NCBI GenBank assembly: GCA_012401045.1
Contig: GCA_012401045.1_4704.1
Origin: a phage
Length of the DNA: 64,000 bases
Direction: 5' to 3' (one strand)
In this document: piece after piece, positions 1 to 64,000 of the stretch
How the letters are laid out: each line of letters starts with the position of its first letter
How positions within the stretch are numbered: the stretch's first letter is position 1
Position numbers and translations under genes: made by a program
The notes under the pieces: generated by a model
The model's input: the letters and a program-made list of their open reading frames with translations, nothing else
Databases searched by the model: none
What the model was told of the DNA's origin: nothing

Positions 1-1674
1 GTAACGCATTGCCCAGCCGGTTTGTTCCCAGCTACCAGACAGAACACGATCGATGATTTCGTGACGAGCGACAACACGCTGAGACATCGTCATATCGGTA
101 CGGTCGAAGCTGTCTTCCCAAGCTTCTACGGTATCCGGGTTAGTGATGTTCATCATGTACAGATCGTCCATATCACGAATATCGTGACGGTGACCATCCT
201 GGTGGTTGTAGTGACCCAGCGGGATACGGTTACCGGTAGCGTAGACCAGCGGTTGGCCGTATTGATATTTCTTGCTGAAGCAACCCAGGGTAACATCATC
301 GAACGCACGGAAGAGGGCTTTGTAACCTTCGGAGATTTCACGGACTTCACCTTCAACTTTGCCCGTATAGATCTTCTCAGCCGCCGGGATCATACGCAGC
401 AGCCAGCTGTACTCACCTTCTTCCGGTACGTCGATAGAAATCAGCAGAGACGGATACAGTACCTGTTGCAGGAACTTGTAAATCTGCTCGTTGGTTTGAG
501 TAGACAGATCCAGCGGTGCGGTAACTTCCGGATCCAGTACCATCGCCAGAGCACCCGGGTTATGCGGACCAATACCACGGGCAGCGTTGCTGATTAAAGA
601 CTGTGCCCACGCCATACCGCTGTTCAGCGTAGCGATGGTGCCAATCAGACCCAACACGAAAGTGTTCGGTGTGAACGCATCCAGCTCCAGCGGGTAAGCG
701 CTGGTCATCACGTAACGCGGCTGGTATTGTACAGTCGGCGGTACCGGATAACCGTTAACCAGAACAGGGCCTTGGTTGAAGGTCGGGTTCTGCGGGCTGT
801 AAGTCAGGTCAATGTAACCGGTGGTGGCGACCAGACGCTGTTGACTATCGTAATCGCTCATCGCTTGACGGATGCGGTTAGAGATAGTTACAGTGATGTC
901 AGAACGCACAGGGTTACCAACAATATCGCTGTCCTGCATACCGCTGGTGTTGTACTGAACGCTGCTGATTGGCTGATCGCTTGCCATCATGCCCAGGTTG
1001 AACTGCGGCAGACCCAGTTTATCACCGAGACGGATTTCGATCGCGGTTTGGATTGCGTTATCTGCAGCAGACAGCAGGGTGGTTGCCAGATGCGCAGATT
1101 CAGCGGTGATTTCATTGGTCACCACAGCCAGACCAGCGATACGAACAGTACCGTTAGACTTACCGCCAATAGCTGAGTACATTGCCGCCATGACTTCGTT
1201 GATGAACGTACCGTTCAGGTTATCAACCCAGGTACGCGGTACCAGAATGTTACCATGCGGACCTTGTTCTTCACGACGCGGCAGCGGAGCCAGACCAGCA
1301 ACCAGCGGAAGCACATAACCAAAGAAGTGGTTATGGTCACCAACTTTTGCACCACTCATAACGACCAGGGTCGGATACGGTACGCTGTACTGGTTCGGGT
1401 CAACCGCAACAAAGATGAAGTCGTTTTTGAACTGGGTATCTTCCAGATATTTCTCCATCAGACGACGGAGATTCAGTACCTGCTCGGAGCCAGTATTACG
1501 GCTAATACGACGGCTCAGTGTACGGTTGATCGTACGCATCGTATGAGTTACTTTAGGCTGGCCAGCAAAATCTGCAGCGGTTTCCAGCGCCTCATCAGCA
1601 CGTTGTGCGGTGCGGGTTTCAGCTGCACGAATTTCTACATTATCGTTACCGTTATTACGTACGTCTAAGCCCAT
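1..1674 (-). CDS. chmA: Candidate chimallin (phage-nucleus shell protein), N-terminal 558 aa; the C-terminus runs off the window start
   Basis: The minus-strand frame is open from ATG 1674..1672 (SD AGAGGAA 7 nt upstream) to base 1. It is missing from the ORF track because no stop lies in the window. It starts MGLDVRNNGNDNVEIRAAETRTAQRADEALE. Codon bias is extreme (CGT, CTG, GGT, ACC, AAC). A TATATTACC promoter lies upstream and phuZ is ~8 kb away. Identity is inferred from size, expression signals and context, not from a motif. Confidence 0.6.
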   Translation of the reverse strand, partial: MGLDVRNNGNDNVEIRAAETRTAQRADEALETAADFAGQPKVTHTMRTINRTLSRRISRNTGSEQVLNLRRLMEKYLEDTQFKNDFIFVAVDPNQYSVPYPTLVVMSGAKVGDHNHFFGYVLPLVAGLAPLPRREEQGPHGNILVPRTWVDNLNGTFINEVMAAMYSAIGGKSNGTVRIAGLAVVTNEITAESAHLATTLLSAADNAIQTAIEIRLGDKLGLPQFNLGMMASDQPISSVQYNTSGMQDSDIVGNPVRSDITVTISNRIRQAMSDYDSQQRLVATTGYIDLTYSPQNPTFNQGPVLVNGYPVPPTVQYQPRYVMTSAYPLELDAFTPNTFVLGLIGTIATLNSGMAWAQSLISNAARGIGPHNPGALAMVLDPEVTAPLDLSTQTNEQIYKFLQQVLYPSLLISIDVPEEGEYSWLLRMIPAAEKIYTGKVEGEVREISEGYKALFRAFDDVTLGCFSKKYQYGQPLVYATGNRIPLGHYNHQDGHRHDIRDMDDLYMMNITNPDTVEAWEDSFDRTDMTMSQRVVARHEIIDRVLSGSWEQTGWAMRY

Positions 1675-1741
1675 TTGGGATTCCTCTTTTCTTAAACTTT
1701 ATTAAATGACGTCATTGAATCAGCTTCTACTCGCTCATTCA

Positions 1742-1777
1742 CCTAGGTAATATAACCCTGAAATTTTTTTCAATATT
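1742..1777 (-). promoter_or_regulatory. Early-type promoter, copy 1
   Basis: The minus strand reads AATATTGAAAAAAATTTCAGGGTTATATTACCTAGG. The core TATATTACC (1754..1746) is 72 nt upstream of ATG 1674. It aligns position-for-position with the copies at 30706..30741 and 53410..53445. Confidence 0.7.
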
Positions 1778-1928
1778 GGTGTAACCACATTGAACGATAT
1801 AAACCCCTAGGCGAACGCTGCCGAGAAGCAACATTCTTTCTACATATAATCAGGATATGTCTGTAAACTTTTACTTCTCTTATTGAGAGTAAAGTCATAT
1901 CCGTTTACTACCTTCTTACGGAGTTCGT

Positions 1929-3023
1929 ATGTTTCGTGTTTTAAATAACCTCCCGCGAACATCATCGGGTGTGCAGCCCGTCCCTCAGAAAGACTATCTA
2001 ATACGCGAAGTTCAAAGAAACCTACAGACAATCCAGAACCACTATCAAGGTTTTACCTTCGCGGTTCAGAGCGATCACATCCTTGCGTTACTGCTCGCAC
2101 AGCTCCCTATGAGATACGACATCTCAGTACAAACTTACTACGATATGATTCTCGATCTTACTCCAGAATTGGGTAATCGTGTTAAGTTGACAACATCAAG
2201 ATACGCGGGTAAGTTATTCGACGGTGCTTTCTATCCGGGATTGCACGAAGCTATTATCGCAACCGGTGAAAGTCGTCTTATTTCACGTGACGTTCTTGAC
2301 AACTGGCGTAATTGGTCGCCGGTTAGAATCGTGACACACCCATACGCAAATCTTCGTTACATTCCTCTTCACCGAAAGCAGGTTGAAGAAGGACGAGGTT
2401 TTGCGGTCATTATGGTTGATGTACCTTTATTAGCACTACAGTATCGAATGTGGTCTTTGGTCATGGGTCATAACGTCGACGGTAAATGGGTGGTTAAAGA
2501 ACCGGTTACAAGCTTCCTTGCGAGTTTTCCGTTGGTCAACGCATTATATTCACACAACGATGTTGTTATACGCAATCGTTGTTTGTGGGTATCTCCGGCT
2601 AAGAATCCACTCAAATCACCAATTTACGTTAACGACCTTGATAACGTATTCAGCCAAGTCGTTCTGTCCGTACAGCATCATTTATTACGAAGAAGACGAA
2701 GCTACACCGATATGCTTAAACAGATACCGAGTTTATACGGGGATCAGTACCAAGCAACCCGAATGGGTTACACCGTCGATCTTCGACAAACCCGATGGGC
2801 AAGGGATCTGGGCTGTCTGTCGTTATGGCAACAACTCGTCACACTACAAAACGTATCTGAAAGCGTCGGGTTCAGCAGCCAGATCGATAACGACCTGTAC
2901 CGTGCTGCCGACCGTAGTCTAAAAGAAGGTAACTGGGAGTCCTCTCCGTTACCTGGCGATTTAAGACGTGAAGTTATCGCACAGGTTGCCGACCTCTTAA
3001 AAATTCTTCCCGCTGGTGCATAA
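1929..3023 (+). CDS. Hypothetical protein (364 aa)
   Basis: Long ORF with SD GGAG 6 nt before the ATG. No motif recognised. Confidence 0.75.
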   Translation: MFRVLNNLPRTSSGVQPVPQKDYLIREVQRNLQTIQNHYQGFTFAVQSDHILALLLAQLPMRYDISVQTYYDMILDLTPELGNRVKLTTSRYAGKLFDGAFYPGLHEAIIATGESRLISRDVLDNWRNWSPVRIVTHPYANLRYIPLHRKQVEEGRGFAVIMVDVPLLALQYRMWSLVMGHNVDGKWVVKEPVTSFLASFPLVNALYSHNDVVIRNRCLWVSPAKNPLKSPIYVNDLDNVFSQVVLSVQHHLLRRRRSYTDMLKQIPSLYGDQYQATRMGYTVDLRQTRWARDLGCLSLWQQLVTLQNVSESVGFSSQIDNDLYRAADRSLKEGNWESSPLPGDLRREVIAQVADLLKILPAGA

Positions 3024-3042
3024 TAACCTCCCTCCTCCCTTG

Positions 3043-3074
3043 CATCCTCCCAACCCGTAAGGGAAGGGAGGATG
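3043..3074. terminator. Stem-loop between convergent genes (bidirectional terminator candidate)
   Basis: CATCCTCCC (3043..3051) pairs with GGGAGGATG (3066..3074), embedded in a longer C-rich/G-rich inverted repeat. Confidence 0.6.
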
Positions 3075-3089
3075 GGGTGGTGGGTTATG

Positions 3090-5243
3090 TTACTCTGCGG
3101 TTTCTTGCTTCGGTAAATAACTTGCTGCGATGTCTTGGGCTAACAATGTATTGTTTTTATTCGAGATGAAAATACCATAACTTTCCATTAACGCGTAATA
3201 CGAACGCACGAGCGTAGAGATCAATCGACGAATATCCATACCTTGAATAAAGATATCAGGAAGCCCGGAGGCTTCGATCACCGGTAATGGTATCGTTAAG
3301 TTGCTTATCGTTTTCTTATCGTTACGTACAATCCAATCACGGAAACGTTGTTGTAACCCTTTATCCTCCCAGGAATCAATCCAATCGTTAAGAAGCGTTT
3401 TGTTCTTCGTCGCCAACGGCACACGAACCCCAACATAGGGTGGTTCAGGGCAATGGCCGTACGATTGAGCAAACACCTCTTCCCACATATCGTAAGACTG
3501 TTTCGTTACTGCAACATGCGGTTTCACTTTAACACGCGTTAAGAAATCAGGATCACCACGTTTCATAGACTCAACGATTTCGTTTTCTAACGAGATAATA
3601 TCGTCAAGAACCAATCGAATGCTGATCTTCTCGTTACGTAACAGCTTATCCATGATACCACACATCATGCGTTCAACACGTTTGACGATCATTTTTGGTG
3701 CTGACGCATCACGCATAACCGGACCTTTCAATTCCAGCTTCGGTGGATTGATAGGAACCCCCTCACGCATGGTCATGTAACCGTAATAGTTTTTACCCAT
3801 CGAGGTTAACGACAGAATCAAGAACATATATTCGTTCTTCATTTCCATCACGTACATATGCTCTTTCGCCACACCGATATTACCAGAACACATCGCCATC
3901 AGATGAACCGTAATCTGCGTAACCAGATAGATAAGCGTGTTTGCTAAGCGCGTCGAAACTGGATTGATCTCCATATTTCCAAATCGCCACTGAACCCACT
4001 CCTGGCAGGTAAACACCGTCGAGTCGGTATCAGACAACACACCCACTTCACGGATTGCTGATGGGAAAGCATAAACACCAGCCGGTTGGTTCTCGGTACG
4101 CCAGAACGCCATAATCAAATCAGCATAGCTTTGAATACGCTGTAGCATTAATTTTGTCGTTGCTGCAGTAAGACGATAACCAAGCTCATTTCCTTTTTCT
4201 AGCGCTACGTAAATCGCTTCCCCATTCAAGAACTCCGTACATTGTGCTGTAATCCAAGCGACCGTGTTGTTATCCATGGAAGCAATAATGGCTTTAGCCT
4301 CTTCCATCGTTTCAACAGGTTCGGATGCCAGCTCGCATAACGAATCAAGAAAATCTCGAACAAATTCAGGATTAAGCTCACGTAACGAGTACAGGTTATT
4401 GCTGTACATGTAGCAGGCACGTTCCAACGGTGTTAAACCAGTAATTAACTCCCGGATAGTCAGTTCTTTCTCTGGGTCGAAAGTATATCGATGCAAGCAT
4501 TTCGATACGTTAGCCCAAACCTCTTCCGGCGTAGGGTAATGTAGTTTGTATTTTACCATTACCTGTTCAATGGCTTTACGATCGCTGTTGCGGACAATAC
4601 TCACGATGTTTTCAATTGCGATATCACAATCGTAATAATGGAAATTGCCCGCAAGGAAGCGTTCGTTGTTCGCATTGGCTGAACCTGAAGCACAGCGACA
4701 CGTTGTCGTTAAACTTGGATGCGCAATTGGATTATAAAAAGGGTTAAACTTGGACGCCTGGGTTCCTGACAAACTGTTGTTATCTAACTTGGTGTTGGTT
4801 TGTCGTTTATCGTGTAACTCAGCTTCATCTTTACGTCCGTGTGCTTGCGCTATCGACATTTGTTTCTTTTGTTTCTTACGCAACTTACCGTTTTCAACCG
4901 CAAAGTCGCTTAGCACACTGGAACGTGTTTCACGTGGATAACAGTTAGCCCACACCGGCGTGATAATTAAATTATTTTCTTTAATATCATTGAAGTATTG
5001 GCTGAACTTGATGACTTCTTTTTCTCGATTTCCTTCGGTGCGCTGTGTTAATACAAGGCAGTCGGGATCAACCATCCCGTATTTTCCACCAGGACGAACC
5101 GTATCAAGGACAAACTGCAACGCTTCCTGCTGTGATATCCCACGCATGCGCATTAAGAACAGGGTATAATCCTGTACCGCTTCTTTGGTCATATCCAACG
5201 TACGGCCATATCCGTTTTCATCGTAAAAGAACGGATTTTCCAT
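3090..5243 (-). CDS. Large conserved-looking protein with PolB-like palm motifs (possible divergent family-B DNA polymerase catalytic fragment lacking an exonuclease domain)
   Basis: 717 aa with SD GGAGG before the ATG. GVLSDTDSTVF (DTDS at 4031..4020) resembles PolB motif C (YGDTDS). GKNYYGYMTMREG lies 78 aa later and resembles the KKRYA (KxY) motif at PolB-like spacing. Motifs A and B are not convincingly found. Confidence 0.4.
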   Translation of the reverse strand: MENPFFYDENGYGRTLDMTKEAVQDYTLFLMRMRGISQQEALQFVLDTVRPGGKYGMVDPDCLVLTQRTEGNREKEVIKFSQYFNDIKENNLIITPVWANCYPRETRSSVLSDFAVENGKLRKKQKKQMSIAQAHGRKDEAELHDKRQTNTKLDNNSLSGTQASKFNPFYNPIAHPSLTTTCRCASGSANANNERFLAGNFHYYDCDIAIENIVSIVRNSDRKAIEQVMVKYKLHYPTPEEVWANVSKCLHRYTFDPEKELTIRELITGLTPLERACYMYSNNLYSLRELNPEFVRDFLDSLCELASEPVETMEEAKAIIASMDNNTVAWITAQCTEFLNGEAIYVALEKGNELGYRLTAATTKLMLQRIQSYADLIMAFWRTENQPAGVYAFPSAIREVGVLSDTDSTVFTCQEWVQWRFGNMEINPVSTRLANTLIYLVTQITVHLMAMCSGNIGVAKEHMYVMEMKNEYMFLILSLTSMGKNYYGYMTMREGVPINPPKLELKGPVMRDASAPKMIVKRVERMMCGIMDKLLRNEKISIRLVLDDIISLENEIVESMKRGDPDFLTRVKVKPHVAVTKQSYDMWEEVFAQSYGHCPEPPYVGVRVPLATKNKTLLNDWIDSWEDKGLQQRFRDWIVRNDKKTISNLTIPLPVIEASGLPDIFIQGMDIRRLISTLVRSYYALMESYGIFISNKNNTLLAQDIAASYLPKQETAE

Positions 5244-5308
5244 AAATCCTCCAAAAGTTATTTAGTCTGTCTACATCATCTCGTATATCTGTTAAAAAAG
5301 AAGGACGG

Positions 5309-5346
5309 CATAAAAAAGAACCGATCCAGCCGAAGCCAGATCGGTT
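5309..5346 (-). terminator. Rho-independent terminator with UUCG loop, followed by TTTTTTATGCCGT
   Basis: AACCGATC (5319..5326) pairs with GATCGGTT (5339..5346). On the minus strand the hairpin is followed by CTTTTTTATGCCGT (TATG at 5312..5309). Confidence 0.75.
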
Positions 5347-5541
5347 AAAAAGGATAATAACTGACAGAAAGATATCGATGATGTTCGTGAAACAAGATCT
5401 TCTCTCGTGTACAATGATGCTAGATCAGAGGGAGGTTGTAACACGAGAGGTGGTCCGCCAAAGAAGGAATAAAAACACGAACCTATCTTATTTCACTGAT
5501 GGCACTAACCACTCAAAATATATAGTACCGTATGTAAAAGT

Positions 5542-5955
5542 TTACTGATTAATCAAGTCGTTAGCAACAATCTTGGTGTAACCTGCCTGATTAAGAATTT
5601 GATTAATTTTCGTCACGTCGGTCGCATCCTCAATAACGATGCTGGGTTTATAGATCAGCGTCTTGGTAACGACGATTGTACTCTCCTTAATCCAAGGAAT
5701 CCCTAGAATCACATACTCACCATCGGCTGTAATGACCTCGACGTAATTGTATTTCGTCGGATCGTTCGGTACACTAGACGGGAGCCGGGAATAAATCTGT
5801 TGGTGAATGGCGTCTACATCACGGCCGTTACGCACAGCCGTACGATAGTTGTACACGGCACTAATTTCTACTCCGTTGAAGTTAACCCCAAGTTCTGGGG
5901 CGTACACATCAAAACTCACAACAGAGCCAATCTTTTCTAAATCAGAAGCTGGCAT
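5542..5955 (-). CDS. Hypothetical protein (137 aa)
   Basis: Clean ORF with protein-like composition, followed by a long 3' UTR and a terminator. Confidence 0.7.
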   Translation of the reverse strand: MPASDLEKIGSVVSFDVYAPELGVNFNGVEISAVYNYRTAVRNGRDVDAIHQQIYSRLPSSVPNDPTKYNYVEVITADGEYVILGIPWIKESTIVVTKTLIYKPSIVIEDATDVTKINQILNQAGYTKIVANDLINQ

Positions 5956-5966
5956 AATAGCATCCT

Positions 5967-6365
5967 TTATTTAAAAATGTATTCATATCCGAAAGTCGTC
6001 GCTGACCAGACCCGGATAGATGATAGTGTTCCGCCACGATAAAACGTTTTTGTGAATTCCATATCCTGGACAACACGATAATAAACACGTCCGATAATAC
6101 GCACGATAAGGTTTCGTGATAACGATCTCTCCTCGCAGTATTCATCGATAAAGTCATCGTCGATATCCGATAAGACAACATCCGCAATTTCTTGCAGTAG
6201 ATTCCTCATCAGCATCTGCCTTCCTTCGGTACCCCACCCAGACAAACAGTAATCGTCTTCTGCCTGACTATAGATGTCGTTAACCGCCTGTTCGAGCAGT
6301 TGCTCAAGATAGTAGTCATCGCGTTTTATAACGTGGCGACGGCGCTCAGTGGCGTATTTTTCCAT
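5967..6365 (-). CDS. Hypothetical protein (start chosen at internal ATG, 132 aa)
   Basis: The track ORF is 5967..6488. Its N-terminal 41 aa overlap the upstream gene and look non-protein-like. MEKYATERRR starts at 6365. Confidence 0.55.
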   Translation of the reverse strand: MEKYATERRRHVIKRDDYYLEQLLEQAVNDIYSQAEDDYCLSGWGTEGRQMLMRNLLQEIADVVLSDIDDDFIDEYCEERSLSRNLIVRIIGRVYYRVVQDMEFTKTFYRGGTLSSIRVWSATTFGYEYIFK

Positions 6366-6814
6366 CCTGTGTTTCTCTTGTTCGGCGTATGTATTAACGA
6401 CGCCACAGTCTTTTCTGGATCGTCCCACAATGCACGACGAAAACTGGATACTACCATAACGGTAGGATAGATTTGTACAACCTCCCATCCGTAACGATGT
6501 GCGTTAGTCGTACGTCCGACATTGAACAGACATAGCTGATTTAAGAAACAGAGCTGCATCTTCGTAAACAACACCATGTCTTCACGTTTAACGTATCCGA
6601 GGATATATGCATTCTCGAACGCCTCGCGTGACAAGACGGGACGATTAAGATACCGTAACGCTAATACCAACAACGTTGTTATGCGCAACGGATCTTCTGG
6701 GTCATTCATGGTGCTCAGCTCTGCTTGTAACCAGTCAGGGATAGTAACCGTCAGACGATAGGTATCTGTTCCACGATCAACCACATTCAATGTTGAAAAA
6801 GGCAACATATCCAT
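6326..6814 (-). CDS. Hypothetical protein (162 aa)
   Basis: ATG 6814 is preceded by AGAAGGAAT (SD). It overlaps the upstream gene by 38 nt. Confidence 0.65.
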   Translation of the reverse strand: MDMLPFSTLNVVDRGTDTYRLTVTIPDWLQAELSTMNDPEDPLRITTLLVLALRYLNRPVLSREAFENAYILGYVKREDMVLFTKMQLCFLNQLCLFNVGRTTNAHRYGWEVVQIYPTVMVVSSFRRALWDDPEKTVASLIHTPNKRNTGWKNTPLSAVATL

Positions 6815-7271
6815 GAATTCCTTCTAGCTCGAGGTTGTTCTCGCCGGTCTTCGGTAATAACCCACTGGCCGTTAACATCTGTGTCATCGAGTAGTCAAAG
6901 CACGGGAATATCAGGTTAACGGTTTCCTGGATCGCGTCAACATAACTATAAATGGCTTCATAATACTCACCGTCATGATCTACGCTAACCAGTTCCTGAC
7001 ACAGTTCTTCGCTTATCATTTCATATACCGGCGGATACCACGATTGAAATGGTCGCTGCATACGTAACGACCAATACTCGTACGTCGTATACTGAAGCAC
7101 GTCGTAAGCCGATACGTTAATGCGGTCGAAGAAAGCATACTTGTCCATATGCTGATACAACATCGCCAGCACGGTTTCCAAGCACACCGATATCCGCACG
7201 CCGTCATCTTTCCCGTTAAGAAAATTAGGTTTCTGCCGATAACGCACAAATGCCGACGGCTTTGATTGCAT
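6777..7271 (-). CDS. Hypothetical protein (164 aa; start at internal ATG)
   Basis: MQSKPSAF starts at 7271 in a TAATG stop/start overlap with the upstream gene. The track's longer N-terminus overlaps that gene. Confidence 0.65.
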   Translation of the reverse strand: MQSKPSAFVRYRQKPNFLNGKDDGVRISVCLETVLAMLYQHMDKYAFFDRINVSAYDVLQYTTYEYWSLRMQRPFQSWYPPVYEMISEELCQELVSVDHDGEYYEAIYSYVDAIQETVNLIFPCFDYSMTQMLTASGLLPKTGENNLELEGIHGYVAFFNIECG

Positions 7272-7756
7272 TATTCCACCACCAACCATAACGTCATACT
7301 CGTATCTAACGTAAAATTGAAATGCCACCAATCTTCTACACGTGGAATCCACGTACGAAGGATTTGGTTAACTTCGCTTCGCATCACCGATAAACGACAA
7401 CGAAAATCGAACTTCTCATCGTGGCCGTAGTCTTCATGCATGAAAACTTCATCCAAAACGAACTCAAGTTGCATGTCGACATCACGGCCAGAGATATTCC
7501 GTTTGTACAGATACAGTTCAATCGTGTCGTAAAGCAACGTGTGAATATCATAATTTCCGTTCGGTGAGAAATAAGGTAATCGCTCATCGAGCATCGTAAA
7601 CAGATATTCGCTGTAGTTTAATAACGGGATGATGTACCGACGCCCTGTCTGTGGTGTGCGAATATGTATCGAAACCTGACTTGGGCGCGGAATAACCGAC
7701 GGCTTAGAATCGTCTCTCTGAAATTGCTCTAAAGATCGCAACAAAGGTGGCCGCAT
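7271..7756 (-). CDS. Hypothetical protein (161 aa; start at internal ATG)
   Basis: The N-terminal part of track ORF 7271..7954 overlaps better-looking coding sequence in another frame. ATG 7756 has GGAGAG 7 nt upstream. Confidence 0.5.
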   Translation of the reverse strand: MRPPLLRSLEQFQRDDSKPSVIPRPSQVSIHIRTPQTGRRYIIPLLNYSEYLFTMLDERLPYFSPNGNYDIHTLLYDTIELYLYKRNISGRDVDMQLEFVLDEVFMHEDYGHDEKFDFRCRLSVMRSEVNQILRTWIPRVEDWWHFNFTLDTSMTLWLVVE

Positions 7757-8135
7757 TGTAACTCTCCAACGCCCAATTGTAAGGCCCTTCCAACATGTGT
7801 TCCCATACGTGAATAAACTCACTACCGAAGACAGGCTCCAGCGCCATGGTGAGATTCGTAAGTTCTGACGCAGCCGCATGGTAAGCATCAACATGTCTTT
7901 CCATTGACGGATCGTCTTCATTGAAAATACGTTCTGTGTCGCCAGCCCGCTCAATAAGTTCGGTAATGAGATCTGTCCATGTCTCGTGACACGTCATCAT
8001 TTCCTGTTCTCGACTTAGTATGCCGATGTCTGCGTGGACGCTGGACTCGAACCGGTCTAAAAGGACCCGAAGAACGTGCACCTTGTCGATGTATTTCACC
8101 GTTATCCAGGAAAGCGGTTGCCACCGACTCAGCAT
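7704..8135 (-). CDS. Hypothetical acidic helical protein (start uncertain: ATG 8135 or GTG 8099)
   Basis: The C-terminal ~140 aa of track ORF 7704..8333 look like genuine protein (ITVKYIDKVHVLRVLLDRFESS...). The upstream 66 aa overlap the good part of 7951..8928. Confidence 0.5.
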   Translation of the reverse strand: MLSRWQPLSWITVKYIDKVHVLRVLLDRFESSVHADIGILSREQEMMTCHETWTDLITELIERAGDTERIFNEDDPSMERHVDAYHAAASELTNLTMALEPVFGSEFIHVWEHMLEGPYNWALESYNAATFVAIFRAISERRF

Positions 8136-8928
8136 CCATCCGGTACTCGGGAACCCCAAACTCATATAGTACGGGTTGCACCGGACCGAAGACGGAGCGA
8201 CGTTGTTTAAATCGCTCCTTAAGGGCAAGGCCTTGTTTAATATAAACGGGTTCATTGGCGAGTTGTTCCGCTTTTCGTTTTGCGTGAGCCAATCGAAGTT
8301 CTTCCAATTGCCCAAGCCATTCAAATTGTTCATCTGTTAGCTCCTGGGGACGTTCAACAATCGCGCCAGACGGGCAGATATTGATCGTAATGTTAATTGA
8401 CGGCATCGCCATCACTCGAGGATTACTATTACGTACGCGGACAACATGTTCGGTTGCTGATTTACGATCGACGCAATACTCTGTTTCTTGGAACTCAAAT
8501 GCTTTTAACGGCGTTGGTTTTGTTTGACGTTTAGGAACGCGGCCAAGATCAACAATATAGGCATAATCGCACACACGTTCTATTCCGTAAATACGGTTAT
8601 CCGACCAGTTCTTACCAAACAGCTTGTTGTGATGATAAGACAAATATTCGGTTACCATACCCTGGACAACATCGAAATCTTCTCGAAATTCAGGTTGGTA
8701 CCAAATCGGGCCGAGAATATCTGCGAACGATTCATGACGATATCGAGGATCATGTCGAGTCCAGGTCATTCTCTGGTTAAGATCGAAATCCACCAACAAC
8801 TCGGTTAATTGCAATTTTTCCTTCGGAGAAAGCTGGCGTTGATGATGCAAACTCAGACAATCGATAAGCGGTAATGAAACCCACGATGCTAATGTGTACA
8901 AATCGATCCTGGCTAATCTCTTGGTCAT
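7951..8928 (-). CDS. Hypothetical protein (325 aa as tracked; the last ~45 aa are an Arg-rich tail of doubtful reality)
   Basis: The sequence is protein-like up to ...ATAFLDNGEIH (~8089). After that comes RQGARSSGPFRPVRVQRPRRHRHTKSRTG, which overlaps the next gene's frame. Confidence 0.6.
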   Translation of the reverse strand: MTKRLARIDLYTLASWVSLPLIDCLSLHHQRQLSPKEKLQLTELLVDFDLNQRMTWTRHDPRYRHESFADILGPIWYQPEFREDFDVVQGMVTEYLSYHHNKLFGKNWSDNRIYGIERVCDYAYIVDLGRVPKRQTKPTPLKAFEFQETEYCVDRKSATEHVVRVRNSNPRVMAMPSINITINICPSGAIVERPQELTDEQFEWLGQLEELRLAHAKRKAEQLANEPVYIKQGLALKERFKQRRSVFGPVQPVLYEFGVPEYRMDAESVATAFLDNGEIHRQGARSSGPFRPVRVQRPRRHRHTKSRTGNDDVSRDMDRSHYRTY

Positions 8929-8986
8929 ACTCTTTTCCTAAGTCCCCATTGTTTATACACACGATATCTGGGAATAGTTAAAATAT

Positions 8987-8994
8987 ACGGCGTA
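8987..8994 (-). promoter_or_regulatory. TACGCCGTATAT motif upstream of gene 7951..8928
   Basis: The minus strand reads TTTTACGCCGTATATTTTAAC. The same 12-mer TACGCCGTATAT recurs at 31554..31565 (octamer core at 31558..31565). Confidence 0.35.
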
Positions 8995-9019
8995 AAACGA
9001 AGCAGGAGAGTTTCTGACG

Positions 9020-9340
9020 TCATTTTCTCCCTCTTCGAATACTACCGATACCTCTTTCGTCTAAGACGTCCCAGGCACGCTTTATTTCATCCTCCGTTGC
9101 TCTGGTATCTGGAGGGACAACCATAACACAGTCGTGGAACGGCCAATGTGTAGGTCTGGGGTTAGCGAACAAATCATCCCATTCAAATGTCCATTCTTTC
9201 TTTGAGCGATTGTAGTAGAGTGTAAGGTACGTGTTGGTATACGCCGGATAACCGCGCATAACTTCAATATCCTTACGATCTTGCCGTTCCTGATTCCAAT
9301 CGTTAAACCGCTTTCTTATTTTCTCCCACCACTTTCCCAT
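9020..9340 (-). CDS. Hypothetical protein (106 aa)
   Basis: SD AGGAG lies before the ATG. No motif recognised. Confidence 0.7.
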   Translation of the reverse strand: MGKWWEKIRKRFNDWNQERQDRKDIEVMRGYPAYTNTYLTLYYNRSKKEWTFEWDDLFANPRPTHWPFHDCVMVVPPDTRATEDEIKRAWDVLDERGIGSIRRGRK

Positions 9341-9352
9341 GCTTTCTCCTAC

Positions 9353-9384
9353 ACGGCATAAAAGCCTGCCCCGAAGGACAGGCT
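9353..9384 (-). terminator. Terminator with UUCG loop, followed by TTTTATGCCGT
   Basis: The minus strand reads AGCCTGTCCTTCGGGGCAGGCT TTTATGCCGT. TATG (9360..9357) is 18 nt before ATG 9340. Confidence 0.75.
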
Positions 9385-9393
9385 CGATAGAAC

Positions 9394-9594
9394 TTAACGA
9401 CCATCCAATTTCAATGAAGGATGGTTGACGATATGTGCGTGTTTTGCTGGGTCATATAGCTGATATGGAAAATAGCCATGCCATTGACGGCCTTGGCATT
9501 TCGTACACAGGAACTGACCAACACCTTGTCGATTCTCGTAAGCGAGTTCGGTACTATCAACATGACCGCAACGTTCGCAGATAAACAGCGACAT
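9394..9594 (-). CDS. Small zinc-ribbon protein (66 aa)
   Basis: Two CxxC pairs: CERCGH ... CTKCQG. Confidence 0.65.
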   Translation of the reverse strand: MSLFICERCGHVDSTELAYENRQGVGQFLCTKCQGRQWHGYFPYQLYDPAKHAHIVNHPSLKLDGR

Positions 9595-9631
9595 AGCGCA
9601 TCCCCATTCACTTGAACCTTTTGGTTCGGCA

Positions 9632-10612
9632 TTAGAAAAGCAAGAAACCGCTATTCTTCGCTTCCGCTACAGTTTCGTCACCAACTTTCGGTGCCTGTTG
9701 ACGCGCGTTACGATGTTCGATGTAACGTTTCGCTTCGTCAGCGATTTGTTTGATAATACCCCCTAAACGATCGGTACTTAAAACAAACGACGTCGCTTCA
9801 CGAATTGGGCTGCTTTCAGGCACAAAACCATCGCAGCTGTAAATAGCGCTAACGCCCATGACTTTTGTCGCGTCTTTCGGATAAAGCGTACAGAAAGCAA
9901 TCGGGCTATCGTTCTCTTTCGTCCAATCGTATCCCATGAACGTATTCAGTTCGGTGATCGTTGGTTCCAAACCGGTAACACGTGGATGGTTTAAGAAGTT
10001 TTCCAGGTCGGCGCTGTCAAGACGACGGTTCTCGCCAGAAAACAGAACACAAAGCTGGCTAATAACAACCTGCACGTCCAGGTTGACATCCTGCTCCGAT
10101 TTCCCATTTTCGCCATTCATGTGATAGCTAACAATCACTGGACGTTTCAACCCTTCTGCAGCCGCCATCAGTCCTTTGAAGGTGCGATCGGCGTTGATCG
10201 TTTGACGCTCATCATCGAACGAGGCAACGATGCAACACACCACACGTTCACCACGTTCCAGCAGGTTAGCAACCAACGCAGGACCTGCAACAGAACCTGA
10301 ACCACCGCTCAGACTAAAGACCACGATATTAAATTTACCTGGCGTATGCTTATTCAGAATACCCGGGATTTGTGAACAGATCAGTTCAGCGTTCTCATCA
10401 CGCTTCTTACCAGAACCGTCTAACTCACGACCGGCTGCATCTTTAAAGATGTAAATATGATCGTCACCCAGTGTGCTATCGCGTAGGTTAGCGCGGCTGG
10501 TATCGACATACGTCATGCTGTGTAATCCTTTCGCGACTTCGCCTTCAAATGCTGAGCCGATTTCGCCACCACAACCACCGACAGCCCAAATATGTACTTG
10601 GTTCTCTTGCAT
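9632..10612 (-). CDS. phuZ: PhuZ-type phage tubulin
   Basis: 326 aa. The N-terminal AVGGCGGEIG is like the tubulin T1 loop. VVFSLSGGSGSVAGP is like the tubulin signature GGGTGSG. Overall layout and the C-terminal tail match PhuZ as I remember it from 201phi2-1. SD AGGAG. Confidence 0.8.
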   Translation of the reverse strand: MQENQVHIWAVGGCGGEIGSAFEGEVAKGLHSMTYVDTSRANLRDSTLGDDHIYIFKDAAGRELDGSGKKRDENAELICSQIPGILNKHTPGKFNIVVFSLSGGSGSVAGPALVANLLERGERVVCCIVASFDDERQTINADRTFKGLMAAAEGLKRPVIVSYHMNGENGKSEQDVNLDVQVVISQLCVLFSGENRRLDSADLENFLNHPRVTGLEPTITELNTFMGYDWTKENDSPIAFCTLYPKDATKVMGVSAIYSCDGFVPESSPIREATSFVLSTDRLGGIIKQIADEAKRYIEHRNARQQAPKVGDETVAEAKNSGFLLF

Positions 10613-10622
10613 GTGAACTCCT

Positions 10623-10634
10623 AACTTAATATGT
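10623..10634 (+). promoter_or_regulatory. AACTTAATATGT promoter-like motif
   Basis: An exact 12-mer is shared with 14622..14633 on the minus strand. In both cases TATG lies 41-44 nt upstream of the start codon. Confidence 0.5.
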
Positions 10635-10676
10635 ATTTAACGTACAATGAATCTTTCTTTGCTAAAGGGGTGACCC

Positions 10677-11519
10677 ATGGGTGCTATTGACTACAGTGTA
10701 GATCGTATCTGTCGTACAATACCGGCAGATATCCTACAGTATTGCTATATCGATCGTTACGACTGGCGTAATCGCTATCCTCGTTCCGTAGAAGACATCA
10801 TTACCGATTGGGTAATCCGTAAACGGGTTATCGGCGACATCGATATCTACGGGGGACTACAAACCGTTATTCCCCTTGATGATGCAGGTGTCACAATCGA
10901 AGAAGTCACCATTAACTGTTATGTTTTCCACATTCCGTTGGAAGCCACACAGGGACGTTATATCACGTCCGCATTATCCATTATTTCAGGGAGCGTGAAC
11001 AACTACGGAATAAACTATAACGGGCAATGGGGCGCTTTCAACCAAACCCAATTTCAACGTCAGCTTTGTGGGTGGAACCCCGCAAGCAACACGTTACAGC
11101 AAGGGATGAACGCGTTCGGTCCCATGAACGTTCTTAGTACAGCCAACGTTGATATCATCGCCCCTAACACCATCATGGTGAACAACGTCACGCCTGTACA
11201 ATTTCCCCTGAGCCTACGCTGTTTCCTTGCCCACGATCCGGAACTTACCAACCTCAGCATGGAGGTTTGGAACGACTTCTACAAACTCTGTTTATACGCC
11301 ACGCAAAGTGACATCTACAACAGAACCGTTATCCGTCTCGATAGAGGTGTTACAGCACAAGGACAAGAAGTCGGTGCATTCAAGGAATACATCGATCGCT
11401 TTGCTGATGCTGAAAACACATATCAGGAATTCCTGAACGAAACGTGGGCAGGCGTTGCTGCCTGGAACGATCCGCAAACTAAACGTCGCGCCATTCGACT
11501 ACAAACCGGTTACTTCTGA
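10677..11519 (+). CDS. Hypothetical protein (280 aa)
   Basis: Clean ORF preceded by AAAGGGG. No motif recognised. Confidence 0.75.
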   Translation: MGAIDYSVDRICRTIPADILQYCYIDRYDWRNRYPRSVEDIITDWVIRKRVIGDIDIYGGLQTVIPLDDAGVTIEEVTINCYVFHIPLEATQGRYITSALSIISGSVNNYGINYNGQWGAFNQTQFQRQLCGWNPASNTLQQGMNAFGPMNVLSTANVDIIAPNTIMVNNVTPVQFPLSLRCFLAHDPELTNLSMEVWNDFYKLCLYATQSDIYNRTVIRLDRGVTAQGQEVGAFKEYIDRFADAENTYQEFLNETWAGVAAWNDPQTKRRAIRLQTGYF

Positions 11520-12046
11520 TTAACGACAGCTTCCTCCCTCGGTGTTTTCGAGGGAGGTATTTGCCGTTTAAACACTTTCAGCACGTTCGCAAATTCAGCG
11601 GCAATAATACAGGCCGAGGTTGATAGCTTATTACTGAAAATGAGATCGTCCGGTAAACAATCGAACTGAATACCGTATTGCGTCTTTGTCTCATCAACGA
11701 TCAATGACGGTGTCGATCTTGTCTTCGCGATGTCGGTGATATACAAACGTAGAAATAATTCACCGTCTTCGCTATCCATAAAACGATAGGCGTTACCAGA
11801 AAACGCAACACATGGCGTAACGATAAATTGAACACGATCGTCGGTCGGATGGATATTTAACCAACGTTCGATATCATTACTACTCACATTTCGCATATTT
11901 ACTACGGTAAAAGCAAATAGCGTATCGTGATGTTTGGAATAATGCAGCACGTACGCCGCACCTTTCTTTTTGTGAATCCCTTCAATGTATTCTATTGTCG
12001 TATAGCCGGATTTATATAGCTTTACTTGCGGTTTATCACTCATCAT
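11510..12046 (-). CDS. Hypothetical protein (178 aa; start at ATGA overlap)
   Basis: MMSDKPQV starts at 12046 and overlaps the TGA of the upstream gene. The track's longer N-terminus lies inside that gene. Confidence 0.65.
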   Translation of the reverse strand: MMSDKPQVKLYKSGYTTIEYIEGIHKKKGAAYVLHYSKHHDTLFAFTVVNMRNVSSNDIERWLNIHPTDDRVQFIVTPCVAFSGNAYRFMDSEDGELFLRLYITDIAKTRSTPSLIVDETKTQYGIQFDCLPDDLIFSNKLSTSACIIAAEFANVLKVFKRQIPPSKTPREEAVVNQK

Positions 12047-12342
12047 AACAACCCTTCCCGTTTCATCGCGGCACGCATACTTGCGTAAAGCGCATTCTTC
12101 ATTGCACCCGGACGCAACGGATAACAAATCTCATATCGACGTCCTTGTTTTACAGCAATTTTCCTTCCATTCAGAAACAACGTGCCATTATCCAGCAACA
12201 ACTCACCTTGTAGTACCATGAGTCCTGCTTTAACATGACGTCCTTCTTCTTTCGTTAAGACCTTATAGCCGTGTTTATCCAATAACCACAATTCGTAGAT
12301 ACCATGCGCAGCCTTCGGCATTACTTTCTTCTTCGTCGTCAT
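12043..12342 (-). CDS. Hypothetical protein (99 aa)
   Basis: ORF with protein-like composition in an operon-like array. Confidence 0.65.
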   Translation of the reverse strand: MTTKKKVMPKAAHGIYELWLLDKHGYKVLTKEEGRHVKAGLMVLQGELLLDNGTLFLNGRKIAVKQGRRYEICYPLRPGAMKNALYASMRAAMKREGLL

Positions 12343-12354
12343 GGAAGATCCTCC

Positions 12355-12729
12355 TTAAACTCCTTGTCGGATCATCACCAACCGGAGCATGTTGTATTCC
12401 AATGTAGCGCTTTCTAATTCGAATTCATATCGATACCAGAAATTCGGCTCTAATTGACCTACAACACATTTACGAACATCTGTCTGCACCTTCCTCGACA
12501 ACACCTGTAACAGTTGTGTTATCTCCGGCTTGAAGTAATGCGCCAAACCTAACTGATCAGAATAAAACAGGCCACAATCAAAGATGGCCTGTAAAATAAC
12601 ATATTCAACCATCAGGTGACGCGCATCGGGGTCAGGGAATGGCGAACGTAAAGCGAGATCTAACACATCGACGATTGGGCCGACATAAATGGCGGCACGG
12701 TACTCACGAATAACACTGATGTTATCCAT
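12355..12729 (-). CDS. Hypothetical protein (124 aa)
   Basis: ORF in the same array. Confidence 0.65.
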   Translation of the reverse strand: MDNISVIREYRAAIYVGPIVDVLDLALRSPFPDPDARHLMVEYVILQAIFDCGLFYSDQLGLAHYFKPEITQLLQVLSRKVQTDVRKCVVGQLEPNFWYRYEFELESATLEYNMLRLVMIRQGV

Positions 12730-12742
12730 GATAACCTATTCG

Positions 12743-13567
12743 TTAACTGTCGCTTTCTGACGTATCGACGTAGTTGAAAATACGATCCCGTAAACACTCG
12801 TAACGAGGCAACGCGCTAAGAATGATCATCTTCAACTGCATCGCGATCGATACACGTTCTTCATCCGATGCATCGTCTCCCCATTTACCCGGCTTAACCT
12901 GAATGGGTTCGTGCGGATCCTGCGGGAATATAAAGCTTAACAACAGATAATCCGTGCGGAACTCCCACACTTCTCGACCGTCGTTATCGGTTTCCTTACG
13001 CAACGTGAAGAGTTGACGTTCGGTGGTTGGATCCAACATCAGCGGTCGGCCACGAACAATCTCCAGTTTACGTGGGCTGACGAACGTCGTACGTTCAGGA
13101 AGGTATTTTTCAACATCATCCGTATCCAACAAGAACAAAATGATGTCGTCGAAATACTTCGGTGCGTACGTGTGTATCGGTTCACCGTCGCTATACGAAG
13201 AGATCTCTTGAAGTATTGGTGTCTTACACGAAAAGTTCTGGCATGAGCCGCGGGTGATCGGTAAGGTGGTCCATTGATGTTCTGTAGACAATTCAACAGG
13301 CACTAACGGATAGTCATCAATGAAAACCACACACGTTGTACTAATGGGTATTCTTCCATCATTACCGGGTTCAAAAACCAAACGTATCTTACCGGTAATC
13401 AACGCCATCTCATCTGGCATTAAATGGCTTGCTGAACGGGCAAGTCTGAAACCGGCCGCCTGTTTATAAGGTTCGGGTTTATAGCCACGGACAATAAGAG
13501 AGACATCCGCAAGTTCAACGCTCACGAACGCATCTTTGGTGTCTTCATTGTTCGTCGTTAACGTCAT
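12743..13567 (-). CDS. Hypothetical protein (274 aa)
   Basis: Long ORF; no motif recognised. Confidence 0.75.
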   Translation of the reverse strand: MTLTTNNEDTKDAFVSVELADVSLIVRGYKPEPYKQAAGFRLARSASHLMPDEMALITGKIRLVFEPGNDGRIPISTTCVVFIDDYPLVPVELSTEHQWTTLPITRGSCQNFSCKTPILQEISSYSDGEPIHTYAPKYFDDIILFLLDTDDVEKYLPERTTFVSPRKLEIVRGRPLMLDPTTERQLFTLRKETDNDGREVWEFRTDYLLLSFIFPQDPHEPIQVKPGKWGDDASDEERVSIAMQLKMIILSALPRYECLRDRIFNYVDTSESDS

Positions 13568-14582
13568 TGTTCATTTTCTCCATTGCAACGAATCGTTCAA
13601 GCTCGCGTAATAAACGCTCTTTTAACGCAGGATCAACTTCCGGAGCATGTTTATCGCGATACCATTCGGTCCCGTTGTATTGCAGGCTAACATGCCATGT
13701 TCCTAACGGGCTTTCCTCTGCAGCGGCGATGAAATTCTTAACGCCGGTTTTGGTAGGATACTCCATGATAGGAATAGCCTGCTTCAGATCCATTACGGTA
13801 AGATCCTGGAAGTTATAATCCAGGAGCGTTAATGCACGTTTGTCGCGTAACAGTAACCCGCAATCCAAGATAGTGAAATCGATACCCCAAAATTGTAGCT
13901 TACCGCCCGTACTGATAGGAATATGACCGCGATAAACCGCGAGATAAATCTCACCTTTATCGGTTTCTTTATTGTATCCTGCGATGAATGCTGCGGTAAT
14001 TAACGGCTGATCGCCTTTCGCAAAGAAAACAGGATGCGTACGATAAAGCCAATCATTACGGATTAAATCGGATACCTGACCTAAACGTGCCGTGGGCACC
14101 ATTGTCGATCCTAAGTCACTATTACTAACTTCGAATTGGTAATATTCAAACAGAACACCGTCGACTTCTTCTTTAGCGTATGGTTCACGATCCGGATTAG
14201 CGAGTATATAACGCAACTTATTATCGATTTCGGCTACGCGTTCCTCATGGGTATCCATAAGGCTAGTGACGACGAAAGCAGCCAGATTACGTACGCTAAG
14301 GAACACGTCGTCTTTCTCCTGGTCGCTTAGTCCTTCTTCATCTGCTAGCGTTGTCCAATGCAGTGGTCCCTCCACCATTTTCAACCATTTGTCTTCACGC
14401 TCTGGGTAAACAAAGGGCTTGTGTACAGGAACGCTGGTATGCTGCACACGCAATAGTAACGAACAAGGGGATTGCATTATCGACTCCCATGGCACTATAC
14501 CACTCGTGACAGCGATGACGTGACGATTAAGAACAAGAGAAGCTGAATAAGTAATGTTATCTAATCCTGGTAATTGATCCAT
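13545..14582 (-). CDS. Hypothetical protein (345 aa)
   Basis: Long ORF; first gene downstream of the 308-nt AT-rich intergenic region. Confidence 0.75.
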   Translation of the reverse strand: MDQLPGLDNITYSASLVLNRHVIAVTSGIVPWESIMQSPCSLLLRVQHTSVPVHKPFVYPEREDKWLKMVEGPLHWTTLADEEGLSDQEKDDVFLSVRNLAAFVVTSLMDTHEERVAEIDNKLRYILANPDREPYAKEEVDGVLFEYYQFEVSNSDLGSTMVPTARLGQVSDLIRNDWLYRTHPVFFAKGDQPLITAAFIAGYNKETDKGEIYLAVYRGHIPISTGGKLQFWGIDFTILDCGLLLRDKRALTLLDYNFQDLTVMDLKQAIPIMEYPTKTGVKNFIAAAEESPLGTWHVSLQYNGTEWYRDKHAPEVDPALKERLLRELERFVAMEKMNNDVNDEQ

Positions 14583-14621
14583 GATAGAAATCCTTAGTAT
14601 GTTTGATATGTTGTTTAATTA

Positions 14622-14633
14622 ACATATTAAGTT
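14622..14633 (-). promoter_or_regulatory. AACTTAATATGT promoter-like motif (minus-strand copy)
   Basis: The reverse complement of ACATATTAAGTT is identical to 10623..10634. TATG lies 41 nt upstream of ATG 14582. Confidence 0.5.
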
Positions 14634-14837
14634 TAAAAGAGGTTATGTTTTACGTATTGTTAATAACGTATTCTTATCTCTATTAAGTTATGTTCTATCT
14701 AAAGATAGTAAACAGATATAATGCTCCCCACCTCCCCATTCTCCCAAGTAATACTGGCCTACCGGCTCTCTCCTTTTTAAGGGAGAGAGTAAGCATTCAG
14801 TATTGCTCAAATGAATAAGCAAAACAGTATAAACTTA

Positions 14838-14861
14838 CCGTCTCGAGTTATCTCGAGACGG
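14838..14861 (-). terminator. Perfect 10-bp stem-loop after gene 14891..15244
   Basis: CCGTCTCGAG ttat CTCGAGACGG. The minus-strand downstream tract is GTAAGTTTATACTGTTTTG. TACGCCGT overlaps the 5' arm on the minus strand (14865..14858). Confidence 0.5.
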
Positions 14862-14890
14862 CGTAGTAGTATCTGTTTATCTCTTTTATG

Positions 14891-15244
14891 CTAACAGCCT
14901 ATTTCTGCATGAACCTTTAACGATTCGAATACATCTTGCTTCTTTATCATCGTCTTGTATAAACGTGATTGAGCAATGATCTTTATCCATTGTTGTGGAT
15001 CGCGTAAATTCACATTTTCAAAACGGGGTGGGGTATTATCTCCGTCGAGTCGGATATACCCTAAGAGCAATCCTTCATGGTCTCCTCGACGGATTTCGAT
15101 ATGCGGTTTGAGGAAGACATGATTGTCTGGTGGATACCAGCTTACGGTGTAGTAATGGTTTCCTGAAACAACGAATTCGTGAACGGCTTTTGTCTCATCG
15201 TCAATGACCGCATTTACGCTGGGAATCATTAATTTTTGAAGCAT
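14891..15244 (-). CDS. Hypothetical protein (117 aa)
   Basis: ORF with GGAGG 10 nt upstream. An alternative start at 15229 gives a TAATG overlap. Confidence 0.65.
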   Translation of the reverse strand: MLQKLMIPSVNAVIDDETKAVHEFVVSGNHYYTVSWYPPDNHVFLKPHIEIRRGDHEGLLLGYIRLDGDNTPPRFENVNLRDPQQWIKIIAQSRLYKTMIKKQDVFESLKVHAEIGC

Positions 15245-15828
15245 GGGACATAAACCTCCATCAACATCGCATAAAGCGCACCAAGCCCATGCAGGACTTG
15301 GTTAGGTGCAAAGGTCGGAGTGTAGCATACTTGTTCGGTTGGTGCTTGTTGACGTAAGTCTAACGGATCTCCGTTGATAAGCATCTGCAGGAGATCAGCA
15401 TCATCTTGCAATGTGTCTTCATCGATATACGCATCAACACAAAGCAGTCGGTGTAACTGTTCTGGTTTAATTGAAATACCTACAACCATGCAGTTGTTGT
15501 AGGTGGCGTTGTCCAGAAAGAAGTGAATGACGCCCGCTTGAGGATCGCCACCGTAGTGGAGCCAACGCGTAAAACCAGCCGACATCATCCATAGCGGGTT
15601 GTGTTGTAACGCACTGACGACGCGGGTCTCGAAATCCAAACCAAACTTCTGGAAGATTGCGCCCATCTGGAAACGATCTTCATCGAGACGGTAACGGAAT
15701 ATACAGGCATCCGATCCCGTTGAGTTATCATACACCGAAAGATACCCACGATGGATTTCCACGGTAACATTGTTGTCGTCAAGCGTGGCGCTCGCAACGC
15801 CGTTAGAAAAGGTTGGAACAAAGCTCAT
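15229..15828 (-). CDS. Hypothetical protein (199 aa)
   Basis: ATGA overlap with the upstream gene at 15825..15828. Confidence 0.7.
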   Translation of the reverse strand: MSFVPTFSNGVASATLDDNNVTVEIHRGYLSVYDNSTGSDACIFRYRLDEDRFQMGAIFQKFGLDFETRVVSALQHNPLWMMSAGFTRWLHYGGDPQAGVIHFFLDNATYNNCMVVGISIKPEQLHRLLCVDAYIDEDTLQDDADLLQMLINGDPLDLRQQAPTEQVCYTPTFAPNQVLHGLGALYAMLMEVYVPCFKN

Positions 15829-16376
15829 CTTGTAATCCTTAATTTACCTGAATGAATTATCGTTGATGGGTCCACGACGCGACCGTATTTCGCGTTACGT
15901 AATACACGATGCCCAAAGAAGTCAGCGGTTTCCAAAACAACCGTGTAACAACCCAGCTGATGTTGATGTCCCCAAAACCGTTCAATGGGAATCCAGCAGG
16001 GCGACATGCCTTTGTGTCGCCAATCCGTAACACAGCCGAATTCAGCAAACTGTTCAGTAAACCACTCGTCAATGTCGGTATCCGTAAAGAGAAACACGTG
16101 GTTTTTAACCAGATAAGCGAACCCAGGATAAAAAAGCTGAGGGTCATCTGGGTCACGGAGATAAACACGAAGTTTGTCTAGCGTACCCTCGACAACGATT
16201 GTATCGGGTAATCCTGGCGGCGTGAACCGAAGTTGGAAGTTATCCTCGTTTGCCGAGGCGTTAACCAAATACCCCAGTTGAAGGGGTCGATGCAATTCGA
16301 AAAGGTTAAACGTTAATGCATATTCGATATACTCTAATCCTATATTCATGTCTGACCTATGTGGTATGGACGGCAT
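15825..16376 (-). CDS. Hypothetical protein (183 aa)
   Basis: ORF whose SD (GGAAGG) lies in the 3' arm of hairpin 16379..16413. Confidence 0.7.
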   Translation of the reverse strand: MPSIPHRSDMNIGLEYIEYALTFNLFELHRPLQLGYLVNASANEDNFQLRFTPPGLPDTIVVEGTLDKLRVYLRDPDDPQLFYPGFAYLVKNHVFLFTDTDIDEWFTEQFAEFGCVTDWRHKGMSPCWIPIERFWGHQHQLGCYTVVLETADFFGHRVLRNAKYGRVVDPSTIIHSGKLRITR

Positions 16377-16378
16377 TG

Positions 16379-16413
16379 CATTGCCTTCCGCGAGTGTAAT
16401 CAGGAAGGTAATG
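16379..16413 (-). promoter_or_regulatory. 11-bp hairpin sequestering the SD of gene 15825..16376
   Basis: The minus strand reads CATTACCTTCC-N13-GGAAGGCAATG, then CA, then ATG. The stem has one G.U pair. Confidence 0.4.
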
Positions 16414-16481
16414 TAGGTTTATTTTAATCTCCATTTCGCGATGATATGACAGTCTTTATTACGTTTACCATCTGAGGGAGC

Positions 16482-17726
16482 ATGCTCATGTCTTCTATTT
16501 TACAGGTGTTTAATGCGCATGCGGAAGGCATTGACATCGACGAGTATTTTGTTAATCAGGTTATCCGTTACGCGACACGCTTCCGTACGCAAGACCAAGA
16601 ACACATGCGTTTTTTCGGTGGGGTTCTGTTAGGTGTACAGAAAATCCGATTCACAACAAGACATAACGATACATGGTTTTCAGACGTCTTGATGATGGAT
16701 GAAGAAAGCTTACGACGCGATTTGAGTAAACTACCCTTCTACAATACGCAGACCAACCGTGTTGCCTCAAACGCCTTTAACCTAAGTTGCTGTTGGTTGC
16801 TTTATGCGATCTTCCACAGCAAACAAATCAAAAAAGAAAAGGTTCGTGAAGCCGGGATGCTTGCAGCAATGCAAGTCCTCCATTATAAATTCATTTGCGG
16901 TCTGGTAGCACGACGTTATCCTTATAACGCCGATCCGGCTATCGCCATTAAGGCGTACGATGAGTTAACCCTCAAATCAGGCATCAAGCGCATGAATAGC
17001 TGGAATGAGTACATCGACGAACGCTGTAACGCCATCATTGCGCGCAATAGCACGCATTTCAGTCGCTGGTCAACCCTGGAACCAGATAGTGTCGCCGAAC
17101 GTTTTGTGCGTGATGTGAATACCGGAATCCGTAAGGTTATCAACCGTATCACCGATACGTACTATGCGATGTATGAAGAGGGTAAGAAGATAGGCACGTC
17201 CTCTCAAACTGTAGAATTAGACGACGGCCTCGCTGTTCGCGATATCAAACGCAACGAAACCACTTATCGTCAATATCTGTTCGAAATCGCTTATGACCGA
17301 ACAAGTTTCGTTAAACGTGAACTCATGGTCGTCATCCTCGACGTGCATCATACTACCAATCTTTTATCCCTTGAGCGAGCGTTAAGCTATATCAGCGCTA
17401 ACGTAGAACGACCGACAAGAGACGGAAAACAGGTCTCTCAGATGTTGCGGCTTGTAATGGAGCATGCTATCGAGTATATCATCTTGAATAAGGTCGATAT
17501 GCGCGATCTTACGTTCTTATTCTACATGCGTAACGTGTACACGTCCAACCGTACCAGCAACCCGAAACTGTTAGAACTGCGTAAACTTGGCTCTGAAGTC
17601 ATTAAGAAAGCAACCAACGCGAGAAACGACGCTGAAGCTGCAGCGACACGTACCGGTGTCTTTCTGTATATCCTGCTTCGTGTGTTTAGCCGTAACTATT
17701 ACGTTCGACGTGCGATGTCACGTTAA
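16482..17726 (+). CDS. Hypothetical protein (414 aa; start may be the second ATG at 16488)
   Basis: GAGGGAG lies upstream and spacing favours ATG 16488. No motif recognised. Confidence 0.75.
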   Translation: MLMSSILQVFNAHAEGIDIDEYFVNQVIRYATRFRTQDQEHMRFFGGVLLGVQKIRFTTRHNDTWFSDVLMMDEESLRRDLSKLPFYNTQTNRVASNAFNLSCCWLLYAIFHSKQIKKEKVREAGMLAAMQVLHYKFICGLVARRYPYNADPAIAIKAYDELTLKSGIKRMNSWNEYIDERCNAIIARNSTHFSRWSTLEPDSVAERFVRDVNTGIRKVINRITDTYYAMYEEGKKIGTSSQTVELDDGLAVRDIKRNETTYRQYLFEIAYDRTSFVKRELMVVILDVHHTTNLLSLERALSYISANVERPTRDGKQVSQMLRLVMEHAIEYIILNKVDMRDLTFLFYMRNVYTSNRTSNPKLLELRKLGSEVIKKATNARNDAEAAATRTGVFLYILLRVFSRNYYVRRAMSR

Positions 17727-17744
17727 CAATGTAACGGTAAAACT

Positions 17745-17876
17745 TTACTGACGTTGGTTATTATTTGAAGCATAGGGCTTCACCCAGGAGTACCATCCCT
17801 TTAAGTCGTTTATCCTCTCCTGGTTAACTGTCGTTCTCTCACAGTGCTCGACAGACCAAAAATGCTCAGGCCTCAT
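17745..17876 (-). CDS. Possible small protein (43 aa)
   Basis: An internal ATG of track ORF 17745..18011 is preceded by AGAGGAGG. The longer version overlaps gene 17920..18228. Confidence 0.3.
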   Translation of the reverse strand: MRPEHFWSVEHCERTTVNQERINDLKGWYSWVKPYASNNNQRQ

Positions 17877-17919
17877 AGCCTCCTCTGGGAATGGAACCCA
17901 GAGGAGGACTATGTTTGCC

Positions 17920-18228
17920 TTAAAATTCAACGCGACCTTTTGTCGTAAACAATACACCTCTTTGCCAACAGAAAAGATCCTCCGATTGAGCGCAAACACG
18001 AATACCCGCATCGAATAGATGTTTTGTTCTAGCGCTTAAACAATCAGGATCTTCTACATACAACAGAAGACGTTGGCATTTATTTTGAATGCGTTCGACA
18101 AGGATGTTCTTATCGCTTAAAATAAAATGCGCGTTATCTGTTAAGTTATCGTCGGTTTCCAGCTGCTTGACAAGTTTGATTAAAATACGTAATTGCTCAA
18201 GTGTGTCATGATCAAGTGAATCACCCAT
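17920..18228 (-). CDS. Hypothetical protein (102 aa; start at MGDSLDHD)
   Basis: GAGGT lies 7 nt upstream of ATG 18228. Confidence 0.6.
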   Translation of the reverse strand: MGDSLDHDTLEQLRILIKLVKQLETDDNLTDNAHFILSDKNILVERIQNKCQRLLLYVEDPDCLSARTKHLFDAGIRVCAQSEDLFCWQRGVLFTTKGRVEF

Positions 18229-18275
18229 GGCGTACCTCAACGTTATACGTCGTTTGTATTATAATACGCTATCGT

Positions 18276-18299
18276 CTCCCCGCCAGTATTAACGGGGAG
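18276..18299 (-). terminator. Stem-loop after terL
   Basis: CTCCCCG (18276..18282) pairs with CGGGGAG (18293..18299). There is no clear U tract. Confidence 0.4.
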
Positions 18300-18313
18300 T
18301 CTGCAGACTACTC

Positions 18314-20545
18314 TTAGAAAAAACCGCCCGGGCGGTATTGACCCATCGTCATCCACGCATTACGAGAAATATTCCGTTCATTCGAAGAGCGGCTTATTTG
18401 ACGATAAGTATTCGCTCGTTCCTCCCTTGCTTTCGTGATCATCGCATCAATAGAAACAGCCGCTGAATCCTCCCCACGTATTTTTCCTTTATACGTAAGA
18501 AGCTCTGCCTCCAATCGATCCAAGATAAGGCCGTTGGTTTCGGTCTTAAGCAACTCATAGATTTCAGCAACGCGTTGACGTAGCTTCGCCTGCTGTTGGT
18601 TAAGATACGCTTCATACGGATCGATTTCACCCGTTACAGATGCTGGTAAACGACTCATGACTTTAAGTGGATCGATACCGTAATGGATCTGTTTCTTAGC
18701 ACGCTTGATGAACCACATCGCTAACATCCATGCGAACGTCATGTCATCGTGCATTCCATCCTGGTGATCGACACGCCCATCTTTGATAACCAATCCGAGG
18801 ATCTCGGAACACAGCATCTTGTCACGTAACTGCCCGCGGGTTTCTACAATACCTTCCATCAAGATGTCGGAATACAACTCCATACGTTTGCGCGCATCCG
18901 TTGTGAAGCCTAAATGCCGTTTACGTTGAGCATACCAACTTTCATCACGCATGCTCAATGGTAATTTCAGGTCTTCGAACATCGCTGGATTATCAGCATG
19001 CCTGTCTACAATCGTGTTGTATACGCGTTTGAACACGTCGATGCCCGCTTGCCGCAAGAACTCTTCAATTGCGTCTAACAGCATGATTGCACTGCTTTTA
19101 CGTTCAGGAATCAACGTAACGTTCTTAAAACGCATCATGAAGTTGGCCATCCAACGAGCAAAAGAAAGCAGACTCAGTTTATTAAAACGTCCTGTCGCAA
19201 CAACTTCTGCTGTTTCTACATCCACCATCACCAAACCGATAGCGTCACGACCTATTGCATCGCTGGTGTCTAAACCAGCAACCACCTTATTGTTCTGCAT
19301 GTATGTCTCGATTTTACCTCGAGGTATATACCAGTTAATGCAGTAGCCTTCAGGTGAGATCTCGATATGGTCGATTTCACGTTGTCCCGCCATGATCATC
19401 TCAACCATCTCAGCGGTTAACGGGCTTTCTGCTGAACCGTTGGTCCAGATGTTCATGTAGTCGCGGTCTTTCTGAAGTTTATCACCTTCCGTTTCGTTCA
19501 TGGTTTTTGCTAACCATTCATCACTGAAGCCCAGCTGAGCGTGGTTCCATTGTGCCCCGATCCTGACGGTTGCTTTGCTGAGCTCGCACGGCACGTTGTT
19601 CAATACCGTCTGATGCAGATGCTTTTCATTACGGCAGTCAAAGAAACTTTCAGAGAACGGCGCTGAACGCATGAAAACTTCATAAGCCCATTTGCCTTCG
19701 CGTTTATCCAATTCACCTGCTGTTGTCGTATAGATGATACTCGTCAGGTCGCCGTTGCTTAATGCTTCATCGCGTGCCGCACCCATCGCACCGATACCAG
19801 CAGGAACAATGATTTCGATGTATTTCGTAAACGCGGTTTCGTCGCTATGAAATAGCGGGGTTGTTAGACCACGGCCGATGTTTGTTGCTTGTTTCTTATC
19901 CGAACGTGGAATCTTTACCGATAACTTGTTCTTGAAACGTGTGTAGGTTACGTTCTCTTTGTTCGATGAATCACGGCTATCCAGCGTCCAGAGATACGCA
20001 GGCAGCAGATCACGTATACTACGCACATCTTCTACTGTTTTCGTACGGGCATCACCGTCTTTTGTTAACTGAATAACCTCGGTGTTTCGACTACGAACAT
20101 AGGTTAGATAGCAGAACAATCCTAACATGGTCATGGATTTACCCGTCTGACGTATCTGTATCTGATACCAGTTCGTTCGGGTAAATATTCCCCAGAGCAT
20201 CGGAATGTTACCGCGGTTAGCACGGAATGAAATTTTGTTATCACCCGCTTTAGCCGGAACACGCATCACTTCACGGAAGAAGTACCATGGATTAAGATAG
20301 CATTCCGCACTGATCATCTGAATCTGTTCTGACGTCAAATTCGGTGCGTGGGGATCAACACCAATCAATCTTGGGTTTAATAACGCCATGAAAAACGCAG
20401 AGTTCCGGACACCGAATTCACGACGATATAAGATCGCTAAATCACGCCAACTTGTGTTTGTTGTTTCCCAGTGTGGAACAGCCTGAGGAAAATAATCCCA
20501 ATCTTCCTCAAACAAGATGATTTTCTTCGGATCGACAATCGACAT
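18314..20545 (-). CDS. terL: Terminase large subunit
   Basis: 743 aa. Motifs are Walker A-like QIRQTGKS, Walker B-like LFHSDE, and C-terminal nuclease-type acidic motifs AGLDTSDAIG and DHQDGMHDD. SD GGAGGAG. Confidence 0.85.
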   Translation of the reverse strand: MSIVDPKKIILFEEDWDYFPQAVPHWETTNTSWRDLAILYRREFGVRNSAFFMALLNPRLIGVDPHAPNLTSEQIQMISAECYLNPWYFFREVMRVPAKAGDNKISFRANRGNIPMLWGIFTRTNWYQIQIRQTGKSMTMLGLFCYLTYVRSRNTEVIQLTKDGDARTKTVEDVRSIRDLLPAYLWTLDSRDSSNKENVTYTRFKNKLSVKIPRSDKKQATNIGRGLTTPLFHSDETAFTKYIEIIVPAGIGAMGAARDEALSNGDLTSIIYTTTAGELDKREGKWAYEVFMRSAPFSESFFDCRNEKHLHQTVLNNVPCELSKATVRIGAQWNHAQLGFSDEWLAKTMNETEGDKLQKDRDYMNIWTNGSAESPLTAEMVEMIMAGQREIDHIEISPEGYCINWYIPRGKIETYMQNNKVVAGLDTSDAIGRDAIGLVMVDVETAEVVATGRFNKLSLLSFARWMANFMMRFKNVTLIPERKSSAIMLLDAIEEFLRQAGIDVFKRVYNTIVDRHADNPAMFEDLKLPLSMRDESWYAQRKRHLGFTTDARKRMELYSDILMEGIVETRGQLRDKMLCSEILGLVIKDGRVDHQDGMHDDMTFAWMLAMWFIKRAKKQIHYGIDPLKVMSRLPASVTGEIDPYEAYLNQQQAKLRQRVAEIYELLKTETNGLILDRLEAELLTYKGKIRGEDSAAVSIDAMITKAREERANTYRQISRSSNERNISRNAWMTMGQYRPGGFF

Positions 20546-20557
20546 ATAAACTCCTCC

Positions 20558-20584
20558 GATGGAGGGTGCCGAGCACCCTCCATC
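20558..20584 (-). promoter_or_regulatory. 12-bp perfect hairpin abutting the terL SD
   Basis: GATGGAGGGTGC cga GCACCCTCCATC. On the minus strand it is followed directly by GGAGGAGTTTATATG (terL start). There is no U tract. Confidence 0.45.
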
Positions 20585-20595
20585 GTTGTATTACC

Positions 20596-22335
20596 TTATG
20601 CGACTTTACTAATAACGACTGCTGTGATACCGAGATGTAGGTCGACGCCATTCTGTACTTTAATCCAGCGGATATACAGGTTAGCGTTATCCTGTCCCGT
20701 ACCACCTGGGACGTTATTGTTCCTATTCCATTGCGAGATTTCGAAACGTTTCTGCACGTTAGGACCAACCATGATTTCAAAGTGGGTCGGTTCTGGTGCT
20801 TTCGATTCCGTTTTCTCAAGATAGAGCGGATGTGTCGCGTAGTAAAGTTGGTTCAACCATTCACCCAGATCTGAGTGTTTGTTCGTCAAGTCAACATACG
20901 CGTTACCAGCAACATCGTAAGTAAACAACGCTTTCGTGTTACGACCGTACACATCCGTTGTCGTCGGCGTTGTTTGCGAGCTGAACGTTACTGTCCAGTA
21001 ATCACCGGATGTTGCCGAACCTGCTTGCAATAGCGTCATTCGAATAGTCTGCGTATGACGTACGCGTTTGTAAACGGTAGGATCGACTTCATCTAACCAG
21101 ATGTTGTACGCAAATTCCTGAGGTTGTCCGTATTTCTTCGGATTAAACTCAGGGCTGTTCAGTGCCAATTGTACTTTATCGGTTACGTTGTAGTAACGTT
21201 CACGGTCGACGTTGTACAACCAGAACACCAGCTCGTATCCCACAGCATCAGATACCCATTGCGGATAGCAGAACAGTTTAACACTGTAAGCCCCTTTCGC
21301 TTCTTTAGAAACGACGGTATAAGGCACACTGATGTGTTTCACCGCTCCTGGTAACGCGTAGGATGTGTCCTCATCGTCGTCCAGGTAGTAGTGTAACGCC
21401 AGCGGATGTTTGCTGTTGATGACCTGGGACGTGAAGACGTTAAGGCCGTCCAACACAACCTTGTTACCAGTAACCGGCCAATGTTTAATGGAACCATCAC
21501 TGTAAGTGACTTCAGCCTGAAGGTCGACGGAATCCAGGTTGACGTTGATCGGTAACTCAAGCAGTTTGGTATCGCTGCTGCTCAGCCACGTTGATTTCAG
21601 TCGTACCCCGTCTTCCAGAATATATTTAATACCCTGGTCTGGGGTGCGTACATAGTCAGTGATACGAACGATCATGCGTTTCATGGATAGCGGCTGCGGA
21701 CCGTCACCATAACCTACTACCATCACCTGCTCAAAATCTTCGACAGGCTTAATGCAGTAACCTTCACGAGGTGCCCAGATAGCTTTATTCGTTCCGTCTT
21801 TGTAAGCGATAAGCTGACACGGAATGAAATCGCTGATCTTATTCCCGCTGTTGTCATACATCGCACTGATGATTTCGCCTTTGGCGCTGATATCAGAACC
21901 GCGGAACACTGCGATACGTCGAATATCCGAGCCATGCAGATGGAAACGACGATCGATGTTCATTGTAGCAGGGATCGTGTTCGTATTAATCAATACACGC
22001 CATGTATCGTACGACCACGTCGGGTCAATACCTTCAAAGGTTGTCGTCCCATCGCCCTGACCATCGAACGGAGCAGACAGCTGACCGATAAGTTTAAGGG
22101 TACTTAGTTTTGTGCGATCGTCTACGGCGATAACACGGTACACCGCATTCGTATCCCAGTCTTCAACTTTATCGTCCACGTTGGGGACGTAAAGTTTCCA
22201 GTCTTCTTCAACGCCATTATAGATCTCTTTATACGCATAGGTGGTATAGCGTCTGTCGAGATCCTGAATAGCGAGTTTATCCGGATGCTGTTGTGCATAA
22301 AGCACCGGATTGGTAATCTCTCTTCCCATTATCAC
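20596..22335 (-). CDS. Large hypothetical protein, probably virion/tail-associated (context only)
   Basis: 579 aa with beta-rich composition and an ATGA overlap with the upstream gene. It lies between terL and the sheath gene. Confidence 0.7.
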   Translation of the reverse strand: MIMGREITNPVLYAQQHPDKLAIQDLDRRYTTYAYKEIYNGVEEDWKLYVPNVDDKVEDWDTNAVYRVIAVDDRTKLSTLKLIGQLSAPFDGQGDGTTTFEGIDPTWSYDTWRVLINTNTIPATMNIDRRFHLHGSDIRRIAVFRGSDISAKGEIISAMYDNSGNKISDFIPCQLIAYKDGTNKAIWAPREGYCIKPVEDFEQVMVVGYGDGPQPLSMKRMIVRITDYVRTPDQGIKYILEDGVRLKSTWLSSSDTKLLELPINVNLDSVDLQAEVTYSDGSIKHWPVTGNKVVLDGLNVFTSQVINSKHPLALHYYLDDDEDTSYALPGAVKHISVPYTVVSKEAKGAYSVKLFCYPQWVSDAVGYELVFWLYNVDRERYYNVTDKVQLALNSPEFNPKKYGQPQEFAYNIWLDEVDPTVYKRVRHTQTIRMTLLQAGSATSGDYWTVTFSSQTTPTTTDVYGRNTKALFTYDVAGNAYVDLTNKHSDLGEWLNQLYYATHPLYLEKTESKAPEPTHFEIMVGPNVQKRFEISQWNRNNNVPGGTGQDNANLYIRWIKVQNGVDLHLGITAVVISKVA

Positions 22336-24926
22336 TCACCTTTGATTGTGTAAAACTTCGTGAAGTCCACGCGATCTTTCAAGAACTCACGACTGACGCG
22401 TTCTAAGAACCGCAGTTGTTTAACCGTAACTTCAAGCGGCGTCCAACTGTCGTGTGGATGAATAGAGACCATCCGCCAATCGTAATTACGTAACGCAGGA
22501 TCGTAGTCATAGAACCATTTATACGGCTCCATGAAATCCATCAACTTAACGTCCTGCATATCAGGATCGGGATCGATAACACCGTTGATAAGATCGTACG
22601 TTACCGCCATCAGCGTTGGACTGATCAGCTGATATTTGTTTTCGATTGTGACCGGCGTATCGTACTTCACGCGAGGGAAATACAACGACATATAGTCTTC
22701 AACGCGTTTGTCGGTTTCAAGACTCTTATCGCGTAGGTAATACGTGTCTGTATTAACCAGACCACGGATGGGGGCAATAACACGGTAGATCGCATAAGGC
22801 ACCCCATCGTTGACTTTGATGTCGGCAGGGTATTGCGTGTCCTCTGCGGTAACCACTTCGCTACGATCGTAAATACGTCCACCAACCACAATACGAACAA
22901 CATGGTCGTCACGAACATTAAACACGTCGTCGTAAGAAAGCTGATTATGCATCGTCCAACCGGTATCGTAAACGGTTTCACCGGTTAAGTCCGTACGTGG
23001 AAAACCAGTACATCTCACGGTAACCGTGTGCGTGTTCCCTTCACTGAAATACCGTTTCGCGTTGATCATGATCGTTGGCCATTTTACGATATAATCGATA
23101 TCGCGTACCAAGCTGTAGCTTTTGGTTGCTCGCTCGTCACCTAACCATACTTCGATTTGACCAGGTTCGAAAGGCAGCGGATATTCAACATCAATACCCG
23201 TCGTAACATCCAACCATACGGTGTGGTTACGATGTTGTATTGTGGTCTTATACGCTAAGAAGTAGGTGTCGAACAATACTAAACCGGTTTGCTTTCTTCC
23301 ATCCAACGACCATTTTATTACCCCGTTCTCTTCCGTTACCACAGAAGCATCGTCGGTAACATCCTTCCATGTGTTCGCGACAGGTTGTCCGTTACGAAGA
23401 TTTACGCTATAACAGCGGTAACTCGCCCATTCACGGATTGGGACGTCGGCAACACCCATCACGTAATCAAGCGTTCTCCCACCAACACCCGATCGACCCT
23501 CAACATAGGACGTGGTTTCATATTGCGGATAAAAATGTCGGCCTGCCGGATGTTGCGTGATACCCAATAATAGACCGTCACTGTCGTACTCAAAGAACGT
23601 CGCATTTGCACGTAAACCCCATGGTACTTCAGCGGTAGGGGTACCCATATCGTCAGTAACGCGTTGTGGACTATCTGCAACCAGTTTTGCCATCGCGTTA
23701 TACCCGTAAGCGGAGGTCACCATGTCGATCGTGATATTGCTTTCCTTATTACGCATGATGCGTGTATAATCACTGGCTTCAAGCGTGCGTGCAAAGAACT
23801 CGGGTATATTAGCGTTCTGTTCTAACATCGCACCGACGATGATGTCGTCTGGAAGTTTATACAATTCGTGGATGCGGTTATGTTCAAAGGTTAACTGCGT
23901 TTTCAAACCGCTATCACGGACAACCACTTCCAGGGTTAAATCACGAAGCGATTCTGCTCCATCAACCCGTTCAACGAAGTAGCTGACATAATCAACAGGA
24001 ATCCCGTAATCACGATGTGTGAGCATGCGGATACTATTTTCCTGGTTGGTGTGGTAATAACGTCCTTTTCCGTTAGGCCCTTTCACGTAGATATCAACGT
24101 CATCACGATACCGGATTTTAGTATCCGCTTCATCTTTCGGCGGATGAATAAGATACTTCACTTTTTTGTCCAGATCGCTGTTGTACGTTTTAAGATCTTC
24201 TACACGGAAGCTGTACCGATGAACAACGGTACCATCATAGACGACCTGAATGCTATCACCGATCTTAAAACTTGACGGTGGAATGTCTTCAACCGCTTCA
24301 CCATTGATACTGCAGTGCGTCCAGCCGATACCGGTTTCCTGAATCTTTTTACGCCAGGCGTATAGCTGACGCTGCCACTGTAGAACCTGTGTCGAGCTGG
24401 TTACAATCCCCCCAAGGACATGCACTTCACGCCCCGTCGGTTTCGTGTATGACGGATAGCCTTCTGCGAAGTCGGCGTTGAGATAGGTGCGCCAGTAATA
24501 ATCACCAACGCCAAGGTCAGCGATATTCGGTTGGTCGAGCACACAGACCAGCATCGTTTCGTTTTCCAGATTACCCGTCCACGTTAATGTCAACGGGAAT
24601 TCTTTACCGTCCTCGGTATAGATATTGTAATACGATCCCTTCACCTCACAGAACTTGCTGAGTTCTCGCCACCACAACCGACCCGCCCCGACATTAAAAT
24701 CCTCCCCCATATGTCGTCCAATAACAAACACATGGAACGTATTGGTATCATCAGGAAGATTGAATGTACGATGCCAAGCCGTAAAGTTTTTTACTGCGCC
24801 GGTCTTTCCGGTAATACGACGCATCTTGATACGATGCTGGTTGTCCATTAATGGACGGCAGTTCACATTCAGCGCAGCATGATTTATCAAGTATTGCGCT
24901 GTAGGATTAGAAGCGTTCAACACCAC
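22332..24926 (-). CDS. Large hypothetical protein, probably virion/tail-associated (context only)
   Basis: 864 aa. The GTG start at 24926 is preceded by GGAGG 7 nt upstream. Confidence 0.7.
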   Translation of the reverse strand: MVLNASNPTAQYLINHAALNVNCRPLMDNQHRIKMRRITGKTGAVKNFTAWHRTFNLPDDTNTFHVFVIGRHMGEDFNVGAGRLWWRELSKFCEVKGSYYNIYTEDGKEFPLTLTWTGNLENETMLVCVLDQPNIADLGVGDYYWRTYLNADFAEGYPSYTKPTGREVHVLGGIVTSSTQVLQWQRQLYAWRKKIQETGIGWTHCSINGEAVEDIPPSSFKIGDSIQVVYDGTVVHRYSFRVEDLKTYNSDLDKKVKYLIHPPKDEADTKIRYRDDVDIYVKGPNGKGRYYHTNQENSIRMLTHRDYGIPVDYVSYFVERVDGAESLRDLTLEVVVRDSGLKTQLTFEHNRIHELYKLPDDIIVGAMLEQNANIPEFFARTLEASDYTRIMRNKESNITIDMVTSAYGYNAMAKLVADSPQRVTDDMGTPTAEVPWGLRANATFFEYDSDGLLLGITQHPAGRHFYPQYETTSYVEGRSGVGGRTLDYVMGVADVPIREWASYRCYSVNLRNGQPVANTWKDVTDDASVVTEENGVIKWSLDGRKQTGLVLFDTYFLAYKTTIQHRNHTVWLDVTTGIDVEYPLPFEPGQIEVWLGDERATKSYSLVRDIDYIVKWPTIMINAKRYFSEGNTHTVTVRCTGFPRTDLTGETVYDTGWTMHNQLSYDDVFNVRDDHVVRIVVGGRIYDRSEVVTAEDTQYPADIKVNDGVPYAIYRVIAPIRGLVNTDTYYLRDKSLETDKRVEDYMSLYFPRVKYDTPVTIENKYQLISPTLMAVTYDLINGVIDPDPDMQDVKLMDFMEPYKWFYDYDPALRNYDWRMVSIHPHDSWTPLEVTVKQLRFLERVSREFLKDRVDFTKFYTIKGE

Positions 24927-25854
24927 GGCATGCCTCCAGGAGGTATTTCATGTTGGCTTGGAAATCATTGACGTCACGCGCCATACGACGCTGATCCGCC
25001 ATGAGACGAGCCAACACGGTATCACGGTAACCACGATCGTGGTCAGCAGCAGAGCATAAAAGAATAAATGTTGGTGGATGCTCTAAAGCAATCCCAGCAA
25101 CTTCTTTACTATAACCCCCAACCCAGCTGTAAGCGGTGATTTCAAACAACAACGCTTGGGTTAACGTGTTCAAACGGGGACTAATATTACTTTCTTTTAA
25201 TGCTGTTACGAAAGCTGCCATGTTAGGGATATAACCCAGGTTTTCGGTTACGATACCGATGCTCGCAAAATCGTAACGAAGCGTTGTCTGGATGGTGCGC
25301 ACCATAGTTAGTCTTTCATTATTTGTAAGGCTATCTTTAAACAGGCAAAGATAATACCATGCTGTTATGATGGCAACATCACGACGTTGTTGAAGGTCCA
25401 GCCCTAAACGTTGTGTGATTTGTCCGCTAATCCAATCACAAAAGACACGCATCGGGATAGGGCCAAGACGTTCAAAAGGACGTGTGCCCAAGGATTCCCA
25501 TCCTACCTGAAGATACGCACGTGATTGAAGAAAGTTATATTCACGTTCGTTAACAACGGTAGTACGCGATCCTGGGCGTGAAGTATCTGTTGGGGTGCGC
25601 GCGTAAGCGCGTTGGTCGATAACAACGCGCTGTCCGTCCATCACTGTTTTAATGACCAACGGATGACCAAAAGAAGGGATATCGTCCAACGTATTTTTGT
25701 TGCCGATGACTTCGAGAACGGGAGTGTTTACGCCACTTTCTTCACCGGGTGCACTTAACAATCCGCCGACGTAAGCAACTTCGATAGCGGTTCGGATACG
25801 GTCAATGCCTTTTAGTTTTGTTCCAACAGTTGTGTCGTAAGGAGAGATGAACAT
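24907..25854 (-). CDS. Hypothetical protein, probably virion-associated (context only)
   Basis: 315 aa. TATGCCGT lies 20 nt upstream of the ATG. Confidence 0.7.
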   Translation of the reverse strand: MFISPYDTTVGTKLKGIDRIRTAIEVAYVGGLLSAPGEESGVNTPVLEVIGNKNTLDDIPSFGHPLVIKTVMDGQRVVIDQRAYARTPTDTSRPGSRTTVVNEREYNFLQSRAYLQVGWESLGTRPFERLGPIPMRVFCDWISGQITQRLGLDLQQRRDVAIITAWYYLCLFKDSLTNNERLTMVRTIQTTLRYDFASIGIVTENLGYIPNMAAFVTALKESNISPRLNTLTQALLFEITAYSWVGGYSKEVAGIALEHPPTFILLCSAADHDRGYRDTVLARLMADQRRMARDVNDFQANMKYLLEACRGVERF

Positions 25855-25870
25855 ATGTAATTCCTTTATT

Positions 25871-25878
25871 ACGGCATA
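25871..25878 (-). promoter_or_regulatory. TATGCCGT motif upstream of 24907..25854
   Basis: The minus strand reads CTTATATGCCGTAATAAAGGAATTACATATG. Confidence 0.4.
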
Positions 25879-25960
25879 TAAGAAAACGGGTTAAGCACAC
25901 AGATTTACGCATAATTGTAATATTTTACGTTATGCCTATGACATTGTGTCACGTGTGCAA

Positions 25961-25968
25961 TTATGTCA
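25961..25968 (+). promoter_or_regulatory. TTATGTCA motif upstream of the sheath gene
   Basis: GCAATTATGTCATAC lies 30 nt before ATG 25998. The same octamer is on the minus strand at 30044..30037. A TTATGCCT variant is at 25930..25937. Confidence 0.4.
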
Positions 25969-25997
25969 TACAATTTCCTTAAATTAAGGAGAGTTCC

Positions 25998-28070
25998 ATG
26001 AGGCTTAAGAATAGCACGCCTCGCGCGATTTTTACGGGCTTTAAAGAGGGTCTTACCACGGATCCGGTTACAGCCCCAGAGATCACGCCCATTCACCTCC
26101 CGTATGTTTTCATTCAGGGTGGTCGTGGTAAAGAGGACACCTTGCTGTTAACAGGGGACGCCCTGTCTACAGTCTACGGTGAAGATATGCTGAACTACCG
26201 CAGTAAGTACGCTTCTCCAGCAACACTGATTGCTCGCCAGGCGGCTTCTACAGGTAGCGCGATCTTCACAAAACGTTTGGTTGCGCCGGATGCAACGGCA
26301 GCACGCATCCGTATCGGTGTTGAAGTGGTCGCCGATAAACTGGTCGTTTACCAGCGTAACGCTGACGGGTCCTTTATGAAGGACACCGACGGCAACAAAA
26401 TCCCTGACGGCGATAAAACCGTTGACGGGGTGAAAATGCGTTGGATTGTTAACCACGACAAAGATGCCGTAGCGCCTAACGCCTTCGGTAAAGATGAAGT
26501 GGTTATCGGACAAATGACCGCAGCTGATGGTACCCAGAGCAACTACTATCCTATTCTGGATGGAATGGTGAGCTGGCGTGGTGCCGAAGGGGACAACATC
26601 GGCTTACGTCTGGAAGCACCGACCGCGCTGAGCAGCAACCCTACCCGTACCGATATCATCGAACGTATCGGTGCTTTCCTGTACCGCATTCAGTTCGTGG
26701 AACGTAAGTCTTCACGAACTGCGCCGACGGTCATTCGTACGATCAGCGGTATGGAACAAGAAACCTTCGCGTTGCAGGAAGGTGTTATCCAGCCTGATGA
26801 CGAAACCGATCTGTCCTTCGGTAAAGTGGTCGTTGATGCCTACGAGTATAATGAAACGGGTAACACCCCGATCTTTGCTCCGATGGATCAGATGCATCTT
26901 TATCAGAAGAACATCGATGAAGTCGTCAAGAAGCTGTACGAATCTGAAAGCAAAGTTAACAAAGATCTGTTAACCGACGTTGAATTCGTCGAAGGTCAGA
27001 TGAACATCTTCACCGGTGTCGATTACAACGGCATCCCGTATCAAACCATCGAAGTTCTCGATGCGGATCAGGGCGGCGTCATCTTTGATGGTACCAGCAC
27101 CTTCTACGCAATTGATGGTAGCGACGGTGACGTCGACTGGGATACCTTCGACGCGTTAGCGAAACAGCAGTTCGAATCGTTCGGCAGAATGGGCGAAGAT
27201 CTGGAAGACATGGCTTTCTATCCGTTCTCCATCGTGTATGACATTGGTTACAAAGTCGACACGAAGAAAGCGATGGCAAACGTCTTGTCTCTGCGTCCGG
27301 ATGTCATGATCATTGCGTCAACCCATACCTGGAAGGGTGTGGAACTGAATGTCGATGAAGAAAGCTCCATGGGCGCGATGCTGCGTAACTACTATCGTCT
27401 GCATCCAGAAAGCGTGCTTTACAATACCCCGGCTTGCCGTGCTGCGGTATTCATGCAATACGGTGAAAGCATCGAAGCGCCAAGCCTGGGTAAAGTTCCG
27501 TTGACGCTGGAAGTTGCTAATAAACTTGCAACTTACATGGGTGCTTCGGATGGTGTTATCCGCGGTACCCGCATCGATAACAACCCCGGTAACGTTGTCA
27601 CAACGATGCGTAAAATCAACAAGACGTATCGTAACGCAACGGTCCGCGATCGTGATTGGGAAAACGGCTTGAACTATGTTCAGACCTACAACCGTAATTC
27701 CAACTTCTTCCCGGCTTGGGGCACGATCTACAATAACGACCGTTCGGTATGGCGTTCGTTGATCAACGTGATCATCGGTTGCGATCTGACTCGCGTGTGC
27801 TATCGTCTCTGGGCAGAAACCACCGGTACTACAGGAATGGATGAAACCCTGTTCCTGAAACTGATGGGCGAACGCTTCCTGGAATACACCACGGGCCGTT
27901 ACAACGACCATGTGACTGTTAAGGGACGTTTCTACCTGGATAAAGAAGACGGTTACAACGGCTTCAGCTATCACGGCGATATCAGCCTGATCGGCGATCC
28001 AGGCATGACCGTGGGTACGTTTACCATCACCGGGCTGCGTCGTAACACCGAAGCAGCAGAAGCGGCGTAA
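25998..28070 (+). CDS. Tail sheath protein (inferred)
   Basis: 690 aa with strong codon bias and SD AAGGAGAG. A 296-aa ORF follows 15 nt later. Size and order match phiKZ gp29/gp30 as I remember them. No diagnostic motif recognised. Confidence 0.55.
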   Translation: MRLKNSTPRAIFTGFKEGLTTDPVTAPEITPIHLPYVFIQGGRGKEDTLLLTGDALSTVYGEDMLNYRSKYASPATLIARQAASTGSAIFTKRLVAPDATAARIRIGVEVVADKLVVYQRNADGSFMKDTDGNKIPDGDKTVDGVKMRWIVNHDKDAVAPNAFGKDEVVIGQMTAADGTQSNYYPILDGMVSWRGAEGDNIGLRLEAPTALSSNPTRTDIIERIGAFLYRIQFVERKSSRTAPTVIRTISGMEQETFALQEGVIQPDDETDLSFGKVVVDAYEYNETGNTPIFAPMDQMHLYQKNIDEVVKKLYESESKVNKDLLTDVEFVEGQMNIFTGVDYNGIPYQTIEVLDADQGGVIFDGTSTFYAIDGSDGDVDWDTFDALAKQQFESFGRMGEDLEDMAFYPFSIVYDIGYKVDTKKAMANVLSLRPDVMIIASTHTWKGVELNVDEESSMGAMLRNYYRLHPESVLYNTPACRAAVFMQYGESIEAPSLGKVPLTLEVANKLATYMGASDGVIRGTRIDNNPGNVVTTMRKINKTYRNATVRDRDWENGLNYVQTYNRNSNFFPAWGTIYNNDRSVWRSLINVIIGCDLTRVCYRLWAETTGTTGMDETLFLKLMGERFLEYTTGRYNDHVTVKGRFYLDKEDGYNGFSYHGDISLIGDPGMTVGTFTITGLRRNTEAAEAA

Positions 28071-28085
28071 TGAGAGGAGTCCATA

Positions 28086-28976
28086 ATGCGTCCTGATAAT
28101 ACCCTACTCGGTGAACAGGGTGTTGGTGCTCTTAGCAACGCGGCTATGGTCGATATTCGTGCAGGTGCCCAAAACGGGTACATCAGCAATATCGGTACGT
28201 ACGTTGCTAACGCCAACTACATTCCGAACCAAATGTTCTGTCTCCTGCTGGAGGCACCACGTGGTTTCAACTATCTACCTAACCCGGATGTACAGATTGG
28301 TTATCTGAAGGCGTTGGTAGAAGAAGTTGCGCATTCGATTACCGGTCTGCAACGCGGATTGGAAGTTGAATTCGTTAGCGTCCCGGTTTCTGGTTCCGGT
28401 GAAATCCAGGAAGAAGTCTCTGACGTTAAACGTCCTCGCTCTAACCCGACTTTCGGGATCTATGAGAAAGAAGGTCGTTCCGTTAGTTACTTCCTGGAAC
28501 AATGGATCACGTATCTGTTGATGGATCCGGATGCCAAATACCCGATGTTGTCGTCTATCGTATCCACTGGTGGTCCAACCGACCTGCTGGCGGATTATCG
28601 TAGCGCAACAATGCTGTTCGTTGAGCCAGACCGCCAACACAAAAAAGTGGTTAACGCCTGGCTGTGCACGAACATGATGCCTCACGGTACCGGTGACTGG
28701 ACATCACGTCGTAACAAGAACGATGCGCCAAACGTGGTAGAATTGAGCATTCAGTTCACAGCGTTAACACAGACCAACTACGGCGTGCGTGCTTTTGCAC
28801 AACGTCTGCTGGATAAGATGAACCTGCTCAAAGTGAACCCGGATTTCCGTCCGGCTTATCTGAGCGACATCGATCCGGCTGTGGCAGCGCAGAAGGTTGG
28901 CTACACCTTCGACTTTGATAACAACGATACCTTTGAGGTACCGAATACTTATCAAAACGTAACACCTCGCGTGTAA
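28086..28976 (+). CDS. Tail tube protein (inferred)
   Basis: 296 aa with strong codon bias and SD GAGGAG, immediately downstream of the putative sheath gene. Confidence 0.5.
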   Translation: MRPDNTLLGEQGVGALSNAAMVDIRAGAQNGYISNIGTYVANANYIPNQMFCLLLEAPRGFNYLPNPDVQIGYLKALVEEVAHSITGLQRGLEVEFVSVPVSGSGEIQEEVSDVKRPRSNPTFGIYEKEGRSVSYFLEQWITYLLMDPDAKYPMLSSIVSTGGPTDLLADYRSATMLFVEPDRQHKKVVNAWLCTNMMPHGTGDWTSRRNKNDAPNVVELSIQFTALTQTNYGVRAFAQRLLDKMNLLKVNPDFRPAYLSDIDPAVAAQKVGYTFDFDNNDTFEVPNTYQNVTPRV

Positions 28977-29002
28977 CGTAAAAAAAAAAGCATATTAACC
29001 TC

Positions 29003-29039
29003 CCTTCCTTCCCCGGCCTTGACGGCTAGGGAAGGAAGG
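29003..29039. terminator. Bidirectional terminator
   Basis: CCTTCCTTCCC (29003..29013) pairs with GGGAAGGAAGG (29029..29039). It is flanked by a run of A residues upstream and TTTATGGTTTATTTA downstream. Confidence 0.8.
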
Positions 29040-29051
29040 TTTATGGTTTAT

Positions 29052-29591
29052 TTACTGTTTGTTCGTGGCTTCACGAATGAAAATGACATCAGGATATTCT
29101 TGAGATTCAATGAATTCAGGATTACGATAACGACGAATATGACGCATCGTTGTACAAGCAAGTTTGTAAAGATGTTCCTCCTCACGTTGTGTTAATAACA
29201 TCAGTTGCGCGTCTGGAATCACGAATGGGAGTCTTTCATTCACGTATTCCCGAAGGTCATCGAGATCATCGTGATGAATGCCCTCTGAGAGCTTATATAA
29301 CGCTTCCAGCAATTCTAATCCACCGAACTGGTAACTTCCTATTGTCGTCTTAAACAATGCGCCAGAACGCGTGGTGGATGCTCTATCGGCGACATCGTAT
29401 TGTTCTAACATATATCCGTAGACCATGCTACGTCGATCCAGTGTATCCGTAACGAGATTACGCCACCGTTCCAGTCTTTCGAGCGCTTTGTCGATAGAGT
29501 AAACGATCATGCCATGTTCATCCAACTCTTCCGCAATACCCAATAGTTCATTGTTGTTAGGTTTTGCTGCACCGATAAGAAAAACACTCAT
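29052..29591 (-). CDS. Hypothetical protein (179 aa)
   Basis: Clean ORF with a stop/start overlap with the upstream gene at 29591. Confidence 0.7.
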   Translation of the reverse strand: MSVFLIGAAKPNNNELLGIAEELDEHGMIVYSIDKALERLERWRNLVTDTLDRRSMVYGYMLEQYDVADRASTTRSGALFKTTIGSYQFGGLELLEALYKLSEGIHHDDLDDLREYVNERLPFVIPDAQLMLLTQREEEHLYKLACTTMRHIRRYRNPEFIESQEYPDVIFIREATNKQ

Positions 29592-30004
29592 TACTCAAAC
29601 TCCTTATTCCAAAACTCGATTAATGAATCGAGCTGTTCCTTACTGGTTATCTCACCTCCCCTAACAAAATGAAATCGTTCTTGAATGGCGATCTTTTCAA
29701 GGATATCGGTAAGCAAATGACGGTGACAGAAATTTCCTGCAGGACAATAACACCCTAACACCACAACCGGATGGGAGAATAAAGCCAACCATTCCGGTGT
29801 ATGATCAACAAAGCTTTTGCGCATAAGCGCGTAGTAGCCTGTGGTATATTCATCCTCGGTTAACGTTTTTGATTTGATTCCTGTAACAAGTTCCCATGAA
29901 GGTGCGAAGAGTGGGTTACCTGTTTTCACCGTCGTGTCCAGTAGGAACGCTCGTGTGTCTGAAAGCCAACGATATTTGGCTAATTGAAGGGTGTATAAAA
30001 ACAC
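29591..30004 (-). CDS. DUF488/DUF4326-like protein
   Basis: 137 aa with a GTG start. LFAPSWELV...TEDEY...VVVLGCYCPAGNFCHRHLL matches the remembered DUF488 pattern (APS.eL ... LlC.E....CHR.l). Confidence 0.45.
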   Translation of the reverse strand: MFLYTLQLAKYRWLSDTRAFLLDTTVKTGNPLFAPSWELVTGIKSKTLTEDEYTTGYYALMRKSFVDHTPEWLALFSHPVVVLGCYCPAGNFCHRHLLTDILEKIAIQERFHFVRGGEITSKEQLDSLIEFWNKEFE

Positions 30005-30036
30005 AGCGCTAACCCCAAAGGATAAAAATAAAACCT

Positions 30037-30077
30037 TGACATAACCACCACCGCAACCCCATACAGGGCTACGGTGG
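30037..30077 (-). terminator. Terminator after the 159-aa gene, followed by TTATGTCA
   Basis: CCACCG (30048..30053) pairs with CGGTGG (30072..30077), with an inner CCC/GGG stem. The minus-strand downstream tract is TGGTTATGTCAAGGTTTTATTTTTA. Confidence 0.55.
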
Positions 30078-30107
30078 GGTCATACAGAGAGACGTGTTAA
30101 GTTACAA

Positions 30108-30587
30108 TCAGTCTTTCAGCAGCTCAGCTGCATACGCACTGATGTTGTCGCGAATATGCTTAACCTGAGTTGTTGGGAAAGATTTCTTATACGCGGTGGT
30201 CAGGCGTCCGTAAACCTGTTTCTTCTCGTTAGAGCCGAAACCAACTTCAGCGCTACGTTGAACCGTTGCGGACACAACGTCTTTGCCCAGCGGCAGGGTT
30301 ACAGAAACAACGTCAACCTGCTTGTTATCCGCCATGAACTGCGCGCCAACGCGACCTACCGCCAGACCATGAGCCAGACCGATATCGGTGGTCAGTTTCT
30401 GTGCTTTTTCCAGGATTTCTTTTTCTTCCGGCGTTACCAGAGTACCCAGGAAATCACTGCCTAACTTCTGGCTACCAGATTCGTCCAGTTTAATACCAGC
30501 GGCGATTTTATCAGAAAGAGCCTGAACTTCCGGACGTACGTTAGAAGTGGTTTCAGTCGCTACGGTGGTTTCTACAGCTTCAGACAT
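30108..30587 (-). CDS. Highly expressed early-type protein of unknown function (159 aa, acidic N-terminus)
   Basis: Strong codon bias like the shell gene. It is a monocistronic unit bounded by TATATTACC promoter copy 2 and a terminator. No motif recognised. Confidence 0.8.
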   Translation of the reverse strand: MSEAVETTVATETTSNVRPEVQALSDKIAAGIKLDESGSQKLGSDFLGTLVTPEEKEILEKAQKLTTDIGLAHGLAVGRVGAQFMADNKQVDVVSVTLPLGKDVVSATVQRSAEVGFGSNEKKQVYGRLTTAYKKSFPTTQVKHIRDNISAYAAELLKD

Positions 30588-30705
30588 GTTAATACTCCAA
30601 TTAGTTTTTTCGATCGATCAAAAGGATAAAATCAGAAGATTCTTTCTTCATAGGGAAAACACAAGTCGGTTAAGGTTTACTTCTTAAACTCCTTGCGTTC
30701 TATCA

Positions 30706-30741
30706 GTTAGGTAATATAGACCTCAACTTTTTTCCAATAAT
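30706..30741 (-). promoter_or_regulatory. Early-type promoter, copy 2
   Basis: The minus strand reads ATTATTGGAAAAAAGTTGAGGTCTATATTACCTAAC. The core (30718..30710) is 123 nt upstream of ATG 30587. The upstream half overlaps the stop of gene 30723..31523. Confidence 0.7.
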
Positions 30742-31523
30742 GCTGCAACGTTCCGCGCGAAACGAATTACCTTGTAATTGCGGGTCTGTTTGATATCTTC
30801 TTCCCCATCACTGTCACCTTCAGACGGATCTTCCCACATGAAGTCTTGTTCGTCCGCTTTCTGTAAGTAGCGGTATAACTGCACCATGCTGCGTGCGGTC
30901 GGAGAGATAGCGCGAAGCTCATCCAATTCTTCATCCGTGAGCAGAACATGCGGTGAACGCAGTGGTTCCATTGTTGTATTACACAACAGACGAATCAGCA
31001 GATCGACGCACGGAATAACCGAACCTGGTGAGGCGATTTCTGGGTGTAATGTATAACCCCAATATACGGTGTTAAAATACGTCAAAACAGCAGGTAGTGA
31101 CGGATGTTCCATCGCACGGCCAATTTGCTGTCTTACGATAGATGCACGATCGTTCAATACATCGAAAGTAATCTGCTGCGGTTCCATAACCGCAAGTGAA
31201 ATACCGTATGCGTCAGCCACACCCAGGATTTCATGAAGGGCCGAACGTTCTTCTTCGGTGGATATTGTCCCGATTGCCTTACGCCCTGCAAGGTCAATCA
31301 GCATCGGTGAAACAGCTTCTTTAACCGCATTAAAAGAAGCCTGGTAAGCGTGTTTGTGAATATACAGTGTCCACGCTAATGCGCGCTCAGCCGCATGAAG
31401 CAGATCGACATAAGACAGTTCTTGATGGCATGGGCCATACACACTCACAGCAAGCTTGGTGGCTTTCTCAGAGGCTTGCATAATAACATCTGGTGATTTA
31501 GGCATATCGCGTTCTTCTTGCAT
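30723..31523 (-). CDS. Hypothetical protein (266 aa)
   Basis: Clean ORF with an acidic C-terminal region. No motif recognised. Confidence 0.75.
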   Translation of the reverse strand: MQEERDMPKSPDVIMQASEKATKLAVSVYGPCHQELSYVDLLHAAERALAWTLYIHKHAYQASFNAVKEAVSPMLIDLAGRKAIGTISTEEERSALHEILGVADAYGISLAVMEPQQITFDVLNDRASIVRQQIGRAMEHPSLPAVLTYFNTVYWGYTLHPEIASPGSVIPCVDLLIRLLCNTTMEPLRSPHVLLTDEELDELRAISPTARSMVQLYRYLQKADEQDFMWEDPSEGDSDGEEDIKQTRNYKVIRFARNVAALLEKS

Positions 31524-31557
31524 CTTTTAAATTCCTACTTAACAATAAAGTTCATAT

Positions 31558-31565
31558 ACGGCGTA
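31558..31565 (-). promoter_or_regulatory. TACGCCGTATAT motif 35 nt upstream of ATG 31523
   Basis: The minus strand reads CATACGCCGTATATGAAC. The 12-mer is shared with 8983..8994 (octamer core at 8987..8994). Confidence 0.35.
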
Positions 31566-31611
31566 TGTATCCGTAGAATAATGGGTTCTGGTAAGATCTT
31601 ACATCAAAATG

Positions 31612-31653
31612 ACGGCATAAAAAGTACCTCCTTACCCATGTGGGTAAGGAGGT
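31612..31653 (-). terminator. 13-bp terminator, followed by TTTTTATGCCGT
   Basis: ACCTCCTTACCCA tg TGGGTAAGGAGGT (31626..31653). On the minus strand this is followed by ACTTTTTATGCCGT (TATG at 31619..31616). Confidence 0.8.
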
Positions 31654-31805
31654 TCGTCCATCACGACGAAAGGACGTTATGTGACGCGGTGTCCATAACG
31701 GCCCTGGTAGCAGGCATCAAAGATAACAAAAAGGATGTAAGTTGAGCTAAACCACCTAAATACGGTAACGATTACTTCCGTACACAATATAACGCAACAT
31801 CTTTT

Positions 31806-32615
31806 TTACCAATGATTAAAGCTGCCCGCTTTAACGACATCACAACGTAGGTGGTTACGTAACTGATCCAGGAAGACAACCGGACTGTCGCCAGACAACA
31901 TAGCCAGCGCGTGTTGGCCACCGGAACGAACAACAAGCTCATCGACCATTGGTGCTGTAATCGGGAGATCATACGCATCCATGATTGCTTTGGCTTCCTG
32001 TTCTACGTCTTTCTGGAACCCTTCCATCGTCGGAGAGTCATATTTGGTTGCAAACTCGATCCCAGGCAAGTTAACGTAATCGTAAGTCATGACACGGGTC
32101 ATAACACGACGGCGCTCACGTTGCCAGATCTGAGGATCGGTTAACGCGCGAACCGAAAAACACACGTTCACCAACGGCGTTTCAAAATCTTTACGTAATG
32201 GATCACCGTACGGCCCGCAAGGAATAACATCCCCCATCACCATCACGACAGGACGACCACGACGATCGCGTCCCGCTTCTTCTAACCAAATCTTAGAAAA
32301 GCAATGGCTTACCTTCGTTTCTTCGATTCGTAACGCTCGCTGCAAAAAGCTGGTTGCATCCTGACCGATCTCTGGTTTAGGGTGACCGTATTCACCTTTC
32401 AACGAACGATTGCGTGCGTTTGTTTGCAGTAAGCTGTTTTCCAGAAACAGCGGTTTCGAACGCTCAAGTTCGTAATATTCTTCGGTATTGTTAAAACAGT
32501 TAAATCCGCCGATAACACAGGTGTAGGCACCGTCAGCATTAGGACGGATAATACCTTTCTTATTCACACCAAGATAACTGGTGCAAACAAGATTACTAAT
32601 TGGTGGTTGCATCAT
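31806..32615 (-). CDS. Prohead (head-maturation) serine protease, T4 gp21 / phiKZ gp175 type
   Basis: LKGEYGHPKP aligns with T4 gp21 LGELNHPPR (catalytic His). CGPYGDPL aligns with HGPGDKL. CFSVRAL aligns with VSSRGL (catalytic Ser). 269 aa. Confidence 0.75.
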   Translation of the reverse strand: MMQPPISNLVCTSYLGVNKKGIIRPNADGAYTCVIGGFNCFNNTEEYYELERSKPLFLENSLLQTNARNRSLKGEYGHPKPEIGQDATSFLQRALRIEETKVSHCFSKIWLEEAGRDRRGRPVVMVMGDVIPCGPYGDPLRKDFETPLVNVCFSVRALTDPQIWQRERRRVMTRVMTYDYVNLPGIEFATKYDSPTMEGFQKDVEQEAKAIMDAYDLPITAPMVDELVVRSGGQHALAMLSGDSPVVFLDQLRNHLRCDVVKAGSFNHW

Positions 32616-32693
32616 AACCCCTTTATAAGCAACTGAATGAAAAAAGCGTTACATTCCCGCTTTTACGTCAGAAGGTGACGCGTAAGCGTTATA

Positions 32694-33425
32694 TCACCAT
32701 TCATACGATCCGGCGCACTGATGCCCCAACAGTACCAACGCGTCGTCTTTGGCAGCTAGGTATTTCTCTAACGTTATCCGTGAAACAGACACATTAGAGA
32801 AATCCATCACACCTAAGCGATGATCGTAATGGTTAATTTGCATCCGGTAATAACCTTTCTTTACCACCAGAAACTCGCCTTGACGCAACCATAGCGGAAC
32901 GTTATCAACCTCCGCATGGATATAAAACACCGGACATTCTGTCGTAACGGAGTTTTCCTTCCCATCGCTATCTGTAATCTTCCCTTTGGGAACAGCCGCG
33001 ATAAAACATTCTCCGATACGCTCGGTTTGATACCCGTTTGGATAGCGCGGATCGTGAAATAACCAGTGCTCATCGCTAATATCAACATCGGATAATAACG
33101 TACGATGTGGACGTAAGGCGATATCAAACGGAACACGATAAATAACGTACCCGCCTAACCAATGGGCTAAGTGACCGCCAGAAAAATACTGCTTGATTGC
33201 GGTACTGTAACCGTATATACAACCCATCAAACTGCTGGACACACAGATCCTTGGAAACGACCCGTCTTCCATACGCAAGGTACGTTGAGGGATACGTGGC
33301 ATCATCGTTTTCAGTTCGGTATCGGTGCTAATATGCAATAAACCGAAAGGAAGCGTTTTGCTCGGCACCCACGCACAACGTTCCATAATCGCTCTTGGGA
33401 CAATAGTCTCGATAGACGATAACAT
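32694..33425 (-). CDS. Hypothetical protein (243 aa)
   Basis: Clean ORF in the head-gene array. Confidence 0.7.
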   Translation of the reverse strand: MLSSIETIVPRAIMERCAWVPSKTLPFGLLHISTDTELKTMMPRIPQRTLRMEDGSFPRICVSSSLMGCIYGYSTAIKQYFSGGHLAHWLGGYVIYRVPFDIALRPHRTLLSDVDISDEHWLFHDPRYPNGYQTERIGECFIAAVPKGKITDSDGKENSVTTECPVFYIHAEVDNVPLWLRQGEFLVVKKGYYRMQINHYDHRLGVMDFSNVSVSRITLEKYLAAKDDALVLLGHQCAGSYEW

Positions 33426-33426
33426 A

Positions 33427-34137
33427 TCACCCCCTCAGAATCGCTTCTGTTTCGCTGATCGTATCCGCAGGATAAACCAAACTACTATCGATTGCGTTAT
33501 TCACGTAACCACCCATTAAGTTGGTGATGGTGTTTGTACCACTATCGATAATGTTTCGTAATCCGATATCGATGGCTTTTAACGTGCTGCGTTCCTCATC
33601 CGAAAGCAAACGCCATGCTCGACGACGATCGTTGGGGTCACGTGTGGTGATAGAAGCCAGAACAGAATAGATGCTGCTATCCGCATTCAGTTTAACGCCT
33701 GCCAATTTCGCTGACGTGTAGAGCAGCTGATATTTTTCTTTCTCAGTGTACCACCATGGCACTTTACCGAGCGTATAGATCTCGTTATACATCAGCCATG
33801 GGAAAGAGTTTCGCATCACGACATCGGTTGACACCAACACCGTGTCACCGGGAAGAAACACAAACTCATAAAACGGCTGGCCATCCATGGTAATTTCACG
33901 GATGTCAGACGGGTCGATATGGAGCTGGGTCAATGCGTGGCTGACACCATACTGACCATCGGGAAGAATAATCGGGCAGCACGCACAAACCCGGTTCTCA
34001 CTCCCGATGATAGATAAACCCAATCCCTCGTAACGGACGGGTGTCAGAATCGAACACCCGCCACGAGTAACAACAGATTTATCTTCTTGTATGTCCCAGT
34101 CCGCAAGCACCGCAGCACCGTTGCGGACAAGCGCCAT
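33427..34137 (-). CDS. Hypothetical protein (236 aa)
   Basis: Clean ORF, tightly packed. Confidence 0.7.
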   Translation of the reverse strand: MALVRNGAAVLADWDIQEDKSVVTRGGCSILTPVRYEGLGLSIIGSENRVCACCPIILPDGQYGVSHALTQLHIDPSDIREITMDGQPFYEFVFLPGDTVLVSTDVVMRNSFPWLMYNEIYTLGKVPWWYTEKEKYQLLYTSAKLAGVKLNADSSIYSVLASITTRDPNDRRRAWRLLSDEERSTLKAIDIGLRNIIDSGTNTITNLMGGYVNNAIDSSLVYPADTISETEAILRG

Positions 34138-35661
34138 TTACACCTCGCTAATCTGGATAACGTAAAGCTGCTGGGCCACGTAATCGGTGGTCAGATGCAT
34201 CGTTGCGATGGTCGCTGCTTCGAACACCGTGAGTTCAGGACGTTCACGCATAATCAAATCGATCTCATCGATGAGACGGTTAACGCCTTGAGCGTCTTCG
34301 TGATGCATGGTTTTCACGTACAGCGTACGGAAATACTGCTGGAAGTTAGCTACGTCGGTATCGGTAAGGGTAGCAACTTCACCACGTACGATTTCCATAA
34401 CCTTCTTACGGGTATCTTCATCGAGGTCCACTGTAATCAGGTCAGCAAATACGCCCTGCAATGCCAACGCGTATGCACGTAAGCGGTTTGCGGCCTGCTG
34501 ACTGGCTTTCATGTTGATGTAGTTACGGTAATGCTGCATGAAGCCTGCACCGTTAGCCAACAGCTCATCTTTACTGATGAGTTCACGTTCTAACAGGACA
34601 GCTGCGGTCAGTGCTTCCGGCGAACCACCTTCTTGCAGATAACCCATGTAGACATCTGCGTTAACGAAAATCGTCATCGTTGACGCATCTTCAGCACGTT
34701 GAATCTGAGAAGCCGACGGTGCAGAAAGAATCAGCTCACCACGCTCCATACGCAGGATACGATCACGACCGACGCGGGCCATCCCGTTGATCGCCGCAGC
34801 GCGAGCTTGTTGCATTTTAGCGCGGTAGTTTTCAAGCATCATGTCGTTGCCGTCCTGGATATCTTCCAGCAGGTTAACGGCCCACATATAGCAGAGGAAT
34901 GCAGGAGTTGCCGCAGCGCGGGAACCGTGGAATGCAACGTTATCGCTATCCGGATATGTAATCAGATAAGCGGTGTTGTTCGAAGAAGGAGCGGAACCAC
35001 GGAAGAAATAGTTGTAGATGTCTTCCAGTGCCTGATCGCTCATCCCTTCCGTTGCTTGCTGTACAAAACGATCCAGGTTTTCATTACCGGTATACAGCAA
35101 CGTACGCAGCTTATCGCCGGTGATAAACGCAAGCTTTTCGGTTGGGGTGAAATCGTTATTAATCGAAATCAAGCCATTGAGATCGTAATCGCTAACTAAG
35201 GCCTGGTATTCTTCGGAGTTATAAAACTCAGGGTAGTAACTCAGACTTACTGTCGGGATCAGTTTCGGTGCCAGGATGATCGAATCGATGCGTTTTTCCA
35301 GTTCCGGGTACAGTGCACGGCATTTCGGCAGGATGGTATTACGCGCCAACTCTTTGGCATACACCACTTTTTCCACCACGTCTTGAACTGCGGTCTGTAA
35401 AACTTCATCGTGGATATAAACCTCGCGTTCGCTGGCAGGTGCTACAGCGCCATCTTCGGTTTCATCAAGTGTTTCAGCAACAACCATACGTTCAGCACTA
35501 AGCTGCACCAACGCATCTGCGTCTTCCGGTGGCTGGTTCCAATGCATGGTTTCACAAACCGCGGCTAACGGCGTGCCCGGAATGGCTGCGACGATTTGAT
35601 TACGTTTGATAAACCCTTCGACAATGGGCTCAACAGCATAGACGGTTTTATTGGTGATCAT
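34138..35661 (-). CDS. Abundant hypothetical protein, probably virion/head-associated (context and codon bias)
   Basis: 507 aa with strong codon bias, lying between the protease and the RNAP genes. Confidence 0.7.
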   Translation of the reverse strand: MITNKTVYAVEPIVEGFIKRNQIVAAIPGTPLAAVCETMHWNQPPEDADALVQLSAERMVVAETLDETEDGAVAPASEREVYIHDEVLQTAVQDVVEKVVYAKELARNTILPKCRALYPELEKRIDSIILAPKLIPTVSLSYYPEFYNSEEYQALVSDYDLNGLISINNDFTPTEKLAFITGDKLRTLLYTGNENLDRFVQQATEGMSDQALEDIYNYFFRGSAPSSNNTAYLITYPDSDNVAFHGSRAAATPAFLCYMWAVNLLEDIQDGNDMMLENYRAKMQQARAAAINGMARVGRDRILRMERGELILSAPSASQIQRAEDASTMTIFVNADVYMGYLQEGGSPEALTAAVLLERELISKDELLANGAGFMQHYRNYINMKASQQAANRLRAYALALQGVFADLITVDLDEDTRKKVMEIVRGEVATLTDTDVANFQQYFRTLYVKTMHHEDAQGVNRLIDEIDLIMRERPELTVFEAATIATMHLTTDYVAQQLYVIQISEV

Positions 35662-35894
35662 TACTGCGCTCCCTCCAACGCATTACTACCTACGGGTTCT
35701 TTGGTTTCCAGACGGCTGTTTAAGCGCGCAGCAACCGCATCTTCCAATCCCAACGGCATAACCTTTTTGTTCACGTCAGGATCGGCGGCATCATTACCAA
35801 CGGTTTGACGTACGACCTCAGCAACCAACGTTACCGCGTTCGTCAGCGCAACAAAGCTCGCTGCCCGAGCCGTGTTAAGTTGTTCTTGGTTCAT
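35661..35894 (-). CDS. Hypothetical small protein (77 aa)
   Basis: TAATG overlap with the downstream gene. Ala-rich. Confidence 0.6.
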   Translation of the reverse strand: MNQEQLNTARAASFVALTNAVTLVAEVVRQTVGNDAADPDVNKKVMPLGLEDAVAARLNSRLETKEPVGSNALEGAQ

Positions 35895-35969
35895 TCACTT
35901 TTCCTTTTAATGTCAGAGCATCGCATTCTTGACGTACGTCAAGAAGGTACTGCGTTCAGCGAAATAAAC

Positions 35970-35995
35970 GAGCAGGGGCATGAAGCCCCCTGCTC
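35970..35995 (-). terminator. Terminator directly after the RNAP beta fragment
   Basis: GAGCAGGGG (35970..35978) pairs with CCCCTGCTC (35987..35995). The minus-strand downstream tract is GTTTATTTCGC. Confidence 0.65.
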
Positions 35996-38900
35996 TTATT
36001 TAGCGTCGTTAAAGTAAATATCAACAGCTCGTTCCGTTGCGTAGAGGAGACCAAGATTCACAGTCCCAACCACTTCCGGTGAACCGATGATACGGTTAGC
36101 GATACTGGTGCCACTGAAGATAGCATCAAGGGTGTGCCCGTCTTCGGTTTTGTTCACACCATGACCCACGGAAGAGACAACGGATTTCGCTTGAGCTGCG
36201 AAGGTACCTTTATCGCCCATCCCCGCACCAAGGTCGTAACGCATGAAAATACGGATTGCGATCTGGTTCTCGCCTAACGGATTACCGTCTATTCTCACGT
36301 TACTGTTATTGATACGCCCCGTAGCTGCTTCGTTGAGTTTCAGTTCCTTAACGCGTTTAGCTCGCGCTTTATCTGCATCACCGACGAGCGCCGCCATGGT
36401 TTCACTCATATCCTCAATCTGAGCGCGGTACAACACATCGATCTGTACAACTTCACCATGAACGTCAGCACGTGGGTTATACTGACTCATACGACGTAAT
36501 GCTTCAACGGCTTCCTGACTCTCATCACTCAGATCGGTCGCAATCGGTTCTTCCAGTGTTGCAAGGATCGTTCGTGGTTCAACATGATCGCCGATTTTCA
36601 CGAGACCACGAATGTTGAGATGGGCGTCAACGATGAGCGTACGGCTCTTAATCGATGGTGTTACGAGACGATCGGCAAGATTGTCGAAGATATACGAACT
36701 GTCCTCGTGAGTCTCTGGAATATCCAGAATACCGACAAGAGACAGAACACCTGCGCGCCAAACAACCTGACCTGGGTTCCACCAATCGCGTTTAAAATAA
36801 AGACGATGGAAGACCACCACATCCTGATCCTTAACGCGATCCCCGACTTTATAATCGGTAATAAGATCGTGAGGATAATACTTACCTGGTCCTTTCCCGA
36901 TTATCGTGCCGAGTTGGAAAACCTCTTCTCCTAACTCTGGATCGTCGTATTGTATCGTAAGCGCAGTTTTGGTGACCTTCTTAACAACACCATCGCCTTG
37001 GGCAGCTGCTGCGAAGAGCTTACCAACACGATGCGCGATAACGGTCTCACCGCCGGTGCGCCACGGTTGTACATCGTAACCCTCAGCGGCAATCATGCGG
37101 TTGTGTTGGATCCCGACGAAGACCAGACGTTTTCCATCATCACGGTCTACGGCTGGAACAGCTAACGCCGACGTACTCATTACCGATGAGATACCGTCTG
37201 TCTTTTCATCGAATGGTCGTGTTTCACCATACACCGACACGATATTAGCATTAGGTGCAAGGTAAGCTGAGATACCCACATCCCCACTATCTTTCGTACC
37301 CTCTGACACAATACCAACATCGGACTTGTCGTATTCACGATCACGTGCGCGTCGAAGCGATGTCTTTGAACGACCCCCGATACCGGTCATCGTTGCTTCT
37401 TCACCCTGCTTGATATCCAGCATCGGGTTGGTTTCATCGATCACGATGGACGCGCTGTCGTCGAGAATTTGGTTCCAGACGCTTACCGGACTGATTGAGA
37501 TTTTCTGGCGATTTCCTTGACTGCTGTTCTCATTCTGACGAATAGCGCCAACCAGATCCTTATACACCAATTCAGCGAACTTATCGTACGTTTTAAAACG
37601 TTGGTAGTTCACATCGTTGGTGTTAGGTGCCCAGTCATCCAGAAGCAGTTCAACAGCACGCAGTAACAACATGGCGAAATCGGTAGGTTCTCCCATGTTC
37701 TGTAGCAACGTACGGCTTACCGGATCAACGAAAAGACGCTCCATGAGTTCAAGTTCGCGTAAATGGCGAACCTTAAGTCCAGCACCATCAACAACGTTAA
37801 AATAGATATCTCGATTGTCGAAAGCACCGCGAGCGTAACCGATGTAGTTACGGTATTCGTTAAACCCACCCAGCAACAACGTCGTCATGCGATCGTCTTT
37901 ACTGAAGATCAAACTTTCGTCATCAAAGCTCACCGCGAATTCATCGGGTGCTAATCCCATACGAGAACCGCGAGGTACCGTACGATAGTTCGCTTTAAGA
38001 TGTTCTAATAACGGGGTAAGTCCACCCAGATAACTTAGAACGACACCAACCGGAATACGTACACCCATGAATTCAAGATCGGCGGCTTCGATCGGCATCT
38101 TAGCCGCATTGATACCGAAGAAATCAGGGAACGTCCCTACAGGTGTTGGTGTTTGTCCTGACTGACAGATATAGAGCTGATTGCGTTTATCGATTGCTAA
38201 GAATTCACCCAGCGTGTTACGCGCAAACGTCAGGAGCCCTTCGGCTAACTGTTCGTTGAACCGATCTTCCCCGATGAACTCCGGCAATGTCTTTGTATCG
38301 AGACGTATATCCCAATCAGCAAATTGGATTTGGGTATAGTTGCGTGCAAGCACAGCGAAGTAATACGGGACTTTGACGGCCGGATCAAAGACGTTACCAC
38401 GTTTTAACGTGGTTAAGGGTGAGGACTTATCGTAATACATCGCTGTAAGTTGGCGTGTTAACCAACGACCGGCGTTATTAACGACACGCTCTGAACGTTT
38501 AACAAACACCTTACCGTAGGCGGTACTCAACGCAACTTCGGATGATGATACCTTTCTAATAGGTTTATCAACACGTTGTTTACGCATCCGGTATTTGATG
38601 CCGTTAACGACATAAATGCCGTCCTTACGAACCTTCGGCAACATCACCGGGAACGTGGTTGGGACACCGCCTACAGGGGCCAGTTTAATCGTGATAACTT
38701 GATAATCCCCCATCACGTCAACAACATCTTCAACTTTATATCCCGTGACAGGGTAACCTGCCTGTTGTACGGCAACAACAGCGGCTGCGATGTCCTTTTG
38801 CATCACGTGTTCAACGTAATGTTTATCCCACACCGCAAGCGTCGATTTACATAGGCTCTTATCGACGATAACATCCGCTTCCGGCATAACCTTTGCTGGC

Positions 38901-40342
38901 GCTAATTTCGCGGCTTTTGGTTTAACTTCAACATACTCAGCAAGTGTTAATCCAGAACCGTCGGGTGCTTCGATTTCATGGATGGCGTCGGCATTACGCA
39001 TCGCTGCTTTATATTGGACACCGCTTAACTGACCCGCATCCGCCAGATCGCTCGCGCGCACCAACACCGCATCCGATAACGACTGAATATATTCACCGTG
39101 TGTTTTTGGTAACGTTGCCGCGTCAAAGACATCAACCTTTTCTTCTTCGGTATCGTCGGTAACGACCTCGAAGAGATCGTCGGTAATGTCCTGATCTTCA
39201 TCGGGTTGGAAATCCGGCTGTACTTCTACCCCGGGTACTTCACGGACATCTTCGAACGAGCGTTCTACAATGGCGTTCCACGCATCAGCGTCATCGTCTT
39301 CATCCGACCCACCAACCAACTCCGCTTCTAACTCATCGGGATCAAGAACAGTGGCCAGATCCTCACCGTTAGGAAGCACGACGTCGCGATCATCGTACTC
39401 TGCATCCGGGCTGTCCGCAAGAATATCTCGCTCTTGACGAAGAACCTGTTCCTCTTCTTGTTTCTGTTCTTCTTCATTCGCGCTCTGCGACCATAGACGT
39501 GTTACCGCCATCATCCAACGACGCTGGAAGGTTTCGAGTGTCGTTTTATCGAGTTCTTCCCCTTCCTTTACAAGCCCGGTACGCCATTCTTCCAACAGGC
39601 CGAGATTCAGCGTAAAGAAGTACACGCCGTCTGTAAATACAACGTTAAGCTTATCCAGCGTGGCTCTGTCTAACGAAGCCATCGTGCTGTTCTCACGATC
39701 GGTTCCCAGCCAGCGGAAGAAGTCAAAGAACGACAGCTCCTCCGGCGTAGCGAAATTCATGAGGTTGTTACGGGTCGGTGCCTGTTGCGTGGTACGCATC
39801 AACGAAATCTTCGGCAATGTTGACGGTATACGGAACAACAGAAAGTGTTGGCGATCGCTTTGCTGCGCGATTTCGTTGGCTTTCGACCAAATTGTTTTAC
39901 GTACGTTGAACCATTCATCATACCAACGGGTGAGCGTTGGACGATAGATGTACATGTGGTTAAGATGTGCGTAGTTAGCAACGATCTGAGCGTTGATGTT
40001 TTTCTCCACCGTACTTAGATCGGTAACCAAACGAAAACGACGATGTGACGCACGATAATCCAATTTCGCTCGTGGGAGCTGGAATCGCTGATCACGTCGA
40101 GGTGCACCCTGTTTGGTTGCGAGATCATCAGCAAACGAAATCCATAGTTGAGCACTTTCTTTACTCAACATGTATTCGTTTTCTGGAGGACCTATCAATG
40201 AAGGATCCGTTGCGGTGTAATGATAGACAGCATAACGTGGCAGCTGCAATAGCTGCACTAAACGTAATCTCGGTGACAATAGCTCTTGGTAGCGTCTGAC
40301 GCCAAACTGTCGGTAGTAATCAAGGTATTTAAGTTTTGCCAT
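35996..40342 (-). CDS. Multisubunit RNAP beta-subunit fragment (large N-terminal/major part), probably of the virion RNAP
   Basis: 1448 aa. MTGIGGRS...SEGTKDSGDVGISAYLAPNANI resembles beta ALGPGGL...ETPEGPNIGLI. GIQHNRMIAA resembles NMQRQA. MGDKGTFAAQAKSVVSSV...EDGHTLDAIF resembles GDKxAGRHGNKGVxS...EDGTPVDIVLNP (GDKG at 36217..36206). The protein ends before a GEMEVWA-type region. Confidence 0.8.
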   Translation of the reverse strand: MAKLKYLDYYRQFGVRRYQELLSPRLRLVQLLQLPRYAVYHYTATDPSLIGPPENEYMLSKESAQLWISFADDLATKQGAPRRDQRFQLPRAKLDYRASHRRFRLVTDLSTVEKNINAQIVANYAHLNHMYIYRPTLTRWYDEWFNVRKTIWSKANEIAQQSDRQHFLLFRIPSTLPKISLMRTTQQAPTRNNLMNFATPEELSFFDFFRWLGTDRENSTMASLDRATLDKLNVVFTDGVYFFTLNLGLLEEWRTGLVKEGEELDKTTLETFQRRWMMAVTRLWSQSANEEEQKQEEEQVLRQERDILADSPDAEYDDRDVVLPNGEDLATVLDPDELEAELVGGSDEDDDADAWNAIVERSFEDVREVPGVEVQPDFQPDEDQDITDDLFEVVTDDTEEEKVDVFDAATLPKTHGEYIQSLSDAVLVRASDLADAGQLSGVQYKAAMRNADAIHEIEAPDGSGLTLAEYVEVKPKAAKLAPAKVMPEADVIVDKSLCKSTLAVWDKHYVEHVMQKDIAAAVVAVQQAGYPVTGYKVEDVVDVMGDYQVITIKLAPVGGVPTTFPVMLPKVRKDGIYVVNGIKYRMRKQRVDKPIRKVSSSEVALSTAYGKVFVKRSERVVNNAGRWLTRQLTAMYYDKSSPLTTLKRGNVFDPAVKVPYYFAVLARNYTQIQFADWDIRLDTKTLPEFIGEDRFNEQLAEGLLTFARNTLGEFLAIDKRNQLYICQSGQTPTPVGTFPDFFGINAAKMPIEAADLEFMGVRIPVGVVLSYLGGLTPLLEHLKANYRTVPRGSRMGLAPDEFAVSFDDESLIFSKDDRMTTLLLGGFNEYRNYIGYARGAFDNRDIYFNVVDGAGLKVRHLRELELMERLFVDPVSRTLLQNMGEPTDFAMLLLRAVELLLDDWAPNTNDVNYQRFKTYDKFAELVYKDLVGAIRQNENSSQGNRQKISISPVSVWNQILDDSASIVIDETNPMLDIKQGEEATMTGIGGRSKTSLRRARDREYDKSDVGIVSEGTKDSGDVGISAYLAPNANIVSVYGETRPFDEKTDGISSVMSTSALAVPAVDRDDGKRLVFVGIQHNRMIAAEGYDVQPWRTGGETVIAHRVGKLFAAAAQGDGVVKKVTKTALTIQYDDPELGEEVFQLGTIIGKGPGKYYPHDLITDYKVGDRVKDQDVVVFHRLYFKRDWWNPGQVVWRAGVLSLVGILDIPETHEDSSYIFDNLADRLVTPSIKSRTLIVDAHLNIRGLVKIGDHVEPRTILATLEEPIATDLSDESQEAVEALRRMSQYNPRADVHGEVVQIDVLYRAQIEDMSETMAALVGDADKARAKRVKELKLNEAATGRINNSNVRIDGNPLGENQIAIRIFMRYDLGAGMGDKGTFAAQAKSVVSSVGHGVNKTEDGHTLDAIFSGTSIANRIIGSPEVVGTVNLGLLYATERAVDIYFNDAK

Positions 40343-40345
40343 GGG

Positions 40346-41992
40346 TTAGGCTCCACGAGGTCCCGTTAAGTTGCGTAATAGGAACGCAACCGTATCGTAA
40401 CCAATATCGATGTTGAATTTATTTTTACCACTTACCCAGAAAGCTCGCTTCTTGTGCGAGTTGGTAATTTCGTCAATAGCTTCCATGGAATAAAGAACGT
40501 TAACCGAGACCGTATCACCATCAAAGTCCCCACCAAGTCCGGCGAGGTATGGCGCAGGGACAATAGTCGTTTCTACGAACGAAGCATTAGGTAACCAGTC
40601 GGGGTATTCCCATGCGATAAATCGTTCATCCGTTATTGGTTCCCAGTTACTATCCAGTTCGGTTTTCGGTTTTGCGGCGACGGTTGTACGTGCGTAACAG
40701 GTTAACGGGATAACGGATTGCATACCTGATACCGGATAACGTGTTACCATCGCAGCCAGGTTATTCCAGTACTTATATCCGGCAATATAGATAAGCTCGG
40801 TGTAAGTAATGGGGTGAACATCCGCGCCAGGTTTATTCAACATCTCCGGGGGTAATTCACTCATGCCACGGAATAACCGAAACGAATCGTTGTTCACATA
40901 GACGAGGCAAAGATATCGTCCATTGACCATGATAGGCTCGTTACGCACGCCAGGATCGCTTAAGGTGTTCAGTAAACGTTCTATTCCGTCCCATGTTGTA
41001 AAGTCATCGATGGTGTCTGGATCAAGCGTGACGCGCTCACGTTCCATCGTTTCGGTATCAGTAAGTTCAACTTCTGTAACATCACGGACAAATATTTCCT
41101 GCAAAATACCGGTACGTAACGCATGTTGCGTTACTGGGAGAGCGGCTTTACTCATCTGGTATAACCCTAACTGAACCGCGGTACAGGAAGGCTGGTTAGG
41201 CGACCCTAATACCTCCGTTGTGGGGTTAATTGCCGAAATAACGTTACGGGTTGAGTTCCAAACGCGACGTGAACCAAACTTACCTTGGAAGATCCCTTTC
41301 TTACCCTGGAACATATCCAACAGTAAAGCGTAGATATCGTTGAATGTTCTCTGTAAGCTCCAGCGCTGGCCGTCGTAAACGGGATCGGAATAATCTTTTA
41401 ATCCATCAGGGACGGTGTTAGAAATTGCAAGGAAACGACGATACAACTCCGTGATTTCTTGCTCGCTTTCATACCCACCTTCTTTTACTTCTATTTCACG
41501 TAAGCCTGCAGGCAATACCAGTAAGTGACGGGTCATCGCTTTGAACATGTTCTCTTCGACAACTTTAATTCGTAGCTCTCGTTGAGCTGAACCCGTTGAA
41601 ACGAACTTGATATCCGCGACGTGTTGTGCAAAGAACCCGTATCCTGTTTGTCCTGTTAATGCATCAGACGCAACGAAGTCGCGTTGTTCGGGATCCCACC
41701 GAGCGTACGCCTTCCCCGACATGATATCGCCATAGAGGTGTTTTAATCGAATGAGACGGTCGTAAATGACAGGATGCAGGATTTCAACCTTGCATTCAAT
41801 CACCGCAAATCGACGGTCTCGATCTTCACTACCCGCACTACCAAAGATGGTGTAAGAATAGAAACCATCATCGTGGAAATTACCGGTGCTTGGGTCACGA
41901 ATGCTCATGCTCGTGATCTTGGGGAGAAAACGTAACTGCTGTTTATCGAGGTGTAAAATACTAATATTAAACGGCTCTCTGACTTTAGCCAT
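40346..41992 (-). CDS. Multisubunit RNAP beta' N-terminal fragment (contains the catalytic DFDGD loop)
   Basis: LAGLGGDFDGDTVSVNVL has DFDGD at 40528..40514, 55 aa before the stop. The start is chosen at MAKVREPF (ATG 41992, with AAGAGGAG upstream) rather than the track start at 42034. Confidence 0.8.
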   Translation of the reverse strand: MAKVREPFNISILHLDKQQLRFLPKITSMSIRDPSTGNFHDDGFYSYTIFGSAGSEDRDRRFAVIECKVEILHPVIYDRLIRLKHLYGDIMSGKAYARWDPEQRDFVASDALTGQTGYGFFAQHVADIKFVSTGSAQRELRIKVVEENMFKAMTRHLLVLPAGLREIEVKEGGYESEQEITELYRRFLAISNTVPDGLKDYSDPVYDGQRWSLQRTFNDIYALLLDMFQGKKGIFQGKFGSRRVWNSTRNVISAINPTTEVLGSPNQPSCTAVQLGLYQMSKAALPVTQHALRTGILQEIFVRDVTEVELTDTETMERERVTLDPDTIDDFTTWDGIERLLNTLSDPGVRNEPIMVNGRYLCLVYVNNDSFRLFRGMSELPPEMLNKPGADVHPITYTELIYIAGYKYWNNLAAMVTRYPVSGMQSVIPLTCYARTTVAAKPKTELDSNWEPITDERFIAWEYPDWLPNASFVETTIVPAPYLAGLGGDFDGDTVSVNVLYSMEAIDEITNSHKKRAFWVSGKNKFNIDIGYDTVAFLLRNLTGPRGA

Positions 41993-42237
41993 GGAGACAC
42001 TCCTCTTTACCACCACCGGCTGCGGCGGTATCATCTGAACACACGAGAGACGTAATGGGTGATGGCGTCACCCATCGCTTCCTTGCTTGAGGCGAGGAAG
42101 TTATTAGGTTACGTACCTGCCTGATTTTATCAGGTGGGCGATGTGTGAAGTTACGCTTCAACATTATCAATGCCGAAGGTAAACTTCGTGCATCACGTTC
42201 CAACGTAACATGGGAACGTATCGAACTGGAGGTATAC

Positions 42238-45200
42238 ATGGTAGATAAAACCCGTGTTGAGGGTGATGATAATTGGGACAACTGGGATGAAGACTTCTCC
42301 CTGGATCTCGATTTTAACGAACCCAAAGACGATCGTAAACCGATAACACGCTTTGCGATAGGAGCGGTTAAAGGTGCTGCTGAGGATCTTACTTCCTACG
42401 AAAGAATGAAGGAGATCGCCAGAAACGCATTGCCTAAGGGCTACAGCGACGGTATGGATCTTATTGATTCCGCCGTCGGATCCACGAAGGAACTATACAA
42501 TGAAGCCGTTCGTGACGTTCTTCCTAAGGTCCAAAGCTCAAAACGGTTAGCCGCACAACTGACCAAGAAATACCGTGCGAGCATGCCCGATTTCTCGAAG
42601 AAAATTCTTGAGCAATGGGAGCGAGAAGCCAAGGAAGAAGACGAACGTAAACAAGCTGAAGAAACCCTTCGTCAACGCATGGCGAGCGCGGGGGACGATG
42701 AGATCGCCCGCAAGGTTGCCGAGGCATTAGGCGAATCAGCAAACCAAAGCGCGGATCAGTTCGCTGAACAGCAAGCGAAAGAGAGTATCCGTGACGATAT
42801 CGCTGACAAACGGTACGCTGTAACCAACAAACAAATGAGTGCGATGCAAGAAGGCGTCGCCAAGATGGTTGGTTTCAACAATGAATTCGCTGCACGCTAC
42901 ATGCGTAAAAGCCTGGAACTGAAATATCGTTCCTTAGCGATTCAACGTGCAAGTTTTGATCAGCATAAAAAGTTAGCCGAAGTCTATATCGGTTTATTAC
43001 AAAACATCCAGAAGAATACGGCTTTACCTGATGCGGCTAAAGCAAAAATGTCGGAAGAATTCCGCCGTAGCGCGTACCAACGTTTCTTTGGTAATGCGTT
43101 AGATGCGATGAGTTCTTTCGAGAACCGTTTCTTTGCCGATGTTAAGAAAAACCTTGCCACCAACGCATTAGGTGCTTTAAAAGGCGTCGTGTCTGGCGCA
43201 AACGATGCGTTATACGGTTTAAACGAAGCACGTGACTCGATATCCATGATGGATGGGATGGGGTCAGATGGCGATATTAAGGAAATGCAAGGAAAGATGT
43301 TGGGTCAGTTCATTGGCTCAACTGTCGCACCATGGATGGCTAATAAAGGCAGGATGGCGTTACGCGATTTAGCAAAACGTCACCCCAATGCTAAATTCGC
43401 TAGCGCGTTAAAAGCCGTGGATCAAGGTGGTGAGGCTGCCGCTTACACAACGCGTAATCTCGGTAAACTGCTCCAGGAAGATATTCGTAAGAACGAATTC
43501 AATCTTAGCGATCCGTTTTACAAGCAATTGTTACGCGGTGCAGGGCGTTGGGCGTTCAACATGGACAGCGGACGTAACTTCCGCGTGATGAACGACACCG
43601 CTGAAACACTGGCAGAGCAAACATCTTTCGACGGTTTAACCTACCGCAGCATCAACGAGGTTATTCCAGGCTTTCTTGCACGCATTCTGAAAAGCAGTGA
43701 AGGCATCCGCACCGGAAACAGCGATCCTGACTACGAGGTCTATGACGGCATCAGCGGGCAATTCGTGTCTCAGCGCACGCGTGAGCAAAGCGTCAACGAC
43801 ACGCTGTTTAACAAACGTTCATTTGGTTATTACGCCAGCCGTTTCAACGAGGTTATCTCGGTCATCGATCCCGATAAGCAATTATCGGAAAAAGCCAGGA
43901 AGGCACTGGCTAAACAGTTGGCACGAGATAGCGACGCGAACATCGCATTCGACCCGGCTCGTTTTACGGATGAAAGCAACTTCGATCGTAGTATCGACCG
44001 TGACGCTATTAAGGAACTTTCCACGTACTTTCGTGACCGTTACGGTATTCGTGACGATATCAACGATAAGGGGGAACGTCATCAGGTCATTGGAAACCGC
44101 GGGCAATATTACACGGAACGTAACCGAGCCGATCTTCGTTACGGTAATCTGAAATCTTTACAACCGGATATCCAGCGTAACCTTAACCTGCTGAAACGTA
44201 CTGGTGACGTCCAATATCTGGAACGGATCGGGATTGTAACGAGAAATAGCGACGGAAGTTACTCGGTTAATCACGATAGGTATTTCTCTGAAATCGATCG
44301 GTACATCGACCGGCCGGAGTACGCTGACCGCGGCGATGTTAATACGCGATTAACCGCTCAGGAAACAAGAGCGCTGGCGCTGGGTTATCGTGACGCAAAA
44401 CCATCAGCTGGTGACGTCCAAAATGTCGGCCTGCCGAACATCGGTCGTAAGGCTGCTGGAACAGTAACCGTTGATGAAAACATCGGCTACGATAAATGGT
44501 GGAACGACACAGGTGTTATCACCACATCGCTTGAAGAACAGAATCGAGCGTGGCAAGAGCTTTATCTCGAGGCGTTGTCCGAAGCATCCGAACAACGTGT
44601 TGAAATGCTTGCGCTGCTGAAAGCCATTTCTGAGAAAGACTGGTCTAATAACGTTTCGCTGGATGGTGAAGATGTACCTGAAGGTACAGCACCCATTTCA
44701 TTTATCGATCGTGCCAAACAAAAACTCGGCGGACGCAACCTGTTTAAAGGCGGCCGCAATCTCCTCTGGAAAGGAATTAAAAATACCGCACGTTTAGGTG
44801 TTAAAGGCGCACGCTGGGGTGCAGAACGCACGTTGGGTAGTTTGGTAAATTCTGGCCGACGCATTATCAATTTCAACCGCTTCGTGTTCGGCGCATTATC
44901 CAAGGTTGATCAGGTTCCGTTTGACATTTACGTTAAAGGGGAATCCCAACCACGCATATTGGTTGCTAAACTTCGTCAGGGGTTATACTTCGATGAAGCG
45001 ACAGGAAAAGCCGTAAAACGGATGAAGGATATCAAAGGCCCACTCGTTGATGCGGATGGAAACATCGTAATCAGCAACGAGGATATCGAGAAAGGGTTGG
45101 TCACTCGCGCTGGTCGTGCCTTTGAGAATTCAGGACTTAAAGCATGGGCACGTGAAGGTCTTAATGGAATAACGACGGCATTAAGTCTCCCACGGATGTT

Positions 45201-48200
45201 AAAACGCGGTGCGGTTGAGATCTACAAACAGCTTGACAAAACACCCGACGTTTACGTCAAGGGAGAATCAACGCCTCGTCTGTTGTCCATGGTGTTAGCA
45301 GCGGGTGGGTATTTCCGTCGCTCGGATGGACAAGTCATCAAAAATCTTGAAGACATCGATGGTGATGTTGTTGATGCACAAGGTAACGTCGTACTTACGC
45401 TTGCCGACATGCAGAAAGGACTTGTCGATAAATACGGTAAAGCGATTCGTCGTTTAAAAGAAAAGCTCATCAACTTCGGTGTAAAAGCTTTTACGTTACC
45501 GTTAACGTTGCTACGTAAGACAAAGGACATCCTTAAAGCCCTTCCAGGTAAAACCGTTAACGGTCTACGGCGGATGGGATTAAATTTCCAATCACCTGAC
45601 GCGTTACTGGTGGGAACAACGTCGAGCATGGTAGATCGCCTCGATGCTATTTACCAGCTTCTTGACCAGCGTATGCCGGGAGGTGATAAGGATTACCGCG
45701 ATTGGAATGGCGATGGTGTTCGAGAAGGATCGTTGGAAGACCTGAAACGTAAGCGTGAAGCCAAGGAAAACGGTAAGGATGACATCGGCAAAGATTCCAA
45801 TAAAGGAGAAGAAAAGGAGAAGAAACGAGGGTTACTCGGAAGCCTTTTCGATATGCTCGGTGATACCGCAATAGGTAAACGTCTCATGGCGAGTCCGCTT
45901 GGAAAAATTCTGGGTGGTCTTGGGGCGGTGTTAAGCGGCGGTGCGTCGTTAACTGGGTTGTTGGGCAAAGGTCTCATTAGAGGAACCGGCGCGCTGGTCA
46001 AGGGAGGACTAAGTGCGGCAGGATGGTTAGGACGTGGTGCGTTAATGGCGGGTGGGGCCGCGTTGAACGCCGTTGGTGGGTTATCGGGATTAGGTGCATT
46101 CCTCATCTCACCTGTTGGGCTTGCTATCGCTGGCGGTGCGTTGGCTGCTTATGCTGGATGGAAGATCTATCAGCATTTCGCCGAGAAGCCTGACCCGATG
46201 CAGAAGCTCCGTCTTATTGCATACGGTGCAAAAGGGGACGATAAAGACTTCAATAAGAAGCTGCTTGCGACAGAAACATACCTCACCGACCATGTGGTTA
46301 TGACCGGGGATACCATCGGATTCGATCCGAAAGCCGACTCGGAAAAGATTCTCGAAATCTGGGAATTGTCTCTGGAAGATTCCGACCGAATGAACGAATG
46401 GAAACGCTGGTATCTGCATCGTTTTATTCCTGTTTTCGCTCGCGCGTACAAACTCTGGAAAGAGCATATGCCGGACGAGAAGAAATACATGGAAATGGAT
46501 AAATATCCGAACGGTGAGAACAAAGTGAAATGGTCGGAAGCGTTTATCTGGCCTTCCGATAGTCCTGATGGTCCGTATTACGTCGAAGCTAACCCGTTGG
46601 GTTCTTCTGGTGCGACGCGTTATATTGCTGGTCAAGACGTCAAAACCTTGATGCTGAAACAACTCGAAGCCATCAAGAAAGAGTACCAGAATCAGATTAA
46701 GCAATACACTCATGATGAGGCTATTGCTGATTGGTCACGGATGTCTGACACACAACGTAAATCCGTTGCGCCTAACGCATTACGTGGTCAGAAAGCGTCA
46801 TTACGTTTTAACGATAAACGTTACAACAGCGCTGGTGCTAAAGGACGACAGAAACTGGATGCAACCGCGGTTATTGAAAGCGTAGACCGCCGTGGTAGGA
46901 AATGGGTTGCCGGTGGATACATCGATGAACTCACCAGTCTTCGTGTTCGTGCGTACGGTATTAAGGTTCCGTTGTTAAGTCAGATAAAAGTGCTGATGGA
47001 ACTTGAAGACGCTGTAGAACCTGGCGTTGTCGCTGAAGGTAAAGGTGTTAAATACGGTGGCGATCTTGTCGCGCTCTACAAGAAATTCGCGACGAAGTTC
47101 GGAAGAGACGTTAACAGCAAGCATGATCAGGATATCTGGTTTGCTTGGATGAACAACCGTTTCCTGCCCGTCTTTTTAACCTATTACCAACAAGTTAGCG
47201 ACATGGGCGGTCAAGGACTTCTGTCCGACGTGGTACAGAACCTGAAAGACAGCCAACGCTGGGAAATCGGTGAAGCACTTGTCGCAACGCAATACCGTGA
47301 TGAGAAAGGTACACTGCAGCCTGTATGGTCCTGGAATAGTTGTGGTTTCTCCGGTACTGAAGCTAACACCACCAGCAGTTCAACAAAGAGCCAACTCGAT
47401 CTGTTAAAAGAATATGCGGATAAAGAGAAGGTTCGTGAGAAGAACGCGGAAGCATCGCAAGAGGATACCGATAAATTATCGAAGATCCAAGAGCTGATGA
47501 TGAAGCAGGCTGGGTACGAGAAGAAAGACGGTGTCTGGCAGAAGAAATCTCGCATTACCGGCGGGATGAGTAACTCCGAAGCGAATTACAACCCCAATAG
47601 GAATAAGGTCGGTGAAAGCAGCTTTACGGCTTCGGCTACTTCCAATGCGGGATTAGGGTCAACCGGCGATCTTACCGGATTGCCTAACATGGGCTTACAG
47701 AAACCTGCAATGGGACCAGGTCCTGAAGCTGGACGTCGTGCGCTTGTTAAATCCGCTGTAAAACGCGGCATTACCGATCCGATGGAAATGGCGATGTTCC
47801 TTGCGAACATCGAACATGAATCGGGGAACTACACTCACGTACGTGAGGGGAACTATAAGACACCAGAGCGTCTTAAACAGGTCTTCCCTTACAAATTCCG
47901 TGATGTGCAGGATGCCGCACAGACGATCAGCATGGGTCCGGAAGTGGTATTCGAACGTGTGTATGGTAATCGTAAAGATCTCGGAAACACACAGAAAGGA
48001 GACGGGGCGAAGTATTTAGGACGTGGCTTCATTCAGGTTACCGGTAAAGCTAACTACGCTCGTCTGTCCAAGACCTTGAATAAGGATCTTGTCAGCGATC
48101 CGACCTACCTGGAAACGCCGGAAGGTGCAGCGGAAGGTAGTGTCGCATGGTGGCTCAACCGAGGTAACGTATTACGCGATCCCGCAAAACGGGGTGACGT

Positions 48201-48903
48201 ACGCCAAGTTCGTTATCTAGTTAACGGTGGCTATAACGGATTACGTGATGTTGAACAACGTTCTGCATATTGGATTCAGGCAGCTAAGAATGGCACCCTG
48301 AAGAAAATGATGGACGAGTTATCAGGGTCAACATCAGACGATCAAGCTGAAGGACCGACCACTGCCGAACAGGTGAAGAACGAAGCAGCACAAGAGGCAA
48401 ACGGAACACCTGCTGTAAGCAACGATCCGCAAGCCCCAGTATCTTCTACCACCCCTGAAGCTAAACCGTCTGCGGCTGCCGGGACGGCCCCAGCACCTGG
48501 GGAAGCATCACCAACGCCTGGAAGTTTCGAAACAGCAAAAGCCGCGGCAGGACAACCGACATCAACTCCAGCACCTAGCGATTTGCCGTCAAACCCAGGC
48601 GCAAATCGAGGGATATCGGTTCCGAATACACCTGCACAGGTTGCGCAGTCTGCGACACAAACGTCGGCTGCAAGTGAGAACTTCTACGGTAGCGCAGGTG
48701 AAATTCTCCGACAGCAGCTGACCACACAGCAGAACATCGAGAAGAACACCGGTAGAACGAATGAACTTATTTCGGAATTAATCCAAGCCGTTAAGGGTTC
48801 TTCTATCGGTAAGGGTTCTGCAAGTCCTTCTCAACAACAGACGATGTCACTACCTAATCGTCCGCAAGGAATCTCTCCAACACGGACAAGGTACGCACAG
48901 TAG
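42238..48903 (+). CDS. Giant tape-measure-like virion protein with a C-terminal muramidase domain (phiKZ gp181-like by context)
   Basis: ~2221 aa from ATG 42238 (GGAGG 5 nt upstream). The track's GTG start at 42145 lacks an SD. Features are coiled-coil-like regions, an internal 68-aa duplication, a Gly-rich hydrophobic segment, a GH19-type domain and a P/A/T/S-rich tail. Confidence 0.8.
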   Translation: MVDKTRVEGDDNWDNWDEDFSLDLDFNEPKDDRKPITRFAIGAVKGAAEDLTSYERMKEIARNALPKGYSDGMDLIDSAVGSTKELYNEAVRDVLPKVQSSKRLAAQLTKKYRASMPDFSKKILEQWEREAKEEDERKQAEETLRQRMASAGDDEIARKVAEALGESANQSADQFAEQQAKESIRDDIADKRYAVTNKQMSAMQEGVAKMVGFNNEFAARYMRKSLELKYRSLAIQRASFDQHKKLAEVYIGLLQNIQKNTALPDAAKAKMSEEFRRSAYQRFFGNALDAMSSFENRFFADVKKNLATNALGALKGVVSGANDALYGLNEARDSISMMDGMGSDGDIKEMQGKMLGQFIGSTVAPWMANKGRMALRDLAKRHPNAKFASALKAVDQGGEAAAYTTRNLGKLLQEDIRKNEFNLSDPFYKQLLRGAGRWAFNMDSGRNFRVMNDTAETLAEQTSFDGLTYRSINEVIPGFLARILKSSEGIRTGNSDPDYEVYDGISGQFVSQRTREQSVNDTLFNKRSFGYYASRFNEVISVIDPDKQLSEKARKALAKQLARDSDANIAFDPARFTDESNFDRSIDRDAIKELSTYFRDRYGIRDDINDKGERHQVIGNRGQYYTERNRADLRYGNLKSLQPDIQRNLNLLKRTGDVQYLERIGIVTRNSDGSYSVNHDRYFSEIDRYIDRPEYADRGDVNTRLTAQETRALALGYRDAKPSAGDVQNVGLPNIGRKAAGTVTVDENIGYDKWWNDTGVITTSLEEQNRAWQELYLEALSEASEQRVEMLALLKAISEKDWSNNVSLDGEDVPEGTAPISFIDRAKQKLGGRNLFKGGRNLLWKGIKNTARLGVKGARWGAERTLGSLVNSGRRIINFNRFVFGALSKVDQVPFDIYVKGESQPRILVAKLRQGLYFDEATGKAVKRMKDIKGPLVDADGNIVISNEDIEKGLVTRAGRAFENSGLKAWAREGLNGITTALSLPRMLKRGAVEIYKQLDKTPDVYVKGESTPRLLSMVLAAGGYFRRSDGQVIKNLEDIDGDVVDAQGNVVLTLADMQKGLVDKYGKAIRRLKEKLINFGVKAFTLPLTLLRKTKDILKALPGKTVNGLRRMGLNFQSPDALLVGTTSSMVDRLDAIYQLLDQRMPGGDKDYRDWNGDGVREGSLEDLKRKREAKENGKDDIGKDSNKGEEKEKKRGLLGSLFDMLGDTAIGKRLMASPLGKILGGLGAVLSGGASLTGLLGKGLIRGTGALVKGGLSAAGWLGRGALMAGGAALNAVGGLSGLGAFLISPVGLAIAGGALAAYAGWKIYQHFAEKPDPMQKLRLIAYGAKGDDKDFNKKLLATETYLTDHVVMTGDTIGFDPKADSEKILEIWELSLEDSDRMNEWKRWYLHRFIPVFARAYKLWKEHMPDEKKYMEMDKYPNGENKVKWSEAFIWPSDSPDGPYYVEANPLGSSGATRYIAGQDVKTLMLKQLEAIKKEYQNQIKQYTHDEAIADWSRMSDTQRKSVAPNALRGQKASLRFNDKRYNSAGAKGRQKLDATAVIESVDRRGRKWVAGGYIDELTSLRVRAYGIKVPLLSQIKVLMELEDAVEPGVVAEGKGVKYGGDLVALYKKFATKFGRDVNSKHDQDIWFAWMNNRFLPVFLTYYQQVSDMGGQGLLSDVVQNLKDSQRWEIGEALVATQYRDEKGTLQPVWSWNSCGFSGTEANTTSSSTKSQLDLLKEYADKEKVREKNAEASQEDTDKLSKIQELMMKQAGYEKKDGVWQKKSRITGGMSNSEANYNPNRNKVGESSFTASATSNAGLGSTGDLTGLPNMGLQKPAMGPGPEAGRRALVKSAVKRGITDPMEMAMFLANIEHESGNYTHVREGNYKTPERLKQVFPYKFRDVQDAAQTISMGPEVVFERVYGNRKDLGNTQKGDGAKYLGRGFIQVTGKANYARLSKTLNKDLVSDPTYLETPEGAAEGSVAWWLNRGNVLRDPAKRGDVRQVRYLVNGGYNGLRDVEQRSAYWIQAAKNGTLKKMMDELSGSTSDDQAEGPTTAEQVKNEAAQEANGTPAVSNDPQAPVSSTTPEAKPSAAAGTAPAPGEASPTPGSFETAKAAAGQPTSTPAPSDLPSNPGANRGISVPNTPAQVAQSATQTSAASENFYGSAGEILRQQLTTQQNIEKNTGRTNELISELIQAVKGSSIGKGSASPSQQQTMSLPNRPQGISPTRTRYAQ
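44923..45450 (+). repeat. Internal protein-level duplication (two 68-aa units, 108 codons apart)
   Basis: DIYVKGESQPRILV...GPLVDADGNIVISNEDIEKGLVTRAGRA (44923..45126) matches DVYVKGESTPRLLS...GDVVDAQGNVVLTLADMQKGLVDKYGKA (45247..45450). Confidence 0.8.
45828..46172 (+). other. Glycine-zipper-like hydrophobic segment of the giant protein
   Basis: GLLGSLFDMLG...GGLGAVLSGGASLTGLLGKGL...GGAALNAVGGLSGLGAFLISPVGLAIAGGALAAYAGW. Confidence 0.6.
47740..48300 (+). other. GH19 (chitinase-like) lysozyme domain of the giant protein
   Basis: MFLANIEHESGNY (EHESG at 47812..47826) ... LGNTQKGDGAKYLGRGFIQVTGKANY ... AWWLN. Confidence 0.7.
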
Positions 48904-48913
48904 TCATTAGTTA

Positions 48914-48934
48914 AGGGCGGGAATCTCCCGCCCT
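48914..48934 (+). terminator. 9-bp stem-loop between the giant gene and the next gene (weak terminator or attenuator)
   Basis: AGGGCGGGA atc TCCCGCCCT, followed by CTTCTT. Confidence 0.45.
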
Positions 48935-48952
48935 CTTCTTGAGGAATGTTAC

Positions 48953-51094
48953 ATGGGTATTCTTGTTCAAAACGCCCTAATCACCAAACAAGCGTTTTTA
49001 TTACCAGGCGATAGCAGCACTCTGAGCGCCGACATGATTAAAGCGAGACATACACCGTATTCCTACGATAACGTCGATGATACCACCTTAGGTGGGAACT
49101 GGGTGCTTAACCCGCCGCCGCAATATACAAAATTTGCCGACATCAAAGAACGCCGACGTGCGGTTATGCCGGGATCAACGGGCATGGGTCGAGGCTATAG
49201 TGAAAGCATTAACAGCTTTAAAGAGGTCGTTACATTACGATTCGGTAAACCTCGCTTTACAGGCGCAAGTATCTTCTTTACTGATTTCTACGATGCGGAT
49301 GTTGCCGTAACGGTTAAAACCGGTCGCGATCCCGGTATTCTTTATTACGCAGCCAAAGCGTATACCACCGTTCTTTCTTACCTCACACCTCTACCCTACT
49401 TGTATATGGTTGGACGTATCGGTCGATATTTCCTGGGTAAGCCTACCAGTCAATATTACTATCAAGTACCAACCATGCACGTGTATTGGGCGTCTTTCCA
49501 AACACTGGTAAACCAAACAGCGATAAACATGGGTCTTATCGCCGGTGCCGGTAAAGATAAAGGCTATGTGGAAGAAGGGGGTACCGTACTCCACCAATAT
49601 TCAATCGGTGGTCAGAACGTTGAAGAATTCATCAACTACGCCTCTAAGACGCTACCGGGGATTTATAAGAAAGGTGGTGGGATCGATATCTACCAGATCG
49701 CAACACGACGTCAGCGCATACAGAACGCATGGGTACGTCGTATTCAATCCATGATGGAAAACGATTACTCGTCTTACGAGGAGTTCTGGAACGATCTTGA
49801 TAAACGACTTGATAGCGGAGCATTTCCATCGGATGTAACCGGCCGTACGTTAACGCAGTATCTCGCCGACACGCAGAAGTCTGCTGTTTACAGTGCGACA
49901 GCTGGTGATAATAAACAAACGATGGACGACCTTTTATTCGGAAGGGCCTCATACACCAACAAGGACGCTGATGCCAACTTCAATGTCTCTGCAGTCACCT
50001 CCGACGGCGGTACGTCAACACAAAGTCAGGGTACAACAGCCAATGTCGGTAATTCGACATCAGGGACAACGCAAGCTTCAACAGCAGCATCGACGGCTGG
50101 AGGTGCGAACGTACAGAGCAAAGGAATCGGGCAAACGAACGCAGCCGAAGAAGCTACATTTCTTGATCTGATGGATGCTGAACTGGCTGACGGTGCCCAG
50201 TTTATCAGTTTTCGAGTCGATTCTGTCACCAGTGTAACCGAAACGTTTTCAAACAGCGCTTCAGAAAGTTCTATTGCACAGACGATGAATAGCCGTGCAC
50301 AAGCGAACATCGAACGTCGTTTCACCCTTTCCGGTGGTAATACAGGTTGGGCTGTACTAGACGAAGCAATCAAAGCCGGTTCCGATCTCGTCAACGGTGC
50401 TATTTCCGGGATGGGTCTGGATGGTATTTTTGGGGCCTTCATGGGTTCCGGCTTCGCTGACATTCCGAAATTCTATTCTGGATCGTCAGTAAGTCTACCG
50501 CGCGCCGATCTGACGATGGAATTGCGTTCCTGGAGTGGGGATCGTTGGTCGATCTTTACGAACCTCATGGTGCCTCTTTTAGCTATCCTTGCAGGTGGTT
50601 TACCTCAGGCTACCGGTAAATCGTCCTACGGGATGCCGTTCATGTGTGAATGTTATATCCCTGGTAAAGTCCAGATTAAAATGGGTCTTATCGACAACAT
50701 CACTGTGACGCGTCACGTTGGAAACGTGCCATCAACACGTGAGCGGTTACCGTTGGGTATCGATGTCAGCTTCAGCGTTTATGACCTGTCGTCCATCGTC
50801 GCCATGCCGATCACAACGACGGCCGCATCGATCGCAAAATTGGATCCTCGTGGCTTCTTAAGTGATCTTCTTGCTGACGATACCCCACTCAACAACTATC
50901 TTGCTGTATTATCAGCATTGACGCTTACGGAACAAGTTTACATGATTCCTGATTTAAGTCGTCGCATGCATAAAACCATGGCTGATATCGATAGTTTCTG
51001 GAGCAAAGGTAATTTTGCTAGCTGGTTGTCTGACACCATGCCTGGCAGGATAGCATCAGGGCTGTTATGGAAACGTACAGAACGTCCGTTCTGA
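48953..51094 (+). CDS. Large hypothetical virion-type protein (713 aa)
   Basis: SD GAGGAA. It has an S/T/G/Q-rich low-complexity linker and follows the tape-measure-like gene. Confidence 0.75.
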   Translation: MGILVQNALITKQAFLLPGDSSTLSADMIKARHTPYSYDNVDDTTLGGNWVLNPPPQYTKFADIKERRRAVMPGSTGMGRGYSESINSFKEVVTLRFGKPRFTGASIFFTDFYDADVAVTVKTGRDPGILYYAAKAYTTVLSYLTPLPYLYMVGRIGRYFLGKPTSQYYYQVPTMHVYWASFQTLVNQTAINMGLIAGAGKDKGYVEEGGTVLHQYSIGGQNVEEFINYASKTLPGIYKKGGGIDIYQIATRRQRIQNAWVRRIQSMMENDYSSYEEFWNDLDKRLDSGAFPSDVTGRTLTQYLADTQKSAVYSATAGDNKQTMDDLLFGRASYTNKDADANFNVSAVTSDGGTSTQSQGTTANVGNSTSGTTQASTAASTAGGANVQSKGIGQTNAAEEATFLDLMDAELADGAQFISFRVDSVTSVTETFSNSASESSIAQTMNSRAQANIERRFTLSGGNTGWAVLDEAIKAGSDLVNGAISGMGLDGIFGAFMGSGFADIPKFYSGSSVSLPRADLTMELRSWSGDRWSIFTNLMVPLLAILAGGLPQATGKSSYGMPFMCECYIPGKVQIKMGLIDNITVTRHVGNVPSTRERLPLGIDVSFSVYDLSSIVAMPITTTAASIAKLDPRGFLSDLLADDTPLNNYLAVLSALTLTEQVYMIPDLSRRMHKTMADIDSFWSKGNFASWLSDTMPGRIASGLLWKRTERPF

Positions 51095-51107
51095 TATTCA
51101 CCGCATA

Positions 51108-51145
51108 AACCCCTCTCCCTTCCCTGATGGGTTGGGAGAGGGGTT
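51108..51145. terminator. 12-bp bidirectional terminator between convergent genes
   Basis: AACCCCTCTCCC (51108..51119) pairs with GGGAGAGGGGTT (51134..51145). Confidence 0.75.
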
Positions 51146-51148
51146 ATG

Positions 51149-52216
51149 TTAACCCAACGTCACCGTCGGTAAATCAGGATAAAGTTTCTTCAAGCCTGCC
51201 ATCGTGGTGGCAGTTGTATAATTCTTACCCATCGCAGCAAGAGATGCGTATTTCCTACTGCGGGAGAAAAGAGAATAGAACCCACTGGATGTTTCCATCC
51301 ACATCGTGAGGAGTTCTGCATCATTACCGTGATAGTTCGTTTTACTCCATCCTGGTTTAAACGCATCAGCAAAATCAATTAAACGCGATGCTTCAGCGTC
51401 GTATTCTTTAAGGGTAATATACGATGGGATACGGTAGTTACGAAACAATAACGTAATGAGTTCAGGGACAACGCTACGGGCACGTTCAGCAGTAATAAGT
51501 TCGGTGATAACGGCAGCTGTACGGAAATCGCCGTTAAGGCCAACGCTGCTTAACGATTCCGCTAAAGTGGTTGCCATCGCCACTTTATCCTCCGCTGATC
51601 CAGAGTCATACAGACTACGTACGTCGATATAGTTGCCCGCTAATGCGGCTTGACGAATCAACGATGTGACAACCGTCCGGTTCGTCTTATAGTCGTTGTA
51701 GCTGAATTCGGTTCGCGTTTTCCCTTGATCGTCGAGATACCGATCAACAATCGTCGACAGTTTATAATACTCGTCGCCAGACATCAGACTATCGAGAAGC
51801 TTAACGTTTCCATCTTTATCAATAAGCTTCCCTAACGCACCATTGGATTGCTGGTTAATGGTACTGTAAATCTGGTCTTTTACTTGCGATAGAATGTTAT
51901 CGGTTGACGATATATTCAGGCCAGTAACATCTTTGATCTTATTCATCAACGCGTTTTCATTCAGGGAGATTTTGCCTCCGCTGATATCGATGAAAGAATT
52001 AAGATCGCTTATGGAAATCAGGTTTCCTGTTAACGCCGATAATGTACTATTGATACTGTTCGTAATACTGCTGCGAAAACTGGTTAACGCATCCGCCGCT
52101 GAAACAGCGGTACCGCTAACCGCTTTAAGGAGCGTATCACGCCCTGTCGAAAAATCGCTGGTGATGGTTTTGATCTTGGACGTATCTATACTCGGCAGTT
52201 TGTCGTAAAGACTCAT
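51149..52216 (-). CDS. Hypothetical protein (355 aa; start at MSLYDKLPS)
   Basis: AGGAGG lies 6 nt upstream of ATG 52216. The track's extra 17 aa (MWVGFMPYFFFLF...) fall in the U-rich leader. Confidence 0.7.
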   Translation of the reverse strand: MSLYDKLPSIDTSKIKTITSDFSTGRDTLLKAVSGTAVSAADALTSFRSSITNSINSTLSALTGNLISISDLNSFIDISGGKISLNENALMNKIKDVTGLNISSTDNILSQVKDQIYSTINQQSNGALGKLIDKDGNVKLLDSLMSGDEYYKLSTIVDRYLDDQGKTRTEFSYNDYKTNRTVVTSLIRQAALAGNYIDVRSLYDSGSAEDKVAMATTLAESLSSVGLNGDFRTAAVITELITAERARSVVPELITLLFRNYRIPSYITLKEYDAEASRLIDFADAFKPGWSKTNYHGNDAELLTMWMETSSGFYSLFSRSRKYASLAAMGKNYTTATTMAGLKKLYPDLPTVTLG

Positions 52217-52245
52217 CACGTCCTCCTGAAAAAGAAAAAAGAAAT

Positions 52246-52282
52246 ACGGCATAAAGCCTACCCACACAATGGTGGGTAGGCT
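52246..52282 (-). terminator. 11-bp terminator, followed by TTTATGCCGT
   Basis: AGCCTACCCAC (52255..52265) pairs with GTGGGTAGGCT (52272..52282). The minus strand continues TTTATGCCGTATTTCTTTTTTC, and TATG (52253..52250) is ~35 nt before ATG 52216. Confidence 0.8.
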
Positions 52283-52298
52283 AAGATCAACATCGATG

Positions 52299-52811
52299 TT
52301 AAACTTCTTCGTTTTCTGAACCTAATGATTCAGCATCTGGATCGTCAACAGGAATGGTTGCATCAAAATACCGTTTCGTATGCGTGGTTGTATATCCTAC
52401 GCTATCTGTGATGGAAATCGTAAACGTGACTTCCCTTGCACGGATTAAGCGTAGTTTATTCATGAAGTTACGGAACGGCATCGATCCCCGATTCAACTCC
52501 TTAATGACGTTTCCCCGAATACTGGAAATGTCTTTATTCGTTTTATCAGGGTGTCGTTTCTTCACATCACGCATATGTCGGGTAATATACGAATTGAGCT
52601 GATTTGCGCCGATCCCTCTCTCCGTATAAATCTGCAACAGGAACTCCGTAAGGAAATCCTGTCTACCCGTAGGCGTCCAGAAATTGTTACCGTGATTGTA
52701 GTTAGTCGCTCGTCCTCGATTGCTTTGAGGATTTTCATCATCGCTTTCATCACGACGCTTAAGCGGATTAATGCGTGCGCGGAAAGAGACTTCATTATAT
52801 TTATTTGTCAT
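52299..52811 (-). CDS. Hypothetical basic protein (170 aa; start at MTNKYNEV)
   Basis: ATGA overlap with the upstream gene at 52808..52811. Second gene of the promoter-copy-3 unit. Confidence 0.65.
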   Translation of the reverse strand: MTNKYNEVSFRARINPLKRRDESDDENPQSNRGRATNYNHGNNFWTPTGRQDFLTEFLLQIYTERGIGANQLNSYITRHMRDVKKRHPDKTNKDISSIRGNVIKELNRGSMPFRNFMNKLRLIRAREVTFTISITDSVGYTTTHTKRYFDATIPVDDPDAESLGSENEEV

Positions 52812-53323
52812 AATACACCAGTGTACTGACTGAGTGCGAAGGTTAGGAGTTCGCAACAGTCTCTCGCTAGTTTCCTTGTTTTGCGTAATCCATAAGCCGC
52901 ATCCAAATCGTCACGTTCCGCCAGCGCGTCTAACCACGTCGCAAGTATGCGTCCATACTCGATAACGTCACGCATGAGAACGTCGAACCGGATAACACGA
53001 CCATCGGCATCAGCAAGCCAACGATTGAACGTGATTTGTGGTGCTAGTATTGCATATGTTCTCTCCTCTAATGCGATTATGTTTATGTTGCCTTCGTTAT
53101 CGAACGCTTGATGCCAACGGCGAAGGTCAAGCATCAACGACTCAGCGTCCATATACCACAACGGTAAATACGTTTTACGTGCAACGCGTATATCGTAGAT
53201 GTTGTGAACCCAGGACGTTGTTTTGTAAAGCAACAAGAGTTCGTTTAACCGTTGCCTATCATCTTGAAACGTCTTCCTTTTATAACGTTGGAACGCACGC
53301 CTCAAGAAAAAGCGATGTAACAT
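52808..53323 (-). CDS. Hypothetical protein (171 aa), first gene of an early-type unit
   Basis: ATG 53323 lies 91 nt downstream of the promoter copy 3 core. Confidence 0.7.
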   Translation of the reverse strand: MLHRFFLRRAFQRYKRKTFQDDRQRLNELLLLYKTTSWVHNIYDIRVARKTYLPLWYMDAESLMLDLRRWHQAFDNEGNINIIALEERTYAILAPQITFNRWLADADGRVIRFDVLMRDVIEYGRILATWLDALAERDDLDAAYGLRKTRKLARDCCELLTFALSQYTGVL

Positions 53324-53409
53324 GGCATCACCTATGTATCATTCTTGCAGGCATCAATGAAGCCATCACAAGAAGGTAACGTTATACGTCGCCTTCATGA
53401 CTGTCATCA

Positions 53410-53445
53410 TGAAGGTAATATAGTCCTGTTATTTTTTTCAATACG
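53410..53445 (-). promoter_or_regulatory. Early-type promoter, copy 3
   Basis: The minus strand reads CGTATTGAAAAAAATAACAGGACTATATTACCTTCA, with the core at 53422..53414. Confidence 0.7.
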
Positions 53446-53456
53446 GAGAATGTAAA

Positions 53457-54086
53457 ATGAGCGAATATGGTGTTGCCCCCGTAGATGATGAACCGCAAGA
53501 AGCACCTGATAAATTCGAGGTCCGTCTTGACGAAACCCGTAATATCCGCCAACGATTTATTCAACGCCTTGAAATGCTGTTAGATAGCGAATTCAAAGAT
53601 TTCGAGCTTAATCCTGGCGCTGATAACAAAGCCATCGTCGACGTCGAAAACGTCGACCGAATAGGTAAGCTGTTGTTGAAATCGTTGGGCGATAACGACA
53701 AAGTCGACTTAACGTTGAAACGTATCAGTGCCGACCAGGCCATGAATGACAGCGCACTGAAAACAGCACAAGCCCTAACCGAAACCATGCTGCGCCGCTT
53801 AGGTCAGATGGATCAACATCCTCTCGCAGCAGGGGCTGTTTATGAAGGCGAAGTCGTGAAGCCAGTCACGCCTGAAGAACGTGATCGTCGACTTGGTTTT
53901 GCGTCATTGGAAGAGTTCGATAGCAAGGAGTTCTCACCAGGCGTTCTCATCCAGGGACGTGTCGAAGAAACCAGCGATGCTTTCTATGCTAGAATGGCTC
54001 AACTGACGGCGTCGGTTCGTGAGGAGGTATCTCAGAAGATGGCTGCAGATCATCAGTCTTCGGAGGCGTCACACGAGGAGGAATAA
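53457..54086 (+). CDS. Hypothetical acidic protein (209 aa)
   Basis: SD GGAGAA. The 3' end overlaps the convergent gene 53989..54777 by 98 nt. Confidence 0.7.
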   Translation: MSEYGVAPVDDEPQEAPDKFEVRLDETRNIRQRFIQRLEMLLDSEFKDFELNPGADNKAIVDVENVDRIGKLLLKSLGDNDKVDLTLKRISADQAMNDSALKTAQALTETMLRRLGQMDQHPLAAGAVYEGEVVKPVTPEERDRRLGFASLEEFDSKEFSPGVLIQGRVEETSDAFYARMAQLTASVREEVSQKMAADHQSSEASHEEE

Positions 54087-54777
54087 AATAACTGAACCAT
54101 TTTATTCCAAAGAACCGCATGAACATCACAGGCGCGTTAGAAAGTTCGATTGCTTCGTAAAGTTTGTCATAAGCCAGATCGGAATCAGGGATGGTTTCAC
54201 TGATTCGTCTGGCTACAACCAATACGTTACAAATCGGATTGTCTTCTAACAGCATCTGATTGGGGAGGTGCCAGCGTTTGAAATCGTAAAAGAACATCGC
54301 ATTATACGTCTTACGGATTTCTGACGGATGCAGTGTGGCCGGATGACGGTAAATAATCTCAACGCTATCTTGCGCGCCGAGGTATTGCTGGATGCCTTCT
54401 TTTAACGCAATTGCAGCATCTCCCACAAATTCAAACGGGTACGTATTCACATGAACCGAAAAATCCGGTGCGGCAATCCCTGTCAAGCGGTCTTTCATGT
54501 AGTCCGCAACCACGTAACATAATCGCCACATCAACTCCGTCGGAATACATTTATCAAGAATGGTTTCATCGATATTTGCCAACGCACCCTTAAACTCTTC
54601 GTAAGTGTAAGTAACACCCGCCTGCTTTTCCGGCTCCAGGTTATAGGGTCGGTAATGCCATTTCTTCCCCCACTTTCTGATAGCCTCAGGATCCAACGTT
54701 GTTGCTACCGCCATTTCGATATCAAGCAGCGCCTCGAGTTCTACGTACACCGTCACTAACGCCGCATTTCCAGTCAT
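53989..54777 (-). CDS. Hypothetical protein (262 aa)
   Basis: ATGA overlap with the upstream gene. The Pro-rich C-terminal 30 aa lie in the convergent overlap. Confidence 0.7.
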   Translation of the reverse strand: MTGNAALVTVYVELEALLDIEMAVATTLDPEAIRKWGKKWHYRPYNLEPEKQAGVTYTYEEFKGALANIDETILDKCIPTELMWRLCYVVADYMKDRLTGIAAPDFSVHVNTYPFEFVGDAAIALKEGIQQYLGAQDSVEIIYRHPATLHPSEIRKTYNAMFFYDFKRWHLPNQMLLEDNPICNVLVVARRISETIPDSDLAYDKLYEAIELSNAPVMFMRFFGIKWFSYFIPPRVTPPKTDDLQPSSEIPPHEPTPSVEPF

Positions 54778-55481
54778 CGTTGCTCTCCAGCTTCACCGGT
54801 TAACATCTGCATATCGGGAGACGTTTTAATTTTCTTCTCGTACTCTTTTGTTTGTTTGAATACCAACTCACCGATTTCTTCCAATTCTTCAACGGTGACG
54901 GTATGCAAATAAAGCAACGGAATAATCCAGGTATTCGCACGAAGCATATCCCGAATATCATCAACGGTGGGTAATTCCGTAAAGAACTGTTCGTCTACCG
55001 CGAATAAATCCCGGGCGATACCATCCACCAGTTTATGATTGCTTTCATGGATCCATGCAAAACTTCCAGCAAGATGATCGATAAGCATATCGATGTCATC
55101 GACCGTTGAGAACACTGTACGCCGAACGTGCGTTGTGAGGTCCATCGTAAAACCCATTAACGAAGGGGTTTCCTCAGAACGGAGTTCACGCCAAAGACGG
55201 ATCATGTTTTCAGGGATAAACAAATCATGGATGAACGTCACACTGAATTTCGTAACCCAGTCACGAATTGTTGCACCTTTGGAATATTGTTGCGGTGGGG
55301 AATACAAATACACCCAACGTTTTGTGTACGCGATAACTTCCTTTCGCATCGCCGCATCTAAAACAAGCACGTAACGATCGGAAGCAAGCTCTTCTAATAA
55401 AAGCTCGAACGCAGTATCACTCTCTGGGGAGAACGATCGTTTTATTTCTGCGATACGTCGTGATAACCGACCACGTAACAT
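54774..55481 (-). CDS. Hypothetical protein (235 aa)
   Basis: Clean ORF in the array. Confidence 0.7.
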   Translation of the reverse strand: MLRGRLSRRIAEIKRSFSPESDTAFELLLEELASDRYVLVLDAAMRKEVIAYTKRWVYLYSPPQQYSKGATIRDWVTKFSVTFIHDLFIPENMIRLWRELRSEETPSLMGFTMDLTTHVRRTVFSTVDDIDMLIDHLAGSFAWIHESNHKLVDGIARDLFAVDEQFFTELPTVDDIRDMLRANTWIIPLLYLHTVTVEELEEIGELVFKQTKEYEKKIKTSPDMQMLTGEAGEQR

Positions 55482-55483
55482 AA

Positions 55484-56158
55484 TTAGCCCTCATCAAGGT
55501 TATTCTGGAGATGCATCGCGGTGAGGATAACGCCAACCGCCGAAACCGATTTTGCCTTGCTGTCTTCAGGGAGCTGCTCCAAGCTTACGGTACCTGTTTC
55601 TAACAGCATGCGGTTCATTGCGTTGAACTTCTTATCGTCACCACCACGAGCCTGCATCAGCTCTCGGTTCACGTTCGGCATCGACCGTCCTAACGTCGCT
55701 TGCATTTCCGGCTGGCTCCAAGTGGAACCTTTACTATCACCCGTCGGCTGATTGGTGAGCTGGTCCTTGGTGTTGTTGTTTTTCGGAATCGAAATTTTAG
55801 CACTCAACGTTTCGGCTTGTCGGCGGTTTGGAATCAGGTACAATCTGGTTGGGCGGTCACGAAGCACCAATTGCCCTGTTTTCTGGTCGGTGAGATAAAT
55901 GCGTTGGAAGAAAGGGAAACCGTATTTCTTACCGACTTCCAACGCACGTTTTATCGTCACCTCGTTTTTGTTCATGTTGGGTACCCAGATGGGTAGAATC
56001 TCTTTCTTATCCCGACATAAACGCATATAGGCATCAAACGTCTCATCATCGATTTCAGCAAAACGTTTTTTGTAAATAGCGTAAGTCGGGCTCGATTCAC
56101 CCACCAGGTCTTTGATATACCCAAGAATGAATTTTTCTGCTGCAGCGCGGTTGGACAT
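55484..56158 (-). CDS. Hypothetical protein (224 aa)
   Basis: Clean ORF; no motif recognised. Confidence 0.7.
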   Translation of the reverse strand: MSNRAAAEKFILGYIKDLVGESSPTYAIYKKRFAEIDDETFDAYMRLCRDKKEILPIWVPNMNKNEVTIKRALEVGKKYGFPFFQRIYLTDQKTGQLVLRDRPTRLYLIPNRRQAETLSAKISIPKNNNTKDQLTNQPTGDSKGSTWSQPEMQATLGRSMPNVNRELMQARGGDDKKFNAMNRMLLETGTVSLEQLPEDSKAKSVSAVGVILTAMHLQNNLDEG

Positions 56159-56167
56159 AAACGTCTC

Positions 56168-56509
56168 CTATTGTCGTGTCTGTTGCGGAAATACCCGAAA
56201 CACCTGGACAATGATGTTCTTGTCCTCGCGGTTGGCGATGTCGATCATGTGTTTTGTTCCAGGACTTTTGAAATCCCAGAACGCAATTAAATGCGTAATG
56301 ACATCGCCCATCCACTCATTGCGTCTGAATCCAGCACCTTTACGATAAGGACCATCCCAATCGGCAGGAAACGTGGTGTATTTAAACCCGTAATCCTTCG
56401 CGTAGCGGCGCACATGCAAATCAGCGCCTGAATGCGCACCGCCAGCAATGAGATGAACTTTGTCGTGAGGAAGGTTGTGTAACATCTGGTTCATACGCTT
56501 TTCGAACAA
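56168..56509 (-). CDS. SLOG/DUF2493 (YspA-like) domain protein; the true N-terminus probably lies upstream of the tracked TTG start
   Basis: HLIAGGAHSGADLHVRRYA...FPADWDGPYRKGAGFRRNEWM...IAFWDFKSPGTKHMIDIA matches the DUF2493 pattern. The in-frame upstream codons encode RVGVSGSRYWDDYP, which looks like the family's first strand plus GSR motif. No ATG, GTG or TTG precedes them. Confidence 0.6.
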   Translation of the reverse strand: MFEKRMNQMLHNLPHDKVHLIAGGAHSGADLHVRRYAKDYGFKYTTFPADWDGPYRKGAGFRRNEWMGDVITHLIAFWDFKSPGTKHMIDIANREDKNIIVQVFRVFPQQTRQ

Positions 56510-56562
56510 GGGATAATCATCCCAGTAGCGTGATCCCGATACCCCTACACGATAGGGTTCGC

Positions 56563-56883
56563 TTATCTTCCACCGCGCAATGACTTTACGTTGCGTGCGA
56601 TAAAGGGTGCAACGTAATCACGGAAATTATGGATCCATCCTTTAATGGGTTGGTTGTCTAGTAAGCACTCACGTACCGAAAACGTACTTACTTCTAATAC
56701 ACCAAACTGTAGTCGCCAATAGCGATTGATTTCAGCTTGGGTATGTTCTAATGTCATGTACTCAGGAACACGAGCCAATAGGTCGTGTTTAAATTGCTCA
56801 GCAATCGCTGGTTGATGTGACGCAATTGTCTGCGTGATAACATCAATCAGTTCATGTGCATGCTTGATAGCAGGTGCGGTCAT
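56563..56883 (-). CDS. Hypothetical protein (106 aa)
   Basis: Clean ORF directly upstream of the SLOG gene. Confidence 0.65.
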   Translation of the reverse strand: MTAPAIKHAHELIDVITQTIASHQPAIAEQFKHDLLARVPEYMTLEHTQAEINRYWRLQFGVLEVSTFSVRECLLDNQPIKGWIHNFRDYVAPFIARNVKSLRGGR

Positions 56884-56895
56884 TTATTTAGCCTT

Positions 56896-58386
56896 TTATT
56901 TTTTACTCGGACGATTCAATGCGGGTACCGGGTTCTTTGGTTGCTTTGTCTTTTCATCCATCCAGTACGGGAAGTACTCACCAGTACGCATACGCAATAA
57001 GTCCATTGTGGACAGGAACGGCAGCGGGTTAGGATCGTCCAGATACGTCCAGTAACCACGCGTGTTTAACAATACATCCCAATCGAAACCTTTTGCTTTA
57101 AGATCGTCGTACAGTTCCTGTGGGGTGCAATACAGCTGTGGGTTTTCGTAAACCTCTTGACGCCAGAGATTATGCATTTGACACAGCTCCGACGTAATTT
57201 CCAGAGCACGCTGTAAATACTCATCCTCTTCGCAGAGTGAACGAATGGTCGTACGCTGCAACGCAACATCCGGATAAATATCCAAATATACCGTTGAAGC
57301 ACCATCAGCTGACTTACCACCTGACGCATGCATACCCCAACCACGCATCCAATCTTTATCACGCAGGTAGTGGTATTCCGTTAATGATGGTTTAACCCCT
57401 TCGCTCTGACTAACCACAATCGGGAACGGTAAGCCGGTGGGTCCGTTTTTAGCGCGCATGTTAAAGACTTGAATCAACTGCAGATCGGTATCCCCGATAA
57501 GGTTGTCACCAGGCCCACGCGGATAAAGGACGCGTTTATCCGCGTTCTGAAGAATCGTCAGTTTATCGATTTTCCAGAGGTTATTCGTATAAAACGTGAA
57601 GCGTTCCGGGACGTTCTTAAACTTCTCATCGCCCTTAAACCCTTTCAGTTTTCGTACCGGTTGCTGTCCCGGCATACCACCAACGTTTACACCGTCACCA
57701 AGGTGGGCGGTCATGGTAATGTAGATACCCGCCGACGCTGTGAGTACTGGCATCTGTGATAGAATCTGGCTTTTCGCAGCTGCTGAACGCATCGCTTCAG
57801 CATTCAGTTTTGCGCCACCCGCGGTTTCTTTATCGAACAGTGCATCAACGGCATCGATTGGTAATCCAGAGAAACTGTCGATGAGTACAACGGTCGGCAA
57901 CCACCAGGTATAGTTCTCACCATGTTTATTAATAAACGGAACGGCTTTGCGTTGAGATTTATCTTTGACCTTATCGTCACGGAATTTCTTAATCGCATCA
58001 AACCAAATGTTACCGCTCATCTGAACAGCATCGGTGATAAACACACGTTCTTCTTCGAAAAGATCAACACCTGCGATATTAGACATGTTCATCGCAAGCG
58101 TTAAGATACGTGTTGTCGTTAACGACATTTCGGTGTCGTAAACGCTACTATTGCTGTTTGCGTAACGATCGATAACGCGTAACAAGCGAAACATTATGAA
58201 CGTGGTTTTGTTCATGTTGCCGCGAGCGCCTGCGCCCTCAACAAGCATCATGCCGCCGTTACAAATGCTTTCACCGTGTTTACCGATATAGTACCGACCG
58301 CCAGATGTGGGAATATCCATTAAGCAACCAATGTTGAGATTAAAACGCATCTCTTCACCGGGAGAAAGGTACTTATTAAGATTCAT
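56896..58386 (-). CDS. RecA-superfamily ATPase (UvsX/RecA-like recombinase candidate)
   Basis: 496 aa. LVEGAGARGNMNKTTF is a deviant P-loop, VVLIDSFSGL is Walker B-like, and ITMTAHL follows. No stronger signature recognised. Confidence 0.5.
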   Translation of the reverse strand: MNLNKYLSPGEEMRFNLNIGCLMDIPTSGGRYYIGKHGESICNGGMMLVEGAGARGNMNKTTFIMFRLLRVIDRYANSNSSVYDTEMSLTTTRILTLAMNMSNIAGVDLFEEERVFITDAVQMSGNIWFDAIKKFRDDKVKDKSQRKAVPFINKHGENYTWWLPTVVLIDSFSGLPIDAVDALFDKETAGGAKLNAEAMRSAAAKSQILSQMPVLTASAGIYITMTAHLGDGVNVGGMPGQQPVRKLKGFKGDEKFKNVPERFTFYTNNLWKIDKLTILQNADKRVLYPRGPGDNLIGDTDLQLIQVFNMRAKNGPTGLPFPIVVSQSEGVKPSLTEYHYLRDKDWMRGWGMHASGGKSADGASTVYLDIYPDVALQRTTIRSLCEEDEYLQRALEITSELCQMHNLWRQEVYENPQLYCTPQELYDDLKAKGFDWDVLLNTRGYWTYLDDPNPLPFLSTMDLLRMRTGEYFPYWMDEKTKQPKNPVPALNRPSKK

Positions 58387-58484
58387 TGGGTAAAGACTCC
58401 TTCGATTCTTCGACTAATTCTTAGTGTTCAGAGAATAACTATTTTTAGTTAAGACTGACAACCGCTATTTCCACGAGGACAATC

Positions 58485-59327
58485 ATGCATAAATTTACCA
58501 TTCCTGAAGACCCGATTACACTGCAGACCCTTTGGGATTCACATCGTGCTTTATCAATGGAAGGCTTTGCGCAAGACTTCGCTTCACTTACCGCAGTAAC
58601 GAATCTTCGCAGTATGTTTACCAACGGTAAGAAGTTTGTTACCGATTGGCTTAAGAAACGTGATGTGACGGTTTATCCTAAAGTTTTCGATGACCTCGAT
58701 ACGATTTTTAGCAACAACGCTTACAGCGATCTCATTGGGTATCGTGCTTTTATTCCGAATGGTTTAAATGCGCCGATGTCAGATTATGTTGTTGCTTTAA
58801 CTCAGAGCCTGGATAGCGTGATTGGCACCATCCTACCTGATTTGGATAAGTTGACCGTAACGTGCGCTAAAGCCGTCAACGACGTTAACTTCCGTCGTAG
58901 TAGTGGTATGGCTCAAACGCTACCTAAAAACGATCCAGAGAACGTTCTAGAGACGTTACGTGCGATGTTCAAACAAGGGACGGTAACACAGACCACTGTA
59001 GGCCGTGCATATAAGAACGAAGATGATATTCGTCAGATCGGAAAAGATCTGGATGCTTCCCGTATCCGTGCGCTTGACGTTAATCCTAAAGACGTGAAGA
59101 AGGCAATCGAACGTTTCATGGAGGTAGCTGACCGTTTAACCGAAATCCTGGTTCAAGACTACAATGAAGGTGCGGTGAGCAACGCGATGATTCGCGATAT
59201 TAGTGACGCTATCTACCAAACAGCCAAGCAGGCTGAACTGTATGCGTTTCTCGTGAACGCTTTGGCTGAGGCGATCATCGCATATAACGACACTTGGGAC
59301 GCCGTTAAAAAGAACGCGAAAAAATAA
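58485..59327 (+). CDS. Hypothetical protein (280 aa)
   Basis: SD GAGGA; clean ORF. Confidence 0.7.
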   Translation: MHKFTIPEDPITLQTLWDSHRALSMEGFAQDFASLTAVTNLRSMFTNGKKFVTDWLKKRDVTVYPKVFDDLDTIFSNNAYSDLIGYRAFIPNGLNAPMSDYVVALTQSLDSVIGTILPDLDKLTVTCAKAVNDVNFRRSSGMAQTLPKNDPENVLETLRAMFKQGTVTQTTVGRAYKNEDDIRQIGKDLDASRIRALDVNPKDVKKAIERFMEVADRLTEILVQDYNEGAVSNAMIRDISDAIYQTAKQAELYAFLVNALAEAIIAYNDTWDAVKKNAKK

Positions 59328-59335
59328 CATAATAA

Positions 59336-59371
59336 CCCACCCTACTACCCCGTTAAGGGCGGTAGGGTGGG
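59336..59371. terminator. 10-bp stem-loop between convergent genes
   Basis: CCCACCCTAC (59336..59345) pairs with GTAGGGTGGG (59362..59371), with an inner CCC/GGG stem. Confidence 0.7.
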
Positions 59372-59378
59372 ATAAGGT

Positions 59379-59810
59379 TTATTTGCCGTATAGTTGTACC
59401 ACTCGTTGTGTCGTAGGAACGCAGACTCTTACCAGAAGCTTTTTAATCTCCTGACGAATCGTTGCTTTATCATCATAATAAAGCCATGGTGGAACGCGTT
59501 GCATTATGCACTGCACGGCTTCATCGTAGTTCGTCGTCCCATTAAGTAACGTCTCACTATCCAGATCTTTCCATGCAGTAATACCAAGTCGCGCAGCAAA
59601 CATCAACGCTGAAACCGACTCAGCTATCTCCAATCGCTCATTCATATCCGCAAGACCTTTTAGCATGATGTAATTATCATCATGCTGATGTAAGGTGCCA
59701 TACAAACTTCCGAAGAGAAGTATACGTTTAGCTTTTGCGGTTAAGAGGAACGACAGGAGAGCGTATTTCAACGGTTGTTTCTCACGTTCTACCTGTTCGA
59801 CCATCACCAT
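59379..59810 (-). CDS. Hypothetical protein (143 aa)
   Basis: Clean ORF 3 nt after the RNase H gene stop. Confidence 0.65.
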   Translation of the reverse strand: MVMVEQVEREKQPLKYALLSFLLTAKAKRILLFGSLYGTLHQHDDNYIMLKGLADMNERLEIAESVSALMFAARLGITAWKDLDSETLLNGTTNYDEAVQCIMQRVPPWLYYDDKATIRQEIKKLLVRVCVPTTQRVVQLYGK

Positions 59811-59813
59811 TGA

Positions 59814-61340
59814 TTACTCCAACACATAACGTGGGTTACTGTATATGTTAGCCCATATACCAACGTCGTCCCCCGATTCAATAATCACGGCGAAACGAAA
59901 CGCAATATCAGATTCACGATAAGTTACCGCGTACGCTTTCGTTTCTGGCGATGCTAAATAGCTCAAGTTCAGACGTTGAGGTAGGTCTAACCCCAAGGAC
60001 ATGGTACAAGACGTAACGCCCTGCTTATCAGGGTTCAGTCTGTAATTCACATCCACCTTCAGGCTTTTCGTAACCTGCGTAATCTCACTATGCACTTTGG
60101 TCACCGTTTTGCCTTTCTTATCCTTTTCTGTTTCGAAAAGAACATCGGTAATTTCGGTTACAACCAGACGCGGTGTGGATTCGCGGTTAGCATCCAGCCA
60201 TTCATCCAGTAACGTCTTTAAGAAGTTCAAGGAATCAATCGCGCGCCAAGCAAGGTTAGGTGGATTACACGCTTCCATTAGAATGGCTGTGTTGGATCCA
60301 CCTAGCGGAAGATGCACGCTCTTACCGAGGCCCGTAGGACGCATCGTAAGATCGCACTCGCCCTCAAGAATATCGCGATGATATTGGCGATGATGAAGGT
60401 TATCTGTGTATGCGATATACACTGACTCCGTTGTCCCATGCTCTAATACCCGAGATGCATGCGTACGCATAATCTCAACAGCATCATCCGGCTTGCTTAA
60501 ATAGATAACACTGTACGCACTATCGCTAATCCTTTTCCCTAACTCAAGACGTCCCTTGTTGTCTTTATCGGTGTTACCACCGAAATAGATGTAGCGGCCA
60601 TCTTTCGCACGCTCTTGCTGCTGGTTGGTGGTAAAGTAGCAGCGTGAGAACGTAAAGAACGGGCTTATTTCCGGTTCGGGACTCCAATATCCCTTAGCCG
60701 GAAGTTCGCGGCGTATTTGGGTTCTTACAGCCCAGTCCTGGTTTTGTGACAGATATGTTCCACGCGTTGCCAACATATCCGCACGTTCGTTACCAACATT
60801 GCCCTCATGTCCAGGAACGTAGCGCAGCGAAATATCGATAGCGTCGCGCTTCGCATCCCTTATCGCACTATCGAGTTTCCGCCACCGTTCCGCATTCATT
60901 AACGGTTTATTGTCGGATTTAACCCAGTTGTTCTCTCGCCAGTTAGCGAGATGGTTGGTGGCACCTACAACAACATATTGGCTGTCCGACAACAGCTGGA
61001 TCCGTTTTGCCCCCTTTGCTTTTCCAAGTTCAATCGCACGTATTGCAGCATCCAACTCAGCCTGATTGTTCGTTACGTTGAAACCCAAAGCCTCTAACTC
61101 ATCCACGTATTCCTTGGGTTCGACCAGCACAGCGTCTTTAGGAAAGTCGAGTTTAGGGTCAACATAACCGTATTGCGTTGGTTTGGGCTTCCCACTTTTT
61201 GAGGGTTCCAAGGTGCCTTTTATTTCTTTCACCATATCGTAGGTGTAGCCGTGCACGCCGTAGCCACCATACCCACTCGATGTTGGACGGGATCCTCCAT
61301 CGCAGTAGAAAACGGCACCGAGCTCAGTATTTCCTGCCAT
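59814..61340 (-). CDS. RNase HI domain fused to a ~300-aa C-terminal domain of unknown function
   Basis: FYCDGGSR, TNNQAELDAAIRAIE, LLSDSQYVV and VPGHEGNVGNERADMLA match the RNase HI D-E-D-(H)-D pattern. The start is chosen at MAGNTELG (GAGG 8 nt upstream); the track start is 61352. Confidence 0.8.
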   Translation of the reverse strand: MAGNTELGAVFYCDGGSRPTSSGYGGYGVHGYTYDMVKEIKGTLEPSKSGKPKPTQYGYVDPKLDFPKDAVLVEPKEYVDELEALGFNVTNNQAELDAAIRAIELGKAKGAKRIQLLSDSQYVVVGATNHLANWRENNWVKSDNKPLMNAERWRKLDSAIRDAKRDAIDISLRYVPGHEGNVGNERADMLATRGTYLSQNQDWAVRTQIRRELPAKGYWSPEPEISPFFTFSRCYFTTNQQQERAKDGRYIYFGGNTDKDNKGRLELGKRISDSAYSVIYLSKPDDAVEIMRTHASRVLEHGTTESVYIAYTDNLHHRQYHRDILEGECDLTMRPTGLGKSVHLPLGGSNTAILMEACNPPNLAWRAIDSLNFLKTLLDEWLDANRESTPRLVVTEITDVLFETEKDKKGKTVTKVHSEITQVTKSLKVDVNYRLNPDKQGVTSCTMSLGLDLPQRLNLSYLASPETKAYAVTYRESDIAFRFAVIIESGDDVGIWANIYSNPRYVLE

Positions 61341-61390
61341 TGTAAACCTCATTAATCATTGTCCGTATGATAGCCCAAAGTTGTACGGTA

Positions 61391-61942
61391 TTACCGATTA
61401 CCATCGGTTGACGTTGGTTGATCGCGATTGACTTTCATTGACCGCAGTTTTCCGCCGTTAATGACGCATTGATTGCGTTGTTTGGCGGAGGTCAGACTAT
61501 TACAGACGTAATAGGTATCGATAAAACGTTCAACGCGTTCTTGAAACTCCCTCTCGTCAACTTTCTCTTTTTCAAAAGTTCGTAACGCTCGATCAACCTC
61601 ACCCTGGAGAATCCGATTCTGTTCAATCATACTGTCGATTAAACGGCCTCGTACTTCGTTCGATGTGTAGAGTTGATGAATCAGTTCTCGGTTGGTGTCT
61701 CGCGCATAACGCAATGTTGCATTTTCCTGACGTAAACTAGTCACGTCAGCCATCAAGGTAATGATTTTTTCGCCAGCAAATAACGTCACGATACCCAATA
61801 CGATGAAAAAGCCCGTAACCAAGAATATCGAGGACTGTCGAGCTCCATCTCGACGAAAACGTGAAGGCGGTCGCTTACTTCGCCGAAACAACTCGCGAAG
61901 AAAAGGGAAAAGCCAGGGCAACGCCTTGAGTGTAGTAAGCAT
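61391..61942 (-). CDS. Single-pass membrane protein with a coiled-coil ectodomain (183 aa; start at MLTTLKALPW)
   Basis: A basic N-terminus is followed by SSIFLVTGFFIVLGIVTLFAG (TM helix) and then heptad-like sequence. AAGGA lies 8 nt upstream of ATG 61942. The track's longer N-terminus overlaps the divergent gene. Confidence 0.6.
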   Translation of the reverse strand: MLTTLKALPWLFPFLRELFRRSKRPPSRFRRDGARQSSIFLVTGFFIVLGIVTLFAGEKIITLMADVTSLRQENATLRYARDTNRELIHQLYTSNEVRGRLIDSMIEQNRILQGEVDRALRTFEKEKVDEREFQERVERFIDTYYVCNSLTSAKQRNQCVINGGKLRSMKVNRDQPTSTDGNR

Positions 61943-61996
61943 GCGTGTGTCCTTGATAGTATGAAATTTCCAATACAACTTAACCGAGGACGTCGA

Positions 61997-63337
61997 ATGA
62001 TTAGTATTTTTGGTTTTTATACGTACAAAGGGTACGCTAATAACCACCCAAAAACCACGGCGAAATTCGGTGAGTTCAGTCAGCACAGTGCTACGTTCAG
62101 TCGCGAAATCGGCATCTATACCAACACGGCGTACGCACGTACGACCTTATTAGTGTTGAATGCCGAAAACGAAGCTGGTGAAGCACAAACGCTGAATGAC
62201 GACACCGCAGGCCGCATTCTTCAGGTTGGTCAATGGTTGCTGGAAAAAGCCGCATCGGGCGAAATCCAGGACGACAGAGACCAGGTTATCGACTACCTAA
62301 AAGACGACTTCACAACGTATTTGGATTCTATCGACATCCCAACACCCACCACCGATGGCACAGTCTATCTACCGGCGTGGATCAGTTTCAAGATAACAGC
62401 CACCGGCGATGTTGTCAAGATTTGGTTGTCTGATAGCGTATTCCAAAGTCAATATCCAAAATACGAATATGAAGTCGTTCCCCCTGTTCCTAAGGATCAG
62501 TTAGATACCTTCTTCGAAGATCTGGCAACATTGAAGGAACTGGTTGACAGTCGAAGCAGCGAGAAACTGACCGAAGAAATCAACGAGGTGCGCGACCAAT
62601 TCCCAGACACACAATTGTGGACGAAAACCTATAAAGCGTACGATTACACCGACGATTCGAAATACATTAATACCGATTGGACGGTGATTATCTACGGTGC
62701 AGCAGGTAACAATATTGATAATATCAAGGAGTTCCTGCAAAACTGGATTCTTAGCAATAGCACACACGGACGTCCAGACTGGGAAATCGTTCTGCCGGAT
62801 CTTTTTATTCCGACGGAACACATCTTCATCCCGATCTGGAACCGCCACAGTGCTCCAGAAATGACCAATCAGGCACGTATCTATAGTCCTATCTTCGATG
62901 ATTCGTTGATGGATACCTACCTGAAAAACTTTGCTGATGGTTACGGCGAAACCGCCGAAGTCCGTAAGTCGCTTCAAGCGGTGCCGACGTTGTGGCGCTC
63001 GATCGGTTTCTTAAGTGTCGGTAACTCACGTAACCGAGACGGTAAACTTAAGTTCTACGATCGTTGGCCACAATACGCGCTCATCAGCACAACCAGTATC
63101 GACATTAACCGTATCGACGATGCGACACGTGAATTCATCACGTTCACTTACGAAATGCTGAAACTGGCGGAATCGCTCACTGAAGACGACCCAGTACCGT
63201 TGGGTTATAGTCGTGTTACACGTGGTAGCAATAGCTTCTTAGCGAAAAGCCACAACGATGTTCAGTATCTCTTCTTAACAAAAGAAGCGTTCCTGAAGAA
63301 AATGCCGGATGATGCCGACACGCCTGTTGGAGGTTGA
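61997..63337 (+). CDS. Hypothetical protein (446 aa; start at MISIFGFY)
   Basis: GAGGA lies 7 nt upstream of ATG 61997. The track start at 61961 has no SD. Confidence 0.7.
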   Translation: MISIFGFYTYKGYANNHPKTTAKFGEFSQHSATFSREIGIYTNTAYARTTLLVLNAENEAGEAQTLNDDTAGRILQVGQWLLEKAASGEIQDDRDQVIDYLKDDFTTYLDSIDIPTPTTDGTVYLPAWISFKITATGDVVKIWLSDSVFQSQYPKYEYEVVPPVPKDQLDTFFEDLATLKELVDSRSSEKLTEEINEVRDQFPDTQLWTKTYKAYDYTDDSKYINTDWTVIIYGAAGNNIDNIKEFLQNWILSNSTHGRPDWEIVLPDLFIPTEHIFIPIWNRHSAPEMTNQARIYSPIFDDSLMDTYLKNFADGYGETAEVRKSLQAVPTLWRSIGFLSVGNSRNRDGKLKFYDRWPQYALISTTSIDINRIDDATREFITFTYEMLKLAESLTEDDPVPLGYSRVTRGSNSFLAKSHNDVQYLFLTKEAFLKKMPDDADTPVGG

Positions 63338-63966
63338 TTATGGCTGTAACACGCATGACGCCGAGTCCCGGTGCGGTCGGGGTATTCACAGTATCAGCGC
63401 CGTTTTCCGTTGGTGCGTCAACGCTATATACCGTTACAGCGTTGCGAAGATTCAGCGAAGTCATCGGTAGTGGAATCGATCTATTTACGGAACTGTACGA
63501 ACCGTTATCAATAGACAAATCCACTTTCGAAGCGCATCTCGAAGCGAATGCTTATCTCGTCACGTTGCAACCGGATTACGGTGCACCCGTACTGGTACCT
63601 GATACGTATATCACGTCGTACCCAAAGAACGATTCCTTGCGGTATCGTCGCATTATTCTGGGTATCGATTTCGGGCCTCTTCCTCCCGGTCTTGACCTTT
63701 CGTATTTAACAACGATATTGAAAGGTAAGGCTAGTGATATTCTTGGTGTCGAACCTGAAGTTAAAACGATGGAAATCACTCTCGATGATACCGTTACTCA
63801 GGAACAACATCAGATAAACGAAGCCCGTCGTCAGGCTGCGATAAAAGAGCGAGATACCATATACGCACGTTGTGAAACGCAAGAGAAGCAGATAACGGCT
63901 TTACTTGCAACCCAAAAGCAACTTATCAAATTGCTTCAAGACGCCGGTATCAATCCGACACCTTAA
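63334..63966 (+). CDS. Hypothetical protein (210 aa) with a C-terminal coiled-coil-like region
   Basis: ATGA overlap with the upstream gene. The first arm of a C-rich terminator-type hairpin follows, cut by the window end. Confidence 0.7.
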   Translation: MIMAVTRMTPSPGAVGVFTVSAPFSVGASTLYTVTALRRFSEVIGSGIDLFTELYEPLSIDKSTFEAHLEANAYLVTLQPDYGAPVLVPDTYITSYPKNDSLRYRRIILGIDFGPLPPGLDLSYLTTILKGKASDILGVEPEVKTMEITLDDTVTQEQHQINEARRQAAIKERDTIYARCETQEKQITALLATQKQLIKLLQDAGINPTP

Positions 63967-64000
63967 CATATTCCCTCCTCCTTCCCCGATGGGTTGGAGG

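Follow-up and report, generated by a model that had tools for sequence, protein, structure and literature searches.

The giant gene at positions 42238..48903 (+ strand) of the window, the 64,000-nucleotide stretch of phage DNA analysed here, starts at an ATG and is proposed to encode a low-copy virion tail protein of the phiKZ gp181 family, for which we infer a tape-measure/ejection role (probability of this reading roughly 0.7). The predicted product has 2,221 aa and a mass of 245 kDa. Proteins of this kind are already known; the new points are that the start codon is corrected and the domains are mapped more completely.

The window showed 96.8% nucleotide identity to phage Goslar and belongs to a Goslar-like chimallivirus. 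Judged by sequence, the open reading frame is the ortholog of Goslar gp204 (YP_009820915 / QBO64023; about 98% amino acid identity) and a full-length homolog of phiKZ gp181 (NP_803747), which has 2,237 aa and is 24-25% identical to it. BLASTP against gp181 aligned aa 35-693, and aa 887 to at least aa 1600 (5e-45 and 2e-36), and PHROG 3201 was matched over residues 11-1170 with an E-value of 9.5e-292. In an exhaustive search, the phiKZ gp181-related family comprised at least 1,171 representative clusters. Both gp181 and the window's protein have R repeats, a Gly-rich segment and M modules, and in both the lytic domain falls at about residues 1830-2030. A sequence-only reading of this DNA had suggested gp181 for comparison, which the homology bears out, and the features that it had described were all present, in place or a few bases off.

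The gene order is also that of phiKZ, in which the gp181 gene likewise adjoins the vRNAP genes and lies upstream of the gp182/gp203 homolog. In the window, the vRNAP genes are divergent upstream, the immediate neighbour being an RNAP subunit gene, and no tail-assembly chaperone gene with a programmed frameshift was found upstream. Orthologous to Goslar gp203, which initiates the tail tube and touches the spike cap, the downstream gene (48953..51094, + strand) has gp182 as its phiKZ counterpart. It is followed further downstream by the ortholog of Goslar gp202 (lower wedge). The giant gene thus adjoins the tube-initiator gene within a tail/baseplate-hub module.

The Goslar GenBank and RefSeq records start at the equivalent of GTG 42145, giving a protein of 2,252 aa, whereas we read the window's protein from ATG 42238. 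Comparison with relatives indicates that this ATG is the conserved start. A Shine-Dalgarno sequence, GGAGG (42228..42232, + strand), precedes it by 5 nt, as the sequence-only reading had proposed, and is kept in the related loci L003, L004 and L005. In two orthologs with 47% identity (P0004 and P0005), the aligned Met is the start, GGAGG precedes it, and a TAA stands ten codons upstream. The neighbouring genes also use ATG with a Shine-Dalgarno sequence. When the GTG form was the query, phage homologs aligned from residue 51 onwards at the earliest, and the PHROG 3201 profile alignment begins only at residue 11.

The 31-codon extension from the annotated GTG (42145..42237, + strand) is most likely an untranslated leader, to judge from its fate in relatives. 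In L004, 63 of its 93 nt are deleted, and in L003 and L005 it is absent, with an in-frame TAA instead. The comparison is informative for L004, L003 and L005 only: Goslar and L008 are identical over the 93 nt, and dN/dS is consequently uninformative there. The same stretch overlaps a structured 5′ leader (42050..42165, + strand) with four hairpins, at 42057-42073, 42077-42101, 42116-42138 and 42140-42165. Hairpin 3 shows compensatory changes, and the G-U pairs in the hairpins favour the + strand RNA. The minimum free energy of the upstream region was -82.1 kcal/mol against -61.0 ± 4.8 kcal/mol for shuffled sequences (z = -4.4), and none of the 200 shuffles was as stable.

We consider it very unlikely that GTG 42145 is the true start or an additional one, which would lengthen the N-terminus by 31 residues and the protein to 2,252 aa. 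This codon opens the longest open reading frame and is used by GenBank, RefSeq and most automatic calls. It had been described as having no Shine-Dalgarno sequence, which holds for Goslar but only in part for the window, where AGGTGG, absent from Goslar, lies 7 nt upstream. However, AGGTGG is sequestered in the stem of hairpin 3, the region around it folds into conserved RNA hairpins, and the extension is covered by no homolog or profile, is missing behind an in-frame stop in the orthologs with 47% identity, and has lost two thirds of its length in L004. The L004 deletion is in frame, an ATG stands there at the position equivalent to the GTG, and the short residual upstream open reading frame is in frame with the gene; a minor longer isoform is therefore possible. 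Peptides from the extension do not appear among the entries listed for Goslar virions, an alphabetical table cut short and thus uninformative on this point. The N-terminal peptides expected from a start at ATG 42238 are (M)VDKTR/VEGDDNWDNWDEDF...

The protein has an acidic N-terminus, as had been noticed, which contains DDNWDNWDEDF and has 25% Asp in the first 40 aa. It is followed by long predicted helices, at low confidence (aa 35-495; acidic and helical part together 42238..43722, + strand). A globular domain is then predicted at aa ~500-715 (43735..44382, + strand; pLDDT 80-92), which is the most conserved N-terminal domain and carries the family motif RSI.EVIPGFLARIL...IRTG. The N-terminal half gave nothing against PDB with Foldseek at E ≤ 0.001, with the whole model as the query so that a weak domain-level match may be missed, and no chain matches against PDB with phmmer.

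Two 68-aa units (44923-45126 and 45247-45450) had been reported as lying 108 codons apart with about 40% identity. The spacing is exact and the identity is higher, at 32/68 (47%); their Smith-Waterman score was 182, against a mean of 29.4 for shuffled sequences (sd 5.3, maximum 56). The true repeat unit is about 110 aa long and covers aa 890-1000 (module R1, 44905..45237, + strand) and aa 999-1108 (its paralog R2, 45232..45561, + strand). For R1, the prediction shows a small beta domain that leads into a long helix. Three R repeats are found in phiKZ gp181 against two here, and across the family the module occurs in 1-6 tandem copies. That it is family-wide and variable in copy number had escaped the earlier reading. 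This variation offers a direct route to testing whether the family sets tail length. A near-invariant family motif, DWNGDGVREGSLEDLKRKR (45700..45756, + strand; consensus GDxxGDGxRxGS), lies downstream of R2 and is followed by a K/E-rich stretch.

The segment at aa 1197-1311 (45826..46170, + strand) is rich in Gly, Ala and Leu (26% G, 17% A and 20% L) and contains candidate membrane-inserting helices. The start given earlier for it, 45828, misses the reading frame by 2 nt, since the codon begins at 45826. The hydrophobic runs themselves are real: two uncharged runs occur at 1224-1243 (20 aa) and 1267-1308 (42 aa), and Kyte-Doolittle windows of at least 1.4 cover 1224-1242 and 1272-1307. The term "glycine zipper" holds at the motif level only, with 3 GxxxG and 10 overlapping small-xxx-small-xxx-small motifs in aa 1197-1311. 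A membrane-type segment followed the last R repeat in all 86 of 86 family cases. The Gly-rich part of phiKZ gp181 differs in that it has no strongly hydrophobic 19-residue windows at the threshold used, whereas such windows are present here.

Behind this segment we found a second internal duplication, missed in the earlier reading. Module M1 (aa 1310-1500, 46165..46737, + strand; pLDDT 71-94) and its paralog M2 (aa 1560-1770, 46915..47547, + strand; pLDDT 83-97) share a duplicated core, aa 1316-1424 against aa 1560-1670, with an hhalign E-value of 3.6e-25. A phmmer search of M1-M2 against PDB gave no chain matches. The M modules appear to be family-specific and to have no known structural relatives.

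The lytic domain (aa ~1820-2030, 47695..48327, + strand) is assigned to the endolysin subfamily of GH19 by its sequence, key residues and predicted fold, and the GH19-type lysozyme domain of the sequence-only reading stands. Its best PDB matches by phmmer were GH19 endolysins (1.7e-23 to 5.9e-19), whereas chitinases reached only ~1e-3. The key residues are H1860, E1861, S1862, E1870, Y1909, R1912, G1928-R-G1930, Q1933, T1935, N1939 and Y1940, with N-G-G at 1996-1998. They match the ELYS core of the GH19 database (E49, E58, T130, GRG, Q128, N134, Y135 and R109), so that the ELYS-specific R109 and the conserved substrate-binding core are present. E1861, E1870 and T1935 stand in H-E-S...E and GRGFIQVTG contexts and correspond to E49, E58 and T130 in SPN1S numbering; in ELYS, E49 is the catalytic proton donor, E58, nine residues later, is the catalytic base, and T130 coordinates water. 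By these residue matches, the catalytic set is intact in a domain of GH19 endolysin type. The Pfam model PF00182 stayed below its gathering threshold of 25.5 bits, both on the isolated domain (22.8 bits) and on the full-length protein (18.2 bits). These partial matches, together with the far weaker PDB matches to chitinases, suggest that PF00182 fits chitinases better than endolysins.

The GH19 endolysins with known structures (SPN1S, 4ok7; P. aeruginosa, 9eoi; PWe2, 9ms7) share with the window's domain the fold and the HES, Glu-x8-Glu, GRGxxQxTGxxNY and NGG motifs. They are free lysis enzymes, whereas the window's domain is embedded in a 245-kDa protein that is virion-type by homology. In phiKZ gp181, an SLT module (PF01464) occupies the same position, so the lytic module has been swapped; family-wide it is interchangeable, being SLT, GH19, M23, VanY or CHAP. 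The practical value of these results is modest, and the GH19 fragment may be usable on its own as a muralytic enzyme.

The database names of the Goslar protein are "putative chitinase" (GenBank) and "tail fiber protein" (RefSeq, and likewise tail fibre in PHROG). We regard both functions as exceedingly improbable: they have these names and the sub-threshold Pfam match to "Chitinase class I" in their favour, while the lytic domain groups with GH19 endolysins and not with chitinases by sequence and fold, carries the endolysin-specific R109, and belongs to a phage of E. coli, a host that has no chitin. As for a fibre, no beta-helix or trimeric fibre repeats were predicted, and helical regions and small globular domains were predicted instead. 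For annotation, the results fix the start codon and two misleading names that GenBank, RefSeq and PHROGs pass on for phages of the Goslar type.

The lytic domain is followed by a P/A/T/S-rich linker (aa 2031-2160, 48328..48717, + strand), which is predicted to be disordered; the enrichment claimed for it was confirmed, since these four residues make up 56% of the linker and 25% of the protein overall. Behind it lies a helical C-terminal tail (48718..48903 including the stop codon, + strand) with the pattern L.QQL.VQ...L..I, then P..P..VSM.R, here ...RPQGISPTRTRYAQ. It had been called conserved-looking, and the conservation is family-wide. The resulting residue-level map (N-domain, two R modules, GDG motif, membrane segment, two M modules, GH19, linker and C-tail) shows where to cut, tag or delete in structural and genetic work on a protein that is absent from both atlas models described below and whose phiKZ homolog is essential.

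Virion mass spectrometry of Goslar detected the ortholog, labelled "Tail protein", with 34 peptides, 24% coverage and about 3-8 copies (3.4-8), and a tryptic peptide from the equivalent of the P/A/T/S linker was also detected in Goslar virions. The phiKZ gp181 protein (lytic domain) is muralytic, orf181 is essential, and a recent phiKZ study calls it "likely the tape measure". In phiKZ, gp181 is thus a tail-associated peptidoglycan hydrolase and a probable tape measure. The 2026 cryo-EM atlases of Goslar and phiKZ neither mention the protein in the main text nor model it. The predicted structure of the window's protein has at least six confident globular domains, and residues 35-495 and several linkers are helical at low pLDDT. 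Outside the family, a BFVD structure search gave sub-significant matches, mostly to tape-measure or minor tail proteins. No tape-measure family was matched in Pfam at E ≤ 1, GH19 being found at sub-threshold level only and Talin_R4 at sub-threshold level too, and NCBIfam gave nothing. The missing Pfam family, the lack of an upstream chaperone gene with a frameshift and the large globular share of the protein, which is no single extended helix, count against the "tape-measure-like" role, which is one that we infer.

The geometry of the tail bears on this role. By volume, a lumen with a width of 68 Å and a length of 174 nm has room for three to six copies, which would take up just 14-28% of it. 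A helix of ~1,157 residues would span the 174-nm tube, and the part of the protein before the membrane segment has 1,196 residues, yet in phiKZ this part is longer although the tube is shorter. The Gly-rich segment lies at ~1224-1327 in phiKZ (43 rings) and at 1197-1311 in Goslar-type phages (46 rings). Because the segment is further from the N-terminus where the tube is shorter, there is no simple ruler proportionality. Its position is not proportional to the number of rings between phiKZ and Goslar, and therefore no ruler role is claimed.

The same lack of length proportionality would suit a baseplate-centred lysin in the cell-puncturing device, as was first proposed for phiKZ gp181, lying outside the tube lumen and having no role in tail length. 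In one review, gp181 appears as a "needle-like cell-puncturing device, putative trimer", the many globular domains agree with this, and large peripheral baseplate parts are unmodelled in both phages. We nevertheless find this placement unlikely, since gp13, gp48, gp203 and gp62 account for the entire hub and spike of Goslar and no unexplained density is left in the hub or inner baseplate. The low copy number of ~3-8 and the long N-terminal helical region suit a lumen protein, the gene adjoins the tube-initiator gene, and the recent phiKZ study quoted above favours the tape measure.

The preferred reading, a tape-measure/ejection protein, has parallels in other phages. In T4, the tube-initiator genes 48 and 54 come directly after gene 29, which encodes the tape measure. 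By analogy, the same order of tape measure and tube initiator may hold here, since the window's gene likewise directly precedes a tube-initiator gene in a contractile-tailed phage. T4 gp29 is both tape measure and hub protein of a contractile tail, has ~590 aa and contains no lytic domain or comparable modules, the T4 lysozyme being in gp5. T5 Pb2 and the tape measure of mycobacteriophage TM4 are tail-lumen proteins with an extended helical part, a hydrophobic membrane segment and a C-terminal cell-wall hydrolase. The window's protein would share this logic, with no sequence relationship detected; it is about twice their size, has extra globular modules (R, M and N-domain) and belongs to a contractile-tailed jumbo phage. 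T5 Pb2 has been listed as a muralytic tail protein, and the Goslar hub has been described as closely T4-like.

As a tape-measure/ejection protein, the product would lie inside the tail tube, and its conserved C-terminal tail would be fixed to the baseplate hub, beside the tube initiator that the neighbouring gene encodes. It would be expelled once the sheath has contracted and the spike is lost. The GH19 domain would then cut peptidoglycan glycan strands locally, and the Gly-rich hydrophobic helices may insert into the inner membrane and help to open a conduit for DNA and protein. In chimalliviruses, the injected genome is reported to be enclosed first in a lipid vesicle, with the host inner membrane as its presumed source; that study did not explain how the vesicle forms. 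The Gly-rich segment, flanked by the M modules, might be the virion component that seizes and remodels the inner membrane at the tail tip and seeds this vesicle, beyond opening a pore. This is a long shot, put forward because the protein is the only low-copy virion tail protein found here with membrane-type segments and because the M modules have no known structural relatives.

The divergent region upstream of the gene had been described as 203 nt long with several short hairpins. The structure is well supported by the shuffling analysis above, but the non-coding gap probably measures 245 nt (41993-42237), given that both the annotation and the gene calls start the divergent RNAP gene at ATG 41992. 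A scan for sigma-70 promoters gave weak matches only, and the TATG motif of phiKZ late promoters was absent from the + strand of 42035-42237 when the sequence was read; we therefore propose no promoter. Rfam gave no match in the window. The divergent intergenic region also contains a 17-nt motif, GGCGGTATCATCTGAAC (42024..42040, no strand assigned), which occurs once in the window, is not a repeated element there, and is identical even in the relatives with 47% identity. Candidate roles for it are a promoter or TSS element and an alternative start for the RNAP gene.

The 7-kb region around the ORF for the giant tail protein (42238-48903, plus strand; 2,221 amino acids) aligned end to end (96.8% nucleotide identity) with Escherichia phage vB_EcoM_Goslar, a nucleus-forming jumbo phage (Chimalliviridae). 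The Goslar counterpart, Goslar_00232 (HOV27_gp204), is named "putative chitinase" in GenBank and "tail fiber protein" in RefSeq, and both databases start it at the GTG equivalent to position 42145 of the window. The gene neighbourhood is the same as in phiKZ: two divergent virion-RNA-polymerase subunit genes lie upstream (35996-40342 and 40346-41992, both on the minus strand) and a homolog of phiKZ gp182 and Goslar gp203 lies downstream (48953-51094). The features listed in the sequence-only reading were confirmed, and their interpretation was supported. The ORF is a further member of a known protein family and shows a module swap of a kind seen before; what the analysis adds is a corrected start codon, the replacement of misleading names, and a map of its domains with two family-wide internal duplications. 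With a cut-off of E ≤ 0.001, an exhaustive HMMER search using residues 480-1679 (numbered from ATG 42238) as query retrieved 1,171 representative clusters, 610 of them at E ≤ 1e-30, and every one of the best 150 of the 1,171 clusters was 1,700-3,450 amino acids long. The family is thus a large and well-populated one of jumbo-phage proteins.

The start at ATG 42238, proposed by the sequence-only reading, was supported by several lines of evidence. GGAGG (42228-42232) precedes this ATG with a 5-nt spacer. In two orthologs with 47% identity, the first residue is precisely the methionine aligned to this ATG (MAKDKNKAGGDDDWDSWDDD versus MVDKTRVEGDDNWDNWDED); in their contigs GGAGG also precedes the ATG, an in-frame TAA is located ten codons before it, and no alternative start was found between the two. 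The PHROG 3201 profile alignment begins at residue 11 of the ATG form. Translation from GTG 42145, giving a longer protein, is quite improbable: besides the upstream TAA in the 47%-identical orthologs, tblastn alignments of homologs in 180 phage records all began at residue 51 of the GTG form or later. A relative with 88% identity (L004) has lost 63 of the 93 nt that separate the GTG from the ATG, which speaks for the shorter form; some doubt persists because the loss preserves the reading frame and the upstream position is occupied by an ATG there. The GTG had also been said to lack a Shine-Dalgarno (SD) sequence. This holds for Goslar, where no SD-like motif was found at the annotated GTG, while 11 of 12 neighbouring genes have one and all 12 start with ATG. 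In the window, however, AGGTGG occurs 7 nt before the GTG, although this sequence is one arm of a hairpin that is conserved.

Hairpins had been noticed upstream of the ORF, and the predicted fold of 42035-42260 (-82.1 kcal/mol) was indeed more stable than those of shuffled sequences (-61.0 ± 4.8; z = -4.4), with 45 predicted pairs in a three-way comparison. In hairpin 3 (42116-42138), three double-sided changes in L004 keep the stem, as do further variants in Goslar and a related contig (L008). Read from the opposite strand, the G-U pairs of this hairpin would become A-C mismatches, so that an RNA structure on the plus strand is favoured, which points to the leader being the 5′ UTR of the giant tail protein gene. 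The window, Goslar and L008 share a stretch of about 300 nt in which hairpin 3 is the sole place where they differ; it occurs in four versions, each with a 9-10-bp stem, and is a variation hotspot with pairing preserved. Nearby, a 17-nt motif, GGCGGTATCATCTGAAC (42024-42040), occurs once in the window and is identical in all five related contigs, even in the two with 47%-identical proteins, where the intergenic region is otherwise unalignable. Read on the minus strand, it includes an ATG (42034, "MIPP...") in frame with, and 14 codons before, ATG 41992, which has an SD. The motif could be a promoter or transcription start site element, or an alternative start.

The two 68-residue units noted in the sequence-only reading do represent a duplication with a distance of 108 codons (alignment score 182 versus 29.4 ± 5.3 for shuffles, maximum 56). 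Their identity is 47% (32/68) rather than about 40%, and the true repeat unit is about 110 residues (890-1000 and 999-1108). This R module was detected in 116 of 121 family proteins with an HMM built from the two copies, in one to six copies (mode 2; median period 116 residues); phiKZ gp181 has three. Each copy is predicted by AlphaFold2 to fold as a small beta domain with a long helix after it (pLDDT 76-86). Within the N-terminal half, conservation and model confidence are highest at residues ~500-715 (43735-44382; pLDDT 80-92), which carry the motif RSI.EVIPGFLARIL...IRTG. This part had no significant PDB match; the weak matches (all E above 2) were to small helical proteins that bind DNA or belong to the ribosome (MarR family, small-subunit ribosomal protein).

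A near-invariant family motif, GDxxGDGxRxGS (here DWNGDGVREGSLEDLKRKR; residues 1155-1173, 45700-45756), is directly followed by a K/E-rich stretch and then by the Gly-rich segment. The motif looks like a calcium-binding loop, yet departs from canonical EF-hand and dockerin spacing. The Gly-rich hydrophobic segment described earlier was confirmed at residues 1197-1311 (Gly 26%, Ala 17%, Leu 20%), with uncharged runs at 1224-1243 and 1267-1308 where Kyte-Doolittle windows are at least 1.4. Its last helix, LISPVGLAIAGGALAAYAGWKIY, fits the family consensus L..PV.LG..A.AA..YGGYK.YK, and a Gly/Ala-rich region follows the last R module in 86 of 86 family cases. AlphaFold confidence was low here, as would be expected if a segment that is membrane-embedded or oligomeric were modelled as a single chain. 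Several long antisense ORFs (125-201 amino acids; 45252-46713, minus strand) opposite this Gly/Ala-rich coding stretch are probably by-products of composition, not genes.

For the lytic domain, Pfam PF00182 (GH19) was found only below threshold (18.2 and 22.8 bits versus 25.5), and the ORF matched no tape-measure Pfam family. Phmmer searches against PDB detected GH19 endolysins (1.7e-23 for 9eoi, 1.3e-22 for 7r6s, about 1e-20 for PWe1 and PWe2, 5.9e-19 for SPN1S, 4ok7), with GH19 chitinases no better than ~1e-3. The conserved core of the endolysin subfamily (ELYS) in the GH19 Engineering Database comprises H48, E49 (proton donor), S50, E58 (base), Y106, R109, G123-R-G125, Q128, T130, N134, Y135 and N187-G188 (PMC8547705). 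All are present in the ORF (H1860, E1861, S1862, E1870, Y1909, R1912, G1928-R-G1930, Q1933, T1935, N1939, Y1940 and N1996-G1997), so that the proposed GH19-type lysozyme domain has, residue for residue, an intact predicted active site. At this position phiKZ gp181 instead has an SLT domain (1885-1978). Among 120 homologs listed, 64 have SLT and five above-threshold GH19, others having M23, VanY or CHAP; judged by this distribution, the enzyme is an exchangeable cassette on a conserved scaffold. The linker and conserved tail anticipated after the lysozyme domain were also recovered: residues 2031-2160 are 56% P/A/T/S (25% overall) and predicted to be disordered, and the final ~60 residues are predicted helices of moderate confidence. 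The tail motifs L.QQL.VQ...L..I and P..P..VSM.R are family-wide whatever the lytic domain, which suggests that the tail serves as a structural anchor and not in catalysis.

[quoted passage not shown] The Goslar tail has 46 tube layers, and gp203 is the tube-initiator layer contacting the spike cap; the main text of that paper mentions neither gp204, "tape measure" nor "lumen", and so neither models nor discusses gp204 (bioRxiv 10.64898/2026.04.21.720040). The main text of the phiKZ atlas, which gives a tube rise of 37.73 Å and a lumen of ~68 Å, likewise does not mention gp181 (PMC13250141). The phiKZ homolog is essential: in transposon sequencing orf181 received no insertions, and that study considers it to be the likely tape measure (PMC12676376). 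The lytic domain of gp181 has muralytic activity (Briers 2008, cited in PMC5380687). The present analysis itself shows family membership, the start codon and a modular layout with an intact GH19 active site, and published work on relatives adds low-copy presence in virions, essentiality of the phiKZ homolog and muralytic activity of the phiKZ module. In the proposed mechanism, the giant tail protein would reside in the tube lumen, where 3-6 copies would by calculation fill 14-28% of a space 68 Å wide and 174 nm long, with its C-terminal tail anchored at the hub. Contraction would be followed by its expulsion, by cleavage of peptidoglycan through the GH19 domain and by entry of the hydrophobic segment into the inner membrane. 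A simple ruler is disfavoured by the lack of tape-measure Pfam matches, by at least six predicted globular domains, and by phiKZ, which has fewer tube rings, yet a membrane segment further from the N-terminus. Beyond the family, BFVD gave sub-significant matches only, mostly tape-measure or minor tail proteins, a weak hint at a tape-measure role.

The window lacks ~2.05 kb present in Goslar (4477-6527 of the Goslar locus), the junction being at ~40519-40527 within the RNA polymerase subunit gene at 40346-41992. In Goslar this segment comprises a group I intron RNA, as annotated, and the gene Goslar_00230, which is phiKZ ORF179-like and, from its position, may code for an intron-encoded endonuclease. 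As no Rfam family was found anywhere in the window and the gene is uninterrupted (548 amino acids from ATG 41992), the phage carries an intron-less allele.

Follow-up and report, generated by a model that had tools for sequence, protein, structure and literature searches.

Positions 52,246–52,282 of the phage DNA analysed here (a stretch of 64,000 nucleotides, referred to as the window) hold a minus-strand hairpin that runs straight into a short T-tract and the sequence ATGCCGT. The question raised by this locus is whether the conserved word behind the hairpin belongs to a signal that ends the upstream transcript, to one that starts the next, or to neither. An earlier note on this DNA had listed several such cassettes and read them as fused stop/restart punctuation between genes.

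Origin of the window and reference genome

Over a 6-kb piece around the focal site, identity to Escherichia phage vB_EcoM_Goslar was 97.4%. This jumbo phage of E. coli forms a nucleus and belongs to the Chimalliviridae, and the counterpart of the window is approximately the last 64 kb of the Goslar record. The window gene map was obtained by carrying over the Goslar annotation by BLAST (coding fraction 94.6%, non-coding 5.35%), while genome-wide tests were conducted on the whole Goslar genome (247 annotated genes; non-coding share 7%, or 6.5% as applied to 8-mers). Intergenic hairpins of Goslar were scanned with TATG scored within −6 to +16 nt of the stem end, and a hairpin was termed terminator-oriented when the upstream gene lay on the same strand as the hairpin reading.

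The window encodes the beta subunit of the virion RNA polymerase in a single uninterrupted ORF (40346–42034, minus strand), whereas in Goslar the gene is split by a group I intron with an HNH/NUMOD-type endonuclease ORF (Goslar 211817–213710), an intron presence/absence polymorphism between 97%-identical isolates.

Hairpin and box cassettes in the window

The cassettes described as a hairpin followed by TTTATGCCGT proved to be real, and every coordinate in the earlier note checked out. Four minus-strand copies of the octamer TATGCCGT each stand directly after a strong hairpin (spacing 1–7 nt), with a GC-rich stem-loop directly upstream of the box at all four sites and a TTCG loop in both hairpins for which UUCG loops had been claimed. 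The hairpins (5346..5319, 9385..9362, 31653..31626 and 52282..52255) ranged from −17 to −23 kcal/mol, with fold z-scores of −4.8, −2.8, −6.4 and −4.7 in that order, and the word TTATGCCGT was present at 5313..5305, 9361..9353, 31620..31612 and 52254..52246 (minus strand). Distances from octamer to the next ATG, given earlier as 18–94 nt, measured 61, 12, 88 and 29 nt, so that the original range was approximately right. A fifth copy, noted before as lying upstream of ATG 25854 without a hairpin, indeed showed no fold signal (z +0.26). Further modules, absent from the earlier note, were found at 17874–17913, 29009–29045, 51100–51152 and 59328–59368, together with a variant at 11531–11567. The features are as follows (model scores refer to the phiKZ-trained model described below).

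52255..52282, minus strand: focal hairpin AGCCTACCCAC-CATTGT-GTGGGTAGGCT, 11-bp stem, −20.7 kcal/mol, z −4.66
52246..52254, minus strand: focal box TTATGCCGT, directly 3' of the focal hairpin
5305..5346, minus strand: hairpin 5346..5319 (TTCG loop), CTTTTT, then TATGCCGT at 5312..5305; z −4.81; tandem junction; next gene DNA polymerase (ATG 5243, gap 61 nt)
9353..9385, minus strand: hairpin 9385..9362 (TTCG loop), T, then TATGCCGT at 9360..9353; model 24.2 bits, E = 3.3e-4; tandem junction, ATG 9340 12 nt downstream
31612..31653, minus strand: hairpin 31653..31626, ACTTTT, then TATGCCGT at 31619..31612; z −6.42; after a head-maturation-protease-like gene, ATG 31523 88 nt on
30037..30084, minus strand: long hairpin, its 3' end merging into TTATGTCA (30044..30037); −32.4 kcal/mol; tandem junction; apical part inverted relative to Goslar, box the same
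51100..51152, both strands: bidirectional module, hairpin 51112–51141 flanked by TTATGTTAA on the plus strand (51144–51152) and TTTATGCGGT on the minus strand (51109..51100); convergent junction; hairpin inverted relative to Goslar, flanks kept
17874..17913, both strands: bidirectional hairpin, CTATG forming the stem 3' end on both strands; −28 to −29 kcal/mol; convergent junction
29009..29045, plus strand: hairpin 29009–29033, then TTTATGG (TATG at 29042); weak model match (13.7 bits, E = 0.2); after a plus-strand virion gene, convergent junction
59328..59368, minus strand: hairpin 59368..59339, then GGGTTATTATGTTAT (TATG 59331..59328); −18.4 kcal/mol; convergent junction
11531..11567, plus strand: variant, 9-bp CCTCCCTCG/CGAGGGAGG hairpin, then TATTTGCCGT (TTTG for TATG); model 16.3 bits, E = 0.04
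25871..25878, minus strand: hairpin-less TATGCCGT; divergent junction, gap of 16 nt to ATG 25854 (virion-protein-like gene)

The focal hairpin, identical in Goslar, begins 17 nt past the stop codon (52301..52299) of a gp201-like gene, and the focal box lies 29 nt before ATG 52216 of a gp202-like gene, which is preceded by the Shine-Dalgarno (SD) sequence AGGAGG at 52227..52222. All hairpin modules of the window are 3' of a same-strand gene and are bidirectional at convergent junctions, the 25871..25878 copy having no hairpin. The variant module begins just past the stop codon (11517–11519) of a gp233-like gene and falls within the 3' end of a gp232-like gene, which converges on and overlaps the gp233-like gene; it would therefore be a terminator embedded in coding sequence.

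Two other assignments were discarded. The TATG at 20546 is the terminase start codon, placed after an SD sequence within a stem, and was excluded as a module. The ATG of the box itself was rejected as a start codon: it lacks an SD sequence, and although the one at 52252 shares the reading frame of the gene that follows, the one at 9359 does not. At the focal site neither a sigma-70 promoter nor a classical terminator stood out, and a search of Rfam returned no family match anywhere in the window.

Despite 97% identity between the genomes, three or four of approximately 14 hairpins are palindrome flips: the inner hairpin part is reverse-complemented relative to Goslar at 29009–29033, 30040–30084, 51112–51141 and in the loop of 14833–14867, while the flanking TATG boxes are the same. 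A near-identical ~30-nt hairpin cassette, CCTCTCCCTTCCCTTACGGGTTGGGAGAGG with close variants, recurs at 3043–3074 and 51112–51141 of the window and at many intergenic sites, the Goslar loci including 4149, 49777, 63716, 93446, 174267, 224385 and 237245; it looks like a repeated terminator module. The word CCTTCCCT is intergenic in 20 of its 22 Goslar copies. Both ends of the Goslar record carry a hairpin followed by TATGCCGT, CAAGC and A17 (L004, 27–34; L001, 47279–47286), a position just past 64000 of the window, and the presence of the same cassette at both ends therefore indicates a short terminal overlap in the record. The last plus-strand gene of Goslar closes with a box terminator, and a poly-A run comes next.

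Octamer counts and the TATG core

The minus strand of the window carries all six copies of TATGCCGT, compared with 1.88 predicted by shuffles, and five of them were non-coding (binomial estimate ~ 2.5e-6); the sixth, which the earlier note lacked, lies at 35760..35753 inside a small gene. Of the 21 copies in the complete Goslar genome, 12 were non-coding (p ~ 1e-9), ten of these coming after a hairpin. Ranked by non-coding enrichment, the octamer was approximately 13th of all Goslar 8-mers (p ~ 1e-9), and only poly-A/T and hairpin-stem words ranked above it. The comparison of coding and non-coding counts, which had been proposed as a check on the original reading, thus placed TATGCCGT predominantly in non-coding DNA. 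Given this concentration and the excess over shuffles, the cassettes are real and far beyond chance, and a chance origin was ruled out.

Variants of the form TACGCCGT had been counted as the same element, a view that did not survive the one-mismatch tests. The class TA[not T]GCCGT was non-coding in 3 of 22 copies (p = 0.2, no significant enrichment), and the classes that break TATG were not enriched in non-coding DNA (0 of 39 for TAT[not G]CCGT and 0 of 19 for T[not A]TGCCGT), for which reason these variants were rejected. The TACGCCGT copy at 14865..14858 sits within a hairpin stem and not after a hairpin, and another, missing from the earlier note (62133..62126), is within a gene. Changes in the CCGT part were tolerated, and GCCGT alone showed no non-coding enrichment. 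On these tests the TATG core is decisive and the CCGT extension is a softer preference.

The 10-mer TACGCCGTAT (followed by ATAT) occurs twice in non-coding DNA with no hairpin (8994..8985 and 31565..31556, minus strand), 34–58 nt before start codons. TAYGCCGTAT has three window copies against 0.42 expected, the class TA[not T]GCCGT not being enriched in non-coding DNA.

Association of the box with hairpins across Goslar

TATG was present near the stem end in 41 of 94 terminator-oriented Goslar hairpins (−6 to +16 nt), as compared with 6 of 56 antisense-read hairpins, 1 of 16 hairpins at divergent junctions and a rate of 11.5% in random intergenic windows. Among hairpins of −17 kcal/mol or stronger the rates were 61% versus 10%. 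An unbiased k-mer test, run on the 18-nt tails of strong terminator-oriented hairpins, gave TATG as the top 4-mer and TATGC as the top 5-mer, with TATG present in 25 of 56 tails (p = 8e-14) and ranking ahead of TTTT.

The resulting Goslar consensus was T-TATG-C-Y-G-T. The C, Y, G and T after TATG each exceeded the genome-wide context of TATG (p = 1e-5, 0.04, 4e-4 and 4e-3, respectively), and T was significantly preferred directly before it in hairpin tails. A relaxed search for TATG-Y-Y-GT added TATGCTGT and TATGTTGT copies behind Goslar hairpins, and 16–17 of the 20 intergenic copies of TATGYYGT came after a hairpin. Spacing between the stem end and the G of TATG was loose (approximately 4–12 nt).

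Box-bearing hairpins were the strongest (mean −20.8 versus −16.3 kcal/mol). Their tails averaged 3.35 T in 8 positions, with a T-run of five or more in 7%, whereas a canonical terminator would have at least 5 T in 8 right after the stem; a generic terminator scan misses the focal hairpin. The cassette resembles a canonical intrinsic terminator in having a stable GC-rich stem-loop just past the gene, with release expected a few nucleotides after the stem; it differs in its tail, which reads UUUAUGCCGU and does not hold five or more U in eight, and in the specific conserved sequence behind the stem.

Comparison with phiKZ-type terminators

A terminator motif has already been published for two relatives. 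In phiKZ, most intrinsic terminators share the consensus BCCYCCCCHWWDGGGRRGGBYTTATKYYGT, derived from 61 terminators at 3' ends mapped by ONT-cappable-seq (Putzeys et al. 2024, PMC10914365), a motif that we confirmed in a 50-kb piece of phiKZ. Phage 201phi2-1 has the same motif class, and eight of its terminators blocked transcription when assayed in the host bacterium with a terminator trap (PMC11512511). The TTAT-G-CC-GT of the window is an exact match to the 3' half of the phiKZ consensus, and Goslar has many stems of the CCCTCC/GGGAGG type.

A covariance model (R1) was trained on phiKZ terminator sites only, five in number since MAFFT mis-registered the 5' arms and just five sequences were in register. 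The focal site was its top match in the window (52283..52244, 28.7 bits, E = 2.2e-5), followed by 9385..9351 (E = 3.3e-4) and by 51098–51152 on both strands (E = 0.0086 and 0.019). No match was obtained at 5305 and a partial one only at 31612 (E = 0.73–9.8); both sites have longer T spacers. Applied to Goslar, the model gave 26 matches at E < 0.1, all intergenic or at gene edges, of which 24 were terminator-oriented and seven had no same-strand downstream gene. The terminator half of the earlier reading was well supported, both by the match to a motif defined at phiKZ 3' ends and by the recovery of window sites with a phiKZ-only model.

Shared with the phiKZ and 201phi2-1 terminators are a GC-rich hairpin, often with a CCYCCC 5' arm and a GGGRGG 3' arm, a following TTAT plus K-YY-GT, and a location after genes that becomes bidirectional at convergent junctions. 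Unlike in phiKZ, where TATGTTGT and TATGTCGT boxes dominate, the K position is nearly always filled by G in Goslar and the window, and the YY positions mostly by CC or CT (TATGCCGT, TATGCTGT), and the predicted hairpins are longer and more varied. Taken together, the cassette is probably the Goslar-lineage form of a conserved chimallivirus (phiKZ-type) terminator, with the box belonging to the stop signal; the assignment to this family is based on sequence and predicted structure and on the relatives phiKZ and 201phi2-1.

We also considered a selfish or repeated palindromic element of the REP/MITE kind, whose terminal inverted repeat would be TATGC/GCATA and which would play no specific part in transcription. 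Near-identical ~30-nt hairpin cassettes at many Goslar loci, several of them flanked as GCATAA...TTATGC, and hairpin orientations that flip between isolates would suit such an element. However, many box-bearing stems are unrelated to one another, the focal stem included; orientation follows the upstream gene in the great majority of model matches (24/26); the same layout recurs at orthologous loci (behind the major capsid gene, for example) in phages whose capsid identity is 26–35%; and the phiKZ motif coincides with mapped RNA 3' ends (PMC10914365). We consider this explanation very improbable.

Stop versus restart

The statement in the earlier note that TATG is the core of phiKZ late promoters was correct. 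TATG with a start at its G (+1) is required for initiation by the phiKZ non-virion RNA polymerase (nvRNAP), and promoter strength depends on the sequence downstream of TATG (Yakunina 2015, PMC4666361); a pocket in the beta-like subunit gp123 reads TATG base-specifically on the non-template strand (de Martin Garrido 2024/2026, PMC12809450). The same four bases form the core of the terminator box. On a second reading, the hairpin ends the upstream transcript, TATG serves as an nvRNAP late promoter (G = +1) for the next gene, and the box is conserved as a promoter. In addition to the phiKZ data, this reading can draw on the partial conservation of pocket residues in Goslar (7 of 14 exact), on the 12–88 nt that separate tandem boxes from the next ATG and leave space for a leader with an SD sequence, and on the hairpin-less TATGCCGT in a divergent promoter region (25878..25871). 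It can also draw on Bacillus jumbo phage AR9, another phage with RNA polymerases of its own, in which annotated early promoters lie 0–9 nt after strong hairpins (L012 10190–10228/10177–10189; 40357–40405/40414–40426), so that stop/restart layouts of the compact type proposed in the earlier note do exist in jumbo phages; the AR9 promoters, however, have a different, AT-rich consensus, and TATG was found in 0 of 24 AR9 hairpin tails.

The distribution of the box over gene junctions argues against its conservation as a promoter. At convergent junctions of Goslar, TATG followed 60% of the hairpins (12 of 20) and at tandem junctions 40% (29 of 73), a pattern at odds with that of a late promoter, which would be found upstream of the gene it serves, divergent regions included. 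Convergent junctions often carried the box on both strands in the form GCATAA-hairpin-TTATGC (51100–51152 and 17874–17913 in the window; 4149–4191 and 93443–93488 in Goslar), where promoters would give antisense RNA only. The extended box stood upstream of 1 of 40 Goslar genes at divergent junctions; plain TATG was found before 13 of the 40, which by our estimate is close to the intergenic background and represents no enrichment. The antisense side of hairpins in tandem Goslar arrays was likewise not enriched for TATG, as predicted for a directional stop element.

Comparison with phiKZ promoters, together with the tie of intergenic TATGYYGT to hairpins described above, points in the same direction. 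No hairpin accompanies p119L, the canonical late promoter of phiKZ, which is located between divergent genes, has AT-rich DNA upstream and shows TATG-TAGA, lacking the YYGT or C-Y-G-T extension; the box in the window, by contrast, keeps to hairpins and gene 3' ends. The phiKZ late-promoter logos (−50 to +1) have been described as short and weak; were late starts located mostly behind terminators, the hairpin should be visible in these logos.

The TATG box thus travels with the terminator rather than with the next gene and is best read as mainly a stop signal; its frequency at convergent junctions without a downstream gene suggests that it is conserved for stopping, not for starting. Of the proposed fused punctuation, the stop part is well supported, in agreement with the phiKZ motif, while restart as the reason for conservation is not supported, given the convergent boxes and the single divergent gene with an extended box. 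We regard conservation as a promoter as unlikely, although restart at TATG on tandem junctions is possible. The copy at 25878..25871 is the only one in a promoter-only context, which resembles that of p119L, and is the best candidate for a late promoter; approximately 0.1 chance copies of TATGCCGT are expected in the non-coding DNA of the window (an estimate), and a single chance copy is not unlikely.

A separate word, TATATTAC, occurs in non-coding DNA upstream of minus-strand genes at 1754..1747, 30718..30711 and 53422..53415, one copy being 73 nt before the chimallin start (1674), and ggcTATATTACtTa stands upstream of gp004, gp159, chimallin and gp200 in Goslar. The word has the look of a consensus for early promoters, those of the virion RNA polymerase, in this lineage.

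Distribution in other phages

The capsid protein of Goslar shares 35% or less identity with that of any other phage. TATG(C) nevertheless followed 50% of terminator-oriented hairpins in Erwinia phage pEa_SNUABM_54, 36% in Serratia phage Moabite, 34% in phiKZ and 29% in Ralstonia phage RSF1. It was scarce after such hairpins in Seoulvirus Lh1B (4%) and Vibrio phage pir03 (6%) and absent in the non-chimallivirus AR9 (0%), all three of which showed plain T-runs in their hairpin tails. To judge from these predicted hairpins, the layout of hairpin and box is deeply conserved; the use of plain T-runs by Lh1B and pir03 means that the box is not required by every chimallivirus polymerase.

Conservation across phages of different hosts suggests a phage-encoded reader. 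The hairpin and UAUGCCGU could act in read-through RNA as a processing site or as the binding site of a phage protein, fixing mature 3' or 5' ends, for instance in mRNA export or stability through RNA binders of the ChmC type. The presence of the box on the transcribed strand at every site and its retention in phages of different hosts are consistent with such an RNA signal, but ChmC eCLIP gave no sequence motif, with binding near start codons, the 201phi2-1 terminators were active in the uninfected host without phage proteins (PMC11512511), and neither complementarity of the box nor a second structure was predicted. An RNA signal of this kind seems quite improbable, and a terminator with its own box remains the preferred reading.

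Proposed mechanism

In the proposed terminator, a GC-rich hairpin in the RNA would be followed by a very short stretch of U and then by the conserved (T)TATG-C-Y-G-T box, and would be encountered by phage multisubunit RNA polymerases transcribing inside the protein nucleus. Since these polymerases are the phage's own and a classical intrinsic terminator would need more U than the tail behind the hairpin offers, the box probably does the job of the U-tract. It may represent a pause or release site at UUAU/G, with a pyrimidine at −1 and G at +1, the G-rich 3' stem arm falling at approximately −10 as in the consensus elemental pause, and the pause may come from renewed capture of non-template-strand TATG by the pocket of the beta-like subunit, as at late promoters.

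Comparable signals exist elsewhere. The class II signal of T7 RNA polymerase (ATCTGTT) is a sequence-specific pause and termination signal without a hairpin, the bacterial consensus elemental pause of multisubunit polymerases is G−10 Y−1 G+1, and the core recognition element is a non-template-strand sequence recognised by the beta subunit. The chimallivirus cassette would share with these a short conserved word near the release point, with UUAU/G supplying Y−1/G+1 and G-rich stem bases near −10, while the phiKZ nvRNAP resembles the polymerases that read the core recognition element in having a beta-lobe pocket for non-template bases. Unlike the T7 signal the cassette has a hairpin, and the pausing role of its box is putative.

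The pocket is incomplete in the transcribing phiKZ complex, and the structure paper contains no discussion of pausing or termination (PMC12809450); pause and pocket may nevertheless be combined in this way. In an alignment of only 25% identity between Goslar gp039, encoded outside the window, and phiKZ gp123, the pocket side chains that are kept exactly (7 of the 14 listed) are S144, F151, K158, K190, H331, S334 and Q466, with aromatic replacements at positions 185 and 406. F151 and H331 were invariant among the aligned gp123 homologues. K158 was kept only in the box-bearing lineages (five lineages versus two, in low-identity alignments), a co-occurrence with the box that is suggestive but was given no weight here.

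A more speculative version, which we regard as unlikely, is that one TATG pocket of the nvRNAP serves both ends of the transcription unit: initiation would start at the G, recapture of non-template TATG after the hairpin would stall the polymerase and complete termination, and at tandem junctions the released or stalled polymerase could re-initiate at the same G.

Significance

While the terminator motif as such is known from phiKZ (PMC10914365) and 201phi2-1 (PMC11512511), the literature searched held no description of it in Goslar, no report of its bias towards convergent junctions and no link between the TTATG of the terminator and the TATG of the promoter. For Goslar itself, published RNA-seq was found in a search for promoter or terminator maps, and no analysis of transcript ends was found.

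The present comparison extends the phiKZ terminator box to the very distant E. coli lineage and to Erwinia, Ralstonia and Serratia phages, and shows the box to be tied to hairpins even where no gene follows. If the box merely replaces the U-tract, the finding amounts to ordinary annotation. In practice, such cassettes could be used as insulating terminators when Goslar-type phages are engineered in E. coli. The core of the terminator box is also the core of the late promoter, and this identity, together with the tie to hairpins, offers a cheap in vitro test of sequence-specific termination by the polymerases of nucleus-forming jumbo phages. Should a single pocket indeed serve both ends, the hairpin and TATG would form a polymerase-encoded full stop and capital letter common to the Chimalliviridae, and would help to account for the specificity of a promoter core of only four bases, a long-standing puzzle.

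Follow-up and report, generated by a model that had tools for sequence, protein, structure and literature searches.

A Goslar-lineage gene pair behind a phiKZ-type early promoter probably represents the conserved chimallivirus pair phiKZ gp170-gp171

The phage phiKZ carries 32 early promoters of a type used by the virion polymerase, and the shell gene is early and vRNAP-dependent in both phiKZ and Goslar. Two adjacent phiKZ genes, gp170 and gp171, are the closest described counterparts of the pair analysed here. In the source data of Gerovac et al. 2025, PHIKZ171 collects 3615, 5852, 4704, 2793 and 1341 reads at 5, 10, 15, 20 and 30 min of the control infection and PHIKZ170 collects 1437, 2047, 1618, 961 and 328. 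The RNA of both genes is there at 5 min, peaks at 10 min and is down by 30 min, a curve that has the shape of the early nvRNAP gene PHIKZ074 and is opposite to that of the capsid gene PHIKZ120. Under ChmA knock-down the reads rise from 3691 to 14495 for PHIKZ171 and from 1450 to 3998 for PHIKZ170 (Gerovac et al. 2025); the RNA profile of gp170 and gp171 is early and ChmA-independent. Of two antisense oligomers against PHIKZ171 one was effective, with a rating of ++ for its effect on plaques and ++ for its effect on ChmA, both of which were reduced. Transposon sequencing (Tn-seq) of phiKZ recovered no insertions in PHIKZ170 or PHIKZ171, compared with 10 in gp172 and 34 in gp173, and the zero count for gp170 could reflect a polar effect on gp171. 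The gp171 protein is imported into the phage nucleus via PicA/Imp1, PhiPA3 gp200 likewise undergoes nuclear import, and these orthologues of the second gene of the pair (core gene cg52) are concentrated inside the phage nucleus by 10 min.

The window, that is, the whole 64,000-nt stretch of DNA analysed, shares 98% nucleotide identity with the E. coli jumbo phage Goslar, in which the same two genes are annotated. The features of the locus, in window coordinates, are these:

53457..54086, plus strand: neighbouring gene in divergent orientation, not part of the unit; Goslar HOV27_gp199 (positional homologue in phiKZ: gp169)
53407..53443, minus strand: copy 3 of the predicted early promoter (virion-RNA-polymerase type), TATTGAAAAAAATAACAGGACTATATTACCTTCATGA; its core TATATTAC is at 53422..53415
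53392..53415, minus strand: perfect inverted repeat, CCTTCATGA-TGACAG-TCATGAAGG; it lies across the promoter's 3′ edge and the site where the transcript is expected to begin
53324..53406, minus strand: 5′ leader of the A-B unit, ~80-90 nt, with an AGGTGA ribosome-binding site as its 3′ end
52808..53323, minus strand: gene A, 171 aa; Goslar_00236, RefSeq HOV27_gp200 (Goslar gp236)
52299..52811, minus strand: gene B, 170 aa; Goslar_00235, HOV27_gp201 (Goslar gp235)
52250..52282, minus strand: terminator-like hairpin plus TTTAT, with an 11-bp perfect stem and a 6-nt loop
51149..52216, minus strand: downstream neighbour, likewise not part of the unit; encodes the lower-wedge protein of the inner baseplate (Goslar HOV27_gp202; core gene cg53; phiKZ gp174)

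The AGGTGA site precedes the ATG of gene A, and the start codon of B (ATG, 52811..52809) overlaps the stop codon of A (TGA, 52810..52808) in the sequence GTATT-ATGA-CAAAT. This ATGA overlap is also present in a diverged relative (L002), and comparison of both ORFs with that relative gives pN values of 0.33-0.35 and pS values of 0.80-0.84, which indicates purifying selection. On the other side of the promoter element, the divergent HOV27_gp199 gene begins 14 nt away. The assignment of Goslar gp202 as a wedge protein comes from cryo-EM and mass spectrometry (bioRxiv 10.64898/2026.04.21.720040). An Rfam scan of positions 51000-54500 returned chance miRNA matches only. The unit is placed between the virion-RNAP genes and the baseplate genes. 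The compact two-gene unit proposed by a first-pass annotation of this DNA is borne out: a phiKZ-type early promoter, the 171-aa and 170-aa genes with their overlap, and a conserved hairpin in front of a late structural gene.

How does this arrangement compare with other chimalliviruses? The order divergent gene, A, B and baseplate wedge gene was found at 11 of the 11 chimallivirus loci examined. The order is kept in Goslar, L002, LucasX, FLC1-1B, RP12, an RP12-like IMG/VR contig (L009), FBKp24, 2050HW, another IMG/VR contig (L008), RAY, PCH45 and phiKZ. A and B are direct neighbours in unchanged order throughout, the divergent gene is found in all related loci, and 0-2 genes lie between B and the wedge gene. 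We estimate at roughly 0.75 the probability that this unit is the Goslar-lineage version of a pair of genes that is conserved throughout Chimalliviridae and is represented by gp170-gp171 in phiKZ and gp158-gp159 in RAY.

Gene B matches PHROG 4910 (2.5e-6) and PHROG 7801 (8.7e-5), families that include phiKZ gp171 and RAY gp159, and a family profile containing B retrieves these two proteins at 3.8e-32 and 1.6e-21, respectively. Goslar gp235 is entered as cg52 in the Chimalliviridae core-genome table (Prichard et al. Table S3), and it lies where cg52 is expected, within core block 6 and on the 5′ side of cg53, the wedge gene. Judged by sequence, gene B is the core gene cg52, the family of phiKZ gp171 (Nlp4), PhiPA3 gp200 and RAY gp159, with which it shares a conserved S-x-R-G-N-L-N-K-E-L helix; within B this invariant polar helix reads S97-x-R99-G-N101-x-x-K-E-L. 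It differs from its relatives in carrying a disordered, Asn/Arg-rich N-terminus of 42 residues and an acidic tail. The domain is present once in gene B (170 aa), RAY, LucasX and L008, whereas in phiKZ, PhiPA3 and the Ralstonia, Klebsiella and Serratia phages it occurs twice in tandem, in proteins of 250-290 aa. Since the core member RAY gp159 is also single-copy, the two-copy architecture does not define the family. Literature searches under Goslar gp235/236 and gp200/201 yielded nothing on these genes; the gp200 matches concerned PhiPA3 gp200, the relevant homologue.

That neither product has a recognisable motif, as had been stated earlier, holds for Pfam, NCBIfam and PADLOC, where, as in a PDB profile search, the products gave nothing above noise; it does not hold for B at the level of published phage families, since B belongs to cg52/Nlp4. 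The second protein had also been described as basic and of nucleic-acid-binding appearance. It is indeed basic (pI 9.4; R 10.6%, N 10%), and consists of the disordered segment 1-42, a basic folded core at ~45-155 (pI 10.4) and the acidic tail. In the AF2 model the core reaches a pLDDT of ~90 and forms a strongly basic four-helix plus beta-hairpin fold. Its nucleic-acid-binding look, in turn, found no counterpart in a fold, as neither structural nor profile matching returned a helix-turn-helix or a known DNA- or RNA-binding fold, and comparison of the model with solved structures gave no convincing match. From the modelled core, nucleic-acid binding by B is plausible.

Gene A is also basic (pI 9.1) and mostly helical, and its relationships are harder to trace. 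Among 1.8 billion representatives it has three convincing relatives. A fourth match, to a 498-aa repeat protein (E 1e-4), looks spurious. Searches by tblastn against phages, among 5.8 billion proteins and by a full phmmer scan recovered none beyond the Goslar clade. Gene A has no PHROG match, while RAY gp158 matches the PHROG of phiKZ gp170 at 7.7e-7. In a small local database the top matches of gene A are its positional equivalents, and hhalign against these positional homologues gave a probability of 33% when 6 sequences were used and of 82% (E 9.8e-6) when there were 9. Like phiKZ gp170 and RAY gp158 (PHROG 14309 / 11398), gene A encodes a protein of ~170 aa directly 5′ of the cg52 gene, and it has in common with them a W-L-x-D-x-x-G-R region and a helical C-terminal region; sequence similarity to them is nevertheless marginal. 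Gene A is probably a fast-evolving positional homologue of phiKZ gp170 and RAY gp158, as one profile-profile score and its position suggest. It does not appear on the published Chimalliviridae core list. The structure prediction and Foldseek comparison recommended by the first-pass annotation led from B to PhiPA3 gp200 but to no convincing solved structure, and from A to nothing, the AF2 model of A (5 sequences) being poor, with a pLDDT of 60.

The constant company of the two genes raises the question of whether A serves B directly, either as a dedicated chaperone or import adaptor, or as the obligate partner in an A-B heterodimer that replaces the second B domain in single-domain lineages. 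The two genes are always neighbours in the same order, with the ATGA overlap both here and in L002, the RNA profiles of phiKZ gp170 and gp171 run in parallel, and phiKZ does have cargo-specific adaptors (Imp2, Imp4, Imp5 and Imp7). However, A is also present where B has two domains (phiKZ, FBKp24), and selections with EcoRI-Nlp4 yielded escape mutations in imp1 only and not in gp170, a weak objection because an essential gp170 would be unrecoverable. We regard either form of this arrangement as unlikely. The possibility that phiKZ gp170 is itself a known import factor was discarded, as it is none of Imp1-7.

Turning to the promoter, the 29-nt consensus TTGRAAAAAANNNNAGGNNTATATTACCT has three exact matches in the 64-kb window, all on the minus strand (1745-1773, 30709-30737 and 53413-53441); even at 3 mismatches the window holds no extra match, and the consensus is absent from 100 shuffles. 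Copy 1 lies 72 nt upstream of the ATG of chimallin, the shell gene, at 1674. The earlier statement that the pair has its promoter in common with the shell gene is therefore correct in that copies 1 and 3 share the exact 29-nt consensus. The end of the promoter core is separated from the ATG of the gene by 72 nt at copy 1, by 123 nt at copy 2 and by 91 nt at copy 3; the leader in L002 is just 14 nt. The element in the window matches the early-promoter consensus of phiKZ, 201phi2-1 and OBP (PMC7058600 Table 2), and resembles those of 201phi2-1 and OBP in its core, TATATTAC, in an A/T-rich 5′ element and in a G/TGA that lies a few bases 3′ of the core. The Goslar lineage departs from the others in an extended form of its own, TATTGRAAAAAAnnnnAGGnnTATATTACCTnnnTGA. 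At 9 of 11 related loci, the corresponding place holds a core of the form (C/T)A(T/C)AT(T/C)A(C/T), and on the 5′ side of this core is a tract rich in A and T. The spacer between phiKZ gp169 and gp170 lacks an exact core of the early promoter; the closest such cores are 2-2.6 kb 5′ of gp170, before gp166 and gp166.1. PCH45 has a weak match at the equivalent locus; this promoter is thus not universal for the A-B pair. Matches to sigma-70 sites in the region are at chance level. Copy 3 would be read, from its motif, as a phiKZ-type early (virion RNAP) promoter. Promoters of this class start transcription ~10 nt 3′ of the core and act in the first minutes without need of the phage nucleus; for copy 3, start site and timing are predicted from the motif and the behaviour of the orthologues. 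The inverted repeat CCTTCATGA-TGACAG-TCATGAAGG at copy 3 is lacking at copies 1 and 2. Other hairpins occupy its position in the Ralstonia-phage loci.

Could the likeness to early promoters mislead, so that A and B are in fact made late, as virion or injected proteins? The location of the unit, between virion-RNAP and baseplate genes, would suit such products, and one gp201 peptide was listed for purified Goslar virions. In that virion mass spectrometry, however, gp201 amounts to ~1.4 copies per virion, below the 5-copy threshold of its authors, in a preparation that also contained nucleus fragments and PhuZ, and gp200 is not among the matches listed. The RNA of the phiKZ orthologues, moreover, falls late, as capsid mRNA rises. 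We consider late virion proteins extremely unlikely. As far as these virion listings go, the products of A and B are not virion components, in agreement with the earlier expectation for an early unit.

A second alternative assigns the pair to the cytoplasm, as host-takeover effectors acting on host machinery in the first minutes of infection; host-takeover and toxicity assays had been suggested earlier. The early type of the promoter and the small size, basic character and lack of a known domain of both proteins would be in keeping with it. Against it, the orthologues of B concentrate in the phage nucleus by 10 min, and B, as a core gene, is retained in phages whose hosts range from Pseudomonas to Vibrio, Ralstonia and Xanthomonas, a breadth that suits a role within the phage programme better than a host-specific target. 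The usual host-takeover genes, furthermore, lie in the variable, non-essential part of the genome, whereas phiKZ gp170 and gp171 tolerate no insertions. A role in host takeover is very unlikely, given that it is within the phage nucleus that the orthologues of B operate.

At the other end of the unit, the hairpin at 52282..52255 has the form AGCCTACCCAC-CATTGT-GTGGGTAGGCT, folds at -21.5 kcal/mol (z-score -4.6; 0 of 200 shuffles fold as well) and occurs once in the window. It is followed by UUUAUGCCGUAUUUCUUUUUU, in which the U-run is interrupted (T-run TTTATGCC), and for this reason a simple terminator scan does not call it. The 32-nt block of hairpin plus TTTAT is identical in L002 at 32 of 32 positions, in a setting where flanking DNA has diverged and synonymous sites are saturated; stem and loop are both invariant between relatives with ~50% protein identity. 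This sequence conservation supports a function for the hairpin. Like the intrinsic terminators of phiKZ-like phages, it closes a transcription unit with a GC-rich, perfectly paired stem-loop and has T-rich sequence behind it; unlike them, it has an interrupted T-run and a sequence-invariant stem and loop. The equivalent unit is closed by a hairpin with (C)TTTAT or a short T-run in FBKp24, where it is annotated as a terminator, and in 2050HW, FLC1-1B and LucasX, and in RAY the hairpin at its end is followed by CGCTAT. The structure might, rather than terminate efficiently, stabilise the RNA 3′ end, be processed or act as an attenuator, with read-through into the baseplate gene. The interrupted U-run (UUUAUGCC) missed by a generic scan, a loop conserved as well as the stem, which is beyond the needs of a terminator, and a gap of just 38 nt to gp202 with no separate promoter confirmed there all speak for this. 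Nevertheless, we find it improbable, in view of the hairpin and T-rich tail ending the equivalent unit in several distant phages, one of them with an annotated terminator, of the intrinsic-terminator motif that is conserved in phiKZ-like phages and found at many of their mapped 3′ ends, and of the wastefulness of early read-through into gp202, a late virion protein.

Taking the hairpin as a terminator, we propose the following model for the A-B unit. The injected virion RNA polymerase would start a few bases 3′ of the TATATTAC core, with the A-tract 5′ of it, as motif and orthologue timing suggest, and produce a single mRNA with a leader of 80-90 nt followed by A and B. The observed ATGA overlap may couple translation of the two genes, and transcription would stop at the conserved hairpin, insulating the late baseplate gene. 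By analogy with phiKZ gp171 and PhiPA3 gp200, B would be made in the cytoplasm in the first minutes, then enter the phage nucleus, just formed, by way of PicA/Imp1, and be needed for the replication and transcription programme to proceed. Because of its basic core, its invariant polar helix and the tandem duplication of the domain in most relatives, B would most likely bind phage DNA, or nucleic-acid machinery, as a dimer. A would be its rapidly diverging partner, co-transcribed and co-regulated with B, whose phiKZ counterpart is equally free of insertions. Carrying this further, A and B might together make up a DNA-binding module that resides in the phage nucleus, is essential and specific to chimalliviruses, and has a fold unlike solved structures, for instance an organiser of the injected genome or a licenser of the early-to-middle switch, in which the single-domain B of Goslar, RAY and LucasX pairs with itself or with A and so mimics the two-domain phiKZ form. 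We offer this extension tentatively and hold it to be rather doubtful.

The A-B pair is a real unit of a known family, predicted to be early, and the finding is in itself ordinary annotation, gp235 being already on record as a chimallivirus core gene. What it adds is that this core gene is accompanied everywhere by a fast-evolving partner absent from the core-genome list, and that the fold of the core protein, predicted with confidence, is strongly basic and without a solved relative. For these reasons, and because both phiKZ genes are early and free of insertions, the pair is a reasonable target for learning what must be present within the phage nucleus in its first phase, and E. coli with Goslar is a tractable system for such work.

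Between positions 51000 and 55000, the window shares 98% identity with Escherichia phage vB_EcoM_Goslar, a jumbo phage that forms a nucleus. The first-pass annotation had proposed a two-gene unit bounded by promoter copy 3, one of three instances of an early-type promoter element, and a hairpin, and every element was found where it had been placed. Goslar genes carry two numbering schemes in the literature (GenBank and RefSeq), which are not to be mixed; both are given here for the pair.

53413-53441, minus strand: promoter copy 3
52808..53323, minus strand: gene A, 171 aa; Goslar_00236 (GenBank) = HOV27_gp200 (RefSeq), annotated in Goslar as "hypothetical protein"
52299..52811, minus strand: gene B, 170 aa; Goslar_00235 (GenBank) = HOV27_gp201 (RefSeq), annotated in Goslar as "hypothetical protein"
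52282..52255, minus strand: terminator-like hairpin

The start codon of gene B and the stop codon of gene A share an ATGA tetranucleotide. As had been noted, the gene B product is basic and rich in Arg and Asn (pI 9.4, 10.6% Arg, 10% Asn); the gene A product is also basic (pI 9.1). The same four genes occur in L002 (Logan SRR22177369), a relative from metagenomic data, with ~46-53% protein identity across aligned positions; L002 also retains the ATGA overlap. For both ORFs, pN between the window and L002 (0.33-0.35) is far below pS (0.80-0.84, saturated), and each gene is therefore under purifying selection. A 98%-identical copy of B (P0001) lies on a contig of 114.6 kb and is attributed by name to Escherichia coli, so a bacterial assembly contains Goslar-like phage DNA.

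Outside the Goslar clade, neither A nor B has BLAST-level relatives, and the weak tblastn matches of B all fall in chimalliviruses, the nucleus-forming jumbo phages. One locus order is found throughout: a small divergent gene, a ~170-aa gene, the B homologue, zero to two extra genes and a baseplate wedge gene. It is shared by Goslar, L002, Xanthomonas phage LucasX, Ralstonia phage FLC1-1B, RP12, an RP12-like contig, Klebsiella phage FBKp24, Serratia phages 2050HW and PCH45, an IMG/VR contig, Erwinia phage RAY and phiKZ, where it reads gp169, gp170, gp171, gp172, gp173, gp174. The A/B unit is conserved and is no orphan. Its divergent neighbour, gp199 (window 53457-54086, plus strand), is equivalent to phiKZ gp169 (3839-4354 of locus L015), which is listed as non-core, yet has a positional homologue in every locus examined. 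In phiKZ this gene, too, seems to matter: Tn-seq recorded 1 insertion (3 reads), and antisense knock-down gave scores of + (plaques) and ++ (ChmA, the shell protein). At its other end, gp199 converges with gp198 (minus strand, ending at 53989) in a 98-nt overlap (53989-54086), annotated likewise in Goslar, which leaves no space for terminators between them.

The TTGRAAAAAANNNNAGGNNTATATTACCT pattern of the promoter has exactly three matches in the 64 kb, all on the minus strand (1745-1773, 30709-30737 and 53413-53441); allowing up to 3 mismatches gave no further match in the window, and none in shuffled sequence. Copy 1 lies 72 nt 5′ of a long ORF, which extends past the window edge and which, from its translation, we take to be the shell protein chimallin. 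The position of this ORF agrees with Goslar gp189 in the published core table, and Goslar chmA is transcribed early, from the vesicle containing the injected genome. The element also agrees with the early-promoter strings that have been published for phiKZ-like phages (PMC7058600, Table 2), namely TATATTAC in phiKZ, ...TTTRARR_BTATATTACDWHDGTG in 201phi2-1 and ...TTTYARRYAKATATTATYWWADTG in OBP. The injected virion RNA polymerase of phiKZ uses such AT-rich promoters, and in 201phi2-1 the start site lies ~10 bp 3′ of the motif. In L002, a promoter-like TACATTACCTAGGTG lies 14 nt ahead of gene A and is preceded by an A-rich tract, and a (C/T)A(T/C)AT(T/C)A(C/T) core with a 5′ A/T-rich tract adjoins the divergent gene in 9 of 11 loci. 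This core was not found in the phiKZ spacer beside the divergent gene, and PCH45 gave only a weak match. The exact cores closest to phiKZ gp170 lie at 1855-1862 and 2371-2378 of L015, ahead of gp166 and gp166.1; gp166 is Imp7, an nvRNAP import factor, and thus shares one early-gene neighbourhood with gp171, a nuclear cargo.

Other features accompany the promoter copies. Copy 2 (30709-30737, minus strand) lies 123 nt 5′ of three small same-strand ORFs (30108-30587, 29591-30004 and 29052-29591), probably another early unit. Only copy 3 has a perfect 9-bp inverted repeat, CCTTCATGA-TGACAG-TCATGAAGG (53392-53415, minus strand), which begins within the final bases of the promoter core and may serve as a signal in the DNA itself or form a stem-loop at the 5′ end of the early mRNA. 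At the equivalent position, Ralstonia-phage loci L009 and L010 contain other hairpins with GACAG. A gap of 14 nt separates the A/B promoter element from the start codon of gp199. On the opposite strand, a sigma-70-like match (ATGACT-16-TATAGT, 9/12; 53397-53424, plus strand) lies over the early-promoter core, 33 nt 5′ of the gp199 start, such matches being at chance level regionally.

The first-pass annotation saw no recognisable motif in either product. A indeed has no match in any family library; B matches PHROG 4910 and PHROG 7801, whose model members are phiKZ gp171 and RAY gp159. When B is aligned with its syntenic counterparts, a conserved core stands out, L..LF......W.....Y..DP.N......S..RGNLNKEL...MTW.VF.KGL.FL, and the family profile matches phiKZ gp171 at 3.8e-32 and RAY gp159 at 1.6e-21. 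None of the 90 clusters recovered by a search with this alignment has a Pfam domain, and most come from 200-300 kb contigs. An AlphaFold2 model of B from a 69-sequence alignment predicts disorder in residues 1-42 and in the acidic tail, and a core (pLDDT ~90) of four helices (53-65, 69-86, 92-106, 113-122) and a beta-hairpin (127-149); Foldseek with this model against viral predicted structures found family members, PhiPA3 gp200 among them. Together with the core-genome table, in which Goslar gp235, phiKZ gp171 and RAY gp159 form cg52 (block 6, marked as found only in phages that encode chimallin; Prichard et al. 2023, Table S3), these matches identify B as an already known core gene. Most members have two tandem copies of the cg52 domain, including phiKZ, PhiPA3 and Ralstonia, Klebsiella and Serratia phages (L005, L006, L007, L013, L015), and the Goslar, RAY, LucasX and L008 lineages have one (window, L004, L008, L012). 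In 2050HW (L007, 2432-3280), the annotated homologue ends at 202 aa and the remainder of the second repeat seems to run on in the next 240 nt, which suggests a frameshift or sequencing error in that record.

Gene A has diverged further. A scan of 1.8 billion representatives gave only three convincing relatives, the AlphaFold2 model was poor (pLDDT 60), and Foldseek on it was uninformative. A and its positional equivalents visibly share a W-L-x-D-x-x-G-R segment and C-terminal helices. In hhalign, the Goslar-clade alignment matched nine positional equivalents with 82% probability (E 9.8e-6, 91 columns) and six sequences with 33% (4.5e-4), and RAY gp158 matches the PHROG of phiKZ gp170 at 7.7e-7. 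With moderate confidence, these alignments point to A as a fast-evolving homologue of phiKZ gp170. The latter is not a named import factor, being absent from the Imp1-Imp7 list (gp69, gp47, gp59, gp48, gp287, gp67 and gp166, respectively).

The hairpin closing the unit, AGCCTACCCAC-CATTGT-GTGGGTAGGCT, folds at -21.5 kcal/mol (z = -4.6); a generic terminator scan missed it because the T-run behind it is interrupted (TTTATGCC...TTTCTTTTTT). The 32-nt block of hairpin plus TTTAT is identical at 32/32 positions in the window (52250-52282, minus strand) and L002 (6050-6081), loop included, with scrambled flanks, against a background of ~50% protein identity and saturated synonymous sites. This degree of conservation exceeds what a terminator acting through structure alone would need. 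Most related loci also end the unit in a hairpin and a T-rich tail, annotated as a terminator in FBKp24. In the Goslar cryo-EM model, the product of the first gene beyond it, HOV27_gp202, is a lower-wedge protein of the inner baseplate, and HOV27_gp203 belongs to the tail-tube initiator. Goslar virion mass spectrometry recorded one peptide of gp201 (estimated 1.4 copies per virion, below the cut-off of five that the authors set); chimallin and PhuZ were present in the preparation as well, and gp200 is not among the proteins listed in the accessible part of the table. Neither is a virion component, and the hairpin thus lies between the early unit and a late structural gene.

What do the orthologues of B do? 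PhiPA3 gp200 was found by proximity labelling, and its GFP fusion is inside the phage nucleus. phiKZ gp171 (Nlp4) enters the phiKZ nucleus, not the PhiPA3 one. The protein is diffuse at 5 min and has reached the nucleus by 10 min, import is delayed by a PicA mutant, and EcoRI-Nlp4 selections gave escape mutations only in imp1 (PicA). One of two antisense oligomers against PHIKZ171 was effective (++ plaque reduction, ++ ChmA reduction). Tn-seq of phiKZ gave 0 reads and 0 insertions in PHIKZ170 and PHIKZ171, as in chmA, the nvRNAP genes and picA, with 10 insertions in gp172 and 34 in gp173. In the RNA-seq time course of the antisense study, PHIKZ170 and PHIKZ171 RNA is present at 5 min, peaks at 10 min and is lower by 30 min in controls, and continues to rise under ChmA knock-down. 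This profile has the shape of the early nvRNAP gene PHIKZ074, opposite to that of the capsid gene PHIKZ120.

The early-unit interpretation is thus supported, indirectly but consistently, and the host-takeover role also suggested for the pair is not. Our analysis establishes the sequence elements, shows that they are non-random and conserved, places B in its family and documents the synteny; timing, localisation and requirement come from the orthologue papers. The unit falls within a core-gene family that has been described before. In the model that we propose, the virion RNA polymerase would initiate at promoter copy 3, A and B would be carried on a single mRNA with coupled translation, and transcription would halt at the conserved hairpin. 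A would be the co-regulated partner of B. As with its orthologues, B would enter the nascent phage nucleus via PicA/Imp1, where our best guess is that a B dimer binds phage DNA or the replication and transcription machinery, and it would be required for the phage programme to advance.
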